62,338 nucleotides of DNA, taken from positions 1-62,338 of the forward strand of contig JACQGN010000031.1 in the NCBI GenBank assembly GCA_016199545.1, read 5' to 3'. Below the pieces are notes generated by a model. It saw only the letters and a list, made by a program, of their open reading frames with translations. It did no database searches and was not told where the DNA came from. The DNA is from Betaproteobacteria bacterium (GTDB taxonomy: Bacteria > Pseudomonadota > Gammaproteobacteria > Burkholderiales > SG8-41). Below, one piece after another: positions 1-62,338 of the stretch. Positions within the stretch are counted from its first letter, which is position 1; each line of letters starts with the position of its first letter. A program made the position numbers and the translations under genes.

Positions 1-38
1 AGCCGTGGACGCCGGTTCGATTCCGACCCCCGCCTCCA
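1..38 (+). tRNA. 3' end of a tRNA truncated by the window edge (probably tRNA-Cys; Gly not excluded)
   Basis: T-loop GGTTCGATTCC at 14-24. Acceptor 3' strand is CCCCGCC (28-34), discriminator T35, CCA 36-38. A U73 discriminator is typical of Cys and Gly tRNAs. Its position just upstream of tRNA-Leu(UAA) mirrors the E. coli glyW-cysT-leuZ order. Confidence 0.55.
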
Positions 39-102
39 GAGACATGGCGCTCCTGCGAGGAACGAATCCTGGCGGCAGTTGCGTGCGTAAGGACATGAAT
101 CC

Positions 103-187
103 GGGCGAGTGGTGGAATTGGTATACACAAGGCACTTAAAATGCCTCGGCGCAAGCCACGCCGGTTCGACTCCGGTCTCGCCCACCA
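103..187 (+). tRNA. tRNA-Leu (anticodon TAA)
   Basis: Hand-folded cloverleaf. Acceptor GGGCGAG pairs with CTCGCCC. Anticodon stem-loop is AGGCA-CTTAAAA-TGCCT with anticodon TAA. Long variable arm CGGCGCAAGCCACG (class II tRNA). T arm is GCCGG-TTCGACT-CCGGT, discriminator A, encoded CCA. Confidence 0.9.
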
Positions 188-259
188 CTTGAACGGGCTG
201 CGGGTTGCAGCCTGCAGCGGTACCGGCCGATTCCTCGACCGAGAAAGCGACGAAACGCT

Positions 260-721
260 GTGATTGTTTTTGATTTAAGTTGCGATAAGAAACACCGGTT
301 CGAGGGGTGGTTTGCCTCGGGCGAGGACTTCGATCGCCAGTTGGGCGCGAAGCTTCTCGCGTGCCCGGTATGCGGCAGCGAGAGCGTCGTCCGCGTGCCG
401 CACGCAGTGCGGATCAATACCGGCGCCCGCGAAGACGCGCGGTCACCGCCGTCATCACCGGCGCCCGCAACGGAAACGCCGCAGCAGTACGCCAATCTCG
501 GTGCCGATCTGCTCACCAAACTGATCGACCACATCATCGCGACCACCGAGGACGTCGGTACGGCGTTTCCGGAAGAGGCGAGAAAGATCCACTACCGCGA
601 AGCGCCGGAGCGTCACATCCGCGGCACCGCCTCGCAAAAGGATGTCGAGGCGCTCGGCGAGGAAGGCATCGAGGTCGCCGCGCTACCGATTCCATTGCAC
701 CGTTTACGCAAGGCGCATTGA
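260..721 (+). CDS. DUF1178-family zinc-ribbon protein
   Basis: GTG start. The N-terminus MIVFDLSCDKKHRFEGWF...ACPVCGS matches the characteristic DUF1178 opening with a CxxC pair. Confidence 0.7.
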   Translation: MIVFDLSCDKKHRFEGWFASGEDFDRQLGAKLLACPVCGSESVVRVPHAVRINTGAREDARSPPSSPAPATETPQQYANLGADLLTKLIDHIIATTEDVGTAFPEEARKIHYREAPERHIRGTASQKDVEALGEEGIEVAALPIPLHRLRKAH

Positions 722-1045
722 TTCATGGCCGTACGCTGAACCGGGGACCTGCCCAGCCGTACCCGTTCGCGTAGCCAGCGAATCCAGCAAGCCGGCCGTA
801 GAGTCCCTCGTCGCCGCGACGATCGTCCGCCGGCGGCGGCATCCGCCCTTCGACGGGATGGAAGGCGGTGCGCTGCGTTTTGTCGCGGAGCGCATATCCC
901 TGGTGGTGACCCGTGCACCGCGCCGCGATCGCGGCATACGGAGGGCCTGGCGCCCCTGTCGTCCACGCAACCCGTGCACACAACGCGTTATGTGGTGGAA
1001 ATACAACAATTTGGAGTGTCCAGGTGATTTGCCTAGTCAATAAGT

Positions 1046-1073
1046 TTGACTGTATAAATAGACTGCTTATACT
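1046..1073 (+). promoter_or_regulatory. Candidate sigma70-type promoter for the MerR-cyclase gene
   Basis: TTGACT (1046-1051), a 16-nt spacer, then TATACT (1068-1073). It sits in a locally AT-rich stretch about 50 nt upstream of the ATG at 1122. Confidence 0.35.
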
Positions 1074-1121
1074 GTCCATGAAAGGAACCGAAAGAGGCAC
1101 CACGACAAGATTGAGTCCAGA

Positions 1122-2615
1122 ATGATATCAAGCAAGGAACTCATTGATAAGACGGGTATTTCCAGAGCCACTCTCAACAACTATATCGCCATGGGGCTAC
1201 TGCCCAGGCCACTGGTCAGCACGCCTAGCCATGACGAAGACAGTCGAGCGCGGCAACTGGGATATTTTCCCGACAGTGCGATCGAACGCATTGCCGGAAT
1301 ACAGCAGATGAAGAGGGAGGGCTATTCCATGGCAGAGATCGTTTCGAGGTTTGCGGCGGATGTGCCGCGGCCCGAACCAGTGAGCACCGGGCGTGGCGCG
1401 GTGCCGGCAGCAGCCGCCGAGGGCGGCGATGAGGCCCCGAAACTGACTGTCGAGGGAATCGCGCATCCGGCGTTCATGGTGAACTACAACTTCGAGGTGA
1501 TCTGGTTCAACAACCCCGCGCACAACCTGTTGCTGGGCGCGGGCACGCCTTTGCCCCCCACCAGCGAGGCGCGCAATCTCTTTCGGCTGCTGCTCACGCG
1601 CGAGCTGCCGAACCGCAATCGTCTTGCGTTGCTGCGGTTTCACCTGTCGCTCGCCAAGGAACGCGTGTCCAAGACCACTCTCATGACCGCGTGCCAGGGG
1701 GCTTCGCCGGAGCGGATCGCCTTGCTCGACCGCCTGTACGGCGAAAGTGCGAAAGAGGACGCGCGCCCCATCCTTGACGCGCCGCTCGATCTCGAAGGCG
1801 CGAATGCGGAGATCGTGACCTATCGCAGCTATGCCGCGTTTTTCCGCGAGGGCGTCCTCGTCATCATGATCCCGGTGGGGCAGGAAAGCGAGAGCCTGCT
1901 CGAGTTCCTGGCGCGGCGCGACGAGGTGATCCGGTCGCTGCTGCGGCGGCGCCTGCCCGTTCTCACCGACCTCGCGGTGCTGGTGGCGGACCTGCAGAAC
2001 TCGGTGAAAATCTGCTCCGAACTTCCGCCCGAGGAGTACTTCGAACTCATCAACGAGATCTGCTGCGCCATGACGCCGATCTTCCGCAAGTATTACGGCA
2101 CGCACGGCAAGCACGTGGGCGACGGACTCATGTATTACTTCTTCCCGCAGCCTGATTCCAACTATATATTCAATGCCCTGCGCTGCTCGCGCGAGATCAA
2201 GTCCGAAATCCAGAAGATCAGCAAGGCGTGGCAGATCCGCAAGAACTGGCTGAACGAGCTGTACCTCAACGTCGGGCTCACCGAAGGGCAGGAATGGCTG
2301 GGCACCTTCCAGTCGGCCACCAGCGTCGAGTTCGTCGTGCTCGGGGACAGCATCAACCAGGCGGCGCGGATCAGCGATTTCGCCCGTTATGGTTCAATAT
2401 GGGCGACGAAGAGCTTCATCGGCAAGCTTTCCGCGAACGAGCGCAATCTGGTGCGCTTCGGGGTGAAGCGCCAGACGCCGGAAGGCCGCGAGGTGTTCGT
2501 GGCATCGAGCTTCGCCCAGGTCTCGGCGCTGGTGAACCTGGACGGTGCGCGCACCGAGAAGCTCCGGGACATCGGCGCGTTGCCGGTGACGGAGATCGTC
2601 GAAATCACGAGCTGA
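1122..2615 (+). CDS. MerR-type HTH fused to a class III adenylate/guanylate cyclase-like domain
   Basis: N-terminus ISSKELIDKTGISRATLNNYIAMGLLPRP is a MerR-like HTH. The C-terminal half carries cyclase-like motifs (LAVLVADLQNS..., HVGDGLMYYF, VVLGDSINQAARI). High GC3 throughout. Confidence 0.7.
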   Translation: MISSKELIDKTGISRATLNNYIAMGLLPRPLVSTPSHDEDSRARQLGYFPDSAIERIAGIQQMKREGYSMAEIVSRFAADVPRPEPVSTGRGAVPAAAAEGGDEAPKLTVEGIAHPAFMVNYNFEVIWFNNPAHNLLLGAGTPLPPTSEARNLFRLLLTRELPNRNRLALLRFHLSLAKERVSKTTLMTACQGASPERIALLDRLYGESAKEDARPILDAPLDLEGANAEIVTYRSYAAFFREGVLVIMIPVGQESESLLEFLARRDEVIRSLLRRRLPVLTDLAVLVADLQNSVKICSELPPEEYFELINEICCAMTPIFRKYYGTHGKHVGDGLMYYFFPQPDSNYIFNALRCSREIKSEIQKISKAWQIRKNWLNELYLNVGLTEGQEWLGTFQSATSVEFVVLGDSINQAARISDFARYGSIWATKSFIGKLSANERNLVRFGVKRQTPEGREVFVASSFAQVSALVNLDGARTEKLRDIGALPVTEIVEITS

Positions 2616-2690
2616 CGCACGACGCATTGCCGGGGCGCGCCGGCCGGAACGTCCCACGCGCCGTCGGGTGCGGGAGACGAGGGATATCAC

Positions 2691-3902
2691 ATGAGCGTAA
2701 CGGCAGAGGACGTTGAGGCTGCGGCATCCGCGCTACGGGGCAGCATCGTCGAGACGCCCTGCCTGCATTCGCGCACGCTCTCGGAGGTGACGGGCGCGGA
2801 AGTCTGGCTCAAGTTCGAAAACCTCCAGTTCACGGCTTCGTTCAAGGAACGCGGCGCGCTCAACAAGCTCCTCTCGCTCGATGCGGAGCAACGCAAGGCA
2901 GGCGTGGTCGCCGCCTCCGCGGGTAATCACGCGCAGGGCGTGGCCTACCACAGCCGGCGGCTCGGCATCCCGGCGGTGATCGTAATGCCGCGGCACACGC
3001 CCCACGTCAAAGTGGAGCGCACGCGCGCGTTCGGCGCCGAGATCGTGCTCGCGGGCGGGGGCTTCGACGAGGCGCAGGCGCGCGCATTGGGACTCGCGGC
3101 GCAACGCCGGCTCACGCTGGTTCACGCGTACGATGACGAGAAAGTCATCGCCGGACAGGGCACGGTTGCGCGGGAGATGCTCGGCGCGGCGCCGCAGCTC
3201 GACGCCCTCGTGGTGCCGGTCGGAGGCGGCGGGCTGATCGCGGGAATGGCGCTTGCGGCGAGGCACATCAAGCCGCGCATCGAGATCGTCGGCGTGCAAA
3301 GCGAGCGTTTTCCGTCGCTTTATGCCGCGTTGAAGGCGGTGCGGCCGGTGTTCGGCGCCAACACGATCGCGGACGGCATCGCAGTGAAAGACCCCGGCGC
3401 GCTTACGCTGCCGATCATCCGGAAATGCGTGGACGACGTCCTGCTGGTCGACGAAGGCGGCATCGAGCAGGCGATCGTGATGCTGCTCGAGATCGAAAAG
3501 ACGGTGACCGAGGGCGCCGGCGCCGCGGCGCTCGCCGCGCTGCTGCGCCACCGGCTGCACTTCAAGGGGCGAAAGGTGGGGCTGGTGCTCTCGGGCGGCA
3601 ACATCGATCCCATGTTGCTCGGCTCGATCATCGAGCGCGGGCTGGTGCGTTCCGGACGGCTCGCGCGGCTGCGCGTGGAACTACGCGACCTGCCGGGCTC
3701 GCTTGCGCAGGTGACGGCGCTCCTCTCCGAGTTGCAGGCGAATATCGAGGAGGTGCATCACCAGAGGACGTTTACCCAGCTCCCGGTACAGGTCGCGGCG
3801 GTCGAATTCGTGCTGCAGACGCGCAATACAGCGCACGTGCAGGAGATCGTGGCCGCATTGACGGCGGCCGGGTACACGGCGCGGGTCGTGCCGCCGGTGT
3901 AG
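2691..3902 (+). CDS. ilvA: Threonine ammonia-lyase (threonine dehydratase), short form with one C-terminal regulatory domain
   Basis: PLP fold-type II motifs: FENLQFTASFKERGALNK (PLP lysine), SAGNHAQGVAY and the glycine loop VPVGGGGLIAG. Length 403 aa. Confidence 0.85.
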   Translation: MSVTAEDVEAAASALRGSIVETPCLHSRTLSEVTGAEVWLKFENLQFTASFKERGALNKLLSLDAEQRKAGVVAASAGNHAQGVAYHSRRLGIPAVIVMPRHTPHVKVERTRAFGAEIVLAGGGFDEAQARALGLAAQRRLTLVHAYDDEKVIAGQGTVAREMLGAAPQLDALVVPVGGGGLIAGMALAARHIKPRIEIVGVQSERFPSLYAALKAVRPVFGANTIADGIAVKDPGALTLPIIRKCVDDVLLVDEGGIEQAIVMLLEIEKTVTEGAGAAALAALLRHRLHFKGRKVGLVLSGGNIDPMLLGSIIERGLVRSGRLARLRVELRDLPGSLAQVTALLSELQANIEEVHHQRTFTQLPVQVAAVEFVLQTRNTAHVQEIVAALTAAGYTARVVPPV

Positions 3903-4126
3903 CATCCGCGCGGCGGGAAGCGGTGCGGTGAGTTGACGGGGACCCGCGAAAGGCGCCACTGGTATCCCGACGGGGAGATCTAGGCGCGGTTCGAAGCCGG
4001 GCGACTTGCCGATCGAGCAGCCGACCAAGTATGACCGCGACCGGGATTCAGCCCGCGCATCGCAGGCGCCGCAATGGTCGACGTCATTGCGTGACCAGGG
4101 ACCATTCCGGTCATGGTGTGCGCGGG

Positions 4127-5107
4127 CTATTCCTGCTCTATACCCGCAGCACGCATCACGCCACGCCAGTTCTCAATGTCCGCCTTGATGAAGTCGGCGA
4201 ATTCCTGAGGCGGCCTGGTTTGCACCACCACGCCGCGCGCGGCGAGCTTCTCGCCCATTTCCGGGCTTTTCACCAGCGCACTCACCTCCCGGTTGAGGAG
4301 GTCGATGGCGTGCTGCGGGGTCCCCCGCGGCGCCACCATCCCGTACCAGGGGCCCGCGACGAGGTCGACACCGACCTCGCGCAGCGTCGGCAACTCGGGC
4401 GCGAAAGTGAGCCGCTTCTCGGCGGCCACCCCGAGCGTTCTGACTTTCTTCGCTCGCACCATCGCCAGCGCCCCGCTGATGTTGGGCATGCCGAACTGCA
4501 CTTCGCCCGTCAGGAGCGCCATCATGGACGGGCCCGTTCCCTTGTACGCCACGTGCGTGATCTTGATGCCCACCTGTTTTGCGAAGTACTCGTTCACGAG
4601 ATGGCCGATGCCGCCGGTGCCGGGGGAGGAATAGAACAATTCGCCGGGCCGCTTCTTCGCCAGCGCAATGAACCCCTTCACCGAAGTCACGGGCAGCGCA
4701 GGGTGCGTTACGAGCACGAACGGCACCGCGCCAACCTGCGCCACGCCCGCGAAATCCCGGACCGGATCATATGGCAGCTTCTTGTTGTAGGCGGCCGTCG
4801 TCGCCAGCGATGAAGTGCAAAAAAGGATCGTGTAGCCATCTGGCGTCGACTTGGCGACGATCTCAGTGCCCAGGACGCTGGCGGCGCCGGGCCGATTCTC
4901 GACGACGAACGACTGACCCAGCTTCTCGCTGAGCTTCGGCGCCAGCATGCGCGCGACGATGTCGGACCCGCCCGGTGCGAACGGCACGATCACGCGTACG
5001 GGACGTACGGGGTAGGGCGTGGCCTCAGCCGCTCCCGCAGGCTGCGCGCCCGCCGCAATGGCCGCGCAGATGCCACCGATCAGTAAACATCGAGAACATT
5101 TCATCAT
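4127..5107 (-). CDS. Tripartite tricarboxylate transporter substrate-binding protein (Bug/TctC family)
   Basis: Signal peptide MMKCSRCLLIGGICAAIAAGAQPAGA. Bug-family core YPVRPVRVIVPFAPGGSDIVAR...LPYDPVRDFAGVA...SSPGTGGIGHL. An AAGGAGA RBS precedes the ATGATG at 5107/5104. The longer track ORF (to 5167) is probably an over-extension. Confidence 0.85.
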   Translation of the reverse strand: MMKCSRCLLIGGICAAIAAGAQPAGAAEATPYPVRPVRVIVPFAPGGSDIVARMLAPKLSEKLGQSFVVENRPGAASVLGTEIVAKSTPDGYTILFCTSSLATTAAYNKKLPYDPVRDFAGVAQVGAVPFVLVTHPALPVTSVKGFIALAKKRPGELFYSSPGTGGIGHLVNEYFAKQVGIKITHVAYKGTGPSMMALLTGEVQFGMPNISGALAMVRAKKVRTLGVAAEKRLTFAPELPTLREVGVDLVAGPWYGMVAPRGTPQHAIDLLNREVSALVKSPEMGEKLAARGVVVQTRPPQEFADFIKADIENWRGVMRAAGIEQE

Positions 5108-5427
5108 TCTTCTCCTTGCATCCTTGACTGAATAGGGTTGAACTCGACTGTTACTCCGACACGACAATTGCGGTATTGACCTATGTCAAATTTATGCCTC
5201 GAGGGCATGACTCGTGCAACTGCTCCCCGCTCCGACCAGCAGTTCTCGCGCGCAGCGAGAACCTGACGATCGCATTCCGAAGCCGGTAACGACAGACCGG
5301 CATGCGTCACGGTGACGTGACCAAATGAGGCCACGGCAGGTGGCAAACCTGTGAAGCCCTGCGAATTCTCATGTTGCGAATTCACGCGCTTCCTGCCGCG
5401 GCCTTGAGCATTTGTGAAAAAAAGCAG

Positions 5428-5685
5428 ATGCTACGGGGCATGGGCGCAATACTCGGAAATGACGGCATTGGCGGCGCACGATCGATCTTTCCGTCCAGGC
5501 TGGAATTTACGTTCTACGAGATTGCGCTTCCTGCGGCGCAGTACCGGGATTCCCACATCCAAAGTCTCGGCGGTGGCTGGTACTGCTACTCCGAGCTACC
5601 GTGGTTTTTCACCTATCGCACGGTCGAGTGGACCGAGCAGGAGGTCAAGGCGCACATGGCGCGGATTCATAAGTGGCTCTGGTGA
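5428..5685 (+). CDS. Small hypothetical protein
   Basis: The second half of the ORF has high GC3 and a protein-like sequence (GGGWYCYSELPWFFTYRTVEWTEQEVKAHMARIHKWLW). The start is uncertain and no clear RBS was found. Confidence 0.35.
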   Translation: MLRGMGAILGNDGIGGARSIFPSRLEFTFYEIALPAAQYRDSHIQSLGGGWYCYSELPWFFTYRTVEWTEQEVKAHMARIHKWLW

Positions 5686-5728
5686 TGTCGTTCCATGGCG
5701 GGCACGGGCTAAATGCGCTGTGCCCGCA

Positions 5729-6916
5729 ATGGTTTCGACCAACCGGGGGCATCTACGTGGGCCATCCCTTACATTTCCTGACTTGCCAAGCGGCAATACA
5801 TTGAGCACGCCGGTCTTGGTTGTCGTCGCAGGGGTGCTCCTCCTCGGCGCCCCGCTGTCGGGGGTATGGTTTGCAGGCCAACCCCTTGGCCCTTTCCTTG
5901 AATTTCCCCCACAGCTTGGGCGGAGTGTGTCGCCCGTCTTCTCATGGATCGCATTCTGGTCGCTTGCCGCGCTGATCGTAACTGCGGTTTTACCCTTCGC
6001 CTGGCGCATGTTCCGAACACTGCGAGCGCCGTGCGCACCCATCGATCGGCACCGGTTCCCGATGTGGGGTTGGATGGCTCTACTTTGGCTCGTTGCGGCC
6101 TGGACGCTCGCTTGGACGCGCTTTACGTGGTTCGACGCGTTCCAGCAACACACTTTCGCGCCACTGTGGCTTGGCTACACCGCCGTCGTGAGCGCGTTGA
6201 CGGTTCAGCGCAAGGGGAGCGCGCTGCTCACGCGAAGGCCATGGCGCTTTGCGCTGCTCTTTCCGCTGAGCGCCCTGTTCTGGTGGTTTTTTGAGTACCT
6301 CAACCGATTCGTCGGCAACTGGTACTACGTGGGCATCGCTGAATTGGGCCCGATTGAATACACGTTCTTTGCCACACTCGCTTTCTCGACGGTCCTGCCG
6401 GCGGTAGCGAGCACCGCGGAGTGGTTGGACACGATGCCGCGGTTTCGCCAGGCCTTTGGACGCTGGCATCCGATACAGGTGCCGCACCCGAGAGCCGCAG
6501 CCATTATTGTGCTTATCGTCACAGCGCTTTCACTTGCCGGACTCGGCGCTTTCCGCGAGTACCTATATCCGCTCGTGTGGATTTCCCCGGGCCTTGTCAT
6601 CATTGCGCTTCAGGCGCTCGCCGACCGGAGCACTGTGCTCGGGCCGCTAGCCGACGGCGACTGGCGCGGAGTTGCGACCTATTCGGCGGCAGCACTGATC
6701 TGCGGGTTCTTCTGGGAAATGTGGAACTCAGGCAGCCTCGCCCATTGGGAGTACAGCATCCCGTACGTGGATGCCTGCCGGCTGTTCGAGATGCCGGTGC
6801 TGGGCTACGCGGGCTATTTGCCCTTCGGCATCGAATGCGCGGTCATCGCCGCATTGGCGCTGAACGGGGTAGAGTTTGAAGCTGTACCACGCTATCGTCG
6901 TCATGACGAAGGGTAG
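5729..6916 (+). CDS. Polytopic membrane protein of unknown function
   Basis: At least 8 hydrophobic segments with W/F-rich loops (FFEYLNRFVGNWYY, FFWEMWNSGSLAHWEYSIPYV). The ATG at 5729 is chosen because the upstream 105 codons of the track ORF are Arg/Ser-rich and not protein-like. Confidence 0.6.
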   Translation: MVSTNRGHLRGPSLTFPDLPSGNTLSTPVLVVVAGVLLLGAPLSGVWFAGQPLGPFLEFPPQLGRSVSPVFSWIAFWSLAALIVTAVLPFAWRMFRTLRAPCAPIDRHRFPMWGWMALLWLVAAWTLAWTRFTWFDAFQQHTFAPLWLGYTAVVSALTVQRKGSALLTRRPWRFALLFPLSALFWWFFEYLNRFVGNWYYVGIAELGPIEYTFFATLAFSTVLPAVASTAEWLDTMPRFRQAFGRWHPIQVPHPRAAAIIVLIVTALSLAGLGAFREYLYPLVWISPGLVIIALQALADRSTVLGPLADGDWRGVATYSAAALICGFFWEMWNSGSLAHWEYSIPYVDACRLFEMPVLGYAGYLPFGIECAVIAALALNGVEFEAVPRYRRHDEG

Positions 6917-7061
6917 CGCGCTCGTGATGTGTTAGCACTCGGGCCGGGGCTGGCACGCTACATTGGCTAACTGCTTCGGGTCGTATTGTGCCTGTCGTCC
7001 GACGGTCGCGAACCGGCCATGAAGCGACGGTCGCCGATGTTGCTTCGGACGACCGCTGTTT

Positions 7062-7167
7062 GGCCAAACCGGACGCTGACAATCTGCTCGGGAGGCAATC
7101 AGGGCAGCCCGCCGGAATGTCCGCTTCCCGAAAACATGAATTGGTCCTTTCGACCCGAAGCTGCCGG
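7062..7167. repeat. Left copy of a 106-bp inverted repeat
   Basis: Aligned by eye to the reverse complement of 11052-11157 with about 5 mismatches and no gaps. Shared core: AACCGGACGCTGACAATCTGCTCGGGAGGCAATCAGGGCAGCCCGCCGGAATGTCCGCTTCCCGAAAAC. Confidence 0.85.
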
Positions 7168-7315
7168 ATCATGTTTCCCCTCTTGCGATGCTGCCGATTG
7201 GCAGATACTTGCATGCAACTTGGGTGGGGCATCGTATTTCGTGGAAACGCATCAGTGCCGGTCTCAACGGGCTTAGAGGTCTCCCATTCGTAACGATTCC
7301 ATAAAGGAGGTTGCC

Positions 7316-7768
7316 ATGAAAGTGATACATCGTTTGTCGATGTTTGGTGCAGCGGTTCTTCTGGCCGGCTGTGCCGCGATGGGCGGGGGTGACACCCTCC
7401 AGGTGAGAATCACCGGCGCGGAAGAAGTGCCTCCCGTAAATACCAGCGCTTCAGGCAGCGGCACCATCACCGTTAGCGAGGATGGGTCGGTGAGCGGTAG
7501 CTTCAAGTTGCAGAACGCCGCACAGATTGTTGCGGCACACATACATGTAGGTGCAGCAGGTCGGAACGGGCCGGTTATCATTCCGCTGCAGAAAATCGCC
7601 GACAACGAATGGGTGGTGCCGCCGGGTGCGAAGCTGAACGGATCGCAGCATCAGAGCTACAAAGCGGGCGGGCTGTATGTGAACTTCCACAGCGCGAAGT
7701 ACAAACGCGGCGAGATTCGCGGCCAGCTCCGACCAGGCGGCGGTAGCGGCCGCAGCAGCGGCTATTGA
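7316..7768 (+). CDS. CHRD-domain lipoprotein
   Basis: AAAGGAGG RBS. Lipobox LLAGC. CHRD-type motifs AAHIHVGAAGRNGPVI and YVNFHSAKYKRGEIRGQL. Confidence 0.8.
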   Translation: MKVIHRLSMFGAAVLLAGCAAMGGGDTLQVRITGAEEVPPVNTSASGSGTITVSEDGSVSGSFKLQNAAQIVAAHIHVGAAGRNGPVIIPLQKIADNEWVVPPGAKLNGSQHQSYKAGGLYVNFHSAKYKRGEIRGQLRPGGGSGRSSGY

Positions 7769-7778
7769 TCTTGCGCAA

Positions 7779-7798
7779 GAGCCGCTTGGGCGCGGCTC
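7779..7798 (+). terminator. Candidate stem-loop terminator after the CHRD gene
   Basis: GAGCCGC-TTGGGC-GCGGCTC, a 7-bp perfect stem 11 nt after the stop codon. The T-tract that follows is weak (ATTTGC). Confidence 0.35.
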
Positions 7799-8018
7799 AT
7801 TTGCAAGGTTTACGAGGCCGACCGGCTCGAATGTCCGGTCCTGGCCGGGAGTACGCACTGGGTCGCGGTTTCACAAAGCGGCCCCAGGCCATGGGCCAAG
7901 CTTTTCGACCACTGGCCGCATTGTTTCGGTAGAGCCCGATAGCAGACGTGATTTGCTGCAACACAGCCTATTGCAGGGGGTGGCCAGCTTTGACACCAGC
8001 CACCCTGGCTACGTCACC

Positions 8019-8634
8019 CTAAATTTCAGTCTGTTCGGAGATTTCCAAAGCATCATCGACTTCAATACCTAAGTATCGAACGGTGCTTTCAAGCTTGCTG
8101 TGCCCGAGCAGCAACTGGACGGCCCGCAGATTCTTGGTCCGACGATAGATCAAGGTTGCCTTGGTCCTGCGCATCGTGTGTGTGCCGTAGGCTGAGGGAT
8201 CGACGCCGATAGAACCGACCCACCGGTGCACGATTCTGGCGTACTGCCGGGTTGATACGTGAGGAGAATTGTGTGTACGGCTCGGGAAAAGGTACTGCTC
8301 CAGCTTGAGATTGGCCTTTGCAATCCATGCGGCGACAGCATTTCTGGTCTGTTCGGTCAGCTCAAACTGCACTGGCCGCTGAGTCTTCCTTTGCACGACC
8401 ATCGCCCCGGGCTGGATTTGGTGGCCATGAACAAGGTCGCGAACCCGAAGACTAACCAGGTCGCAGCCGCGAAGCTTGCTGTCGACGGCGAGATTGAATA
8501 GCGCCAATTCTCGAATGCGCTGGTCCAGCTGAAGGTGAATGCGAATTGCCCAGATGTCTTTCAGTTTCAGGGGTGCCTTCTGGCCGACGAGCTTGCCCTT
8601 GTTCCAAGGTCCGTGGGTTTGAGCGGTTTCTATT
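8019..8634 (-). pseudogene. Small tyrosine recombinase/integrase, apparently frameshifted and lacking a canonical start
   Basis: The open C-terminal frame (8019-8507 and upstream) carries the catalytic region: DSKLRGCDLVSLRVRDL, HTMRRTKATLIY, LLGHSKLESTVRYLG. The N-terminal segment ETAQTHGPWNKGKLVGQ lies in a different frame (8581-8631). KAPLKLKDIWAIRIHLQ follows in the catalytic frame after one extra base near 8580. Upstream of the AAGGAG RBS-like site the only start-like codon is ATA (8632-8634); no ATG, GTG or TTG occurs before the TAG at 8680-8682. Confidence 0.6.
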
Positions 8635-9071
8635 ACAGACTCCTTTTCGGTTAAACGGAGTCTGATTTTGCGGTGGACCTATAGGGGGATAGGCGGCCTG
8701 GGCCGGTCAGTCACAGCCGCCGCAGGCTTCCGCTTGGCGCGGTAAAGGCGACAGTCGGAGGAGGGGATGGTGGGTGTGGTTTCTGTCCGCGGGTCGGATT
8801 TCGGTCCGCGATGCGGAACCCTGGCCCAGCGCGTACTCCCGGCCAATTGCTGCCTCTCACTGATCGGCACAACCGAGTCACTCACCGACTGATTGGACCG
8901 AATGGGGTGCTCGCCGATCGATACACAATGTGGCAAGCCGCTCCTGCTGCGCGATTGGTGTAATCCGCGCGAAACATCCTTCAATTGCTTAGCGAGACTT
9001 GGAAATGGGCTGGAATAGGTGGTTAGCGCAATTCACGCACGACGTGTCAATCTTGTTCGCGCACCAACACC

Positions 9072-10625
9072 CTATCGCGCCTTGCGCCCCATAAACCATG
9101 CCGGAATCAATGCCAGCATGAATATCAGCGTAACGATCAGGAAACAGTCGCGAAATGCCAATGTGTGAGCCTGCGCATACAGAACGCGCCCGAGGAAATC
9201 TAGCGCGCCCGCGGATTGCAGTTCAGACGATGCCCCGGCCTGCGTCAGCAGCCGTTCCACTGAATGCAGCAGTTCCGTAGTCGCGCTGTTACCTGCAGTT
9301 TGCATGCTCGTCAGTCTGTCGCTGTAAAAGAAGGTTTGGCGATCAAGCGAGACTGACAGCAGGTTGACGCCAAACGCACCGCCGAGTTGCCGAAAGAAAT
9401 TGATCATACCCGCGCCCTGCCGGAGTTGTGTTGTATGCAGCGAGCGCATCGCACTGGCGTTCAGCGTCGGGTTGATGAGCGCCTGCCCAAGGCGACTTAT
9501 CACGACGCAGGTGAGCATCCACCAGAATGCCGTGTTCACATCGACGTCATGCAGCCAATACGTCGAGACAGCGAAGGACGACAAGCCTGTAATTAGGAGC
9601 GCGCGCGCCGCCAGCCGGTCACACAAATATCCACCCAGCGGCATGAATATCCCTAGAAGCAGAGCGCCCGGCATGAGCAGCAGCCCGGCATCGAGAGGCG
9701 TCAATCCCTGAATTGTCTGTACGAATAAGGGGATGAGGTATGTCGTGCCGAATTGCCCGATTCCGAAGACAACGGCGACGCAGGCTGCCGCAGCAAAGGG
9801 GCCGACCGCCAGCACGCGAAGATGGACCAGCGGCTGCGGCACGTGCAGCTCCCAGACAAGAAACGCGATTCCCGCGCCCGCAGCCACTGCGAGCAATCCC
9901 AGTACGAAATCGGAGCTCCAGCCTTCGCGCTGCCCGTTGGACAACCCAATCAGCAGGCAAGACATCGTCGTGCACAGCAACGCAAAGCCTAGCCAGTCGA
10001 AGTGCGCGCGCTTGGCTGTTTCCTCGCGCTCCGGCATCAACAGGCTGCCCAGGAGGATGCCGACGACGCTGAACGGCAGCCCCATGTAAAAGACGGCGCG
10101 CCAGTCGAAGTGCTCGATCAGGATGCCCCCCACAGTCGGCCCGACTGCAGGTCCGAGGATTGTGTTGATACTGAAGAATCCCATCGCCATCCCACGCTTT
10201 TCCGGCGGGAACACGCTGAACAAGGTATACATCGTCAGCGATTGCAGCACGCCGGCTATCAAGCCTTGAACCACCCGTGCCGCGACCAACGTCAGATCGT
10301 TCGGACTCAGCGCGGCCACCAGCACCGAAACGACAAAGACGCACAGCCCGACAACGAAGGTCTTGCGCTGACCAAAGCTGTCGATCAGCCAGGCGCTTAG
10401 CAACTGTCCGACCGTCTGGCCCGCCAAATTTCCCGTGACTATCCACTGGCCGCGATCCTGCCCGATGCCGAATGCCCCCATGATGTTGGGCAACGCGACG
10501 TTGACTGTCGTGCTGGTCACGATTGCAGATATCGTCCCCAGCAACGCAATCACAGTGACGTAAATGCGATAGCGTGGCCCGTAGCGGGCGAACAGCACCT
10601 CAGTAGTCTCAGCGGTTGCGGACAT
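9072..10625 (-). CDS. MFS transporter, DHA2 (EmrB/QacA-like, 14-TMS) drug:H+ antiporter family
   Basis: 517 aa with many TM segments. The N-terminal pattern TSTTVNVALPNIMGAFG...WIVTGNLAG...DSFGQRKTF is typical of EmrB-type exporters. Confidence 0.8.
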   Translation of the reverse strand: MSATAETTEVLFARYGPRYRIYVTVIALLGTISAIVTSTTVNVALPNIMGAFGIGQDRGQWIVTGNLAGQTVGQLLSAWLIDSFGQRKTFVVGLCVFVVSVLVAALSPNDLTLVAARVVQGLIAGVLQSLTMYTLFSVFPPEKRGMAMGFFSINTILGPAVGPTVGGILIEHFDWRAVFYMGLPFSVVGILLGSLLMPEREETAKRAHFDWLGFALLCTTMSCLLIGLSNGQREGWSSDFVLGLLAVAAGAGIAFLVWELHVPQPLVHLRVLAVGPFAAAACVAVVFGIGQFGTTYLIPLFVQTIQGLTPLDAGLLLMPGALLLGIFMPLGGYLCDRLAARALLITGLSSFAVSTYWLHDVDVNTAFWWMLTCVVISRLGQALINPTLNASAMRSLHTTQLRQGAGMINFFRQLGGAFGVNLLSVSLDRQTFFYSDRLTSMQTAGNSATTELLHSVERLLTQAGASSELQSAGALDFLGRVLYAQAHTLAFRDCFLIVTLIFMLALIPAWFMGRKAR

Positions 10626-11051
10626 CGATGCAGACTTTCACCAGCATGCGTGACCGCAGTGCCCGAGCGGCCTTCGAGAAAATTGTACTAAGTGGCTATC
10701 GGGCTCAAGTCGGCCGAATGCGGCCGGTCGAAGCTGCGGGCTGACGTAGCCCCCATGTTGCATCTAGGCGATAACGATAGGAAAAGCTATCGGCGCGAGT
10801 CGTGAGGAGAATCAGCGCTCAGTTGCCGAGCAATCTAGCCCAACGGTCAGAGCAACGCAAGTGACTGTGCATTCCCGTCGCATGGCTGTCTCGAGGGGGT
10901 CGTTTCCGTACGGCAGCTCAGGCGATCTCGGGAACCGGGTGGCAGGTGAGCGGCAAGTTGGCATGCCGGCACCAACTCGTGGGTCCGACCAGCGCACCTC
11001 GTGTTGCGCGCCTCCAGCGGGATGCTAAACGGCCGCTTCGGAGGAGCGCGA

Positions 11052-11157
11052 CCGGCAGCAACGGGTCGAACGGACCAATTCACGTTTTCGGGAAGCGGAC
11101 ATTCCGGCGGGCTGCCCTGATTGCCTCCCGAGCAGATTGTCAGCGTCCGGTTAGGCC
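11052..11157. repeat. Right copy of the 106-bp inverted repeat
   Basis: Its reverse complement matches 7062-7167 (see left copy). Patchy, gapped similarity continues inward on both sides, for example CAAGTTGCATGC versus CAAGTTGGCATGC. Confidence 0.85.
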
Positions 11158-11396
11158 GAGGACCGGACGTTCATGACGACGTGGTTGACTGGCTACAGCG
11201 GGTCGACTCCTGCCGGTCGCGTTTCCTGAAAGCTGCCGTTCACCGGGAGAAACTAACCAACTGCGACGACCTCGCGCCAGCACCCGGTTTCATCCGATCT
11301 GGCGCGCCAGCCCGGATTGACCCGCGACGCGGTGTGACCCGAAGGGAGGAGTTACGGTAGACTACGCCCCTCCATTTCCAACCAGGACTTCCCGTC

Positions 11397-12212
11397 ATGA
11401 ATGCTCCCGGAACCGTAGTGCAAACGCTGACCGAGAAGCTGGTCGCCCGCAAGGAAGGCGCGATCGGCTGGATCATCTTCAACAATCCCGCCCGCCACAA
11501 TGCGGTCTCGCTCGAGATGTGGCAGTCGCTGCCCATGGTGCTCGACGCTTACGTGCAGGATCCCGAAGTGCGGGTCATCATCCTCAAGGGGGAAGGGGAG
11601 AAAGCATTCATCTCGGGCGCCGACATCTCCCAGTTCAAGGAGAAGCGTTCGAGCGAGGCGGCGTCCAAACTCTACAACGATACCGGTGAAGCCGCGGCCG
11701 CCGCGCTGCGCGGCTGCCCCAAGCCCACCATCGCCATGATCCGCGGCTACTGCATCGGCGGCGGCACGGGCACCGCGATCAACTGCGACATCCGCATCGC
11801 CGCGGACGACGCGCGCTTCGGCGTGCCGGCGGCGAAACTCGGCCTGGGCTACCGCTTCGCCGGCATCAGCCGCCTCGCCACGCTGGTGGGACCCGCGTAC
11901 ACGGCGGAGATTTTCTTCAGCGCGCGGCAGTTCACGGCGCAGGAAGCGCTGCACATGGGGCTCGTCAACCGGGTGGTGCCGGTTGCGGAGCTGGAAGCGA
12001 CGGTGCTGCAACTCGCGCAAACCCTGGCGGTCAATGCGCCGCTCACGATCGCGGCGGTGAAGCGCGCGCTGATCGAGTTTCACAAGGACCCGGCTGTGCG
12101 TGATCTCGACCTGTGCCAGAAGCTGATCGACGACTGTTTCGCGAGCGAGGACTACAAGGAAGGCCAGACCGCGTTCATGGAAAAACGCAAACCCGTGTTC
12201 AGGGGCCGCTGA
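11397..12212 (+). CDS. Enoyl-CoA hydratase/isomerase (crotonase) family protein
   Basis: WIIFNNPARHNAVSLEMW...ILKGEGEKAFISGADISQF...IRGYCIGGG is the crotonase oxyanion-hole pattern. Confidence 0.85.
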   Translation: MNAPGTVVQTLTEKLVARKEGAIGWIIFNNPARHNAVSLEMWQSLPMVLDAYVQDPEVRVIILKGEGEKAFISGADISQFKEKRSSEAASKLYNDTGEAAAAALRGCPKPTIAMIRGYCIGGGTGTAINCDIRIAADDARFGVPAAKLGLGYRFAGISRLATLVGPAYTAEIFFSARQFTAQEALHMGLVNRVVPVAELEATVLQLAQTLAVNAPLTIAAVKRALIEFHKDPAVRDLDLCQKLIDDCFASEDYKEGQTAFMEKRKPVFRGR

Positions 12213-12213
12213 C

Positions 12214-13398
12214 ATGGCGACGAAGCCGCGCAAAGGGCCGCTCGCCCGCTTTACCGTGCTCGATCTCACGCGCGCGCGCTCCGGCCCGACCGCGGTTCGG
12301 CAATTGAGCGACTGGGGCGCCAACGTCATCAAGATCGAAGAGCCGACGAGCCGCGAAAGTCCCATGGACGACCGCCGCCATGGGCCGGATTTCCAGAACC
12401 TGCACCGCAACAAGCGCAGCATCACGCTGAACCTCAAGACGCCCGAGGCGGTGGCGATCTTCAAGCGCATGGCGGAGACCGCCGACGTGATCGTGGAGAA
12501 CTACCGTCCCGGCGTGAAGCACCGCCTCGGCATCGATTACGAGACCATCCGCAAGATCAATCCGCGCATCGTCTACGCGAGCATCAGCGGCTTCGGCCAG
12601 GACGGGCCGTACGCCGACCGCCCCGGACTCGACCAGGTGGCGCAGGGGATGAGCGGGCTGATGTCGATCACCGGCGTGCCGGGCGAGGGCCCGATGCGGG
12701 CGGGCATCGCGATCGGCGATTCGAGCGCCGGCATCTACCTCGCCTTCGGCATCGTCACCGCGCTACTCGAACGGGAAGAAACCGGGGAAGGGCAGTGGGT
12801 CAGCACCTCGCTCCTGCAGGCGCTGATTTCCATGCTCGACTTCCAGGCCGCGCGCTGGCTGGTGGCGCACGACGTGCCGCAGCAGGTCGGCAACGATCAC
12901 CCGATGTACATGCCCACCAGTGCGTTCAGGACCGCGGATGGTTACATCAACATCGCGGGCTCGGGCAACCTCTATCCGCGCCTTTGCAAGGTGATCGGCA
13001 GGCCCGAACTCCTGACGCACCCCGATTTCAGCGACTTCAAGCTGCGGCACAAGAACCGGCGCGCGCTGGTCGCGGCGATCGAGGAGAGCACGACCAGGCG
13101 GCTGTCCGCCGAATGGATCGAGGAATTGAACAAGGCGGGCGTGCCGTGCGGGCCGATCTACAAGTTGAACGAAACCTTCGCCGATCCCCAGGTGCGGCAC
13201 CTCGGCATGGCCGCGCCGACGCGCCATCCCGTCCTGGGTGACATCGAACTGGTTTCGCAAGGCGTGCGACTATCAGGAACGCCGTTCGAAGTCAGGAGCC
13301 CCGCGCCTGATCTCGGTGACCACACGGATGAAGTCCTGCGGGAGTTCGGCTACAAGGACGCCGAAATTTCCGGATTCCGCGAACGCCACGTGTTATAG
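12214..13398 (+). CDS. Family III CoA-transferase (CaiB/BaiF)
   Basis: FTVLDLTRARSGPTAVRQLSDWGANVIKIE and ADVIVENYRPG motifs. The ATG lies 1 nt after the crotonase stop, which suggests an operon. Confidence 0.85.
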   Translation: MATKPRKGPLARFTVLDLTRARSGPTAVRQLSDWGANVIKIEEPTSRESPMDDRRHGPDFQNLHRNKRSITLNLKTPEAVAIFKRMAETADVIVENYRPGVKHRLGIDYETIRKINPRIVYASISGFGQDGPYADRPGLDQVAQGMSGLMSITGVPGEGPMRAGIAIGDSSAGIYLAFGIVTALLEREETGEGQWVSTSLLQALISMLDFQAARWLVAHDVPQQVGNDHPMYMPTSAFRTADGYINIAGSGNLYPRLCKVIGRPELLTHPDFSDFKLRHKNRRALVAAIEESTTRRLSAEWIEELNKAGVPCGPIYKLNETFADPQVRHLGMAAPTRHPVLGDIELVSQGVRLSGTPFEVRSPAPDLGDHTDEVLREFGYKDAEISGFRERHVL

Positions 13399-13470
13399 GC
13401 TGCGGTGGAAGTCGCGGGCCGCGAGCGCGGCTGGACAGGCGAGGGCGGTTCGATTCCGACGGAGGGGGGC

Positions 13471-14547
13471 ATGAATCAGCAACTCGACTACAGCCAGTCA
13501 AAAATCCTGGTGGTCGATGACGAGTCCGGGATCAGGCGCCTGCTCGGCATGGAACTGCGCGCGGCGGGCTATGGCAATGTGACCCTCTGCGGAGATTCCA
13601 GGGAGGTGGTGGAGCTTTACCGGAAGCACCGTTACGATCTCATCCTGCTGGACCTGCGCATGCCCGAGATGGACGGCTATCAGGTGATGTCGGCGCTCAA
13701 GGAGATAGAGACCGAAGGCTACCTGCCCGTGCTCGTGATCACCGCCGACCCGGAAGAGAAAATGAAAGCGCTGCGGGCGGGCGCGAGGGACTTCGTCGCC
13801 AAGCCGTTCGAACGCGCCGAACTGACCTCGCGCGTGAAGAACCTGCTGGAGGTGCGGCTGCTGTATCGCGAACTGCATGCCTACAGCGGGGATCTGGAGC
13901 ACAAAGTCAAGGAGCGCACGGCACGCCTCACCGGCAGCTATCACGAAACGCTGAGGACCATGACGCGCGCGGCGGAGTACCGCGACGACAACACCGGCGC
14001 GCACGTCCGGCGCATCAGCATCTATTCGCGCGAGCTTGGCGCCGCCCTCGGCATGGATGGCGAATTCTGCGAACGGATCTACCACGCGAGCCCGATGCAC
14101 GATATCGGAAAGATCGGCATCCCGGATTCCATCCTGCTGAAAAAGGGGCCGCTTACACCCAAGCAATGGGAGGTGATGCGCACGCACGCGCAGATCGGCG
14201 CGCGCATGCTCATGGACGGCGAGTCGCCCTACCTGAAGATGGGCGCCCAGATCGCGGCCGCGCATCACGAACGCTGGGACGGCACCGGTTACCCGGAGCG
14301 GTTGAAGGGCGATGAAATACCGCTTGCAGCGCGGGTGATGACGGTATGCGACGTGTACGACGCACTGCGATCGGCGCGCCCCTACAAGCCGGCGTTCGAA
14401 CACGACAAGGCGGTCAACGTCATGGTCAAGGGCGACGGCCGCACCCAGCCGGCACATTTCGATCCCGCCGTGCTCGACGCATTCCGTCGCAGCGCGCAGG
14501 TGTTTCGCGACATCTACGCGGCCAACGCCGAGTTGCCGCACGGCTGA
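13471..14547 (+). CDS. Response regulator with HD-GYP output domain (RpfG-like c-di-GMP phosphodiesterase)
   Basis: Receiver domain: KILVVDDESG...DLILLDLRMPEMDG...KP. HD-GYP motifs: HDIGKIGIP...HHERWDGTGYP. GGAGGGGGG RBS before the ATG at 13471. Confidence 0.85.
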   Translation: MNQQLDYSQSKILVVDDESGIRRLLGMELRAAGYGNVTLCGDSREVVELYRKHRYDLILLDLRMPEMDGYQVMSALKEIETEGYLPVLVITADPEEKMKALRAGARDFVAKPFERAELTSRVKNLLEVRLLYRELHAYSGDLEHKVKERTARLTGSYHETLRTMTRAAEYRDDNTGAHVRRISIYSRELGAALGMDGEFCERIYHASPMHDIGKIGIPDSILLKKGPLTPKQWEVMRTHAQIGARMLMDGESPYLKMGAQIAAAHHERWDGTGYPERLKGDEIPLAARVMTVCDVYDALRSARPYKPAFEHDKAVNVMVKGDGRTQPAHFDPAVLDAFRRSAQVFRDIYAANAELPHG

Positions 14548-14564
14548 TCGGGAAATAGCGATAC

Positions 14565-14585
14565 CGGGAATGCCCGGGCTTCCCG
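14565..14585. terminator. Hairpin between convergent genes
   Basis: CGGGAA-TGCCCGGGC-TTCCCG lies in the 51-bp gap between the HD-GYP gene (+) and the 14599 gene (-). Confidence 0.3.
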
Positions 14586-14598
14586 ACTCGCGCAACAC

Positions 14599-15081
14599 TC
14601 AACGGGCGCTTTCCGTCTTCTCGCGCACCGCCGCGCGCAGCATCGGGTAAATGGGAGAGTCGAGAAAGAGGCCTGTGCTCCACACGCGAACCCGGTCATC
14701 GACCAGCAGCACGAAGGCCGGCGCCTTGAGCAATATGGGCGCATAGTTCCTGTTGGCGTCGAATTTGTCGAAAAGGTGGGCGACCTTATCCGGCAGATCG
14801 CCCTTCGTCAATCGATCCTTGGCGGCATAGCGCGTCGCCGTCACGAACTCGATGTGCTTGAATTCGGGCATCTCCGTCAAGCGTCCGCCCTGAAGGTGGT
14901 CGCGCTCCCATTTCCGGCAGTCGGCGCAGTCCTCGGTGCTCAGGTAAAGGAGCCGTATCATGGAGGATGCCTTGGCGCGCATGTTCGCGGGCGGGTGCTT
15001 CGCGCGCGCTTCGTACACCTCCCGTCGCAAGACCTTGTCGAACACCAGTCGAGCCGGCGCCGCGTCCGGTTTCGCCTGCAT
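14599..15081 (-). CDS. Hypothetical protein with CxxC motif (possibly thioredoxin-fold)
   Basis: The protein-like C-terminal 118 aa is MIRLLYLSTEDCADCRKWERDHL...APAFVLLVDDRVRVW. The start is uncertain, with candidates at 15081, 14982 and 14961. The upstream part of the track ORF is Arg-rich and unlikely to be coding. Confidence 0.5.
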   Translation of the reverse strand: MQAKPDAAPARLVFDKVLRREVYEARAKHPPANMRAKASSMIRLLYLSTEDCADCRKWERDHLQGGRLTEMPEFKHIEFVTATRYAAKDRLTKGDLPDKVAHLFDKFDANRNYAPILLKAPAFVLLVDDRVRVWSTGLFLDSPIYPMLRAAVREKTESAR

Positions 15082-15403
15082 CGTGCCAACCAGTCTTGAC
15101 CCCTCCAGCGACAACCGGAAGGCGATCTTACTCGGAAACGAAAGGAGCGTAGCGCGCATTCCGTCGTCGAGAATATCGCGCCCCTCCCCACCTCTTGTCG
15201 GCGACAAATGGCGTCGGAAGGAGAGGACAGATACTCGGCTTTCCCGGTTTACTTTCTGACGCAATCGGTCTACTTGACGATCGATTGCGCGGGCGTGCCC
15301 CTGCATGTCGATCGACTTTCAATCGAACGTCCGCGCATGTAACCCGCTGAAACACTGTCTTAAATCAAGAAAAGTCCACTATGTGTAACGAAAATCTACC
15401 GTT

Positions 15404-15432
15404 TTGTTAGATTTTTTGAAGGCTAACATAAT
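15404..15432 (+). promoter_or_regulatory. Candidate promoter in the AT-rich leader of the T1SS locus
   Basis: TTGTTA, a 17-nt spacer, then CATAAT. It lies inside the only strongly AT-rich tract (about 15350-15470) upstream of the ABC gene. Confidence 0.3.
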
Positions 15433-15485
15433 GATTTCATGTGGAAATTAATCCTTGCCAAGACTGGCAGTCGCGCTTATCGTAA

Positions 15486-17711
15486 TTGGCAATAAGCAAT
15501 AAAACACGCTCTGATCTGCGTTGTCGGTGTGGTCCGGGGGAGGCATCTCTGGCACGCGAATTCACGCTGTCGGCGGAGAACTTTATCTGGGGGCTGCAGA
15601 ATATCTGCCAGCTTCACCGGATCCCCTGTGCGCCTGATCTCGTTCTGCAGCAGTTCCCGCCTCCTTACGATCTTTACTCGCTTCAACACGCTGCGCGTTC
15701 ATTGGGGCTCGAAAGCGGCATACGCGATGTACGCCCGGCACGCCTTTCACAACTCGCGGCGCCGTTCATTGCGGTGCTGCGCCCGGAAGCCCCTGACGCC
15801 AGCGATGCGCGCGCCGAGGGCGCGGGGCCGGTCGCGGAAGGCGACACCCACTTTCTGCTCTCCATCGTCGTCAGATGCACTCCGGCCGGGATCACTTGCC
15901 TCGAGCGTGGTTCAGATTCTCCGGTAACGTGCTCTCTTGCCGACTTCGAGCAGCGCTTTGCGGGCAAGGCCTTCCTGTGCGTGCCCGCGGCGCCGGATCT
16001 CAAAGGCGAAGATGCGGCGCTTGCCGACAGCAGCACGTTCGGTTTCCGCTGGTTCGTGCCGGAACTGCTCAAGCACCGGGCGATCTGGCGCGACGTGCTC
16101 CTTGCCTCGCTCGCAATCCAGTTGATGGCACTGGCGACGCCGATATTCACGCAGGTCGTGATCGACAAGGTCATCGTCCACCACACGACCAGCACGCTCA
16201 CCGTCATCGGCGTTGCGCTGGCGGTCTTCATCATCTTCACGGCGAGCCTGAGCTGGGTGCGCCAGTACCTGGTGCTTCACACCGGCAACCGCATCGATGC
16301 GGTGCTCGGTTCGCGGGTATTCGAGCACCTCTTCAAACTCCCGCCGCGCTACTTCGAGGCCCGGCCGACAGGCGTGCTGGTCGCTCGCGTGCACGGCGTC
16401 GAGACCATCCGGGAGTTCCTCTCCAGCGCCGCGGTCACACTGATCCTGGATGTGCCGTTCCTGCTGATCTTCCTGGCCGTCATGTTTTATTACAGCGTGT
16501 CGCTGACGCTTATCACTGTCTCGGTGCTGCTTGCCATTACGGTGCTGAGTCTTGCGATCACGCCGCTCCTGCGGCGTCGCATCAACAGGCAGTTTCTGCT
16601 CGGCGCGCGCAACCAGGCCTTTCTCACGGAGTACGTGTCGGGAATGGAGACGGTGAAGTCGTTGCAGATGGAGCCGCAGTTGAACGCCCGCTACGGCGAT
16701 TATCTGGCGAGCTACCTCCGATCGACTTTCGCGACCCGCCAGCTTGCCAACAGCTACAACGTCGCCGCTCACGCGCTGGAGCAGGTGATGACCCTTGCCA
16801 TCCTCTGCCTGGGCGCTTGGCTGGTGATGACCAGCAAGGAATTCACGGTCGGTATGCTGGTCGCCTTCCAGATGTTCGCCTCGCGGCTCTCGCAGCCCAT
16901 GTTGCACCTCGTCGGCTTGTGGCAGCAGTTCCAGCAGGCCGATATCGCGGTGAAGCGTCTGGGGGACATCATGAATGCGCCGCCGGAACCCTACTCGGTC
17001 ATCCCGGCACGCGAGGCGAGGGAAGACGGCGCAATCGAAGTACGGGAAGCGGGTTTCCGTTACGCGGAGAATCTGCCGTATTTGTTTCGTAACCTCAATT
17101 TCACCATCAAGCCGCACACGTGCACCGCAATCATGGGCCCCTCAGGCAGCGGCAAGAGCACGCTCGCGAAGCTATTCCAAGGGTTCTACCTCGTCACAGA
17201 TGGCGCCATTCATCTCGACGGACTCGATGTCCGCCACCTTTCGGCCAACGAACTGCGGCAACACTTCGGCGTCGTCCCCCAGGAGACGGTCTTGTTCAGC
17301 GGTACGGTGTACGAGAATCTGACCCTCGCGAATCCGCATGCAAGTTTCGAGCGTGTGGTGCAGGCGTGCAAGCTCGCAGAGATCCATGAATTCATCGAGA
17401 AACTCCCCAAGGGTTATCAGACCGAGATCGGCGAGCACGGCGTTGGACTCTCCGGCGGCCAAAAACAGCGGATCGCCATCGCCCGAGCATTGCTGAAACG
17501 GCCGAAGATCTTGATCTTCGACGAGGCAACCAGCAGCCTCGATCAGCCCACCGCCGAGCAGTTCGCGCGAACCGTCAACCGGCTCAAAGGCAAGGTCACG
17601 ATGATTTTCATCGCGCACCAGTTGCCGAAAGGGCTGCAGGTGGACAATGTCTTTCAGCTCGGCGCACCCGGGCGACAGATGGGGGTCGTGGGAGAGGAGA
17701 GGAGGGAATGA
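15486..17711 (+). CDS. Type I secretion system ABC transporter (HlyB family) with N-terminal C39-like domain
   Basis: The N-terminus aligns by eye to the HlyB C39-like domain (FIWGLQNICQLHRIP...AARSLGLESG...FIAVL). It is followed by 6 TM helices, Walker A GPSGSGKST, the signature LSGGQKQRIAIARAL and Walker B ILIFDEATSSLD. The only in-frame canonical start is the TTG at 15486. Confidence 0.9.
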   Translation: MAISNKTRSDLRCRCGPGEASLAREFTLSAENFIWGLQNICQLHRIPCAPDLVLQQFPPPYDLYSLQHAARSLGLESGIRDVRPARLSQLAAPFIAVLRPEAPDASDARAEGAGPVAEGDTHFLLSIVVRCTPAGITCLERGSDSPVTCSLADFEQRFAGKAFLCVPAAPDLKGEDAALADSSTFGFRWFVPELLKHRAIWRDVLLASLAIQLMALATPIFTQVVIDKVIVHHTTSTLTVIGVALAVFIIFTASLSWVRQYLVLHTGNRIDAVLGSRVFEHLFKLPPRYFEARPTGVLVARVHGVETIREFLSSAAVTLILDVPFLLIFLAVMFYYSVSLTLITVSVLLAITVLSLAITPLLRRRINRQFLLGARNQAFLTEYVSGMETVKSLQMEPQLNARYGDYLASYLRSTFATRQLANSYNVAAHALEQVMTLAILCLGAWLVMTSKEFTVGMLVAFQMFASRLSQPMLHLVGLWQQFQQADIAVKRLGDIMNAPPEPYSVIPAREAREDGAIEVREAGFRYAENLPYLFRNLNFTIKPHTCTAIMGPSGSGKSTLAKLFQGFYLVTDGAIHLDGLDVRHLSANELRQHFGVVPQETVLFSGTVYENLTLANPHASFERVVQACKLAEIHEFIEKLPKGYQTEIGEHGVGLSGGQKQRIAIARALLKRPKILIFDEATSSLDQPTAEQFARTVNRLKGKVTMIFIAHQLPKGLQVDNVFQLGAPGRQMGVVGEERRE

Positions 17712-17787
17712 GGAATGCAGTAGGACTACGCTCCGATACTCCGATCAGCCCGCAGGAAGGCTTCACCAATTCGTACTGAGGGAACGC

Positions 17788-30400: not shown

Positions 30401-30519
30401 CGGGGAGCGCGTATTACGATATGCCGCGCGCGGTGGTGGGTTTGCAGGACGTCGCGGGGCACCAGCTCAAGGCATTCCGGGGGCTACGCGAGGGGATGAA
30501 CGTTCTGCCACAAGCGTAA
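21433..30519 (+). CDS. Giant RTX (repeats-in-toxin) calcium-binding T1SS substrate with an N-terminal alpha/beta-hydrolase (lipase-like) head
   Basis: The ATG at 21433 overlaps the upstream TGA (ATGA); an alternative ATG is at 21439. The N-terminal region has FSATLFRKREGGELTLSFRSTE and a nucleophile elbow GYSLG (nt 21916-21930). Dozens of GGxGxDxL nonapeptide repeats alternate with about 8 modules of the type D.I.F..GI...DI...R.G.DLV......G.D.V.V..WF......I..F.FADGT (haemolysin-type Ca-binding related domain). There is an acidic and Gly/Ala-rich tail. Confidence 0.9.
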   Translation: MTMANGQINQLLEFANMQMAAEAFLSRVNDTTPNVPSAAEIRDRLIEGNTHASKFMLVQAEQFTSQYEVLAQYRNDPLLPGGTGFSATLFRKREGGELTLSFRSTEYLDDAVRDNKSTNDLEIKDIGWALGQIAEMEAWYRDLRQTHLAAGDGNVRNFNVTGYSLGAHLATAFNILRREESTETGVPNPILATYTFNGAGTGQKLNGRRLTDLLADFNQIRADYRSSPQWNALSESDRMTIEDGAQFAVNKINAEWAYVAGLSGLQNPAFGGATAPLGMQTSLDYQVAALVVGRDTVGALDSNYPTVGGPIFISSNLLLAPTDQRFSNMVDVVGMETQGLATSFVANSGIHYGNRVQVHIEAQPLYRGNFPLSAIGNSVTHLGIKLLVNNPTDNDFADTHSLVLLVDSLSLMAAMEKLAPTLTIEMAGQLLAAMSNAKADQLLFTQGKAEGDSLERMLDALRRLALGPSLDPTFNRDQMLQLLEGNTWHQSAYRVPFHEKLVDLRERISALTALSETFVFDSLLTRTPAQLSESTANPDALAYRYALRELNPFALLGDTANAAIYSWHNLAGQLDLYSAGNRTGTLTTQWIADRVDFLSHRNKANTTNVSLLPSTQVTEPWRFVDLPLNYKLTIIPPGGTAIEVLTHRAIFDGDSSDALHGGKVSDRLYGAGGADYLEGKADNDYLEGGTGLDVYAYSGAMQLLGGANDGADVIRDIDGKGILRYMYSPLLGSLQTTVIADASSRQSDTEWRSANGKFTYTVRPNEEGRIDLEVTINGDAGGALTLKDFRDGDFGIRLWGDRQAPQAVVRTFYGDKENWDADSSQDGIQPAPDGFGNFLRADGQDGRNDVALPDRSDFFYGAPTAEVERFMLGNNNDGAYSDGTDSATTATGSVDWLQGGPGRDDLVSGAGNDLIEAGADGVYENEVGGDIAYGALGDDEIYGTEKIALAAAINAGDTNIPTSLKGDLLSGGPGEDWLIAGAANDFLLGGSDRDLMIAGAGDDDVFGDGDFIALTPLWTALRTITTDPVTGTNTYSIEINLGELSPIGAGAGGNDVVYAGSGSDWIFAYEGDDFVDGGPGNDVAFGMDGDDVLIGGAGDDLLVGDSGPASAVFGGDYLDGGAGNDRLQGDGGNDVLIGGAGDDTLTGGAGKDIYVFNKGDGKETIFDTPDDPAKADASVLVLGDGFFRSNVRFFPGSLGIDLGPSNPEDLNSPHDVIHFEGFDQINPDATPLLTEIRFGDGTSMSYAEILAQGFDIDGTAGNDNSNPDEPPNLVGTGVTDRIWGFAGNDLLFGLAGDDMLDGGDDADSLVGGAGADTIHGGSGNDVIWADGESGGMVAPDGADVIYAGEGTDLVYGFDGGDQILGEGGNDTLYGEHGADLVDGGTSNDFVYGDALYMVLGTPILNYFDDNANDTLRGGDGNDVLNAGGGDDILEGGADSDRLEAEAGNDALDGGDGADTLWGGAGADTLTGGMGDGDVLSGEAGDDVYIFNLGDGEDRIHEQPDTVLDFLAFGSGITVADISFSRGTGNALVAWHANGTDQVSIPDWYLGAGYRLDRFDFADATQIMAAQAETSALTSFRGGSGDDTLSGNSSADTMYGLAGNDWLSGNAGNDTLIGGTGGDTLIGGDGADTYRVALGDGADLIQETGLVDDTLIFGASVAGTDITYDRVGSNLVMRHANGTDSVTVYNWFEPGFSYVLQSVTFESDGTTLSLSQLSTLATVIPHQYTLDLGDGAKLIEDWGGIDTLTFGAAIAKADIQTSRVGVDLVLTHVNGSDRVTVKGWFDDVAKQIEQVTFSATGETFTHSELTDPFLTLNGTAGNDSIEGGNAYGETIDGLAGNDVIYGFAGEDQITGGLGNDTLNGGAGADRYYFVTGDGADRVNEDNSGGNVIQFGPGLVDKLVSTFPSDGSNLITFTGLTDSVRIFNNFSSTILKFELYGTATANTLTGSDWGDVVQALGGNDSVYGGAGSDEIYGGAGNDTLEGGRDVDYLYGEAGDDVIDGGSRTLIDTDDGFVTYFHGGPGNDTLYGDGGATGDQYFFNLGDGQDLIVDEPYFGNAQWHYSQFDELNFGPGITEGSLSAVPSGSDLIVNVTPTDRVALRNWMSNPMYRVDYFTFSDGTQLDTAGILQLAYTQRGTEGDDTLTGAESQADRLYGNGGDDVLSGLGGNDLLDGGTGNDTLSGGTGDDQLNGGAGADALNGGDGNDTYEFGPGAGQDAIIDSGGVDTVQFSSGVTASNVVLSRNANSLVLTISATADALTITDYFVNPAFRIEDFNFADGSLLPGESSILDQFLNIRGTAGDDVLSGTAGVDILYGLDGNDALTALADNDTLLGGVDNDTLTGGTGNDNLQGEAGDDHYQYELGDGQDVVSDTAGFDTLVFGAGIATTSVSTTRSGSNLMLGVNVTGNTGQVTVQNYFNGQETEEIRFADATVWDAAAVRARVLAASSTSGSDLIIGYESNDTISSLAGHDTVYAGAGDDMVDGGSGSDTLYGEEGNDHLTAGSGDAKNATVNNYLYGGSGDDVLLASAKTDFLYGDAGNDILRGSNGISIMNDSSGNNLLDAQGGSDQLYGGDQNDLMIGGAGLDSFDGDSDLDGLRGRDILAFNKSDGQDLVSRLASGSTISIGGGTLYSNLALEAQNTALRLKTGSNHYISLGDWYLTPANKAVSTLQIVIEGTRDYKTSSSNPMNNLKIQRFDFLGLVAAFDAAGRPSNFNVAANLPGAYIAGSDTEAIGGAIAYQYARSGSLGALTYDQMRAVISAPEFAVSVQPIAFGSAAAAESSAMDSSDPAAGSEVQADAERLTIEGGSATDEQRAFHDGPISRSTRDSPMPEFNSPATGTIAPAAIAGVRGAGFNDAAPQRPAGSSAAAPDASLLADAPGGRAITGTDDRDSVVAHRSDTGGQVKREYGSGSALEALVEQWFNRRSLHEDLSLLDDVWRGEAPVSAPASGSVAAAWEASHRWLAAQAKARNQAGNADADGADLSGLSLLGTGSAYYDMPRAVVGLQDVAGHQLKAFRGLREGMNVLPQA

Positions 30520-30557
30520 GCGAAACGCGTGTGTTGCGTCTCCTGAAGGAGGGCACG

Positions 30558-31913
30558 ATGTTCGATAAGCTGAATGCAAGCGGAGTCTCCACCCTGGACC
30601 TGGAGTTTGCGCCGGCGTTGCTCAGGATGCAGCGTGAGGCGCCCACACCGCTGCCGCGCATCGTGGCCTGCGCGCTGCTTGGCCTCCTGACGGTGACGCT
30701 GGCGTGGGCCGCGATCGGGCAACTCGATGTGGTCGCGGTTGCACAGGGAAAAATCGTGCCGCAAAGCTTTCTCAAGATCGTACAGCCGGCCGAGCAGGGC
30801 ATCGTGCGCGAAATCCTGGTGAAGGATGGCGATCTCGTGGAAGCCGGACAGGTGCTGGTGCGCATGGATACGCGCCTGCAGGATGCGGACCGAAAAGTCG
30901 TGGAGAACGACCTCGAATTGCGGGAGCTGCAGTTGCGCCGCATCGACGCGGAACTTGCGGGCACTCCGCTGAAACAGCACCCAGGGGCCTCGCCCGGCTC
31001 GTTTGCGCAGGTTGAAGCGCAGTACCAGGCCCGCCGCCAGGCGTATCTGGATGCCGTCGGCGCCGAACGCGCGCTCCTCGTGAAGTCGCAGCAGGAGCTG
31101 CAGGTCGCGACGGAAGTGGAAAGCAAGCTCAGGCAAACCGTTCCGATTTACCGCGAGCAGGCACACGGCTGGGATCAGCTCGCCAGGGAAGGGTTCGCGG
31201 GAAAATTGATGGCGCTGGAACGCCAGCGCCTGTACATCGAGAACGAACAGGATCTGCGCGCCCAGGCCTACAACATCGAGAGCCTGAAGGCGAGCGTCGC
31301 GCAATCGGAGCAGCGGCTGGCGCAGATCACCTCGAACTACCGGCAGCAATTGCAGAACGAGCGGGTGGAGGCGGACGCCCACCGGCATCGCCTGCGCCAG
31401 GAACTCGCCAAGCACCAGCACCGCTCGCAGTTGCTCGAGCTGCGTGCCCCACAGGCCGGCGTCGTCAAGGATCTCGCCACGCATACGCCCGGAACCGTGG
31501 TGGCGCCGGGCACGATCCTGCTCACACTGGTGCCCAGGGAAGAACCGCTTGTCGCCGAAGTGTGGGTGCGTAACGCCGACGCCGGTTTCGTGCAGCCGGC
31601 ACAAAAGACCCGAATCAAGCTTGCCGCGTATCCGTTCCAGAAGTACGGCATGCTGGAGGGCAGGGTGCAGCACGTGAGCGCGGATGCGCAGGACAGGGCT
31701 AACGATGCCGGCGAGGCACGGCAGTTTCAGGACGCGGCGTATCGCGCGCTGATCGACCTTGAGGCTGCGTTCCTGGAACACCAGGGCACGCGCCTTGCGC
31801 TGGTTCCGGGCATGCTGGTCAACGCCGAGATCCACCTGGGCACGCGCAGCGTGCTGGAATACCTGCTTTCACCAGTGCAGAAAGTCGCCCATGAGGCGGG
31901 ACGGGAGAGATAG
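30558..31913 (+). CDS. Type I secretion membrane fusion protein (HlyD family)
   Basis: GAAGGAGGG RBS. Single N-terminal TM helix (RIVACALLGLLTVTLAWAAIG). Lipoyl-like motif GKIVPQSFLKIVQPAEQGIVREILVKDGDLVEAGQVLVRMD. Long coiled coil and a C-terminal beta-barrel (GMLVNAEIHLGTRSVLEYLLSP). Confidence 0.9.
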   Translation: MFDKLNASGVSTLDLEFAPALLRMQREAPTPLPRIVACALLGLLTVTLAWAAIGQLDVVAVAQGKIVPQSFLKIVQPAEQGIVREILVKDGDLVEAGQVLVRMDTRLQDADRKVVENDLELRELQLRRIDAELAGTPLKQHPGASPGSFAQVEAQYQARRQAYLDAVGAERALLVKSQQELQVATEVESKLRQTVPIYREQAHGWDQLAREGFAGKLMALERQRLYIENEQDLRAQAYNIESLKASVAQSEQRLAQITSNYRQQLQNERVEADAHRHRLRQELAKHQHRSQLLELRAPQAGVVKDLATHTPGTVVAPGTILLTLVPREEPLVAEVWVRNADAGFVQPAQKTRIKLAAYPFQKYGMLEGRVQHVSADAQDRANDAGEARQFQDAAYRALIDLEAAFLEHQGTRLALVPGMLVNAEIHLGTRSVLEYLLSPVQKVAHEAGRER

Positions 31914-31916
31914 CCT

Positions 31917-32390
31917 GTGACTGCTGCGCCGCGGGTGCGCATCGCGCTCGGCCCCTCGCGCATCCTGGCGGCTGTGTTGAGCCTGGCGCACGCCCTGGCG
32001 TTGGCTGTGATTCTCATCGTCACCATACCCGTCTGGGCGAAGCTTCTGGTGGGATCGGTAATCGCGGCGAGTTGCGCCTGGTCGATCTGCCACGCAGGAC
32101 TGCTACGCACCGCGCACGCAATCATCGAACTGGTAATCGGGGAGGGCGGGCGAGTCTCCTACCGTGACCGCACCGGGACGTGGCAAGAGGTGCGGATACT
32201 CAATTCGAGCTTCGTCGCACCGTGGCTCACAGTGTTGAATCTGCGCGCGGAGGGTTCACGGTTTGCCCGGCAGGTGGTCATTCTGCCGGACAGCGTGGAC
32301 GCGGACTCTTTTCGCCGGCTGAGGGTGCTGCTGCGCTGGGCACGAACGGCGCCGGGTGCGCCGTCGGAGCCTTCTAGTACTCGGGGTTAG
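31917..32390 (+). CDS. Two-TM membrane protein resembling the CptA/YgfX family
   Basis: GTG start 3 nt after the hlyD stop. Two N-terminal TM helices. The C-terminal VVILPDSVDADSFRRLRVLLRW resembles the E. coli YgfX tail WLAADSMDEAEWRDLRRILL. The family call rests on remembered motifs only. Confidence 0.45.
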   Translation: MTAAPRVRIALGPSRILAAVLSLAHALALAVILIVTIPVWAKLLVGSVIAASCAWSICHAGLLRTAHAIIELVIGEGGRVSYRDRTGTWQEVRILNSSFVAPWLTVLNLRAEGSRFARQVVILPDSVDADSFRRLRVLLRWARTAPGAPSEPSSTRG

Positions 32391-32652
32391 GTTCGACGCC
32401 GACGCCGGTATAGGCGCGCACGTAAGCATAGAGCAGGCGCTCGGCTTCCTCGCGGTTCGCGCACTCCGTCTTCTCGGGTTTGGCCGGGTGGGGCGCCCCT
32501 TCGGCGAGGCGGTAGAAGTGGCTCACCGCCCACGAGTACTTGACCGTGGCGTCACCGCCCATGCGTTCGCACAACCGCCCTTTGACCTTGGTGTTCCCCT
32601 TCAGCATGGTGAACACGTACTCGATCAGCACTTTTTCGACGACCTTATACAT
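32374..32652 (-). CDS. Small hypothetical protein (92 aa)
   Basis: AAGGAG RBS before the ATG at 32652. Very high GC3. Its 3' end overlaps the convergent 31917..32390 ORF by 17 nt. Confidence 0.6.
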   Translation of the reverse strand: MYKVVEKVLIEYVFTMLKGNTKVKGRLCERMGGDATVKYSWAVSHFYRLAEGAPHPAKPEKTECANREEAERLLYAYVRAYTGVGVEPNPEY

Positions 32653-32840
32653 TGCGTGCGACTCCTTGTTTTTGCGGTAGCGGCTGTCAGGGCGAAGTAT
32701 AGCTTGGGCGCCGGGGCGGGCGCTGGTGGAGGCCACCTACTAGAGGCACACCGCGACTGGTGCTCGGCGGAATAGGATGCTATTTAACATAATATACATT
32801 ATACGCACTAACGCATTCCGCACTATAATAGCAACACGAC

Positions 32841-33659
32841 CTAGGTTTGAACCTCACTTCCCCGCCGAAGGCGCTCTCGGAGCCCCTCTAGCGATGCCTC
32901 CCTAGCATCCACAGGCCTAACCCGCCGAATCACCCTCAGCGGCCGAACAGGCAGCCCGAATTTCTGGCTGGCACGCGCATCGATCTCAAACATTGCGTCG
33001 TAAAAGAACTTACTCTCGCCAAGAAAACCCCCAAGAACTGCCCCAACACGTTTACCCACTTTGTCTTTTAGAACAGGCACTCTAGCCCCAGCACGCTTAC
33101 CGATGATTCCCCGGTTATGCACGATCGCATTCCTTAACTCCACTAGAACCACTGCCTTCTCCTCATCGTGTCGCACCGAGAACAGCTGAAATCCCATCTC
33201 CTTGAACAAGTATTCCGACAGCTCCCTAAAGCCAAGATAGGACAACCTCTCGACCCGTTTCTCCGCTAGAGCCCTTCTCAGTTCATCCATCGTTTGAAAC
33301 TGCAACACGAACTCAACACGCTCTTGCTCAGATGAGCGCAACATTTCAGGCTTCGCGCCGTAAACCAGCGCCAGCAACTCTGTCACGTATGTCAGAACAT
33401 TGTCCACCACACGACATACAAGCATTTCATTCACCAACTCGTTATGCGAATCCATTTCCCCCACTAGATACCCATCTGCCGCCTGAACCTTGCCATTCTT
33501 CGAGCGTGCCCCCATGTCGGTGAAAAGCACAATCTGCGACTCCACGACGAAAACATAGAACTCAAGCAGCCTCATCTGTTCCGCGAAGAAACGCTCGCCG
33601 GCCTCAGTAACGAGCGGCTCTACCGCGCGGCCCGACCCGCTAACCTTTGCCTCACCCAT
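32841..33659 (-). CDS. HEPN-motif protein (MAE_28990/RiboL-PSP-like HEPN candidate)
   Basis: Mostly helical-looking 272-aa protein. It has a canonical Rx4H motif, ELRNAIVHNRG (R176...H181, nt 33117-33134). It lies in the low-GC segment (28/60 GC in the line starting at 33001). Confidence 0.55.
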   Translation of the reverse strand: MGEAKVSGSGRAVEPLVTEAGERFFAEQMRLLEFYVFVVESQIVLFTDMGARSKNGKVQAADGYLVGEMDSHNELVNEMLVCRVVDNVLTYVTELLALVYGAKPEMLRSSEQERVEFVLQFQTMDELRRALAEKRVERLSYLGFRELSEYLFKEMGFQLFSVRHDEEKAVVLVELRNAIVHNRGIIGKRAGARVPVLKDKVGKRVGAVLGGFLGESKFFYDAMFEIDARASQKFGLPVRPLRVIRRVRPVDAREASLEGLRERLRRGSEVQT

Positions 33660-33668
33660 TTCTTAACC

Positions 33669-33860
33669 TTATGGCCTCAAGAAAAGTTCCACCAAAGAAG
33701 GCACAACACTCTCAATTCGCTCCCCAGCCTCAAAAAGTAATTGATCCGCCACCCACTGCACAACAACGAAGCCGACAGCCCTAAATAAGCCGTCCAGTTC
33801 TTCGTTGTCGTACTTCGTGCCTCCGGGACTGATCGCATAGTCTCTACCGTTCGCACCCAC
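33669..33860 (-). CDS. Possible small ORF between the AbiC-like and HEPN genes
   Basis: Protein-like 63-aa translation (YDNEELDGLFRAVGFVVVQWVADQLLFEAGERIESVVPSLVELF), but with a GTG start and no RBS. It is in the same frame as the HEPN gene, separated by TAA GGT TAA GAA. Confidence 0.25.
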   Translation of the reverse strand: MGANGRDYAISPGGTKYDNEELDGLFRAVGFVVVQWVADQLLFEAGERIESVVPSLVELFLRP

Positions 33861-33894
33861 CGGCGCGCGCCCGCGTTGACTGCGCCGTTAAGGC

Positions 33895-34722
33895 TCATTT
33901 CGCCTTTGCCTTAGCCCTTTCCGCCTCTCGCGCCTGAACACGAGCCCGGACCTCTGCGATCGCTTCGCCAAACATGATTCCCGGAAACAATTTTTCTGTG
34001 GCCTCAAACCCTTTCAGTTTCAGCAAATCGCGTCCAGGCTCCGTGATTAAAAGGTGAGTTGCGAGCAACTTTGCCGTCCCAGAGTAGTGTCGAATAATTG
34101 GTATGCTCAAAAGTGCATCGGGCGCGAAGTAAACGCGCTGAATTGAGGAGCCAGCCGCTGGAAGAACTACGGAATCAGTTGCACCTTCATACATTTCCAC
34201 CGCCGACACAAAGCGGTTCAGAAATTCTTCGCATCCACTATCGATTGGCAGCCATTTCGTATGCGCCTCAAAGACCGCATTTGGGTCGCTACCCTCCGTA
34301 ATGGTATTCCATAATTTCATCCCGTTCATGTATGCAGTAGGCAGATCGGTGATAGAGCGCACGCCCTGAACCGAGCCCCGAGAGAGCGATGCATCGTATT
34401 GATCCAGTATTCGCGCCACCTGTTCTAGGGCAGCGTACTTTCCTATCTTCTTCCATTCATTCCGTTGCTGCTCCATCGATTGCCGCTGCATCGCCAATTC
34501 CTGGCGCTGTAGCCTCAGCTCTTGACCTTGCATAAAGTACGCCGCGACCAGCCAAATAAAAGCGAGCGTGCCGGCGAATCCGGAAAAGAAATCACCTATT
34601 TGACTTAGTGTTTCAAGCTTTGGCGCGATGACCAGCGCGACAATGCCGGCCAATATCACTATGGCGGTGAGTGCCCAAGGCCACCATCTTTCCATCGTCG
34701 CGCGATTCATGAGCCCTAACAC
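33895..34722 (-). CDS. Two-TM protein with AbiC-like (putative abortive infection) N-terminal module
   Basis: The segment TM1, GDFFSGFAGTLAFIWLVAAYFMQGQELRLQRQEL (nt 34495-34599) matches the remembered putAbiC pattern: GD(F/Y)xGG...TM helix...Q..EL...Q. It is followed by a soluble domain and a Lys/Ala-rich tail. Confidence 0.5.
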   Translation of the reverse strand: MLGLMNRATMERWWPWALTAIVILAGIVALVIAPKLETLSQIGDFFSGFAGTLAFIWLVAAYFMQGQELRLQRQELAMQRQSMEQQRNEWKKIGKYAALEQVARILDQYDASLSRGSVQGVRSITDLPTAYMNGMKLWNTITEGSDPNAVFEAHTKWLPIDSGCEEFLNRFVSAVEMYEGATDSVVLPAAGSSIQRVYFAPDALLSIPIIRHYSGTAKLLATHLLITEPGRDLLKLKGFEATEKLFPGIMFGEAIAEVRARVQAREAERAKAKAK

Positions 34723-34770
34723 TCACGCCCACTGGCACGCATTACAAAGCGCAGCCATCCCAGTCGCCCA

Positions 34771-35619
34771 TCAAAACCATCCGATCGCATAGGGCAGCTG
34801 CTCTAGCAACATCTGTCGCCCCGGCTCAGTTCCCCATTGCCAGCAAAGTCGAGACTGCATTTCGATCTTCATATCCTCAAAAAGGCGATGGTTCGGAATA
34901 GCCGGAAACAAATGCCGTGCGGCAATAAACGACGCTTCGTCCAGCGAGTCGAAATAAGTTGGCTGCTCCCGCGGATCATCAAAGCTCCTGATGACCTCCC
35001 CAATTACCGTAAGGGCTGCGACTACATGCACACAGTCCATGATAGAAAACTCATAGCTTTCCATAGAAAGGTGTGCGGCCGATCGATCCGCATACTGCTT
35101 CAGCAGCCCGATCCGGCGGCCGAGTGGAGCCGCAGCACTCAACAGCGCCTTATCTGTTTTTGCGCAATCCCGGAAAATCGACCTAAGTAGGTGAAGCGCG
35201 GCAAGCGCTTCTTCACACCTTCGGCTCGAACGCGTCGACCAGTACTCCGCAACTCTTTCTAACATCTCATCCGAGTTCTTCGCGAAGTTTGCACCGGTTA
35301 GGCCATTGGCGCCGTGGTCGAAGGCCTTTCTGCACGAAAGAGCAACCGTACTGCTCGCAGAGAACTCGATCGCGTGCTTCAGGACCACGCCGGGATACCC
35401 TTCCACCGCGCAAGCTTGATCACGATGCGCATTTGCTCCATGAAACAGATAGAACGCCGGCAACGCAAGCGTAGCCCGCGACTTGACTCCACGAAGGAAG
35501 TGAATTGCCCGTCCCAATGGATCCAACTGCATCGGCGCGCACCGCGGCTTTAATCGTTCCGTGCGCTCTGCCAATGCGCGCTCTGCGCTCTTATCCACTG
35601 AAAAACTTATCTTTGCCAT
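34771..35619 (-). CDS. Hypothetical protein (282 aa), first gene of the low-GC operon
   Basis: Protein-like, helix-rich sequence. No family was recognised. The ATG at 35619 (MAKISFSVDK) is preferred over the track start at 35664. Confidence 0.6.
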   Translation of the reverse strand: MAKISFSVDKSAERALAERTERLKPRCAPMQLDPLGRAIHFLRGVKSRATLALPAFYLFHGANAHRDQACAVEGYPGVVLKHAIEFSASSTVALSCRKAFDHGANGLTGANFAKNSDEMLERVAEYWSTRSSRRCEEALAALHLLRSIFRDCAKTDKALLSAAAPLGRRIGLLKQYADRSAAHLSMESYEFSIMDCVHVVAALTVIGEVIRSFDDPREQPTYFDSLDEASFIAARHLFPAIPNHRLFEDMKIEMQSRLCWQWGTEPGRQMLLEQLPYAIGWF

Positions 35620-36415
35620 GTCCGTATGATAACGACCGCAGAAACCCGCAGACAAAACTACCACCTACCGGCCACACGTCCAGCATACTACGCTGAACAC
35701 CCGCAGGTAATCGAGAAAATCACCGACCAGGAAATCAAGAACACGCCCGGAGACCGCTCGCCAGCCCGCCCGCCGCTGCGCGGCGTGCCGGGCACCCCTC
35801 GGCGCGCCGGCGCCGGGCGCAAACCCGTAATCAAGAAACGAGAAGGACGCGGAGGCCGAAGCCTGCGACGAACGCGAGGCCGATGAAGCCGACCCCGTAG
35901 CAGATCACGCCCACGACCTCGAGGACCCGAACGCTCACAGATCACCCCGCAGCACCATCTGGCGCGCATTCCACCAGCGCCGGTCCGCATCGAACTGCAA
36001 AAGCGGCCGTAACCTGGGCGCCGGTTTCCCCGAACGCTTACGCGGTTCACAGGGCAACCACGGAACAACGCGCACCTGCGGGACGTACGGGCATTCATCT
36101 GACGCCCGCGGCCGCTGTGAGAGGTTGAATGGGCGACCGCCAGATCTCCATTATGTCGGTGCTGATTAGAGAAAGCAGTTACAGCATGGTGAAAGCTGTC
36201 GGGCTGCATGCTCGTTTGCGGCCGCCGCTCGATCGGTGTAAAGTCTCTCGAAGGAAACGAAGGGGGGGAAGCCTTTGGATCGCTATTTCCATTTCTGAAG
36301 CGTTGTATTGCCCCAGTAGTGCGATTGCTTTCAGGCGCCCTGTTCGATCCATGGTACGTATTCGCAACGTTGGCCAATCCACCATAAATCTGCGCTCACG
36401 AGAATCGACCGATAC

Positions 36416-36697
36416 ATGAAACGTCATCTCATCGTCTTCTACACCTTGGTCATCGTGCTCATCCTCTCGGGCCGTTACGCATGGACGCATTGCGAATGGG
36501 ACTGGGTCACGCGCATCAGCTCGGTCGGCGTCATTCTCGGGATCGTGATCGAGCGCTGGAATGTCCTCATCGGGAAGCCGGAGCCTATCCCCGATGCTGC
36601 CACCGGGCGGCTGCCTATCATCCTCCTCTGTATCGGGACCTTCATCGCCGGCTTTGGGGAACTGCTCGGCAAGACCGTATTCGGCTGCCTGCGCTAG
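36416..36697 (+). CDS. Small membrane protein (93 aa)
   Basis: High GC3 and three hydrophobic segments. Its stop codon lies inside the 36695-36730 hairpin. Confidence 0.55.
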   Translation: MKRHLIVFYTLVIVLILSGRYAWTHCEWDWVTRISSVGVILGIVIERWNVLIGKPEPIPDAATGRLPIILLCIGTFIAGFGELLGKTVFGCLR

Positions 36698-36730
36698 GAG
36701 TTTGTCGGACTTAGGCTCGACAAACTCCTA
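36695..36730. terminator. Bidirectional hairpin between convergent genes
   Basis: Perfect 13-bp stem TAGGAGTTTGTCG / CGACAAACTCCTA with a 10-nt loop. The two arms contain the stop codons of the + and - strand genes respectively. Confidence 0.6.
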
Positions 36731-37375
36731 GTCCTTCGCGCCGGCCCTCACCAGGATTTCAGAGACTTCCTTCATCCCGCGCTCGCGCGCGACTTCCAGC
36801 GCCGTATAGCCGAGCGGAGTGCGGTAGTTGACGTCCGCACCATGCTCCATGAGCAGCAGCACCATGGGCAGATGTCCCTCGCGCGCGGCCATCATCAGTG
36901 CCGTCGTGCCATTTTCGGCTGCTGCATCCACCTTGGCGCCACGACTGATCAGCTTCCGAGCTATATCCAGATGGCTGTTCGCCGCTGCATACATGAGCGG
37001 TGTCCAGCCGGACGGGTTCACATCGGACCCGTGCGCGAGCAACATCTCGACGATCTCCGTGTGCCCGCGCAACGCGGCCAGCATCAGAGCCGTCTCACCA
37101 TAGGCGTTCCGTGCGTCCACTCGCGGCTTGGCCACAAGCAGGGTCCTGACGATATTCGGTTTTCCCTCCTTGACGGCAAGCATCAGAAGGGACTCGCCTT
37201 CACGCGTCACGCTGTTGACCTCAAATCCGCGGTTAAGCAGCGAAGCGACCGTGCGGGTGTCGTCCAGGTCGATGGCCCGGATCATGTCGTCGTAAGCGTC
37301 GGCGCGCGCCCCTCCAGCAACGAAAGTGAGCGCGCTGAAGAGCAGAATAATCCTAATGTGTCGTATGATGAACAT
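36728..37375 (-). CDS. Secreted ankyrin-repeat protein
   Basis: Signal peptide MFIIRHIRIILLFSALTFVAGGARA. About 5 ANK repeats (G.TALM.AA..GH...V..LL..GA.VN). Confidence 0.85.
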   Translation of the reverse strand: MFIIRHIRIILLFSALTFVAGGARADAYDDMIRAIDLDDTRTVASLLNRGFEVNSVTREGESLLMLAVKEGKPNIVRTLLVAKPRVDARNAYGETALMLAALRGHTEIVEMLLAHGSDVNPSGWTPLMYAAANSHLDIARKLISRGAKVDAAAENGTTALMMAAREGHLPMVLLLMEHGADVNYRTPLGYTALEVARERGMKEVSEILVRAGAKD

Positions 37376-38141
37376 TTTCCAAGACCTTGAACAATCTTAA
37401 GAAATTTGATGTTGTCCATGTCGCCACGCTGTCGAGCGTCAACCCCCGCAGCCGCGCAATTTCCTCGGCGACGTGTCTGACATATCCCGGCTGGTTGAGC
37501 TTTCCCCGATGCGGGACCGGCGCCAGATAGGGGGAGTCGGTCTCGATGAGCATGCGTTCCATGGGTACCTTCATCGCCACCTCTTTCAGCGCCGTGGCGT
37601 TCTTGAAGGTGACGATCCCGGAAAACGAAATGTAGAACCCCAGATCGAGCGCCGCCGCTGCCGTGTCCCACGACTCGGTGAAGCAGTGCATCACGCCGCC
37701 AGCGCGATCCGCGCCCTCCTCGCGCATAATGCGTATCGTGTCCGCAGCAGCATCGCGCGTGTGGACAATCAGCGGTTTCGCGCAGGACAGGGCCGCGCGG
37801 ATGTGGCGGCGAAACCGCTCTCGCTGCCATTCCAGATCACCCTTGAGACGATGATAGTCGAGCCCGGTTTCGCCGATGGCAACGACCCTGGGATGAGTTG
37901 CGAGCCGTACCAGGTCGCCGGGCTCCGCCTCCCGCACACCCTGTGAGTCAGGATGGATGCCGACCGACGCGTAAATATGCGGGTAACGTTCGGCGAGTTC
38001 CAGCACCGCCGGAAAATCCTCCAACGTGACGCTCACGCATAAGGCGTGCGTGACCTGCTTCTCGCGCATGTTGGCCATGACGCGTTCCAGGTCGCCCGCG
38101 AGTTCCGGAAAGTTCAAGTGGCAATGGGAGTCGACGAACAT
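37353..38141 (-). CDS. tatD: TatD-family metal-dependent hydrolase/DNase
   Basis: MFVDSHCHLNF...IGETGLDYH...Q...F..HI..A....KPLIVHTRDA...GGVMHCFT...ISFSG...LIETDSPYL. Confidence 0.9.
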   Translation of the reverse strand: MFVDSHCHLNFPELAGDLERVMANMREKQVTHALCVSVTLEDFPAVLELAERYPHIYASVGIHPDSQGVREAEPGDLVRLATHPRVVAIGETGLDYHRLKGDLEWQRERFRRHIRAALSCAKPLIVHTRDAAADTIRIMREEGADRAGGVMHCFTESWDTAAAALDLGFYISFSGIVTFKNATALKEVAMKVPMERMLIETDSPYLAPVPHRGKLNQPGYVRHVAEEIARLRGLTLDSVATWTTSNFLRLFKVLENVHHTTH

Positions 38142-38142
38142 G

Positions 38143-39168
38143 TCACGCGGCCTTTCGCGTGTCGGGCGCGGTTGGCGCGACCGCGCGCTGGTAGTCGATG
38201 AGAAGCCTCTCGAACAGCAGCCTGGCATTCAGGGGATGCTCCACGACGCGTTGCAGGCGGATGAGTTCGCGGTGGTAGCGCAGCAGCGCGAGCATGTCGA
38301 TGCCGGATGCGAGCGACGCGACCGGCCGGGAAAAGTCCGGGTTGTAGCGAATGGCGTCGACGCAGTGCTGCAGCAGTATGTCGAAGCTCCATTTCTGGAG
38401 CCATCCGACGACCTCCTCGACGCCGTAGTCACGCACGCGCTCAGCGGTGACGAGCGCGTCGAAGCCGGGGTCAGCCAGACTTGTGAACAGGTCGTTCCGG
38501 CGCTGCCAGTAGTCCGCTTGCGCCAGTTCGCGCGCGAGCAAGGGCGCATTCCCGGTGTGTGCGAGCGCGAGGGCCGGGTCTGCAATTCCCTGCGCCTTCA
38601 GCCATGCAGCGGCGGCGTCAGCATCCGGCCGTGCAAGGCAGACCTGGCGGCAGCGGCTGCGGACGGTGGCTGGGAGATAGCTCGGCCGGTGCGCCACCAG
38701 CAAAAAGATGACGCCTGCGGGAGGTTCCTCCAGGCTCTTGAGGAGCGCATTGGCGGCGTTGAGGTTGAGCGCTTCCGCCGGATGAATCAGGATGAGCTTG
38801 GCGCCGCCACGGTGACTGGACGTGCCGACGAAATCCGCCAGCGCCCGTATTTGGTCCACCGCGATCTGGTCGCTACTCCCCTTTTCCGCTGACTGCTCCT
38901 CGCCTGAAAGCTTCGCCGTCAGGCTTTCCGGCTCAACGCGCCTGACATCCGGATGGTTACCGGCGCCGAACCACCCGCATGCGGGGCACACCTCGCAGGC
39001 TCCGCCGGTGCGCCCGGATCCCTCACACAGCAGGGCTTGCGCCAAGGCCGTAGCGAAAGCGAGTTTGCCGATGCCACGGGGGCCGTGGATGAGCAGTGCA
39101 TGCCCCAGCGCCGCACGCCCCGCCAGGAGTCGCTCAAATTCCGATCTGTGCCAAGGTAAGTAGCTCAT
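38143..39168 (-). CDS. holB: DNA polymerase III subunit delta prime
   Basis: HALLIHGPRGIGK, the zinc module C..C..C and the GNHPD motif. Synteny with tmk. Confidence 0.85.
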   Translation of the reverse strand: MSYLPWHRSEFERLLAGRAALGHALLIHGPRGIGKLAFATALAQALLCEGSGRTGGACEVCPACGWFGAGNHPDVRRVEPESLTAKLSGEEQSAEKGSSDQIAVDQIRALADFVGTSSHRGGAKLILIHPAEALNLNAANALLKSLEEPPAGVIFLLVAHRPSYLPATVRSRCRQVCLARPDADAAAAWLKAQGIADPALALAHTGNAPLLARELAQADYWQRRNDLFTSLADPGFDALVTAERVRDYGVEEVVGWLQKWSFDILLQHCVDAIRYNPDFSRPVASLASGIDMLALLRYHRELIRLQRVVEHPLNARLLFERLLIDYQRAVAPTAPDTRKAA

Positions 39169-39199
39169 TTACAGGCGTTTAAGTCGAGTACTCGAGGGT

Positions 39200-39817
39200 T
39201 TACTTGATAAGTTCATCGAGCATGTTTTCCAGGCGCCTGGCGATCTCCGGAATCGTTGCGCTGGCATCGATCACACGGATGCGGGCCGGCGCCTCGCGTG
39301 CGCGGCGCAGGTAGGCCGCCCGCACCCGCTCGAAGAACGCTTCGGCCTCCTGTTCGAACCGGTCCGGGGCCTTGATCCGATCTCGGCGCGCACGACCGAG
39401 TTCCGGCGGCACGTCCAGATAGACGGTCAAATCCGGCTGCAGGTCGGCGTGCACCCAGCGTTCGAGCGCCTCGATCCGGGCCCAAGGCACACCGCTGCCG
39501 CCGCTCTGGTAGGCAAACGTGGCGTCGGTAAAGCGGTCACACAGCACCCACGCGCCTGCCGCGAGCGCCGGCCGGATGATCTTGTCGAGGTGCTCGTGCC
39601 GAGCGGCAAACATCAGCAACGTCTCCGTTTCCGGATGCAGGCGCTGGTCGCGGTCGAGGAGCAGCTGCCTCAGCTTTTCCCCAAGGGCGGTACCGCCCGG
39701 TTCACGGGTGGTTCGAACGGTGAGCCCGTGCTCGCGGAGCACTTGGGCAAGGCCCGCGAGGTGCGTGCTCTTCCCTGCTCCGTCCATGCCTTCCAAGGTG
39801 ATGAATTTCCCGGACAT
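39200..39817 (-). CDS. tmk: Thymidylate kinase
   Basis: [19 protein letters not shown]-loop, TREPGGT, DRF. The ATG at 39817 overlaps the mltG stop (TGATG). The longer track ORF is an upstream over-extension. Confidence 0.9.
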
Positions 39818-40830
39818 CAACGCCGCCCCGATCGCTGGTATTTTGTCACGGCCCGCTCGTGTTCGGCCAACGTCCGCGAGAAATGTGACGTGCCGTCGCC
39901 CCGCGCGACGAAATACAGCACATCGCCGGGCGCCGGGTTGAGCGCCGCGCGGATGGCGCCGAGCCCTGGCATGGCGATCGGCGTCGGCGGCAGCCCGCTC
40001 CGGGTGTAGGTGTTGTACTCGGAATCGGCGATGAGATCGCGCTTGCGGAGATTGCCGTCGAAATCGTCCCCGAGACCGTAGATCACCGTCGGGTCCGACT
40101 GCAGCTTCATGCCGGCACGCAGCCGGTTGACGAACACGGCCGCGATCAGCGGCCGCTCCTCGGCCCAACCGGTCTCCTTCTCGATGATCGAAGCCACTAT
40201 GAGCGCCTCGTAGGAGCTCGCGAGCGGCAGGGTGCTGGCGCGGCGTTCCCACTGCTCCGCCAGATGGCGGCGCATGAGACGATGGGCGCGCCGCAGGACC
40301 GCGAGGTCGCTGCCGCCACTGCTGACGTAGTAGGTATCGGGAAAAAACCATCCTTCGGCGGATGCTTCGCTGCTGCCCAGGCGCGCAAGGATCTCGCCGT
40401 CGGCAAGCCCGGTGGTGTCATGGCGCAGGGCCGGATGCTCGTCGAGCGCGCGGCGCATCTGCCGAAACGTCCACCCCTCCGGAAACACGACTGCCACCTG
40501 GGTGTAGTCGCCCTCGGTGATCTTGCGCAGGAGCTGGAGCGGCGTGATTGGCGCCTCGATTTCGTAGTTCCCGGCCTTGACGCTGGCAGCCTTGTTCAGC
40601 GCCCGCCCAAGAAGGACGAACAGCGCCGGGTGGTTCAGGACTCCAGCATCGGCAAGCTGGCGCGAAACCGCTGTCAGCGTGCTGCCTTTTCGCACGTCGA
40701 ACTGCAATGGCGTCTGCGGCGGTGCTACAGCCGCCGTGAGATAGTAGGCGAGCCCGCCGCAGGCGATGGCGATGGCAAGCGCCAGCAGGATGGCGGCGCG
40801 TCGCGGCGCGTTGCTAATCGCCGTCCTCAT
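39817..40830 (-). CDS. mltG: Endolytic murein transglycosylase MltG (YceG-like)
   Basis: N-terminal TM anchor. LASIIEKE(T) and [14 protein letters not shown] motifs. Confidence 0.85.
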
Positions 40831-41626
40831 CGAGCCAGCGGCGCACCTGCGCCGTTACCGTACCCGGGCCCCATGCCCTGCCGTCCAGCCGCCGCACCTG
40901 CCACACGCCGATCAGGGTGTTGACCAGCATGACTTCCTGTGCCGCGAGGAGCCTTTCGAGAGCGATGCGTTCCACGGCGCGTGCGACGCCGTGCCGCCGC
41001 GCGCCATCCATCACGCGGTCGCGGGTGACGCCCGCGATTCCGCACTGGCTGAGATCGGGCGTCGTGATCCTCTCCCCTTCCACGACGAACACGTTGCTCA
41101 TCGTCCCGCCGATCACGTTGCCGGCGTAATCCAGCAGGAGCCCTTCGGCAATCCCGGGATCGTCCCACTCGGCGCGTGCGAGGACATTCTCAAGCCGGTT
41201 GAGATGCTTGACCCCGGCCAGCGCCGGCTGCCAGCCGAGGCGCAGCGCACACACGCGCGCCGTGATGCCGCGCTCGATCCATTCCGCAGGATGCTGCGGG
41301 AGCGGCGAACGCGATACGGTACGCATAGGACGCACCGGCGCGGGACTTGCATAGCCGCGGGGGCCGCTGCCGCGTGTCACCACGATTTTGACCGCGCAGG
41401 ACCGCTCTCCGCCGGCAACCTGCCGGGCCTCCTCTCGCAGCAACGTCTCCTCCGGGCACGGAATGCCCAGGGCATGTGCGTCGAATGCGAGCTTCCCGAA
41501 CTGCCGGTGCCACGAGCGCAGCTGCCCGTCGCGCACGACAAGCGTGCGGAACACACCGTCGCCATAGGCAAGTCCGCGATCGGAGGCCGGGACAGTATCG
41601 ATCGCGACTCCGTTGACCAGGATCAT
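40814..41626 (-). CDS. pabC: Aminodeoxychorismate lyase (class IV aminotransferase fold)
   Basis: SDRGLAYGDGVFRTL, KHLNRLENVLA, GI.G.TR. Position between fabF and mltG. Confidence 0.75.
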   Translation of the reverse strand: MILVNGVAIDTVPASDRGLAYGDGVFRTLVVRDGQLRSWHRQFGKLAFDAHALGIPCPEETLLREEARQVAGGERSCAVKIVVTRGSGPRGYASPAPVRPMRTVSRSPLPQHPAEWIERGITARVCALRLGWQPALAGVKHLNRLENVLARAEWDDPGIAEGLLLDYAGNVIGGTMSNVFVVEGERITTPDLSQCGIAGVTRDRVMDGARRHGVARAVERIALERLLAAQEVMLVNTLIGVWQVRRLDGRAWGPGTVTAQVRRWLDEDGD

Positions 41627-41683
41627 TGGGCGCACCCCATCACCGCGACACAAGCCGCCGGGCGGGATTGTTTCGTCGCGAGC

Positions 41684-42922
41684 TTAGACTCTGCGAAAAA
41701 CCAGGCTGCCGTTGGTGCCGCCGAACCCGAACGAGTTGGAAACCGCAACCTCGATCTTCATCCGGCGCGCCGCATTCGGCACGTAGTCCAGGTCGCACTG
41801 CGGGTCGGGATTGAACAGGTTGATGGTCGGCGGCGCGACCTGATCGCGCAGCGCCAGCGCCGTGAATACCGCCTCGACGCCGCCCGCCGCGCCGAGCAGG
41901 TGCCCGGTCATCGACTTGGTCGAACTGATGGCGAGCTTGCCGGCGTGGTCGCCGAAGCAGCGCTTCACCGCCACGGTTTCCGCGATGTCGCCCAGCGGCG
42001 TCGACGTCCCGTGCGCATTGACGTAATCGACGTCTTCCCGGTTGATGCCCGCGTTGCGCACCGCGTTCGCCATGCATCGAAGTGCGCCGTCGCCATCCTC
42101 TCGGGGGGCGGTAATGTGGTGGGCGTCCGCGCTCATGCCATAACCAGCGAGCTCGCAGTAAATCGTCGCGCCGCGCGCACTCGCGTGTTCGTACTCCTCC
42201 AGCACCAGCACACCTGCGCCCTCACCCAGCACGAAGCCGTCGCGGTCGCGGTCCCAGGGACGGCTCGCGCTCCCGGGATCATCGTTGCGCCCGGACAGCG
42301 CCCGCGCCGCACAGAATCCGCCCACGCCCAGCGGCGACACGGTGGACTCGGTGCCGCCCGCGACCATCACGTCGGCATCGCCATATTCGATCAGCCGGCC
42401 CGAGTCTCCGATACAATGGGTCGCCGTGGTGCAAGCGGTGACGATCGCGAGGTTCGGTCCCTTGAAACCGTACATGATCGACACGTTGCCCGCCACCATG
42501 TTGATGATGGTGCCCGGCACGAAGAAGGGCGAAATCTTGCGCGGCCCGCTTTTCTGCAGTTCAGCGTGCGTATCTTCGATCAGCGGCAACCCGCCGATTC
42601 CCGAGCCGATGTTGACGCCGATGCGTTCGGCGTTCTGCGGCGTGGCTTCAATACCCGAGTCCTTGATGGCCTCGATGGCAGCCGCAATGCCGTAGTGAAT
42701 GAAGGTATCCATCCGGCGCGCTTCCTTTGCCGACAGATATTGTGTAACGTCGAACCCGCGCACCTCGCCTGCGATCTGCGAACTGAAGGCCGCCGGGTCG
42801 AAACGCGAAATCCGGGTAATGCCTGACTTACCCTCGATGATATCGGCCCAGGCCCGGGCCACGCCAATCCCCACCGGCGAGACGATCCCCAGCCCGGTGA
42901 CAACAACTCTGCGTCTGGACAA
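41684..42922 (-). CDS. fabF: 3-oxoacyl-ACP synthase II
   Basis: [12 protein letters not shown], the active-site ACTT Cys region, HGTSTPLGD and NSFGFGGTN. Confidence 0.95.
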
Positions 42923-42946
42923 ACTGGCTCCGGAGCGGGCCCTGGC

Positions 42947-43186
42947 TCAGGACTTGACGTGGGCCTTGATGTAGTCGATCGCCTGCTGCACCGTGGTGAT
43001 CTTCTCGGCGTCCTCGTCGGGAATTTCGGTCTCGAATTCTTCCTCGAGCGCCATGACGAGTTCCACGGTATCCAGAGAGTCCGCGCCCAGATCGTTGACG
43101 AAGGACGACACGTTCTTGACGTCGCCTTCGTTGACCCCCAGCTGCTCCGCCACAATTTTCTTGACTCGGGTTTCGATCGTATCCAT
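42947..43186 (-). CDS. acpP: Acyl carrier protein
   Basis: [19 protein letters not shown] phosphopantetheine-site motif. GAGGA RBS before the ATG at 43186. Confidence 0.95.
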
Positions 43187-43323
43187 CAAACTTTCCTCTC
43201 TTGTTTATCGATCTGCCGTCGACCACCATCGCGGGAGCTGCAACCGGGCAGCGCTGGCGCATTGGCGGCGTATTTTACCAGAATTGAAAACTTCCAACGA
43301 TCTGAAAATCAAGAACAATCATA

Positions 43324-44070
43324 CTAATCCATGTACATGCCGCCGTTCACATGGATGGTGCTTCCCGTGATGTACGATGCGCCGGGCGAAGCGAGGAACG
43401 CGACCGCGGCCGCCACGTCCCGCGCCTCCCCGAGACGCCCGAGCGGAATGTGGCCGATCAAGGCGCTGCGCTGCTCGGCGCCGAGCGCGCGCGTCATGTC
43501 GGTATCGATGAAACCCGGGGCCACGCAGTTGACGGTGATGTTGCGCGCGCCGACCTCCCGGGCGAGCGACTTTGAAAAACCGACGATACCGGCCTTGGCC
43601 GCCGCATAGTTGGTCTGTCCCGGGTTGCCCATCACGCCGGCGACCGAGGTGATGTTGATGATGCGCCCGTAGCGCGCTTTCACCATCGGCCGCAGCACCC
43701 GCTTCGACAACCGGTACACCGAACGCAGGTCGGTGGACATGATATCGTCCCATTCCTCGTCCTTCATCCGCAACAAGAGGTTGTCGCGCGTGATCCCGGC
43801 GTTGTTGACGAGAATCGACACGTCGCCGTACTTCGCCCGCACTCCCTCGAGCGCCGCATCGACCTGCGCCGTATCGTTCACGTTCATCGCAAGTCCCGTG
43901 CCAGTATTGCCCTGCGCGCACAGGTAGCGTGCGATTGCCGCCGCTCCTTCGACGGTAGTCGCGGTACCGACGACCACTGCCCCGTCGCGGGCAAGCTGCA
44001 GCGCGATGGCCTCGCCGATGCCGCGCGACGCGCCGGTAACCAGGGCGACCCTGCCGTCGAGGCCCGTCAT
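43324..44070 (-). CDS. fabG: 3-oxoacyl-ACP reductase
   Basis: SDR motifs TGASRGIG, NNAG and YAAAKAG. ATGA overlap with the fabD stop. Confidence 0.95.
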   Translation of the reverse strand: MTGLDGRVALVTGASRGIGEAIALQLARDGAVVVGTATTVEGAAAIARYLCAQGNTGTGLAMNVNDTAQVDAALEGVRAKYGDVSILVNNAGITRDNLLLRMKDEEWDDIMSTDLRSVYRLSKRVLRPMVKARYGRIINITSVAGVMGNPGQTNYAAAKAGIVGFSKSLAREVGARNITVNCVAPGFIDTDMTRALGAEQRSALIGHIPLGRLGEARDVAAAVAFLASPGASYITGSTIHVNGGMYMD

Positions 44071-44996
44071 CGAAGCGCCAGCAATGTTTGTTGCAGAGAC
44101 CCGGGATCCGTAATTGCGTAGCTCTCAACGTCGCCGGCGATGCGCCTCGTGAGACCTGCCAGCACTTTGCCCGGGCCGCACTCGGCGAGATGCGTGACAC
44201 CTGATGCAACCATCTGTCGCACCACCTCGACCCAGCGTACCGGATTGCACGCCTGCCGCGCCAGCGCGTCCTTGATGCGCGCCGGATCCTCGGTGGCTGT
44301 CGCATCGACGTTGTTGATCACTGGAATGCCCGGCCGCGAAATCGCGATGCCCGCAAGCCGCGCAGCAAGTCGATCGGCCGCCGGTTTGAGCAGTGTGGAG
44401 TGAAATGGCGCGCTCACCGGTAGCATCATTGCGCGTTTCGCGCCACGCGATTTCGCCGCCGCCGCCGCGCGTTCGACCGCGGCCTTGTGCCCTGCGACGA
44501 CGACCTGGCTCGGAGCATTGAAGTTCACGGCTTCGGCGACCTCGCCTTGGGCGGCTTCGTTACACGCGGCACGGACCTGATCGTCGTCCAGGCCGAGAAT
44601 TGCCGCCATTGCCCCGGCGCCCAACGGCACGGCCTCCTGCATGGCCTGCGCCCGGAACCGTACCAACGGCACGGCATGGCGGAACGCGAGGGCCTCGGCT
44701 ACGACCAGCGCTGTGTACTCGCCCAGGCTGTGCCCTGCGACGATCGCCGGCGCAACGCCACCCGCTTCCCGCCATGCCCGATACACCGCGTAGCCGGCCG
44801 CAAGCATCACCGGCTGGGTATTGACGGTCGCGTTCAGCTCCTCGGCGGGGCCTTCAGCGACCAGTTTCCACAGATCCTGGCCGAGGGCTTCGGACGCTTC
44901 GGTAAACGTATCGCGTACGGCGCGGCTGTCGGCGAACGGCTGCATCATGCCTATCGCCTGCGAGCCCTGCCCCGGAAAAACCATCCCGAACCTCAT
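44067..44996 (-). CDS. fabD: Malonyl-CoA:ACP transacylase
   Basis: FPGQGSQ, GHSLGEY, and its position in the fab cluster. Confidence 0.95.
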   Translation of the reverse strand: MRFGMVFPGQGSQAIGMMQPFADSRAVRDTFTEASEALGQDLWKLVAEGPAEELNATVNTQPVMLAAGYAVYRAWREAGGVAPAIVAGHSLGEYTALVVAEALAFRHAVPLVRFRAQAMQEAVPLGAGAMAAILGLDDDQVRAACNEAAQGEVAEAVNFNAPSQVVVAGHKAAVERAAAAAKSRGAKRAMMLPVSAPFHSTLLKPAADRLAARLAGIAISRPGIPVINNVDATATEDPARIKDALARQACNPVRWVEVVRQMVASGVTHLAECGPGKVLAGLTRRIAGDVESYAITDPGSLQQTLLALR

Positions 44997-45006
44997 GCTG
45001 GAACTC

Positions 45007-45969
45007 TCACCATCGGATCAGCACCGAGCCCCAGGTGAATCCCCCGCCTACGGCCGCGAGGAGGACGTGCTGACCGGCACGTATGCGCCCATCACGCACC
45101 GCTTCGTCAAGGGCGAGCGGAATCGACGCAGCCGAAGTGTTGGCGTGACGGTCCACCGTGGTCACGACTTTTTCCATGCTCAGCCCGAGTCTCCTTGCCG
45201 TCGCCTGGATGATGCGGATGTTGGCCTGATGCGGAATCAGCCAGTCGATCTGTGACTTGTCCATATGGTTTGCCGCCAGCGCCTCTTCCGCCACCTCTCC
45301 CAAAATCCGCACGGCGAACTTGAATACCGTGTTGCCTTCCATCTTGAGCAGCGGCCTGCCGCGCACCTTGCCGCCCGCAACCGTGCCCGGCACCGACAGC
45401 ATCTCGGCATAGCTGCCATCCGCGTGCAGGTGCGAAGACAATATGCCCGGCGCCGAGTCGCCCGTGAGGACCACAGCCCCTGCGCCGTCACCGAACAACA
45501 CGCAGGTCGAGCGATCGCTCCAGTCGATGATGTGGGAGTACACTTCCGTGCCCACCACCAGCGCGTTCCGGCATTGGCCGGAACGGATGAACTGGTTCGC
45601 GGTTGCAAGACCGTAGACAAAGCCGCTGCATACCGCCTGCACGTCGAACGCGGGGCAACCCCTCACGCCGAGTTTGGCCTGCAACAGGCACGCTGTGCTG
45701 GGAAAGATCATGTCGGGCGTGGTTGTGGCGACGATGATGAGTCCGATGTCCTGGACCGGGATGCCGGCTGCTTCAATCGCCTTGCGGCTCGCCGCGAGCG
45801 CGAGATCGCTCGCATTCTGATCGTCCGCCGCGACATGGCGCTGGCGTATCCCTGTGCGCGTGAGCACCCATTCGTCGGTGGTGTCCACCAGGCGTTCGAG
45901 CTCGCGGTTGGTGAGCACCTTCTGCGGCAGGTAGCTGCCGGTGCCGGCGACGCGCGAATGGATCGTCAC
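45007..45969 (-). CDS. fabH: 3-oxoacyl-ACP synthase III
   Basis: GTG start at 45969 overlapping the plsX stop (GTGA). GTGSYLP, the active-site CSGF region, HQAN, GGGFTWG. Confidence 0.9.
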
Positions 45970-46982
45970 GCGACGCTTTTCTGCAGCGAGGCGAGCCGCG
46001 CGCTGATGTGCGCGAGCACCGCGCTGCGCGCTTCTTCCGCCGCGCGCCGGATGGCGAATCCAAACGCGAACACGTCCGCCGAGCCGTGACTCTTGACGAT
46101 GATACCCCGCAGCCCCAGCAGCGTGGCGCCGTTGTAGCGGCGGTGGTCGAGACGGCGCTTCAAGGCGTTGATGACCGGCAATGCGAAAAATGCGGACATC
46201 CGGCTCAGGAGATTGCGGTTGAACTCCGCGCGCAGGTAAGTCGCGAACATCTGCGCCACGCCCTCCGAGGCCTTGAGCGCGACGTTGCCCACGAAACCGT
46301 CGCATACCACCACGTCAGTCGTGCCCTTGTAGATATCGTCACCCTCGACGTTGCCGTGGAAATTGAGCCCGCTCGTGCGCAGAAGTTCTGCTGCGCGCTT
46401 GACGACCTCATTGCCCTTGATATCTTCCTGCCCGATATTGAGCAAGCCCACGGTGGGCCGATCCTTGTTCTCCAGTGAGGCAACCAGTTCCGAGCCCATG
46501 ATGCCGAACTGAAGCAGGTGCTCCGCGGTGCAATCGACGTTGGCACCCAGGTCGAGCATGCAGGCCTGCCCTTTCAGGGTTGGCAGGATGCTCGCGATCG
46601 CAGGGCGGTCGACCCCGGGCAATGTCTTCAGAACAAAGCGGGCGATCGCCATCAGCGCACCCGTATTACCGGCGCTGACGCAGGCGTTTGCCGCGCCCTC
46701 CTTCACCAGATCGACCGCCACGCGCATCGACGAATCCTTCTTGTTGCGCAGCGCGGTCGCCGGCGGCTCGTCCATGGCCACGACTTCGGTCGTGTAGCGA
46801 ACCTGCAGCCGGGACCCGGGCTTGACTCCGGCCTGCCGCAGTTGGGCGTCGATGGCCTCGCTCAAACCGACCAGGATCAAAGTGACCCCAGGGTCGCTCT
46901 TCAGGAACTCAAGCGCGGCCGGAACGGTGACTTCCGCGCCTCGATCCCCTCCCATGCAATCGATGGCGACAGTCACGTCCAC
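45966..46982 (-). CDS. plsX: Phosphate acyltransferase PlsX
   Basis: [23 protein letters not shown]. Confidence 0.95.
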
Positions 46983-47062
46983 AAACTACCTCCCATCCGC
47001 GCCTCCCGACTCATGGATGGTTGCCGGCGTATCTCCAGTCGCGTGATCCGTCCCCCGGCAGG

Positions 47063-47242
47063 CTATTCGCTTTTGGTCTTGATAACCTTTTTGCCCCGGT
47101 AGTAACCGTTCGAGCTGATGTGGTGGCGCAAATGCACTTCGCCCGTCGTGGGTTCCACGGCGAGGGCCGGACCGCTCAGACGGTCGTGCGACCTGTGCAT
47201 TCCGCGTTTTGAAGGTGACTTCTTGTTCTGCTGAACAGCCAT
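47063..47242 (-). CDS. rpmF: 50S ribosomal protein L32
   Basis: Hand-translated: [59 protein letters not shown]. At 59 aa it is absent from the ORF track. GGAG RBS. Position between yceD and plsX. Confidence 0.9.
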
Positions 47243-47261
47243 CTCGTAACTCCTTTACGAT

Positions 47262-47756
47262 TCATTTCCTGAGTGCCGCCAGCCCGTCGAAGGGCGAGGC
47301 GGCGCCCCCGATGCGCGGGACCCCGGGGCGCGCGGCGCACGCGCCATCAGGATGGCGGGACGACAGCGGCAGGCTCAACAGTATTTCGTCTTCGATCAGC
47401 GCCGCGACATCCATGTCCATACTCGTTACGATGCAATCCGGGGCGTCCGGCTCATCCGCTTCGGCGGGCAGCGTTTCGTTGGCGCTCACCAGCAGCAGCG
47501 TATTCATGATCCGCAGCGGGTACGCGAGCACGCCCAGGCAGCGCTGGCATTGCAGATGCAGCAGGCCAGTGACTTCGAGATGCAGCACCTGCCGCCTCTG
47601 GCGGTCCCTCCCGCCTTTGAGCAGGAAGTCTATCCCGCCGTCCGCATCAAACAGGCAGTCCTGCAACCGGCCAAAACCTGCGAGCGGAAGATGCCCCTGT
47701 AACTCGTCTTCTGCCCGGCTGAATTCCAGACCATCGATGACAGTCCGTGCAGACAT
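47262..47756 (-). CDS. yceD: YceD-family (DUF177) protein
   Basis: CQRCL...C motif pair. Conserved position upstream of rpmF. Confidence 0.85.
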   Translation of the reverse strand: MSARTVIDGLEFSRAEDELQGHLPLAGFGRLQDCLFDADGGIDFLLKGGRDRQRRQVLHLEVTGLLHLQCQRCLGVLAYPLRIMNTLLLVSANETLPAEADEPDAPDCIVTSMDMDVAALIEDEILLSLPLSSRHPDGACAARPGVPRIGGAASPFDGLAALRK

Positions 47757-47876
47757 AAGCGGGGCATGATAGTATTTTTGCGCCGGGCTGTCAAAGTAAA
47801 ATCACGGAAAACGTTGTTCCGGCAGGGACTTAGGCGGCATTGCCCCGCCCGTGCCGGATGCCACGCTGCGCTCAAG

Positions 47877-48458
47877 TTGCCCACACCCAATCTCATACTC
47901 GCATCGGCCTCCAGTTATCGCCGCGCGTTGCTCGAACGCCTCGGATTGCCGTTCGCGATGGTCGCGCCCCAGGTGGACGAAACGGGGCTACCCGGCGAGA
48001 CTGCAGCGCGGGCAGCTCTGCGCCTGGCCGAAGCGAAGGCGCGAGCGGTGGCGGTTTGGCCGCCAGCCTTGGTCATTGGATCGGACCAGGTTGCCGAACT
48101 CGATGGCGTGCACCTCGGCAAACCCGGCGACCACCGCACCGCGGTGCGGCAACTACGCGCCATGCGCGGCCGAGAAGTCATCTTTCATACGGCCGTGTGT
48201 CTGTACAGCGCCGGCTCGGGCAAGGTGCAAACGGCGAATGTTCCGACCATGGTGAAGTTCCGTTCCGTGAGCGATGCGCAAATCGAGCGCTACCTCGAAC
48301 TGGAGCAGCCCTACGATTGCGCCGGCAGCGCGCGCGTGGAGATGCTGGGCATTGCGTTGGTGGAACGCATCGTGGCGGACGACCCGACGGCACTGATCGG
48401 CCTGCCGCTCATCGCCCTCGTGTCCATGCTCCAGGCCGAAGGGGTCGCGGTCATTTAA
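47877..48458 (+). CDS. maf: Maf-like nucleoside triphosphate pyrophosphatase
   Basis: LILASASSYRRALLERLGLPF...DE, GSDQV, GKP, YDCAGS. The start is uncertain. TTG 47877 gives a typical 193 aa. ATG 47766 would leave only 9 bp to the divergent yceD. Confidence 0.75.
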   Translation: MPTPNLILASASSYRRALLERLGLPFAMVAPQVDETGLPGETAARAALRLAEAKARAVAVWPPALVIGSDQVAELDGVHLGKPGDHRTAVRQLRAMRGREVIFHTAVCLYSAGSGKVQTANVPTMVKFRSVSDAQIERYLELEQPYDCAGSARVEMLGIALVERIVADDPTALIGLPLIALVSMLQAEGVAVI

Positions 48459-48580
48459 CCCTAATCCAGAACTTGATTTTGTTTTTCTTCGCGTCCTTGG
48501 CGTCGTTCGCGGTGAAAAGCTTTTTCTAGTGTCGTGTCCCGTAAACTACCTTCAAATATCGGCGGCGGGCACGGACCCCG

Positions 48581-48676
48581 CTGTCATCGCGAGGAGTGGG
48601 CGACGCCGCGATCTCGCGGCTGGCCGCGGTTGCGTTGCCTGCAACGAGATTGCTTCGCTTCGCTCGCAATGACAGG
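48581..48676. repeat. Short intergenic repeat element (two related GC-rich units ending ...GCGATGACAG / GCAATGACAG)
   Basis: The reverse complement of 48646-48674 reads GTCATTGCGAGCGAAGCGAAGCAATCTCG. I recognise this motif as a dispersed intergenic repeat in many environmental bacterial genomes. A second, related unit is at 48581-48620. Confidence 0.45.
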
Positions 48677-48767
48677 AAAGGCGTATCCTGGTTACGGTCC
48701 TGTTCGCCGGAACGACCGGTAATTTATACAGGTTATTTGCGGGACGGCACACTAGGACAACCCGGAT

Positions 48768-49487
48768 ATGTCCCGGCCCGGAACGCTATATCTGATTCCC
48801 TCGTCGCTTGGCGGGGGCGAGGCGATGCGGGTGTTGCCGCCTTCCACCCTGGCCGTCATCGCGCAGCTCACCGCGTTCATCGTCGAAAAGCCACGCACGG
48901 CGCGCGCATTTCTCAAGGCGGCAGGTTACCCGCATCCATTGCAGGACGCCGAATTCCGGGTGTGCAACGAGCATACGAGGGGCGGCGAGATTGCCGGCCT
49001 GCTTCAGCCCCTGCTTGACGGTAGGGACTGTGGCCTCGTATCCGAGGCCGGCTGTCCTGCCGTAGCCGATCCCGGTGGCGCAGTGGTGCGGCTCGCGCAC
49101 GCGCACGATATTCGCGTGGTGCCGCTGGTGGGGCCCTCTGCCATCCTCCTCGCGCTGATGGCGTCAGGTCTGGAAGGCCAGCGCTTTGCCTTTCACGGCT
49201 ATCTTCCGGTGGAGGCGTCCGCGCGCCGCGCTGCCCTTATCGAGCTGGAGCGGGATTCCAGGCGCGCGCGGCGGACCCAGATATTCATCGAAGCGCCGTA
49301 CCGCAACATGCAGTTACTGCGCGCTATTTTCGACGCTTGCCGCGGCGACGCCCTGCTCTGCCTGGCGACCGATCTCACCCTCGCCACGGAAGCCATCGGG
49401 ACGCGGACGATCGCCGAGTGGAAGGCGCGGGCGCCGCCTGCCCTCAACCGCCGGCCGACCGTGTTCCTGCTCTATTGTAATTCGTGA
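48768..49487 (+). CDS. SAM-dependent methyltransferase of the tetrapyrrole-methylase/RsmI-like fold
   Basis: GTLYLIP..LG, SEAGCPAVADPG, VPL.GPSA...AL.ASGL and F.F.GYLP motifs. Length 239 aa. Confidence 0.7.
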   Translation: MSRPGTLYLIPSSLGGGEAMRVLPPSTLAVIAQLTAFIVEKPRTARAFLKAAGYPHPLQDAEFRVCNEHTRGGEIAGLLQPLLDGRDCGLVSEAGCPAVADPGGAVVRLAHAHDIRVVPLVGPSAILLALMASGLEGQRFAFHGYLPVEASARRAALIELERDSRRARRTQIFIEAPYRNMQLLRAIFDACRGDALLCLATDLTLATEAIGTRTIAEWKARAPPALNRRPTVFLLYCNS

Positions 49488-49535
49488 TTCGTGGCTCGTG
49501 TATCGTGGTTCGTGTGTGGTGATTCGTGATTCGTG
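49480..49535. repeat. Eight tandem degenerate heptamers (ATTCGTG-type)
   Basis: The units are ATTCGTG ATTCGTG GCTCGTG TATCGTG GTTCGTG TGTGGTG ATTCGTG ATTCGTG. The array begins inside the last two codons and stop codon of the methyltransferase gene. Confidence 0.8.
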
Positions 49536-49575
49536 CGCATTGCGCACCAGAAAAGCACCGGTGGGCGATGCCCAC
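49533..49575. terminator. Two short hairpins between convergent genes
   Basis: GTGCGCA-T-TGCGCAC (49533-49547) and GTGGGC-GAT-GCCCAC (49561-49575), between the methyltransferase (+) and tpsB (-). Confidence 0.35.
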
Positions 49576-49604
49576 GACTTTACCAGTCACCAGCCGCTGA
49601 ATGG

Positions 49605-51227
49605 TCAGAAGCGGTAAAAAGCCGAGAAGTGCAGCTTGACGTGCCCTTGCGGCGTGCCGTCTGAGACGCCGTCGAGCACATTGGCGAGCGCCGCGCTCAC
49701 CTCGAGCTTGCGCTGCCAGTTCCACTTGAGGCCCACGCCGACGCTCGAGGCATTATCCGACGTGCTGGTGCCGACCACCGGCGTTACGTGCTTGCGGCTG
49801 CCGAAATCGAAGAACACGAATGGCGTCACGCCTGCGTAGATCTCCGGCGTTTGCAGTTCCGCGATGAAGTTGTGGCCCCGGTCGCCCGTCACTTCACGGT
49901 CGCGCAGGCCGCGCACCGAACCGGTGCCGCCGATGCCGAACTGTTCGCCGGGAATCAACGCCTCGTCCGCGTACTGTCCACGGAAGCGCCCCGAAAGATT
50001 CCATCCTCCACTGAACGAATAGCTTGCATCGATGCCATAGCGCCAGGCGTTCCAGTTCGGGTCCGCGCCGACGCGCGCAGTACTGTATGCGAGATCGTCG
50101 TCCGCGCGTGCGCCGCGAAGATTGTGCACGTACTCGACATAGCCACCAATGCCCCCCGCGGCCTGTTCGTGGCGAGCCGTGTAGCGCAGCGACAGCGGGC
50201 GGCTGCCCACGACCGTGGTCTGTATCGCGGCACCTTGGGAACCCAAATCGCTCTTGAAATAGCGGTCGTCGAGCGCGAGAGATACGTTCTGGCTGATCAG
50301 GCCGAACTTCGGGAGCGCGTAGGTGCCGCGCAAACCCCAGAATTCGCCGCGCCCGCTCACGTCGAAGTTCTGCCCGCCCACGCCAACCGTACCGGTATCC
50401 ACGTCCGAAAATGTCCAGTAGGCGTTCAACGTCGTGTGGTAACCGTAGAGCGGCAGCCAGTAAAACGCTCCGATCTGCGTCACGTCATCGAGGTGATCCG
50501 GCGATGTCGTATACGCCACGGTCGCCGCGTGGTCACGGTCAAACAGATTGCTCTGCTGATGCCCGATCGTGAGCCGCGTGTAGCCGGTGTTGCGATTGAT
50601 CGTATTGTCGTGGTCGCGCGTGTCCCCGTTGAGCCCGATGAAGGTCTGCATCGCCGGCACGTCGCGCACCCTGACTTCGGCATCGAGATGGTCACGCTTC
50701 TGGCTTTCCTTGATCTGGATCGACAGGCGCTTTGCCGGGTGCTCGTTGACGAGGGCCAGTTGCCGCGACAGTTCCCGCACGTCGGGCGATTGCCCCGCCT
50801 GCAATTCCGGCAACGCGCGAAGAATATTCTCGTTCGAAAAATGCTGATTGCCCGAGACCGTCAACTGCGCGATATTGAAACGCAGCACACGCAGCCTGAG
50901 TTCGCCCGCCGCGGGCCGCTGCGCCGGGACGATGACGCGGTGAAACGAATAGCCCTGCTCGCGCATCGCGTCCTCGAGTGCGCGCGCGGCCGCCTCGATG
51001 GTGTCCAGGCTCTTGTGCGTGCCCAGGTGCCGGGCGAGGATGGCATCCGTTTCCTGCTGCGACAACGGGTTGGCGTCTCCCTCGACCACGAAGCGCTTGA
51101 TCTCGAGCAGCACACCGCCCGGTGCTTGCGAGGGCTGGCTGAATACGGTCGTGGTGGCAAACGCCAGCACTGCCCCCGCGACCACTGCGCAGGTGTGGCG
51201 CATTATCCGATTTCCGCGCGCTGTCAT
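49605..51227 (-). CDS. Two-partner secretion outer-membrane transporter (TpsB; ShlB/FhaC/HecB family)
   Basis: Signal peptide. POTRA-like region (IKRFVVEGDANPLSQQE..., RLRVLRFNIAQLTVSGNQHFS). C-terminal beta-barrel ending FSAFYRF. The ATG at 51227 overlaps the FecR-gene stop (ATGA); an alternative ATG is at 51203. Confidence 0.85.
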   Translation of the reverse strand: MTARGNRIMRHTCAVVAGAVLAFATTTVFSQPSQAPGGVLLEIKRFVVEGDANPLSQQETDAILARHLGTHKSLDTIEAAARALEDAMREQGYSFHRVIVPAQRPAAGELRLRVLRFNIAQLTVSGNQHFSNENILRALPELQAGQSPDVRELSRQLALVNEHPAKRLSIQIKESQKRDHLDAEVRVRDVPAMQTFIGLNGDTRDHDNTINRNTGYTRLTIGHQQSNLFDRDHAATVAYTTSPDHLDDVTQIGAFYWLPLYGYHTTLNAYWTFSDVDTGTVGVGGQNFDVSGRGEFWGLRGTYALPKFGLISQNVSLALDDRYFKSDLGSQGAAIQTTVVGSRPLSLRYTARHEQAAGGIGGYVEYVHNLRGARADDDLAYSTARVGADPNWNAWRYGIDASYSFSGGWNLSGRFRGQYADEALIPGEQFGIGGTGSVRGLRDREVTGDRGHNFIAELQTPEIYAGVTPFVFFDFGSRKHVTPVVGTSTSDNASSVGVGLKWNWQRKLEVSAALANVLDGVSDGTPQGHVKLHFSAFYRF

Positions 51228-52648
51228 TGAACCTCGCAGATTAAATCACCGGCACTACCGCCCGGGTTGAGGACTTCGAGCAGGCGAATGGTCTGTTCAT
51301 CAAACCGATCCGGCAACGGATACGGATCATTCAGGAGGAACGGAGGCTGGTCGGCCAGCCGGACCGGCGTATCCTGACCGTCCGCCAGGTAACCGGACTC
51401 ACCCGGGCCCAGATCGATGGATCCGGCGCGGCCGAAGAACTCTATGTGCCCGTCGCGCACGATGGCGTAAAGTCCCGTCGGGAAACCATCGAGGCGGAAT
51501 ACGCCAAAGAGGTTTTCGAAATCCACGGGAACGGCATCGGGACGCGGCGCCGGCTCGTCGATCATGAACTGCGGCCGCTGCTCAACGAGGGTGAGCCTGT
51601 CGAATTTCGGGTTGAATACACCGGTCTGGCCCAACGGTATGAGCAGCGACCGGCCGCCGGCCTCCAATGCGACCGCCCCCTCCCAAGTGTGAACGAAGGC
51701 GCTCTGGGCGCACTGGCTGGGCGCCACGCAATCCAGCCCGAACATCGCGTCTACGCCGGTCCCGCGCACGCCGACGACCGCTGTGAGCATGTTGACCCGA
51801 ACGTTTTCCGGCTGGCTCTTCGCCAGCAGTCCTGTCAGCGCGCGCGCGCCCCCACGCACGACGCGCACCACGAAATTTCCGCTGTCCGCCTTTGCCCCGG
51901 TGAATTTCACGTTCTCCAGCTTGAATTCTGACTCCGCGGTAACTGTGACCTTGGTCTGGTCGCGAAAGGCGATGATGGCGTGGCTGCCCTTTCCGGTGCG
52001 CACCGACTCGCCGTTCACCAGCGGCGTGCCCTTGGCCGCGGGGCGAGTCTGCCCGTTCGCCGCAACCACTGTCACGGTTCCCAAGGCTACGGCGACACGC
52101 GCGACGACCAGGTCCGACGGGAGGCCCTCCTTCTTGCGGCCGGCCTTTAATTCCTCCGCGCAGTCGCCTTCGCACGCACGCACGTCGAACGAAGTGCCGC
52201 GTATGCCCATCGTAGCGGCGCGCGCGGTCAGTTGCATCCCTTGCGGATTGCGCTTGCTGATGAGACCGGTGAACGCGCGAATTCCGCCTTTCACCAATCG
52301 AAACAGCGCCGACTCTTCGCCCGCTCCGTGGCTGAACCTGTCGACCGCGAACGTGGTGTTGGGACGCAGCGTGATCTTGGTGCCGTCCTTGAGGGAAACG
52401 ACCGCGAAGCCCCGATTGCTGGTGCTGATCACGTCGCGCGGGTTCAGCGGGTCACCCTTCTGCACGAAGCGAGGATCTTCCCCGGCGCGTTGCACGCTGG
52501 TGAGCCCGTGCGCGTAGCTAATCTCCCCCACCGGTTGCGCGAGGGCTGACACCGAGCAGCACGCCGCAGCGAGCGCAAATATCAGAGCCGTCAGCGTGCG
52601 TCGTTGCGTTCTCCCCGACAACCACTGTGGCTTGAAACTTAGCGGCAT
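51224..52648 (-). CDS. Secreted protein with two FecR-like domains
   Basis: Signal peptide MPLSFKPQWLSGRTQRRTLTALIFALAAACCSVSALAQP. Two FecR-type segments (VQRAGEDPRFVQKGDPLNPRDVISTSNRGFAVVSLKDGTKITLRPNTTF and NGQTRPAAKGTPLVNGESVRTGKGSHAIIAFRDQTKVTVTAESEF), each followed by a GIRGT/GVRGT motif. Confidence 0.7.
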   Translation of the reverse strand: MPLSFKPQWLSGRTQRRTLTALIFALAAACCSVSALAQPVGEISYAHGLTSVQRAGEDPRFVQKGDPLNPRDVISTSNRGFAVVSLKDGTKITLRPNTTFAVDRFSHGAGEESALFRLVKGGIRAFTGLISKRNPQGMQLTARAATMGIRGTSFDVRACEGDCAEELKAGRKKEGLPSDLVVARVAVALGTVTVVAANGQTRPAAKGTPLVNGESVRTGKGSHAIIAFRDQTKVTVTAESEFKLENVKFTGAKADSGNFVVRVVRGGARALTGLLAKSQPENVRVNMLTAVVGVRGTGVDAMFGLDCVAPSQCAQSAFVHTWEGAVALEAGGRSLLIPLGQTGVFNPKFDRLTLVEQRPQFMIDEPAPRPDAVPVDFENLFGVFRLDGFPTGLYAIVRDGHIEFFGRAGSIDLGPGESGYLADGQDTPVRLADQPPFLLNDPYPLPDRFDEQTIRLLEVLNPGGSAGDLICEVQ

Positions 52649-52799
52649 TTTGGCGCTCTTATTGGCGCGGTTGCTTTGTTTTCGGGCGCCGCGACTCGCT
52701 GCGTCCCCCTGATACTGCAATGGCAACACGCGCAAGTGTAATGCTAAGCAAATAAAAAGGCATCTACCCCGCAAATCGGAGCGACGCACTCGGGGCGGT

Positions 52800-55700
52800 T
52801 CACGTGCATATCGGCACCCCGGGTTGCGACGTGCTTTTGGCATCCGCGGTTTCAGGCTCAGCCTCAAGCCGCGTGTCGTCCTGGTCCTCCTCTAGCGCCA
52901 GCAGCGACTGTATCGTGTCGTTTGCCGCGTCGGTGGCAAGGGCAGCGTTCGTAACGGTCGCTGTCGAAATTGGGAGCGGGCCAGTGGGCAGGGCGGGGCC
53001 GATGACGACACCTCCTGATGCCAGCGCCCCAGCCGTCGGAGAAGACCCCACGACAGGCAGTATGCAACTTCCCCCGCAGGCGAGGAACAGAGTCCCGCTT
53101 CCGCCAGGCCCAACCGTAATGAGGGCGTCCGCGCCAGGCGCCGTGCCCGGCGTGAGAATGACATCACCTGTGGAGCCAAGTATCGAGACGGGGCCGCCAT
53201 TGGTGATGAAAGCCGCGGCGCCGCTCGCGCCGCCGCCGCTGAGGGTAAAGTCGCCATTGGTTGTGTAAATCGTCTGCGCGCTCCCTGATACGATCTGCGC
53301 GACGGCGTTTACGCCGCCTCCGCCCTGAACGTTGAGCGCGCCATTGGAAAGAATCGTTTGTGTCAGAGGATCGATCTGCGCGAGCGAATTGTCGCCGCTG
53401 CCGCCGAGCACAGAAATACCTCCAAGAAGCGTGCTGACGGTCTGTGTGCCGGTTGCAGGAGTGCCCGCCTTGAGTTCTGAAACCGAATTCACGAGGCCGC
53501 TTTGAATCGTGATCGAACGAGCGAAGATGTTTTGATCGGCTGCTTTTACGCGGGATGTGCCGGAAACGTTCACGTCACCGATCATGAGGTTACCACCCGT
53601 ACCACCCTGCATCTGCTCTGGATAATCGAGTTCCAGCAGTTGGCTCGTGCCTGCCGTCACGCTTGCCGTGCCGGTGCCCAGCGCTGCAACCCGCATACTG
53701 TTGCCGCTACTGCTCGAAGTGCCGCTGGTAGTGTGAATCCACTGGTTGCCCGCTGCGGAAAGCGTCGCGTTGCCGGCAGAGCCCGCCGCCGTTTGCACAT
53801 CCACGAATCGCGCGCGGATCAACTGGTCGCCGCCAGCCATGACGCCGGTCACCGAATTCAGGTTGGTGCTGAGCGTGTTAATGGAAATGCCGCCATTGTT
53901 CGCGATGATGGTCTGTTTCGCTGGTGTCGTCACCGCGACGGTTCCGAGCCCGGAGTTGGTGAGCGATAACGAGGCATTGATGACCTGGTCGGTGGCTGGA
54001 GTATTCTGGATCAGCACGAACGCATCGGCGAGAGCGGGTCCTGTGCCAGTGGGAGGAAGCGGGTCCGACTGCATCGTGATGCCGCTGCTCGCATTGACGG
54101 TTTGCGTCCCCGTTCCCTGGTTGAGGATGCCGGCTGTCGAGAGGGTGTGTCCTCCACTCATCGTGATGTTGTTTACGCTCACAAACTGGTTGCCGGCGAG
54201 GTTACGGATGACGGAATCGGAAGTGCTGCCGCTGATACCGGAGCCGCCGTTAAGTGTAATCGCGCCAGCGAATATGCTCTGATTCTGCCCTTCGACAATC
54301 GCGCTAGCATTGGCTATCGGGGCAACGTCTGTTCCATTGGCGGTCATTGAGAGTGAACTGAAGCTCAAACTCTGGTCTGCCGGGGTATTGATCCGGACCA
54401 ACGAGCCCCCCCCTGTGCCCGCCGCCATTATCGTGACACCGAGGCTCAGGTCCTGCCGGCCGAGCGTTGTAATTTCCACGAGTGAATTGGGACCAGCGCC
54501 TCCGGTCAGCGTAACGCTGCTGGCGGTAATCCTCTGGGCATTTCGATCTGTCCGCGAATCGGACGATGAGATGCGCGCGACAGCGGTGTTGCCGCCGGCC
54601 GTGCCGCCTCCCGTAAGGTCCATAGTGCCGAGGGCGAGCGTTTGTGAATCGAAGTTCGCCAACCCGGTTCCGCTGTAAAGGATCTCGGCGTTCGAGCTCA
54701 TCCCCTGGCCGGCGGTTAGTGTCGTGTTGCCGAACTGAATAGTCTGGAGCGATCCCCCGCTGCTGATCCTTGCGTAACCGCCATCATCGGCATGGCCGGT
54801 GAGCGTCAGGTTCGAGCTGCCGCGCATGCGCTGGGTTCCGGGTGTGACGATTTCGGCAAATGCGCCGCCGGCACCCGCAGTGAGCGTCAACGTATTCAAT
54901 GTGGTGGCGCAAGATTCGCCCGAGCCGCTCGCGCCGCAGCCTATGCGCTGCTCATTGGTCGCGCTGTTGGTCTCGATGCTCGCCTTGCCGCCTGCTCCCG
55001 AACCTCCGAGCACTTGAGCGCTTTGGTCGGCCTGGATTCTCTGCTCGCCGGATGCCGTAATTGCCGCCTGCGCTCCCGTTCCGCCCTGCAGCACGATGTT
55101 GTTTGTCTGATAGGGCTGAGGCGTGCAAGAAAAACCGAAACATCTACTCTCGCCGACCTGCTGCTCGAGCCCGCTCGTGCTGGCAATCTTCGCTTCCGCG
55201 GCGTCGGCCGTCAACTTGATGTCGCGATTGGCGCGGACGAGCTGGCTGCCGGTTGCCGTGCTGATGGTCGCTGCGGCGCCCGCGGCCATGCCGGCCGTGA
55301 GGATGACATCGCCACCCTGGACATTCTGTGTTCCCGTGCCCGTATAGACGATGCTCACCGCGGCATCCGTTCCTCCGCCGCCGAGCAGCCTAATGGAGCT
55401 GGTCGTGTTATCTGGGGTTTGGACGAGTTGACTGCCCGACGCCGAAACCGTTACGGACTGGCCCGCCGTGCCGCCGCCCTGCAGCGTGACCGCGGAAGTT
55501 GAACCATCGCCCCTTATGGTCTGATTTACACCGCTGACGGCAATCGAGCCGCCCGTCGCAGAGAAGGTGAGATTGCCGTTTGGTGTAATGGATTGGCTGC
55601 TGCCGGTGATATTGATCGCTCCGCCCTGGGACGTGATGTCAATATTTCCAAAACTGTCGATGCTCTGATTGCCTCCACTTGATAATGTCCCCGTGCCGGT

Positions 55701-58700
55701 AAAATTGACGCTTGAACTGCCGAAAATGGATTGGCTGCTCGTCGCGCTGGCGTTTACCGTACCCGTGATAACGACGTTCTGGCCGTCCAAGTCCTGGGCC
55801 ACACTGGAAAGCATCAGCGCGCTCGTCGATCCGTCGAGTGTCAGCGTTCCGCCGCTGGCGTTGAGGGTAAGGTTGTCGGCGGCGATGCTGCCCTTCGCCG
55901 TGAGACTACCGATCGTGGTGAGCGTGAACGAAGTGAGCGGCGCCGTGGACGTCACCCCGGTAACGTCCAGCGTCGTGCCATTGCGCACAAATCCGAAATT
56001 CTGGCTGGTGTCGGTACCGAGACTCACCGGTCCCACGCCGGTGCTAAACGTAGTGAGATTAAGCGTGCTCAGGGGAACTGAAGACGTAACCGTGAAACCG
56101 TCGTCCGCGTCCAGCGTCAAGTTGTTCGTTGCAGTCAAGTTTGCGAAAACGTTGCCGCTCGGATTGGATCCAGACGCCCTAAGCGTTACCGTCGGCGCGG
56201 ATATCGCAAGCGGCGTGCCGCTGGTGCCTATGTTTCCAGAAAATGCGGTCACGCTCACGCTGTTGGGCGAGGTCGATATCAACTGGCCCGTGCCTGAGAC
56301 TGCGCTGGCTGAACCGTCAATACTGCTGGCACCGGAGTTCACCGTGCCGTTGACATTCAGCAACGCGCCGCCCGCCAGATCGATAAAGCCATCCGGCGTG
56401 GTGGTTACCCCAGACCTCGAATCGATCGCGCCTGTCGTGAGGATGCCAGTCGCACTGAGAACCACCGCTCCGCCCCCGGTCGTGATCCCAGTGCCGGTCA
56501 CATTGCCGACCACTGCGGCATCGGTATTCCGGTAAGTGAAGTTAAGCGGCGTCCCGGTGGTGTTGGAAACGCCGAGGTCCACACCGCCGGCAACGTTGGT
56601 GACCGTCACATTCTGGCCGGTTGCAAACCCCGCCAAGTCGAAGAGTGCGGTGCTGTCGCTACGCGTGATATTCAGGTTGGACAGCAATGGAGGGCCGCTC
56701 GCACCCGTGCGATCCAGGCGCACGCTGCCACCCGTATTCAGCGTGAGATCGGAGGTTTCGCGCAGGACAAGTGGCAAAGGAGTCGTGCTGGCCGGCCCTT
56801 CGATGGCGGAACCCGCAGCGGTTGCACTCAGCGTAACGGTGCCTGCCGTAATGCCATCGAAGGCCCCGCCCGTGTTTTGCTTGATCCCCGCGGGCGCGGT
56901 GACAGTGACCGACCCCGTGGCGCCGGCATCGATACGGGTGAACTGGAATGGCGTCAGAACATTACCGGTACCAGCGCTGAGCGTGATTCCTGACCCGTCG
57001 CCAGCCGTGATCGCATTAAGTGGGCCGCCGCTCGCGCCGGTCAAGGTCGTGCCTGCGAAAATCCCAAAGCTCTGGTCGATGCCGGAAGTCACTGCGCCGC
57101 CCAAAGTAATTGCCCCGCTGGACCGCATGAACAAATTGGTGGAGGCACTCGTATCGAGCGTCACCGGTCCCGCTACAGATAGTACCGTACCGCTTGTACC
57201 GTCCAAGGAGACGGTGGTGGCGGCTGTAGTTCCGCCAATGGCGCCGTTGATCGTGATGTCTCCGGGCGGGCAGTAAAAGTTGCACGCCGATTGTGCAACC
57301 ACACTCGTCGCGTCGAGTGACCCTGTTGAAACGTCCACGGACGACGTGGAATTGAATGTGATGCTTGCAGGCGCAATGGCGGTCGGGCTGACGTTACCCG
57401 TGGAGATTGCGCTCGGCGAGGTAAACGTCACACTGGAGGCATTGAGGGCGCCATTTACCGTTATCGTCCCTGTCTGCGTTGAAAGATCAATTGAGGCGGC
57501 GTCGGTATTGCTCGCGTTGATGATTAGATTCGCTTGATCCGTCGGCAGGCTGCCCGTGCCGATCGTCACGTTGCCGCGCGCCGATATCGTGAGGCTATCG
57601 GCCTCCATCGGGCCGTTGATCTGTACGTTTCCACCAGAGCCGGACGTGGTCGCCATGGACACGCTCGAAGCGGGGATGCCGGCCGTTCCGATTGCGCCGG
57701 TGGTGATATTGCCCGACCCGTTGGTGGTGAAGTTAATTCCCGCCACCTGCAGTGCCGCGGTAGTGATCGCGCCGCGCGAGGTCACGCTCCAGGTTCCAGT
57801 ACCGGTCAGCGTCTGATTCGCCGTGAAGCTGGTGACACCGCACGGCCCGAAAAAAGTAGTGCACCCGGAGCCGACGACGGAGGTGGCATTCGTAACGCTC
57901 AAACCTCCGGCATTCACACCTTCCAGCGTCACATTACCGTCCGCCTTCAGACTGATCGTTCCGGTCCCGAGATTGATCGCTTGCCCGGCGGTCTGCGTGA
58001 CGTTCGCCAGGCTGCCATTGGTGGTCGCCGAGAAGCTGCCGTTGCTTGCGCTGAAGTCCAGAGCGTTTAGCGCGAGATTACCGCCGATCGCAGTGAAACT
58101 GAGTGTCCCGCCGGCAAACTGCGCGGCGGGCACGGCAGCCGGGAAGTTGGTCCCGCCGAGCGCGAAGTTCGTGCCGTCACTCGCGAAATCGTAGTTGGTG
58201 CCGTTCGACGTTACGCGCGCCAGGCCGCCGTTGCCCACTCCGCTGGGGCTTGCGGTAACCGTAAGGTTCTGCAGATTCGTGGTCCCACTGCTGACGATGA
58301 AGGTCGAGCCGCTTCCCGCATCCACGGCAAGAGTCTGCGTGTTAGCGACGACCGGCTTGCCAGCAGCGCCGATCGCTCCCGCGTTGCGGCTCGTCAGACC
58401 TACATTTGTTCCCGCGAGGTCGAGAGGATTCGAAAAGCTTGGATCCCCGATCGCGGTAGCAGTAATCGAGATTGAACCGCTGGACGTGATCTCCACCCCG
58501 GTGCCGTCGGTTTGGGCCTTGACCATGCCAGCCGCGGCGCCGGTTGCCGAAACCGTAACCGAGCCCGTGCCGCCGCTCGTGTCGATAAGGCCAATCGTCA
58601 CGTTGCCCTGGTTTGAGGTGATCGACGCGCTTCCGCTGCTGCTCCAGTTGGAAACGGCGACGTCTCCCTGCGTCGTAGAAATCGACCCGCCCCCGCTGGT

Positions 58701-61700
58701 CAGGTTCGTAATCGAAGCATTCACCCCCGCTGTCACCGATACGTTATCTTTGCTCGCGGCGATCGCGCCCAGGGTGACGCTACCCGGCGTGGAGCTGAAT
58801 GCCGAGCCTGCCTGGAACGTCGTCTGCTTTGCGATGCCGCCAGCCACGCGCGTGTAGTTGTCTACCTGGAGATCCCTGCTGGCGCCCAGCACCACGGAAA
58901 GCGGCTCGATGGTCGGGGTCGGAGGTGAGCAATTGAAGATGCATTGATCGAAGGCGAATTGGGCGCCCGGGGAGACAATCCCGACCTGGTCGCCTTTCGG
59001 CACGTTCACGGCAGTGGCGACGAGGTTGCCGTTCGGCACTCGTAGCTGTACGAATGGGTTGGTATTGAAGATGCGGGTGTCGAAACCGCTCGAAATATCG
59101 AGCGTGTTCGCCGTCACCGTGGTGTCAGTGGCCGAGACGTTCAGGTTTATCGACCCAGACTTCGTGAGGCTTCCCGCGTAGCTCGCTCCCGTCGCTGCCA
59201 CGCCGACCTGCATATTGAGAGAATTCGGGCCCGTCGTCCCGACGATCTGCGTGTTGAATTCCCCGTTCGGACTGAAGCTCAAGCTGCTCCGCGCATCGAC
59301 GCGCACCGGTGTGGCGGCGGTGCCGATGCCGCCTCCGCCGGTGGTTCCGTTGAACGCAGTCGTGCCGAGCGTGACGTTGTTTGCAGTAATAAGCGACGTG
59401 GCGCTCTGCGCGAGGATCGGCCCGGCGTTGGAGAACACGTTGACCGACGAGTTGATGCTTTCGAAACGCTCGTCCGCGTAAGCATCGCCGAAACTTGCCT
59501 TGTTCAAGAAGTTGGTCGGTGCCGTTGCCGTCACGGTTCCCACATTGACGCCCTGTTCGCCGCTCAGGCTGACTGAGGCGCTGCTGCAGAAACCATTGGT
59601 AAAGCACTGTGTCGTCGTCGCCGCCACGGTGTTCGCGTTGAGCACCGTGTCGGAGAACAGGCTGACCGAGGCGGAACCTGAACTGTTCGTTGCATTTGCA
59701 GTCACGCTTGAAGCGTTGTTGACTCGGAAGCTGCTGATGCTTCCGGCAGTCGCAGTCAGCGAGACCGCGCCCGTCGTATCCAGTGGCGCGCCACTGCTGT
59801 TGCTCAGGCTGCTGCCCGAAAGTGTGATGTTACCGTTGCCGGCGAGAATCGAGCGCGTTGATACCGAGAACGGCGCCGTAATCGAAACCGCCCCGCCTGC
59901 CGGACCAGTGCCGCCCGCACGCGTGTCGATGGTGGAGAAGGTGCTGAAGCCGCTGTTGCCCGAAGCGATGGTGACGGGGCCACCGCTCGTCGTAATCGCG
60001 CCTGACATTGAAATGAAGTCCGGCGCCGACGCATTGAAACTTCCGCCGGTGACTGCGCCTAGCTGAAGCGAGGTGTTCGACACTGCGCCGACTCCGCCGG
60101 CTCCTGCGTCCACTGTCAGCGCTGATGCCTGAATCGCGCCGGTGGTGGAAGTCACGCTGACCGCCCCGCCCGCCGTCGCGATCGTCGAACCCGCGAACGT
60201 TTGGATAACGGGTGCCGTCAGGGAAACAGCACCGCCCGCAGTCGTGATGTCCGCACCAAGTTCAAGCCTGTTCGGGATATTGTTAATCTGCGCGTTGGTC
60301 GCAAGGCCCAATGGGTCGGGCAACACGGGAGCCGTATAGGTGCCCACGGTCGCGGTCAGCCCTTGGCCCGGAGTCGCGCTCAAATCGATCGGATCAATGA
60401 TCCGCATGAAGCGTGTCGCGTGCAGCGCCACGTTGCCCACCACGTTGGCCAGCGTCGCCGGCGACACCGTGGCCGCGTTACTCGGGAAGAGTACCGGGAC
60501 AAAGTTCGGATCGGGAATCGTTGCGTCCAGACCACCACCCGTAAAAACGAATACGTCCGGCGGATCGAGCAGCAGCGTGCCGAGCCCGCCCTGCGGCGCA
60601 CCGAGGCTGGCGCTGCCATCGAAAATCAGATTTTGTTTCCCCGAAACTTCGGCGAATCCGCCGTTTCCGCCGCCCGGCCCGCCGCGTGCGCTCAGGCTGC
60701 CATAGAACCGGGTCTTGTCATCCGACCACACGATGATGCGGCCCCCATCGCCGGCCTGCGACGCATCCGCGCGCAGTGTCGCCGACGCGCCGACGAAGGC
60801 ATTGGTCGCGTTCTGGATGAGCGCATTGCTACCCTGGAAGTCACCACCGACCCGTATACCACCGCCGCCGGCGCTGCCCGATGCGTCCACCACTGCGTCA
60901 CCGACGAGCGAAACGTCGTTCCCGAGAAGGCTGATGCTTCCGCCTTGCCCGGCGCTGCCTTGAGCGCTGACCGTGCCTGCGATCTGCGCTGCCCCGTGTG
61001 GGGACTGCACGGTAATGCTGCCGCCGCTCCTGCCGTCGGCTGCGATCGTGCTGCCGGCTGCGATCTGGACTTCGTTTTGGCCTTTCAGAATGACGCGCCC
61101 GGCTTCATCGTAGACGAGCGCGTTGGCGCGGATGTCGCCGCTATGCCGCAGCGTTCCCGCGAACACCCCTACCGCACCGCCGTCGGCGAGCAACTTGCCC
61201 ACGTTGAGCACGCCGTCGGTCGGCGCCTGCACTTCGAACTGAACCCCTTCCAGATCGAGGCTCATTATCGTAAGACTCCTGCCGGCAGCGAGAATAAGTT
61301 CGCCGCCCGGGGTGTGAATCAGCCCGCTGTTCTCGATCTGCGGCGCGACCAGGATCACCTGCCCGCCGTAGGAGGTGCGGATCCAGCCCTGGTTGATGAT
61401 CGAACCCGAATTGGCATCGCCCTGAAACCTGAGCTTCCCGGCAAGGAAGTCGGCATCCAGCATGTTGAGCGTCGAACCGACGAAACCCGCGGTATCGATC
61501 ACGGCGCCGGGACCCACGACGATCCCGCTTGGATTGATCAGGAATACGCGCCCATTCGACAGCAGTTGGCCCTGAATCTGCGAAATATTTCCGCCGACGA
61601 CACGATTCAGAATCGCGCTGGACGCGGATTGCTGAATGAATCGCGTAACCTCGCTCGCCCCGATCGAGAAACCCTGCCAATGAACGATCGCGCCGGGGGA

Positions 61701-61865
61701 ATTCGTTACATTGAGGGTCGAGGCGTTGGGGCGGGCAAAGCCCACCGTACCATTTACGACCTGCGCACCGGTGGGATTGGCCCAACAGATGCCATCCGCG
61801 AAAATCAGCGCAACGCTCGCCGCGATCAATGCAGATCGCTTGAGCTTAAAGTGCGAACGGTTCAT
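52800..61865 (-). CDS. Two-partner secretion exoprotein (TpsA), filamentous-haemagglutinin-like, 3021 aa
   Basis: Signal peptide, then a TPS domain: NPTGAQVVNGTVGF...LNVTNSPGAIVHWQGFSIG...ILNRVVGGNISQIQGQLLSNGRVFLINPSGIVVG (the NPSG motif is at nt 61524-61535). The remainder is Gly/Ser/Thr/Ala/Asn-rich with a beta-helix-like composition. Acidic C-terminal tail. Confidence 0.9.
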   Translation of the reverse strand: MNRSHFKLKRSALIAASVALIFADGICWANPTGAQVVNGTVGFARPNASTLNVTNSPGAIVHWQGFSIGASEVTRFIQQSASSAILNRVVGGNISQIQGQLLSNGRVFLINPSGIVVGPGAVIDTAGFVGSTLNMLDADFLAGKLRFQGDANSGSIINQGWIRTSYGGQVILVAPQIENSGLIHTPGGELILAAGRSLTIMSLDLEGVQFEVQAPTDGVLNVGKLLADGGAVGVFAGTLRHSGDIRANALVYDEAGRVILKGQNEVQIAAGSTIAADGRSGGSITVQSPHGAAQIAGTVSAQGSAGQGGSISLLGNDVSLVGDAVVDASGSAGGGGIRVGGDFQGSNALIQNATNAFVGASATLRADASQAGDGGRIIVWSDDKTRFYGSLSARGGPGGGNGGFAEVSGKQNLIFDGSASLGAPQGGLGTLLLDPPDVFVFTGGGLDATIPDPNFVPVLFPSNAATVSPATLANVVGNVALHATRFMRIIDPIDLSATPGQGLTATVGTYTAPVLPDPLGLATNAQINNIPNRLELGADITTAGGAVSLTAPVIQTFAGSTIATAGGAVSVTSTTGAIQASALTVDAGAGGVGAVSNTSLQLGAVTGGSFNASAPDFISMSGAITTSGGPVTIASGNSGFSTFSTIDTRAGGTGPAGGAVSITAPFSVSTRSILAGNGNITLSGSSLSNSSGAPLDTTGAVSLTATAGSISSFRVNNASSVTANATNSSGSASVSLFSDTVLNANTVAATTTQCFTNGFCSSASVSLSGEQGVNVGTVTATAPTNFLNKASFGDAYADERFESINSSVNVFSNAGPILAQSATSLITANNVTLGTTAFNGTTGGGGIGTAATPVRVDARSSLSFSPNGEFNTQIVGTTGPNSLNMQVGVAATGASYAGSLTKSGSINLNVSATDTTVTANTLDISSGFDTRIFNTNPFVQLRVPNGNLVATAVNVPKGDQVGIVSPGAQFAFDQCIFNCSPPTPTIEPLSVVLGASRDLQVDNYTRVAGGIAKQTTFQAGSAFSSTPGSVTLGAIAASKDNVSVTAGVNASITNLTSGGGSISTTQGDVAVSNWSSSGSASITSNQGNVTIGLIDTSGGTGSVTVSATGAAAGMVKAQTDGTGVEITSSGSISITATAIGDPSFSNPLDLAGTNVGLTSRNAGAIGAAGKPVVANTQTLAVDAGSGSTFIVSSGTTNLQNLTVTASPSGVGNGGLARVTSNGTNYDFASDGTNFALGGTNFPAAVPAAQFAGGTLSFTAIGGNLALNALDFSASNGSFSATTNGSLANVTQTAGQAINLGTGTISLKADGNVTLEGVNAGGLSVTNATSVVGSGCTTFFGPCGVTSFTANQTLTGTGTWSVTSRGAITTAALQVAGINFTTNGSGNITTGAIGTAGIPASSVSMATTSGSGGNVQINGPMEADSLTISARGNVTIGTGSLPTDQANLIINASNTDAASIDLSTQTGTITVNGALNASSVTFTSPSAISTGNVSPTAIAPASITFNSTSSVDVSTGSLDATSVVAQSACNFYCPPGDITINGAIGGTTAATTVSLDGTSGTVLSVAGPVTLDTSASTNLFMRSSGAITLGGAVTSGIDQSFGIFAGTTLTGASGGPLNAITAGDGSGITLSAGTGNVLTPFQFTRIDAGATGSVTVTAPAGIKQNTGGAFDGITAGTVTLSATAAGSAIEGPASTTPLPLVLRETSDLTLNTGGSVRLDRTGASGPPLLSNLNITRSDSTALFDLAGFATGQNVTVTNVAGGVDLGVSNTTGTPLNFTYRNTDAAVVGNVTGTGITTGGGAVVLSATGILTTGAIDSRSGVTTTPDGFIDLAGGALLNVNGTVNSGASSIDGSASAVSGTGQLISTSPNSVSVTAFSGNIGTSGTPLAISAPTVTLRASGSNPSGNVFANLTATNNLTLDADDGFTVTSSVPLSTLNLTTFSTGVGPVSLGTDTSQNFGFVRNGTTLDVTGVTSTAPLTSFTLTTIGSLTAKGSIAADNLTLNASGGTLTLDGSTSALMLSSVAQDLDGQNVVITGTVNASATSSQSIFGSSSVNFTGTGTLSSGGNQSIDSFGNIDITSQGGAINITGSSQSITPNGNLTFSATGGSIAVSGVNQTIRGDGSTSAVTLQGGGTAGQSVTVSASGSQLVQTPDNTTSSIRLLGGGGTDAAVSIVYTGTGTQNVQGGDVILTAGMAAGAAATISTATGSQLVRANRDIKLTADAAEAKIASTSGLEQQVGESRCFGFSCTPQPYQTNNIVLQGGTGAQAAITASGEQRIQADQSAQVLGGSGAGGKASIETNSATNEQRIGCGASGSGESCATTLNTLTLTAGAGGAFAEIVTPGTQRMRGSSNLTLTGHADDGGYARISSGGSLQTIQFGNTTLTAGQGMSSNAEILYSGTGLANFDSQTLALGTMDLTGGGTAGGNTAVARISSSDSRTDRNAQRITASSVTLTGGAGPNSLVEITTLGRQDLSLGVTIMAAGTGGGSLVRINTPADQSLSFSSLSMTANGTDVAPIANASAIVEGQNQSIFAGAITLNGGSGISGSTSDSVIRNLAGNQFVSVNNITMSGGHTLSTAGILNQGTGTQTVNASSGITMQSDPLPPTGTGPALADAFVLIQNTPATDQVINASLSLTNSGLGTVAVTTPAKQTIIANNGGISINTLSTNLNSVTGVMAGGDQLIRARFVDVQTAAGSAGNATLSAAGNQWIHTTSGTSSSSGNSMRVAALGTGTASVTAGTSQLLELDYPEQMQGGTGGNLMIGDVNVSGTSRVKAADQNIFARSITIQSGLVNSVSELKAGTPATGTQTVSTLLGGISVLGGSGDNSLAQIDPLTQTILSNGALNVQGGGGVNAVAQIVSGSAQTIYTTNGDFTLSGGGASGAAAFITNGGPVSILGSTGDVILTPGTAPGADALITVGPGGSGTLFLACGGSCILPVVGSSPTAGALASGGVVIGPALPTGPLPISTATVTNAALATDAANDTIQSLLALEEDQDDTRLEAEPETADAKSTSQPGVPICT

Positions 61866-62081
61866 GCACTCCCCTGCCGCGCCCGGAAACTTCTTTTAAT
61901 CTTCTAAATCAGCTTAAAGTGTATATGACATCTTGTTGATGCTCAAGCCATTTCTTGGTCTGATGCGATTTGCGGTATTGACGTGGCAGACGATACCCGT
62001 GTGTCGCGACCGGGAGCCGGCGACGCAGCCGTAAAAATCAGCTCATCTGTTGTTTTTTTGCCAATTACCGACCGCGAGACA

Positions 62082-62338
62082 TCAACGGCACATGGGCACC
62101 GGCTCGGGAGGGGCGTCTTCGGTTGGCGCAGCCGGGCCAAGATCGGTCGCCACTCTATCCTGAGTCTGCTTCTCCGTTACGATGACCTCCACTGACAAGT
62201 CCGCGAGCGGCGACGAAATCGTGGGCCCTGCGGTCGCGACAATGGTCATCAGCTCGAAGGTCGAAGGCAGATAGTTTGCGCTGAGCGTCGACCCCGCCGG
62301 AAGATTGGTCGTCGCAAACGTGCCACTCACCGTCCCGC
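62082..62338 (-). CDS. 3' end of a gene that continues past the window edge (unknown function)
   Basis: The frame is open to the last base of the window. Translation: ...GTVSGTFATTNLPAGSTLSANYLPSTFELMTIVATAGPTISSPLADLSVEVIVTEKQ... No family was recognised. Confidence 0.4.
   Translation of the reverse strand, partial: GTVSGTFATTNLPAGSTLSANYLPSTFELMTIVATAGPTISSPLADLSVEVIVTEKQTQDRVATDLGPAAPTEDAPPEPVPMCR

Follow-up and report, generated by a model that had tools for sequence, protein, structure and literature searches.

The locus described here is a chromosomal type I secretion system (T1SS) operon, comprising genes for an HlyB-like ABC transporter, a giant RTX substrate and an HlyD protein, with TolC encoded elsewhere. 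Between the ABC and substrate genes lie those for two proteins, p934 and p282, whose family, so far uncurated, consists of exported proteins facing the periplasm and tracks the hydrolase head of the substrate rather than the secretion machinery. The best reading of this arrangement, one to which we attach about even credence, is that the T1SS exports a lipase effector, for which p282 is the cognate periplasmic immunity protein and p934 an optional fused paralogue.

All six open reading frames (ORFs) listed by the initial annotation are present on the forward strand of the window, the 62,338 nt stretch of DNA analysed as a whole, in the order ABC, p934, p282, RTX giant, HlyD and CptA/YgfX-family ORF, with the ~12.8 kb that it described between the ABC stop and the HlyD start:

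15404..15483, + strand, two sigma-70-like promoter matches 5' of the ABC gene (consensus scan only)
15486..17711, + strand, HlyB-like T1SS ABC permease/ATPase, 741 aa (PF00664, 160 bits; PF00005, 117 bits)
17647-20451, + strand, p934, a 934-aa ORF with a probable start at M48 (17788), preceded by GAGGGA
20588-21436, + strand, p282, 282 aa, candidate cognate partner of the head, with a membrane hairpin and a ~220-aa domain
21433..30519, + strand, giant RTX cargo, 3028 aa from the ATG at 21433 (or starting MANGQ from 21439; PF00353, PF06594)
30558..31913, + strand, HlyD-family T1SS membrane-fusion protein (TIGR01843)
31917..32390, + strand, p157, a CptA/YgfX-family small inner-membrane protein (PF07254, 62.5 bits, cut-off 27.3)

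The best family for the ABC gene is the HlyB-type TIGR01846 (600.8 bits, below the strict cut-off of 725); the N-terminal extension of its product, which is 94.6% identical to relatives over aa 4-741, has no C39 match in Pfam. HlyD scores 318.3 bits against the TIGR01843 cut-off of 208.65, and its probable start is the ATG at 30558, with GGAGG just before it. The p157 gene begins 3 nt past the hlyD stop and is adjoined by no SdhE-like gene, as HlyD lies on its upstream side and an unannotated ORF on its downstream side. A scan of the intergenic gaps of the locus revealed no strong terminator-like site, which fits a single operon. In agreement with the initial annotation, the window ORFs scanned included no match to a TolC-like outer-membrane factor, a LapG/LapD-like protein or an HlyC-type acyltransferase, the last being sought in p934, p282 and p157 with both Pfam and NCBIfam. 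The gene for TolC is often unlinked to other T1SS genes, and hence its absence from the scanned ORFs does not exclude a working T1SS.

The giant can be divided into a head (aa ~1-420), a conserved neck (aa ~420-650), a body of RTX repeats (26 stretches; PF00353, 439 bits) and HCBP_related modules (six stretches; PF06594, 168 bits), and a C-terminal region. Its N-terminus, MTMANGQINQLLEF, contains no signal peptide, and neither do the heads of relatives, among which the extreme N-terminus is strongly conserved. The head carries a GYSLG motif, with the putative nucleophile Ser164, that is invariant in the ten heads compared; candidates for the remainder of a catalytic triad are E361 or D398 as the acid and H351 or H400 as the histidine. 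The Lipase_3 family (PF01764) matches all ten heads, in every case below the gathering score (best E 1.9e-4; window head E 0.15), and all heads seen, including the divergent ones at loci L004 and L006, are N-terminal and GxSxG hydrolase-like. On this sequence evidence the head appears to be a class-3-lipase-like alpha/beta hydrolase. It is not a family I.3 lipase, a class invoked in the initial annotation: the structures of such enzymes (PDB 2Z8X, 2ZJ7) match just aa 656-694, within the RTX part (E 0.3), the head profile found no solved lipase in the PDB, and the PueAB family (NF050046) matches the giant only in its RTX parts.

The p934 protein consists of a Sec-type signal peptide, two ~345-aa domain copies (48% mutual identity over 345 aa, E 2e-109) and, at aa 801-934, a C-terminal domain that contains cysteine:

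17902..18933, + strand, p934 repeat 1, with a PelC-like alpha/beta N-sub-domain and an HCBP_related-like C-sub-domain (HMM coordinates)
19003..20040, + strand, p934 repeat 2 (HMM coordinates)

In p282, a predicted helical-hairpin anchor (aa ~13-57) with a positively charged (+4) loop is followed by a ~220-aa domain predicted to face the periplasm. This is 25-26% identical to the two p934 repeats (E 5e-6 and 2e-5), and an hhalign comparison (probability 96.9%, E 2e-10) is confined to repeat positions 39-244, so that p282 shares the N-terminal two-thirds of the repeat but not its C-terminal third. The three copies of one domain originally counted are therefore two full copies and one of the N-terminal sub-domain, although the three motifs then listed are found in all of them. 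Likewise, the description of the domain as unrecognised holds for the N-terminal sub-domain, which has no Pfam or NCBIfam match, but not for the whole, as the C-sub-domain of repeat 2 (p934 aa 743-782) marginally passes PF06594 (22.3 bits, cut-off 21.4). By sequence, the C-terminal third of the repeat resembles HCBP_related, a module of RTX proteins including the present cargo: it aligns in register with the six modules of the giant (sequence E 6.6e-9), and repeat profile positions 260-338 match numerous giant proteins, the longest of 7080 aa, as often as 28 times per protein. An AF2 model of repeat 1 (pLDDT 84.6) matched PelC (Foldseek E 0.03) and the RTX block V region of CyaA (E 6e-4), such that this third fits both the modules of the giant and a solved RTX domain. 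Unlike HCBP_related in an RTX beta-roll, however, the p934 module comes after an alpha/beta domain that is not RTX, and the protein carrying it is exported in a Sec-dependent manner.

For p282, the AF2 model (pLDDT 85.5) shows a mixed alpha/beta fold with nine strands. Its best Foldseek matches, like those of the repeat model, are weak and PelC-like, placing the fold in a PelC/LptE-like class, and no solved Tli or other immunity protein was among the 50 best matches of either model. Two cysteines are invariant in p282 and six in each p934 repeat. The Sec signal of p934 and the two transmembrane (TM) helices of p282 were both evident in the sequence, as the initial annotation had it; elsewhere in the family, Sec signal peptides are found on P0129 and P0150, a lipoprotein signal on P0133, and a single N-in TM helix on a 175-aa protein from L006 that was assigned to the family by a by-eye motif match only. 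The family is thus predicted to be exported by four independent routes, namely Sec, lipoprotein signal, single TM helix and two-helix hairpin; from these signals and the conserved cysteines we infer a periplasmic topology. At least 394 homologues of p282 exist, and profile matches number 1725 when HCBP-only ones are included. The p934 family is rare, with eight matches in a word-indexed search.

A p282-type gene lies directly 5' of a homologous head in 18 of the 25 evaluable loci fetched through p282, and similarly in loci fetched through the head from Variovorax (two pairs) and Pseudomonas indica. In the window the stop of p282 overlaps (ATGA) or abuts the start of the giant. Partner and head identity matrices are correlated (r = 0.90, a value reached by none of 2000 Mantel permutations), and in Variovorax the two heads are 57% identical, their partners just 35%. 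Truncated heads are found behind intact partners at L003 (53 aa), L004 (a 186-aa ORF), L008, L017, L029, L033 and L034, the examples including P0303 of Variovorax, which breaks off where the RTX repeats begin, and P0391 of P. indica. Intact orphan p282-type genes are present in six loci (L001, where an HlyD relic adjoins, L011, L013, L015, L021 and L023), and a seventh, at L027, is frameshifted. Three paralogues precede the head relic at L017, and at L032 and L033 partner/head pairs alternate in tandem.

Linkage to secretion genes is looser. The order ABC, p934-type, p282-type, head recurs at L004 and L005, and at L007 the 3' end of an ABC gene is followed by a p934-type gene, with nothing more of the order visible. 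The Variovorax pairs are located downstream of ABC-HlyD, not in between; some p282-type genes sit beside rpoBC/ABC-F or TctC genes, where the vicinity holds no T1SS, and single-copy p934-type genes exist in non-T1SS settings. Of the expectation that the domain would be linked to T1SS or hydrolase genes, the second part held in the 18 paired loci, whereas T1SS adjacency is not constant.

Three further features are defined by composition or by comparison with relatives:

20588..23592, + strand, compositionally foreign cassette of p282 and the head-coding part of the giant gene (GC3)
23261..24460, + strand, hypervariable stretch of the giant gene, covering the neck end and first RTX blocks (nucleotide identity)
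17719..20560, + strand, strain-variable segment bearing p934 (blastn against contigs L038-L043)

The GC3 of p282 is 0.51 and that of the head 0.57-0.63, relative to 0.78 for ABC, 0.75 for p934 (0.73-0.76 along its length, host-like), 0.70-0.76 for the RTX body and 0.80 for HlyD; the anomaly spans exactly p282 and the head. Nucleotide identity to relatives also peaks in this segment, where 300-nt windows across 20861-22960 are mostly ~99% identical and one 96%, compared with 88-98% for the ABC gene. The hypervariable stretch is only 60-81% identical to relatives, while both its flanks are mostly 93-99% identical, making it a candidate recombination junction. The p934 segment is bracketed by a ~31-bp duplication of the ABC 3' end (17688-17718 and 20561-20591). 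Alignments to six near-identical contigs (~90-99% nucleotide identity) end at 17718 and restart at 20561; in these the ABC stop abuts the p282 start, and p934 is therefore dispensable.

Under the preferred reading of a lipase effector with cognate immunity, p282 would be a self-protection protein tethered to the inner membrane, with a periplasmic domain that binds and blocks head molecules reaching the periplasm, be they secreted by sibling cells or the producer's own, should the last-exported N-terminus become exposed. The p282 gene and head would travel as a cassette, recombining into resident RTX/T1SS scaffolds, with displaced relics of heads and orphaned partner genes left behind, a scheme mirroring the C-terminal toxin swapping of CDI and Rhs systems. 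The p934 protein would join two paralogous units in an optional fusion that varies between strains, each unit having an added HCBP_related-like module, and would most likely contribute additional or non-cognate protection. The suggestion that these proteins are immunity paralogues, already made in the initial annotation, gains from the 18 of 25 pairings, the co-divergence, the relics and orphans and the foreign character of p282 and head, but requires amendment in that p282 corresponds to a partial repeat. It is weakened by a Massilia head-RTX protein (L035) with no recognisable partner upstream, by the uniformly lipase-like nature of the heads seen, by the lack of solved immunity proteins among the fold matches of either model, and by the tendency of T1SS substrates to skip the periplasm.

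Alternatively, p282 (and p934) might be head-specific periplasmic docking, retention or maturation partners, the giant being a surface-tethered enzyme or adhesin. As T1SS export proceeds C-terminus first, a large N-terminal head leaves last, and may lodge at the periplasmic side in the manner of the LapA retention module, with p282 holding, folding or regulating it. One-to-one pairing, translational coupling and co-divergence would be equally expected of any specific binding partner, and the periplasmic topology of both proteins and the strongly conserved extreme N-terminus of the heads would suit one too. The homology of the p934 C-sub-domain to the HCBP_related modules of the cargo, together with its resemblance to CyaA block V, suggests contact with RTX parts; such a module hints at contact with the RTX body, something that immunity does not require. 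Nevertheless, this explanation is unlikely, given that intact orphan partners are kept where the head is truncated or lost, arrays of three paralogues precede a single head or head relic, and p934 is dispensable in near-identical strains. Nor does the giant match retention_LapA (NF033682), and with no LapG/LapD found among the scanned ORFs a LapA-type retained adhesin was rejected. A maturation role would recall the lipase-specific foldases (Lif/LipH/LipB), which are similarly encoded beside a lipase, specific to it and anchored in the inner membrane with a periplasmic domain, as p282 is predicted to be. Lif proteins are, however, all-helical, encoded downstream of Sec/T2SS lipases and essential for their activity; p282 has an alpha/beta AF2 fold and no Lif match in Pfam or NCBIfam, its head lacks a signal peptide, and partners are found as orphans and in arrays.

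A role for p934 and p282 as new accessory subunits of the T1SS, whether structural or regulatory, would account for the position of both genes between the ABC and membrane-fusion protein genes of one operon, and for the gene order shared with L004, L005 and, in part, L007. It is very improbable in view of the six contigs lacking p934, the p282- and p934-type genes far from any T1SS and the Variovorax pairs 3' of ABC-HlyD; comparative genomics favours immunity over the core T1SS accessory or chaperone role that had been entertained. Somewhat less improbable, though still doubtful, is that the head is a lipase aimed at a host or the environment, acting on nutrients or against eukaryotes, and that p282-type proteins are hitch-hiking envelope proteins or general protectants against lipid damage. 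Most characterised RTX lipases are exoenzymes, the Massilia head-RTX protein is without a partner, and folds of the PelC/LptE-like class are characteristic of envelope lipoproteins; yet tight coupling, co-divergence with faster divergence of the partner, tandem pairs and retained orphans would not be expected of hitch-hikers.

The immunity reading can be set against several known systems. Both T6SS and T4SS are known to have lipase effectors with periplasmic immunity, and T6SS lipase effector-immunity pairs (Tle/Tli) were reportedly described by Russell et al. in 2013. Like these, the present locus has a GxSxG lipase-like candidate effector adjoining a periplasm-facing partner, with tandem paralogous and orphan partners; unlike them, delivery relies on a T1SS and on an RTX protein of 3000 aa, the 50 best Foldseek matches of each model include no solved immunity protein, and the head matches no solved lipase by sequence. 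VgrG, Hcp and PAAR were found neither among the scanned window ORFs nor among Pfam-annotated called genes of the loci, other than L008-L032, that were fetched as encoding contigs. RTX lipases of family I.3 and RTX bacteriocins, reportedly treated by Linhartova et al. in 2010, are T1SS substrates, and share the plan of an N-terminal enzyme or toxin, C-terminal RTX repeats and export by ABC, membrane-fusion and outer-membrane components, but the head has no detectable sequence homology to the family I.3 enzymes, than which the giant is much larger. We know of no periplasmic partner family dedicated to those lipases.

In genetic organisation the locus also resembles the CDI and Rhs polymorphic toxins, with their conserved delivery scaffold and swappable effector and immunity cassette. 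The marks of such systems found here are a compositionally foreign cassette apparently exchanged by recombination, truncated and displaced head fragments beside retained partner genes, and orphan partner genes. The polarity is mirrored, the effector being N-terminal and the partner gene upstream, and the heads seen are all lipase-like, whereas classical polymorphic toxins are diverse in activity. Displaced orphan cassettes have been described for polymorphic toxin systems (Zhang et al. 2012, PMC3482391); the portions of that study on RTX, N-terminal toxins and lipases describe no lipase that is both N-terminal and linked to a T1SS and has an immunity gene beside it.

A more tentative proposition, which we would sooner doubt than accept, is that giant T1SS RTX proteins are interbacterial lipase weapons with a mirrored polymorphic-toxin logic, and that the p282/p934 domain founds a new family of periplasmic anti-lipase immunity proteins. 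The immunity gene would lie immediately 5' of the effector head, itself N-terminal because the secretion signal is C-terminal, and new immunity and head cassettes would recombine in where the neck meets the RTX repeats, so that relics of heads remain behind together with immunity genes that are orphaned or, like p934, fused. This would entail that a T1SS substrate can get into the periplasm of a neighbour; such substrates ordinarily skip this compartment, and we know of no route by which an RTX protein of 3000 aa could be imported. Known cases of antagonism through a T1SS are small bacteriocins and a few RTX bacteriocins that are poorly understood. If immunity is the correct reading, effector-immunity biology reaches giant RTX proteins, a sizeable uncurated family gains a role, and how a T1SS substrate meets the periplasm needs explaining; were the partners to serve in retention or maturation instead, they would still constitute a new class of substrate-specific periplasmic T1SS partner. 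A p282-type gene directly 5' of an RTX gene starting MANNQ...LQMAAEAF provides a genomic marker picking out such systems in Burkholderiales, Rhodocyclales and relatives.

The p934-bearing arrangement is also present in one further contig, L044 (95.6% nucleotide identity), which, like the p934-less L039, has a contig name of JGI assembly Ga0209343.

Six open reading frames, all in the same orientation, occupy positions 15486-32390:

First ORF, + strand: HlyB-type ABC exporter (PF00664 and PF00005; TIGR01846, 600.8 bits)
17647-20451, + strand: p934, an exported 934 aa protein with two ~345 aa repeats, between the ABC and HlyD genes
20588-21436, + strand: p282, a 282 aa two-helix membrane protein, also between the ABC and HlyD genes
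21433-30519, + strand: the giant gene, encoding a 3028 aa RTX cargo with 26 RTX and six HCBP_related stretches and a GYSLG motif in its N-terminal region
Fifth ORF, likely start ATG at 30558, + strand: HlyD-family adaptor (TIGR01843, 318 bits, above the cut-off), its ATG preceded by GGAGG
Last ORF, + strand: CptA/YgfX family member (PF07254)

Promoter-like sites are found 5' of the ABC gene, no convincing internal terminator was detected within the operon, and the p282 stop codon overlaps the start of the giant gene as ATGA. As the initial annotation had recorded, no TolC, HlyC, LapG or LapD was found among the window ORFs scanned. The operon lies in ordinary chromosomal surroundings: upstream are genes for a CoA-transferase and a response regulator, and the downstream side carries tatD, holB, tmk and the fab cluster. 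In two close relatives an inserted DUF2281-PemK toxin-antitoxin pair separates the o235 homologue from the ABC gene (L039 922-1450 and L042 1706-2234); the window, at ~15120-15301, is without it.

The two halves of p934 share 48% identity across 345 aa (E 2e-109), and p282 is 25-26% identical to both repeats. Profile-profile comparison of 12 repeat units with 45 p282 homologues linked the two families (96.9% probability, E 2e-10), covering only repeat positions 39-244. The three copies of one unrecognised domain originally described are thus two full copies in p934 and, in p282, only the N-terminal sub-domain, which makes up two-thirds of the repeat; no further copies were detected in the window. 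Neither protein matched a curated family in Pfam or NCBIfam beyond a marginal HCBP_related hit. The N-terminal part of the repeat is indeed without a curated family, but the C-terminal third corresponds to a known, HCBP_related-like module, as supported by four lines of evidence. This third narrowly clears the PF06594 threshold, and a fold search matches it to CyaA RTX block V, a solved domain (E 6e-4, 85 columns, rmsd 2.4). It can also be aligned, in register, with all six HCBP_related modules in the cargo itself. Finally, exhaustive HMMER searching with profile positions 260-338 finds it in numerous giant proteins, the longest 7080 aa, with up to 28 matches per protein. The AF2 models of p282 (pLDDT 85.5) and repeat 1 (pLDDT 84.6) are confident and predict a mixed alpha/beta fold for the shared sub-domain. 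In PDB fold searches with both models it weakly resembled the PelC/CsgG/LptE class (E 0.01-0.03, TM 0.4-0.5), matches too weak for a function to be assigned from them. A metagenome scan with the repeat profile returned only three loci, including L045, which is the same contig as L004.

Sec-type signal peptides are present at the N-terminus of p934 and its homologues, and distant single-copy relatives have either these or lipoprotein signals. By contrast, p282 is a helical hairpin with four positive charges in the connecting loop, and one N-in transmembrane helix is seen in a short protein that is encoded 5' of another lipase head and resembles p282 only in a motif. Cysteines are invariant in the p934-repeat and p282 families. 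These several independent solutions to export or anchoring point to a periplasmic domain.

The N-terminal part of the giant, termed the head, appears from its sequence to be a class-3-lipase-like alpha/beta hydrolase. Across ten aligned heads GYSLG is invariant, as are many other residues, and each has a sub-threshold match to Lipase_3 (best E 1.9e-4). No solved lipase in the PDB was matched by sequence, either with a single head or with a ten-sequence profile, and the head is not a family I.3 lipase. The 268 head homologues are mostly from Betaproteobacteria, many being RTX proteins of ~1000 aa. At L006 3670-6263 and L004 5658-8146 are giants whose lipase-type heads differ from this one, being shorter and containing GHSLG, and are followed by the same conserved neck segment as in the window giant. 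Upstream of each is a short membrane-anchored protein (175 aa in L006, 221 aa in L004) with a p282-like C-x-[DE]-x-G-x-x-[IV]-Y motif, as judged by eye; neither was matched by the family HMMs built here, and their relationship to p282 is treated as a lead only.

The p282 family, hereafter the partner family, tracks the head and not the T1SS. Among 394 p282 homologues, 27 loci were retrieved through p282, and in 18 of the 25 with readable sequence 3' of the gene a head homologue starts no more than a few tens of bases away; L009, L014, L020, L025 and L026 also have an ABC gene on the upstream side. The pairing recurs in loci retrieved through the head. For instance, Variovorax sp. PBS-H4 has ABC and HlyD genes followed by a partner, a head cut at the first RTX repeat, a second partner and a 2608 aa head-RTX giant, and Pseudomonas indica has a partner followed by a truncated head. 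Tandem pairs or arrays were found in L008, L016, L017 and L032. Across 16 partner-head pairs the identity matrices correlate (r = 0.90, with none of 2000 permutations as high), and within Variovorax partners are only 35% identical, as against 57% for heads. Orphan partners occur in seven loci, intact in six and frameshifted in L027, and scars of a lost locus are visible as a 53 aa head relic (L003) and a C-terminal HlyD relic (L001). One Massilia head-RTX protein is without a partner. Head-only proteins were considered as a sign of T1SS independence, a suggestion rejected as P0303 and P0391 are truncated relics.

The GC3 of p282 (0.51) and the head (0.57-0.63) is below that of the ABC gene (0.78), p934 (0.75), the RTX body (0.70-0.76) and the HlyD gene (0.80), marking p282 and the head as a cassette foreign to its own operon. 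Relative to six close metagenomic contigs, most of the p282-head segment has ~99% nucleotide identity and the ABC gene 88-98%. Within the giant gene, 23261-24460 is hypervariable (60-81% identity, with indels), flanked on both sides by segments for which identity to these relatives is mostly 93-99%; it may represent a recombination junction, or else a surface region undergoing diversification. In all six contigs p282 starts directly after the ABC stop codon, window bases 17719-20560, containing p934, being absent; a ~31 bp copy of the ABC 3' end lies at the edge of this segment (20561-20591). A p934-bearing contig (L044, 95.6% identity) and the p934-less L039 share the JGI assembly prefix Ga0209343. 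Hence p934 is a presence/absence polymorphism. Distant single-copy p934-type genes have non-T1SS contexts, one of them amid consecutive genes for exported lipoproteins. At L050 6342-11561, the single-copy family member P0150 is surrounded by genes for exported proteins or lipoproteins without known function and adjoins a stand-alone Peptidase_C39 fragment, a layout reminiscent of poly-immunity islands.

Two explanations had been offered for these genes, immunity paralogues of a secreted lipase toxin or a new class of periplasmic T1SS accessory proteins. A core accessory role is unlikely, as the partner family follows the head and p934, missing from the six close contigs, is ruled out as a core component of the secretion machinery. 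Linkage, arrays and orphans favour immunity instead: the partner family is exported, diverges no more slowly than the head, forms arrays and outlives head loss, and such features are genomic hallmarks of effector-immunity modules. The lipase-headed RTX giant would then be exported by the T1SS as an effector, with p282 a putative periplasmic immunity protein cognate to the head and p934 an optional fused paralogue, a proposal given roughly an even chance on the basis of these comparisons. The main rival, that p282 and p934 are head-specific retention or maturation partners, is kept alive by the HCBP_related-like module in p934 and is considered rather improbable. If p282 does confer immunity, the behaviour of the p282-head cassette mirrors the C-terminal toxin swapping of polymorphic toxin systems, with polarity reversed because T1SS signals are C-terminal. 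Effector-immunity pairs are a known kind of module; the partner family itself is absent from Pfam and NCBIfam, and literature searches turned up no account linking a T1SS RTX lipase to a periplasmic family of immunity or partner proteins, nor is one given in the passages of PMC3482391 on RTX proteins, N-terminal toxins and lipases.

Other loci in the window were also noted. Directly 3' of the T1SS operon, 32841-35664 (- strand) is a low-GC3 island (0.56-0.61) of three ORFs (272, 275 and 297 aa), which have no similarity to p282 or to one another and no significant Pfam or NCBIfam match, the 275 aa ORF having only a sub-threshold match to DUF6611; the island may be a further module gained by horizontal transfer. 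An exported ankyrin-repeat protein of 215 aa, with a signal peptide, is encoded at 36728-37375 (- strand). Ankyrin repeats are likewise found at the N-terminus of the p934 relative P0008 (L005 756-3434), fused to a p934-type domain, with a p282-type gene and a head downstream. At 1122-2615, a 497 aa protein fuses a MerR-type HTH to an adenylate/guanylate cyclase catalytic domain. Finally, 49605-61865 (- strand) is a two-partner-secretion-like locus, comprising a Gly/Thr/Ala/Ser-rich, 3021 aa TpsA-like protein (TIGR01901, 71 bits; no Pfam match), a ShlB/TpsB-type transporter and, between their genes, that of a 547 aa FecR-domain protein whose score for the LapA retention module falls just short of the cut-off (NF033682; 49.2 bits against 50).

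Follow-up and report, generated by a model that had tools for sequence, protein, structure and literature searches.

The window, that is, the whole stretch of 62,338 nucleotides of betaproteobacterial DNA that was analyzed, contained a small low-GC islet with three genes, A, B, and C, and it was concluded, with slightly better than even confidence, that this islet had been acquired horizontally and that its genes are independent, stand-alone accessory genes and not the parts of a three-component system. The three families are distributed independently of one another, usually in low-GC DNA, and some of their members are located beside integrases, transposon genes, or defense genes. Most likely, A, B, and C are Abi-like or toxin-like genes, a type carried in defense islands and integrative elements. 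Since no terminator was predicted inside the A-B-C block, the genes may be co-transcribed here, which would be an accident of stacking with no functional requirement behind it.

Composition and flanks of the islet

The GC content of the segment at positions 32737-35700 (~2.9 kb) was 53.7% vs. 62.3% elsewhere in the window, so that the segment was compositionally foreign. The GC3 values of A, B, and C were 0.59, 0.56, and 0.61, respectively, whereas in the flanking genes they ranged from 0.71 to 0.85; the ORFs at 32374-32652 and 36416-36697 were regarded as native because their GC3 values were 0.85 and 0.82, respectively. The first-pass annotation of this DNA had described three same-strand genes, a sharp drop in composition, and an AT-rich junction, all of which were recovered: the three minus-strand ORFs and the junction were found where they had been placed (Table 1), and the GC counts made by hand were exact (28/60 at 33001-33060 and 41/60 at 12001-12060). 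The segment had also been placed between a T1SS locus and an ankyrin-tatD-holB block, and the HlyD and ankyrin genes were confirmed with Pfam, while tatD and holB were recognized from ORF translations only. The insertion of the islet was not marked by an integrase, a tRNA gene, or any flanking repeat that was convincing.

The gap between A and B was 48-60 bp, and the spacer between B and C was 235 bp. The 63-aa ORF reported earlier in this spacer was present, although it is probably not a gene: it had no family match in Pfam, PADLOC, or NCBIfam, tblastn detected it in none of the related loci, and it is absent from the NCBI record, in which locus tags 02205, 02210, and 02215 run consecutively. 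The ATG of A given in Table 1 has an alternative in a GTG start codon at 35664 (297 aa), and the NCBI start of B is an ATG at 34710 (271 aa).

Table 1. Features of the low-GC islet and its surroundings (positions in the window).
Feature	Position	Strand	Basis or remark
HlyD	30564-31913		Pfam
CptA-like gene, between HlyD and the islet	31917-32390		Pfam
Low-GC islet between native high-GC genes	32737..35650	.	Composition profile, GC and GC3 per gene
AT-rich junction, 35% GC (25/71)	32770..32840	.	Left islet edge, downstream of C
Gene C, 272 aa, helical, HEPN-like family	32841..33659	-	Homolog and profile search, AF2 model
C motif ELRNAIVHNRG, residues 174-184, putative HEPN RNase active site	33108..33140	-	Sequence, alignment
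63-aa ORF in the B-C spacer	33669..33860	-	Ends 9 bp ahead of the C start codon
Gene B, 275 aa, membrane protein	33895..34722	-	ORF, 12 homologs, alignment, hydropathy
B N-terminal module: TM1, GDFFSG-TM2, ELRLQRQEL coiled coil	34453..34686	-	Translation
Gene A, 282 aa from ATG, all-helical	34771..35619	-	ORF, homolog search, AF2 model
A motif KQYADRSAAHLS	35065..35100	-	End of helix 165-181; Q175 and H183 invariant
Ankyrin protein	36728-37375		Pfam

Distribution of the three families

A total of 119 loci containing a homolog of A (n = 17), B (n = 16), or C (n = 86) were examined in a neighborhood survey based on naive ORF calls and a summary Pfam scan, and in none of these related loci were two of the three genes found together. 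The first-pass annotation had taken the trio for a single defense operon and had named beforehand a failure of the genes to co-occur in other genomes as the finding that would speak against it; this was the finding obtained, and the claim was not supported. No conserved neighbor of A was detected in 12 genome loci, nor of C in ~80 metagenome loci, and the neighbors present in the window were absent even at the highest identities for which loci could be compared, namely, beside the 71% homolog of A (L011) and the 74% and 82% homologs of B (L117 and L007, respectively). The families were of unequal size (12 members for B, >236 for A, and >4,500 for C), and their closest homologs had ~80% identity in the case of A and B vs. 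47% in the case of C. The GC content of the homologs was below that of the distal flanks in 12/13 loci for A, 4/5 for B, and 15/15 for C. Neither A, B, nor C was found in GenBank phages, and the sole match in plasmids was a distant homolog of C (27.5% identity) on a Parageobacillus plasmid. No significant match to any of the three was present in PADLOC-DB v2; the earlier remark that the trio maps to no named system was borne out in PADLOC, Pfam, and NCBIfam. In this islet, gene proximity and a common low GC in a single genome were not predictive of a system, and the genes would be stacked passengers. Should the functional readings given below hold, three unnamed families would be added to the candidate single-gene anti-phage or toxin proteins.

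Protein families encoded in the islet

A word-index search gave 15 homologs of C. With a profile search, 4,534 cluster representatives were reached when the cut-off was E ≤ 1e-3, and 783 of these also passed E ≤ 1e-30. The motif residues were E174, R176, N177, H181, N182, and R183, with R176 conserved in 140/140 and H181 in 139/139 sequences; the residue following R176 was N177 in 137/140 sequences and H in the remaining 3. In the AF2 model (pLDDT 83), helix 163-181 ended at H181 and was followed by a loop, and D86 (D in 129/140 sequences, E in 7) was located within helix 60-102, upstream of the motif helix. The PADLOC model RTasHEPN matched 27/140 members (best E = 6.5e-6; the window protein itself matched weakly, E = 0.022), and a few members matched the Csx1, CARF_HEPN, PrrC, Cas13b, or Csm6 PADLOC models. 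HEPN proteins are described as having Rx4-6H at the end of helix 3, a polar residue (N/D/H) after R, and an acidic residue in helix 2 (PMC3710099). The conservation of the motif, its modeled position where a helix ends, and the PADLOC HEPN matches of some members fit this published description, and the Rx4H motif noted at first reading was upheld.

The invariant Rx4H, nearly always with N after R, and the occurrence of C as a solo gene in low-GC DNA are shared with stand-alone HEPN proteins, and the predicted location of the motif at the C-terminal end of a helix, the predicted placement of the acidic D86 in a long upstream helix, and the matches of a minority of family members to PADLOC HEPN models may point to the same proteins (AbiJ, AbiV, and AbiD/F; the RT-associated HEPN of DRT; PrrC, Csx1, Csm6, and Cas13). 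However, C differs from them in having no match to a Pfam HEPN family (no Pfam match at E ≤ 0.01 among 140 members; in the 15-member set, one weak match to HEPN_Cthe2314, E = 0.056) and no match to a solved HEPN structure (no HEPN entry when the full-length model was searched against the PDB with Foldseek, best E = 0.38). A PDB sequence-profile search also found nothing, and no RT, MNT, CARF, or ATPase partner is fused to C or encoded next to it, MNT in particular being absent from the window. The family is set apart by ExRNxxxHNRG together with the ~160-residue helical region ahead of it, and it is unnamed. C is a putative HEPN-type metal-independent RNase, in which R176 and H181 would, like their counterparts in other HEPN enzymes, probably pair across a dimer; when activated, it would cleave cellular or phage RNA, leading to growth arrest or abortive infection. 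The genes neighboring C homologs (n = 93) included AbiTii (2), Abi_alpha (2), and GmrSD (1) and were mostly ordinary metabolic genes, and a relative with 36% identity was located in a PspA/AIM24/flotillin/NfeD cluster, which suggests that some members of the family may have non-defense roles. It should be noted that this family of >4,500 sequence clusters, some members of which weakly match HEPN-domain models, is missed by current defense-finding pipelines because neither a Pfam model nor a full-length PADLOC model exists for it.

Gene A had been said to match nothing recognizable, and this was correct insofar as no Pfam, PADLOC, or NCBIfam match was obtained; nevertheless, A is not an orphan, as the size of its family indicates. 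Residues R43, R169, Q175, A182, H183, D214, and W260 were invariant in 103 sequences. The AF2 model was of high confidence (pLDDT 92, pTM 0.88) and had no structural match in the PDB or BFVD. The adjoining genes differed between loci: an integrase and a Prim-Pol/D5 element in Burkholderia, SIR2_2 and Tn7 TnsA/TnsB at another locus, and an IS1595 transposase with PP2C and kinase genes at a further one. Some Burkholderia orthologs are named AbiU2-like in UniProt or submitter records, and A resembles HEPN_AbiU2 in its invariant His just past a helix, with a mostly conserved Arg ahead of it. This label was not reproduced, however: none of 32 members had a Pfam match, HEPN_AbiU2 in particular matched 0/32 at E ≤ 0.1, and the two proteins bearing the name (P0125 and P0127) had no Pfam match at E ≤ 10. 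Nor was A accepted as a canonical HEPN protein, since its spacing is R179-x3-H183 (Rx3H) and not Rx4-6H, and R179 was conserved in 90/103 sequences (Arg being replaced in 13) vs. 103/103 for H183; A also had no profile relation to C. A is predicted to be a soluble enzyme built around the invariant R43, R169, Q175, H183, and D214 that would act alone.

According to hydropathy and the translation, B has hydrophobic segments at approximately residues 13-40 and 45-65, followed by QGQELRLQRQELAMQRQ. In this layout, two TM helices at the N-terminus lead into a coiled coil and then into a C-terminal domain that is soluble. The profile of the B family matched proteins of viral contigs (L109-L116, E = 4e-13 to 6e-6, Z = 1e6), two of which (L113 and L116) carry PF16872 putAbiC in the C-terminal domain (E = 6e-19 and 2.5e-22, respectively). 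The description of B as AbiC-like was thus retained for the N-terminal arrangement, the TM2 and ELRLQRxEL coiled-coil module being, at the sequence level, common to B and putAbiC-domain proteins, but not for family membership, since PF16872 matched 0/12 B-family members at E ≤ 0.1. AbiC is described as consisting of two TM segments plus a soluble domain (PMC13064643), and B shares with AbiC/putAbiC and the AbiC/P group a pair of N-terminal TM helices ahead of a soluble domain; it differs in that B and its 11 homologs lack the putAbiC domain and have only the N-terminal module in common with these proteins. No Pfam or PDB match was found for the C-terminal domain of B (~170 residues). An assignment to the SLATT effectors, which B likewise resembles in its two N-terminal TM helices, was rejected: SLATT_1 matched 2/12 members at E ~0.06 (13.8 bits vs. 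a cut-off of 26.3), and the window contains neither an SMODS partner nor a clear SLOG one. B homologs adjoined integrases at some loci and methyltransferase, ParB, and SNase genes at one locus. B may be an AbiC/AbiP-like inner-membrane protein in which the C-terminal domain, cytoplasmic and specific to this family, would serve for sensing or binding a target, and the TM and coiled-coil module would anchor the protein or disturb the membrane. If so, the AbiC-type two-TM and coiled-coil module would be reused with different cytoplasmic domains, and B would provide a handle on the AbiC/AbiP mechanism.

Alternative readings of the islet

That A, B, and C form one three-component anti-phage system, with C as the HEPN RNase, B as the membrane effector or sensor, and A as the partner, is very improbable. 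The common strand, the short spacers, the common low GC, and the absence of a predicted internal terminator would be expected of such a system, but the complete lack of co-occurrence, the widely differing family sizes, and the unequal identity of the closest homologs stand against it, as does the GC skew, which was -0.33 over C vs. -0.07 to -0.19 over A and B. The chance that C and the 63-aa ORF form a toxin-antitoxin pair, C being the toxin, is equally slight. HEPN toxins frequently have small partners, the small ORF ends close to the start codon of C, and small ORFs are also located upstream of C homologs in two other contigs; however, a homolog of the 63-aa ORF was present in 0/86 C loci, no recurrent small-ORF cluster adjoined C, the ORF is missing from the NCBI annotation, and there is no MNT-type partner. 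Better placed than these two, although still unlikely, is the reading in which the genes are not conflict genes at all and would be either lineage-variable accessory genes serving the cell (C, for instance, in RNA processing or the response to envelope stress) or the decaying, no longer functional cargo of a lost mobile element. The PspA/AIM24/flotillin/NfeD context of the distant C homolog, the mostly metabolic neighbors of C, the retention of no integrase or transposase in the window islet, and the near absence of the families from GenBank phages and plasmids agree with it. This reading is opposed by the intact ORFs and the strict conservation of catalytic-looking residues, which imply purifying selection; moreover, the families recur in low-GC patches and near integrases, Tn7, SIR2, Abi, and GmrSD genes, and features of the HEPN and AbiC-like kind are typical of conflict systems.

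The reading as three stand-alone genes is itself weakened by the missing structural and Pfam HEPN matches of C, by the mostly metabolic neighbors of C homologs and the PspA/AIM24/flotillin context of one of them, by the need of a lone RNase toxin for some form of control, none of which is visible, and by the closeness of A and B, given that B is translationally coupled to a different upstream gene at one other locus. The last of these leads to a further reading, judged somewhat less probable than that of non-conflict genes, in which A and B would belong together as a pair of genes and C would be a separate passenger. B would then pair with interchangeable upstream soluble partners, much as in sensor-effector pairs whose effector has two TM helices. 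Upstream of B lay A in the window, a gene for a 202-aa protein in L117-119, and a gene for a 361-aa protein in L009/L010, where the B homolog overlapped the stop codon of the upstream gene by 4 bp. The 202-aa protein carries a HEPN-like RNKYAAH, comparable to DRSAAH in A, and A and B themselves are on the same strand, with a short gap and no predicted terminator. Nevertheless, a B homolog was present in 0/17 A loci, the upstream partners of B were homologous neither to each other nor to A, and in L003 and L008 the position upstream of B was occupied by an integrase or a divergently transcribed gene. The domain matches cited for this unit, SLATT_1 in B and Nuc_deoxyrib_tr in the 361-aa partner (E = 0.0015), the latter also recalling SLATT systems through its translational coupling to a B homolog, were all under the curated cut-offs. 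A little more doubtful again is a broader form of this reading, in which the B family would be the constant membrane part of a modular two-gene system, an AbiC-type two-TM effector shared among exchangeable soluble sensors or enzymes, and the C family would separately constitute a single-gene HEPN system that is new and very widespread. In that case, B with a swappable partner would represent a previously undescribed defense architecture.

Composition and boundaries of the islet

The three genes of the low-GC islet, designated A, B and C (NCBI locus tags of the three proteins HY322_02205, 02210 and 02215), were found in the ORF table on the same strand and at the positions assigned to them by the first-pass annotation; the window itself is a contig of 62,338 bp belonging to a Betaproteobacteria MAG. 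The GC content of the segment 32737-35700 was 53.7%, whereas that of the rest of the window was 62.3%; the hand counts by which the drop had been recognized (28/60 and 41/60 GC) were exact on recount, and the AT-rich junction reported at 32770-32840 was confirmed (35% GC). The GC3 values of A, B and C were 0.56-0.61 compared with 0.71-0.85 in every flanking gene, and since high GC3 extended to the small ORFs located directly outside the islet, the foreign block was delimited to approximately 32.74 to 35.65 kb. The islet contained no integrase, no tRNA gene was located nearby, and no Rfam match was obtained in the 30-40 kb region of the window. No convincing flanking repeat was detected, with only chance-level imperfect repeats of 15-17 nt near the edges (32700-32730 and 35970-36024); terminator prediction yielded none, and promoter-like sites occurred at chance level.

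Coordinates of the islet genes and of the surrounding features in the window
Feature	Coordinates	Strand	Description
Gene A	34771-35619	minus	282 aa (ORF table)
Gene B	33895-34722	minus	275 aa (ORF table); NCBI start 4 codons later
Gene C	32841-33659	minus	272 aa (ORF table)
Small ORF	33669-33860		63 aa, inside the 235-bp B-C spacer
HlyD	30564-31913		islet flank
CptA-like membrane protein	31917-32390	plus	islet flank; Pfam Cpta_toxin, E 5.6e-17
Ankyrin protein	36728-37375		islet flank
92-aa ORF	32374-32652	minus	between the CptA-like gene and the islet
Second low-GC stretch	20500-23500		upstream region and 5' end of the 3041-aa RTX gene
GC-rich stretch	35650-36400		about 750 bp, no convincing gene
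Hydrophobic ORF	35831-35941	minus	36 codons
93-aa membrane ORF	36416-36697		convergent with the ankyrin gene
Inverted repeat	36694-36731		perfect, 14 nt, 10-nt loop, between the 93-aa ORF and the ankyrin gene

The CptA-like gene directly followed the HlyD gene of the T1SS, with no SdhE/CptB-like partner evident beside it, and its 3' end was overlapped by 17 bp by the 92-aa ORF, which had a GC3 of 0.85 and no family match. In the GC-rich stretch, A strongly exceeded T on the plus strand (AT skew up to 0.55), and a hydrophobic ORF (VLEVVGVICYGVGFIGLAFVAGFGL...) was present there. The inverted repeat next to the ankyrin gene probably serves as a terminator in both directions; lacking a T-run, it went unflagged in the terminator scan. 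In the second low-GC stretch, the GC content of 1-kb windows was 0.52-0.54 against a mean of 0.62.

Distribution of the three genes

Homologues were compared in a set of 119 loci, comprising, for A, 12 loci from one-genome-per-species GTDB contigs and 5 from exact-protein look-ups; for B, 8 from look-ups and 8 N-terminal relatives on viral contigs; and for C, 5 from look-ups, 80 from metagenomes and one viral contig. According to tblastn, A, B and C had matches in 17, 16 and 86 loci, respectively, and two of the genes were found together in none of the 119, an outcome that the first-pass annotation had itself named as refuting its proposal of a single anti-phage operon. The closest relatives also lacked the partners present in the window: this was the case for the 71% A homologue on a 45-kb betaproteobacterial contig, for the 82% B homologue (on its downstream side) and for the 74% B homologue of three further contigs (on both sides). 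All-against-all clustering of neighbouring ORFs revealed no conserved neighbour of A or of C, and integrases alone recurred. The families were of unequal size (12 homologues of B, more than 236 of A, and 4,534 cluster representatives of C), identity to the nearest homologue was about 80% in the case of A and B and fell to 47% in that of C, and the GC skew was -0.33 over C versus -0.07 to -0.19 over A and B. Thus, the absence of co-occurrence and of conserved neighbours, together with the unequal family sizes, identities and GC skew, does not support a three-gene system, and the proposed operon was shown not to be a conserved unit.

None of the three genes was found in GenBank phages, and PLSDB plasmids contained only one 27%-identical relative of C; in IMG/VR, A was not found and C was found once. 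Assignment to a named system was also attempted for A, B, C, the 63-aa ORF and the flanking small ORFs, with nothing significant in Pfam, PADLOC or NCBIfam; nothing in the islet is a named system.

Protein families of the islet

The residues E174, R176, H181 and R183 of C were kept in all 15 first-pass homologues. A profile search covering 1.84 billion cluster representatives recovered the 4,534 relatives (783 at E ≤ 1e-30), and in an alignment of 140 of them the R and H of the Rx4H motif noted in the first-pass annotation proved invariant (R176 in 140/140, H181 in 139/139), and N177 was present in 137, R183 in 131 and N182 in 126. None of the 140 had a Pfam match at E ≤ 0.01, and one member of the 15-sequence set matched HEPN_Cthe2314 at E 0.056. 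The PADLOC model of RT-associated HEPN was matched by 27 of the 140 (best E 6.5e-6), and smaller numbers matched further models with HEPN domains, namely Csx1, CARF_HEPN, PrrC, Cas13b and Csm6; C of the window itself reached only E 0.022. In the all-helical AF2 model (pLDDT 83), helix 163-181 carries the motif at its C-terminal end and leads into a loop, and the conserved D86 is part of the long helix 60-102. HEPN domains have been described as having the Rx4-6H motif where helix 3 ends, with R followed by a polar residue and with helix 2 bearing an acidic one (PMC3710099); C agrees with this description in the residue after R and, as predicted by the model, would agree in motif position and in the acidic residue of an upstream helix. 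Foldseek retrieved no solved HEPN structure from PDB (best E 0.38), and PDB sequence-profile searches with the A, B and C families were empty. C very probably represents a divergent RNase of the HEPN type from an unnamed family, whose membership at the level of the fold is putative.

In two loci (L001 7511-8377 and L002 7380-8246), a 36%-identical C homologue was located between PspA/IM30 and AIM24, downstream of the NfeD and flotillin genes; this arrangement was present on three contigs, and the context is one of membrane stress rather than of defence.

Protein B has hydrophobic segments at 13-40 and 45-65, followed by QGQELRLQRQELAMQRQ and a soluble region roughly 170 residues long. The B family had no match to Pfam putAbiC, and its weak matches, to DUF6611 (4 of the 12, best E 1.6e-4) and SLATT_1 (2 of the 12, E 0.06), were below curated cut-offs. 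A scan of IMG/VR with the B-family alignment yielded eight proteins sharing only TM2 and the coiled coil; their E-values against the B-family profile (4e-13 to 6e-6, Z = 1e6) are optimistic, since the choice of candidates had already relied on a pattern taken from the same region. Two of the eight carried putAbiC in the C-terminal domain (L113, E 6e-19; L116, E 2.5e-22). Lactococcal AbiC is described as combining two TM helices with a soluble domain and as acting by a mechanism not yet known (PMC13064643). The AbiC-likeness ascribed to B therefore holds for the membrane module, which is common to these putAbiC carriers, but not for the C-terminal domain, which is different, and B is not a putAbiC member.

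Homologues of A were found chiefly in Burkholderiales and other Proteobacteria. In 103 sequences, R43, R169, Q175, A182, H183, D214 and W260 were invariant and R97, K98, D101, D195 and H198 nearly so, and this conservation suggests that A is an enzyme. The AF2 model (pLDDT 92, pTM 0.88) had no significant Foldseek neighbour in PDB or BFVD, where, as for C in PDB, nothing was returned at E < 0.06; the integron HEPN 3jrt ranked only 26th (E 1.9). Some Burkholderia orthologues bear the name "HEPN AbiU2-like domain-containing protein"; however, 32 members and the proteins so named had no match to any Pfam family, no PADLOC HEPN model matched any of the 103 sequences, and the R of the motif R179-x3-H183 was present in just 90 of 103. 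The label is an unverified lead. A paralogous relationship between A and C as HEPN proteins was likewise rejected (hhalign probability of the family profiles <1%).

Genomic contexts and interpretation of the islet

The contexts of A are mobile or defence-like: an integrase beside A in a Prim-Pol/D5 element, SIR2_2 and Tn7 TnsA/TnsB genes, or an IS1595 transposase with PP2C and two kinase genes. In 12 of 13 loci the A homologue was poorer in GC than the DNA around it, and in all 15 longer loci the C homologue was poorer in GC than its distal flanks. C is a solo gene; its 93 sampled neighbours were mostly ordinary genes and included AbiTii (2), Abi_alpha (2) and GmrSD (1). Homologues of B adjoined integrases, or methyltransferase, ParB and SNase genes. 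In L026 (7001-8763) and L027 (4354-6116), a 70% A homologue was followed by a 307-aa gene overlapping it by 10 bp and weakly matching HSDR_N (E 0.0034); a SIR2_2 protein of 786 aa is encoded nearby, as are Tn7 TnsA/TnsB. In this lineage, A may have a local partner.

The best-supported reading, somewhat better than an even chance, is that three conflict-type genes, each stand-alone and independently mobile, are stacked in the islet; the predicted roles are those of a HEPN RNase for C, an AbiC/P-like membrane protein for B and an enzyme of unknown chemistry for A. The kinds are familiar (a solo HEPN-like protein, an AbiC-like membrane protein, an acquired islet), and the families are undescribed; experimental screening is suggested for the C family, which is large, and for the AbiC-type membrane module, which is modular. 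A non-conflict role of the genes, or decaying cargo, is a less likely reading and on the whole an unlikely one. A toxin-antitoxin pair of C with the 63-aa ORF of the adjacent spacer is very improbable, as is, given the distribution described, the original trio acting as one system.

The rival to the stack of stand-alone genes that most deserves testing, itself quite improbable, is an A-B pair in which B has exchangeable partners. In L009 (2199-4105) and L010 (153-2059), a B homologue of 49% identity has a 4-bp overlap with the stop of a 361-aa gene, and the N-terminus encoded by that gene gives a weak match to nucleoside 2-deoxyribosyltransferase (E 0.0015). In L117 (388-1984), and also in L118 and L119, a 202-aa gene encoding a HEPN-like FRNKYAAH motif lies on the same strand as the 74% B homologue, 175 bp upstream of it. 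However, B was present in none of the A loci, and its upstream partners are mutually unrelated. A sequence search of PDB with the 202-aa protein was empty, and neither this protein nor the 361-aa one had HMM similarity to A, so they were rejected as its relatives. In L009 and L010, the B homologue was followed by two integrase genes.
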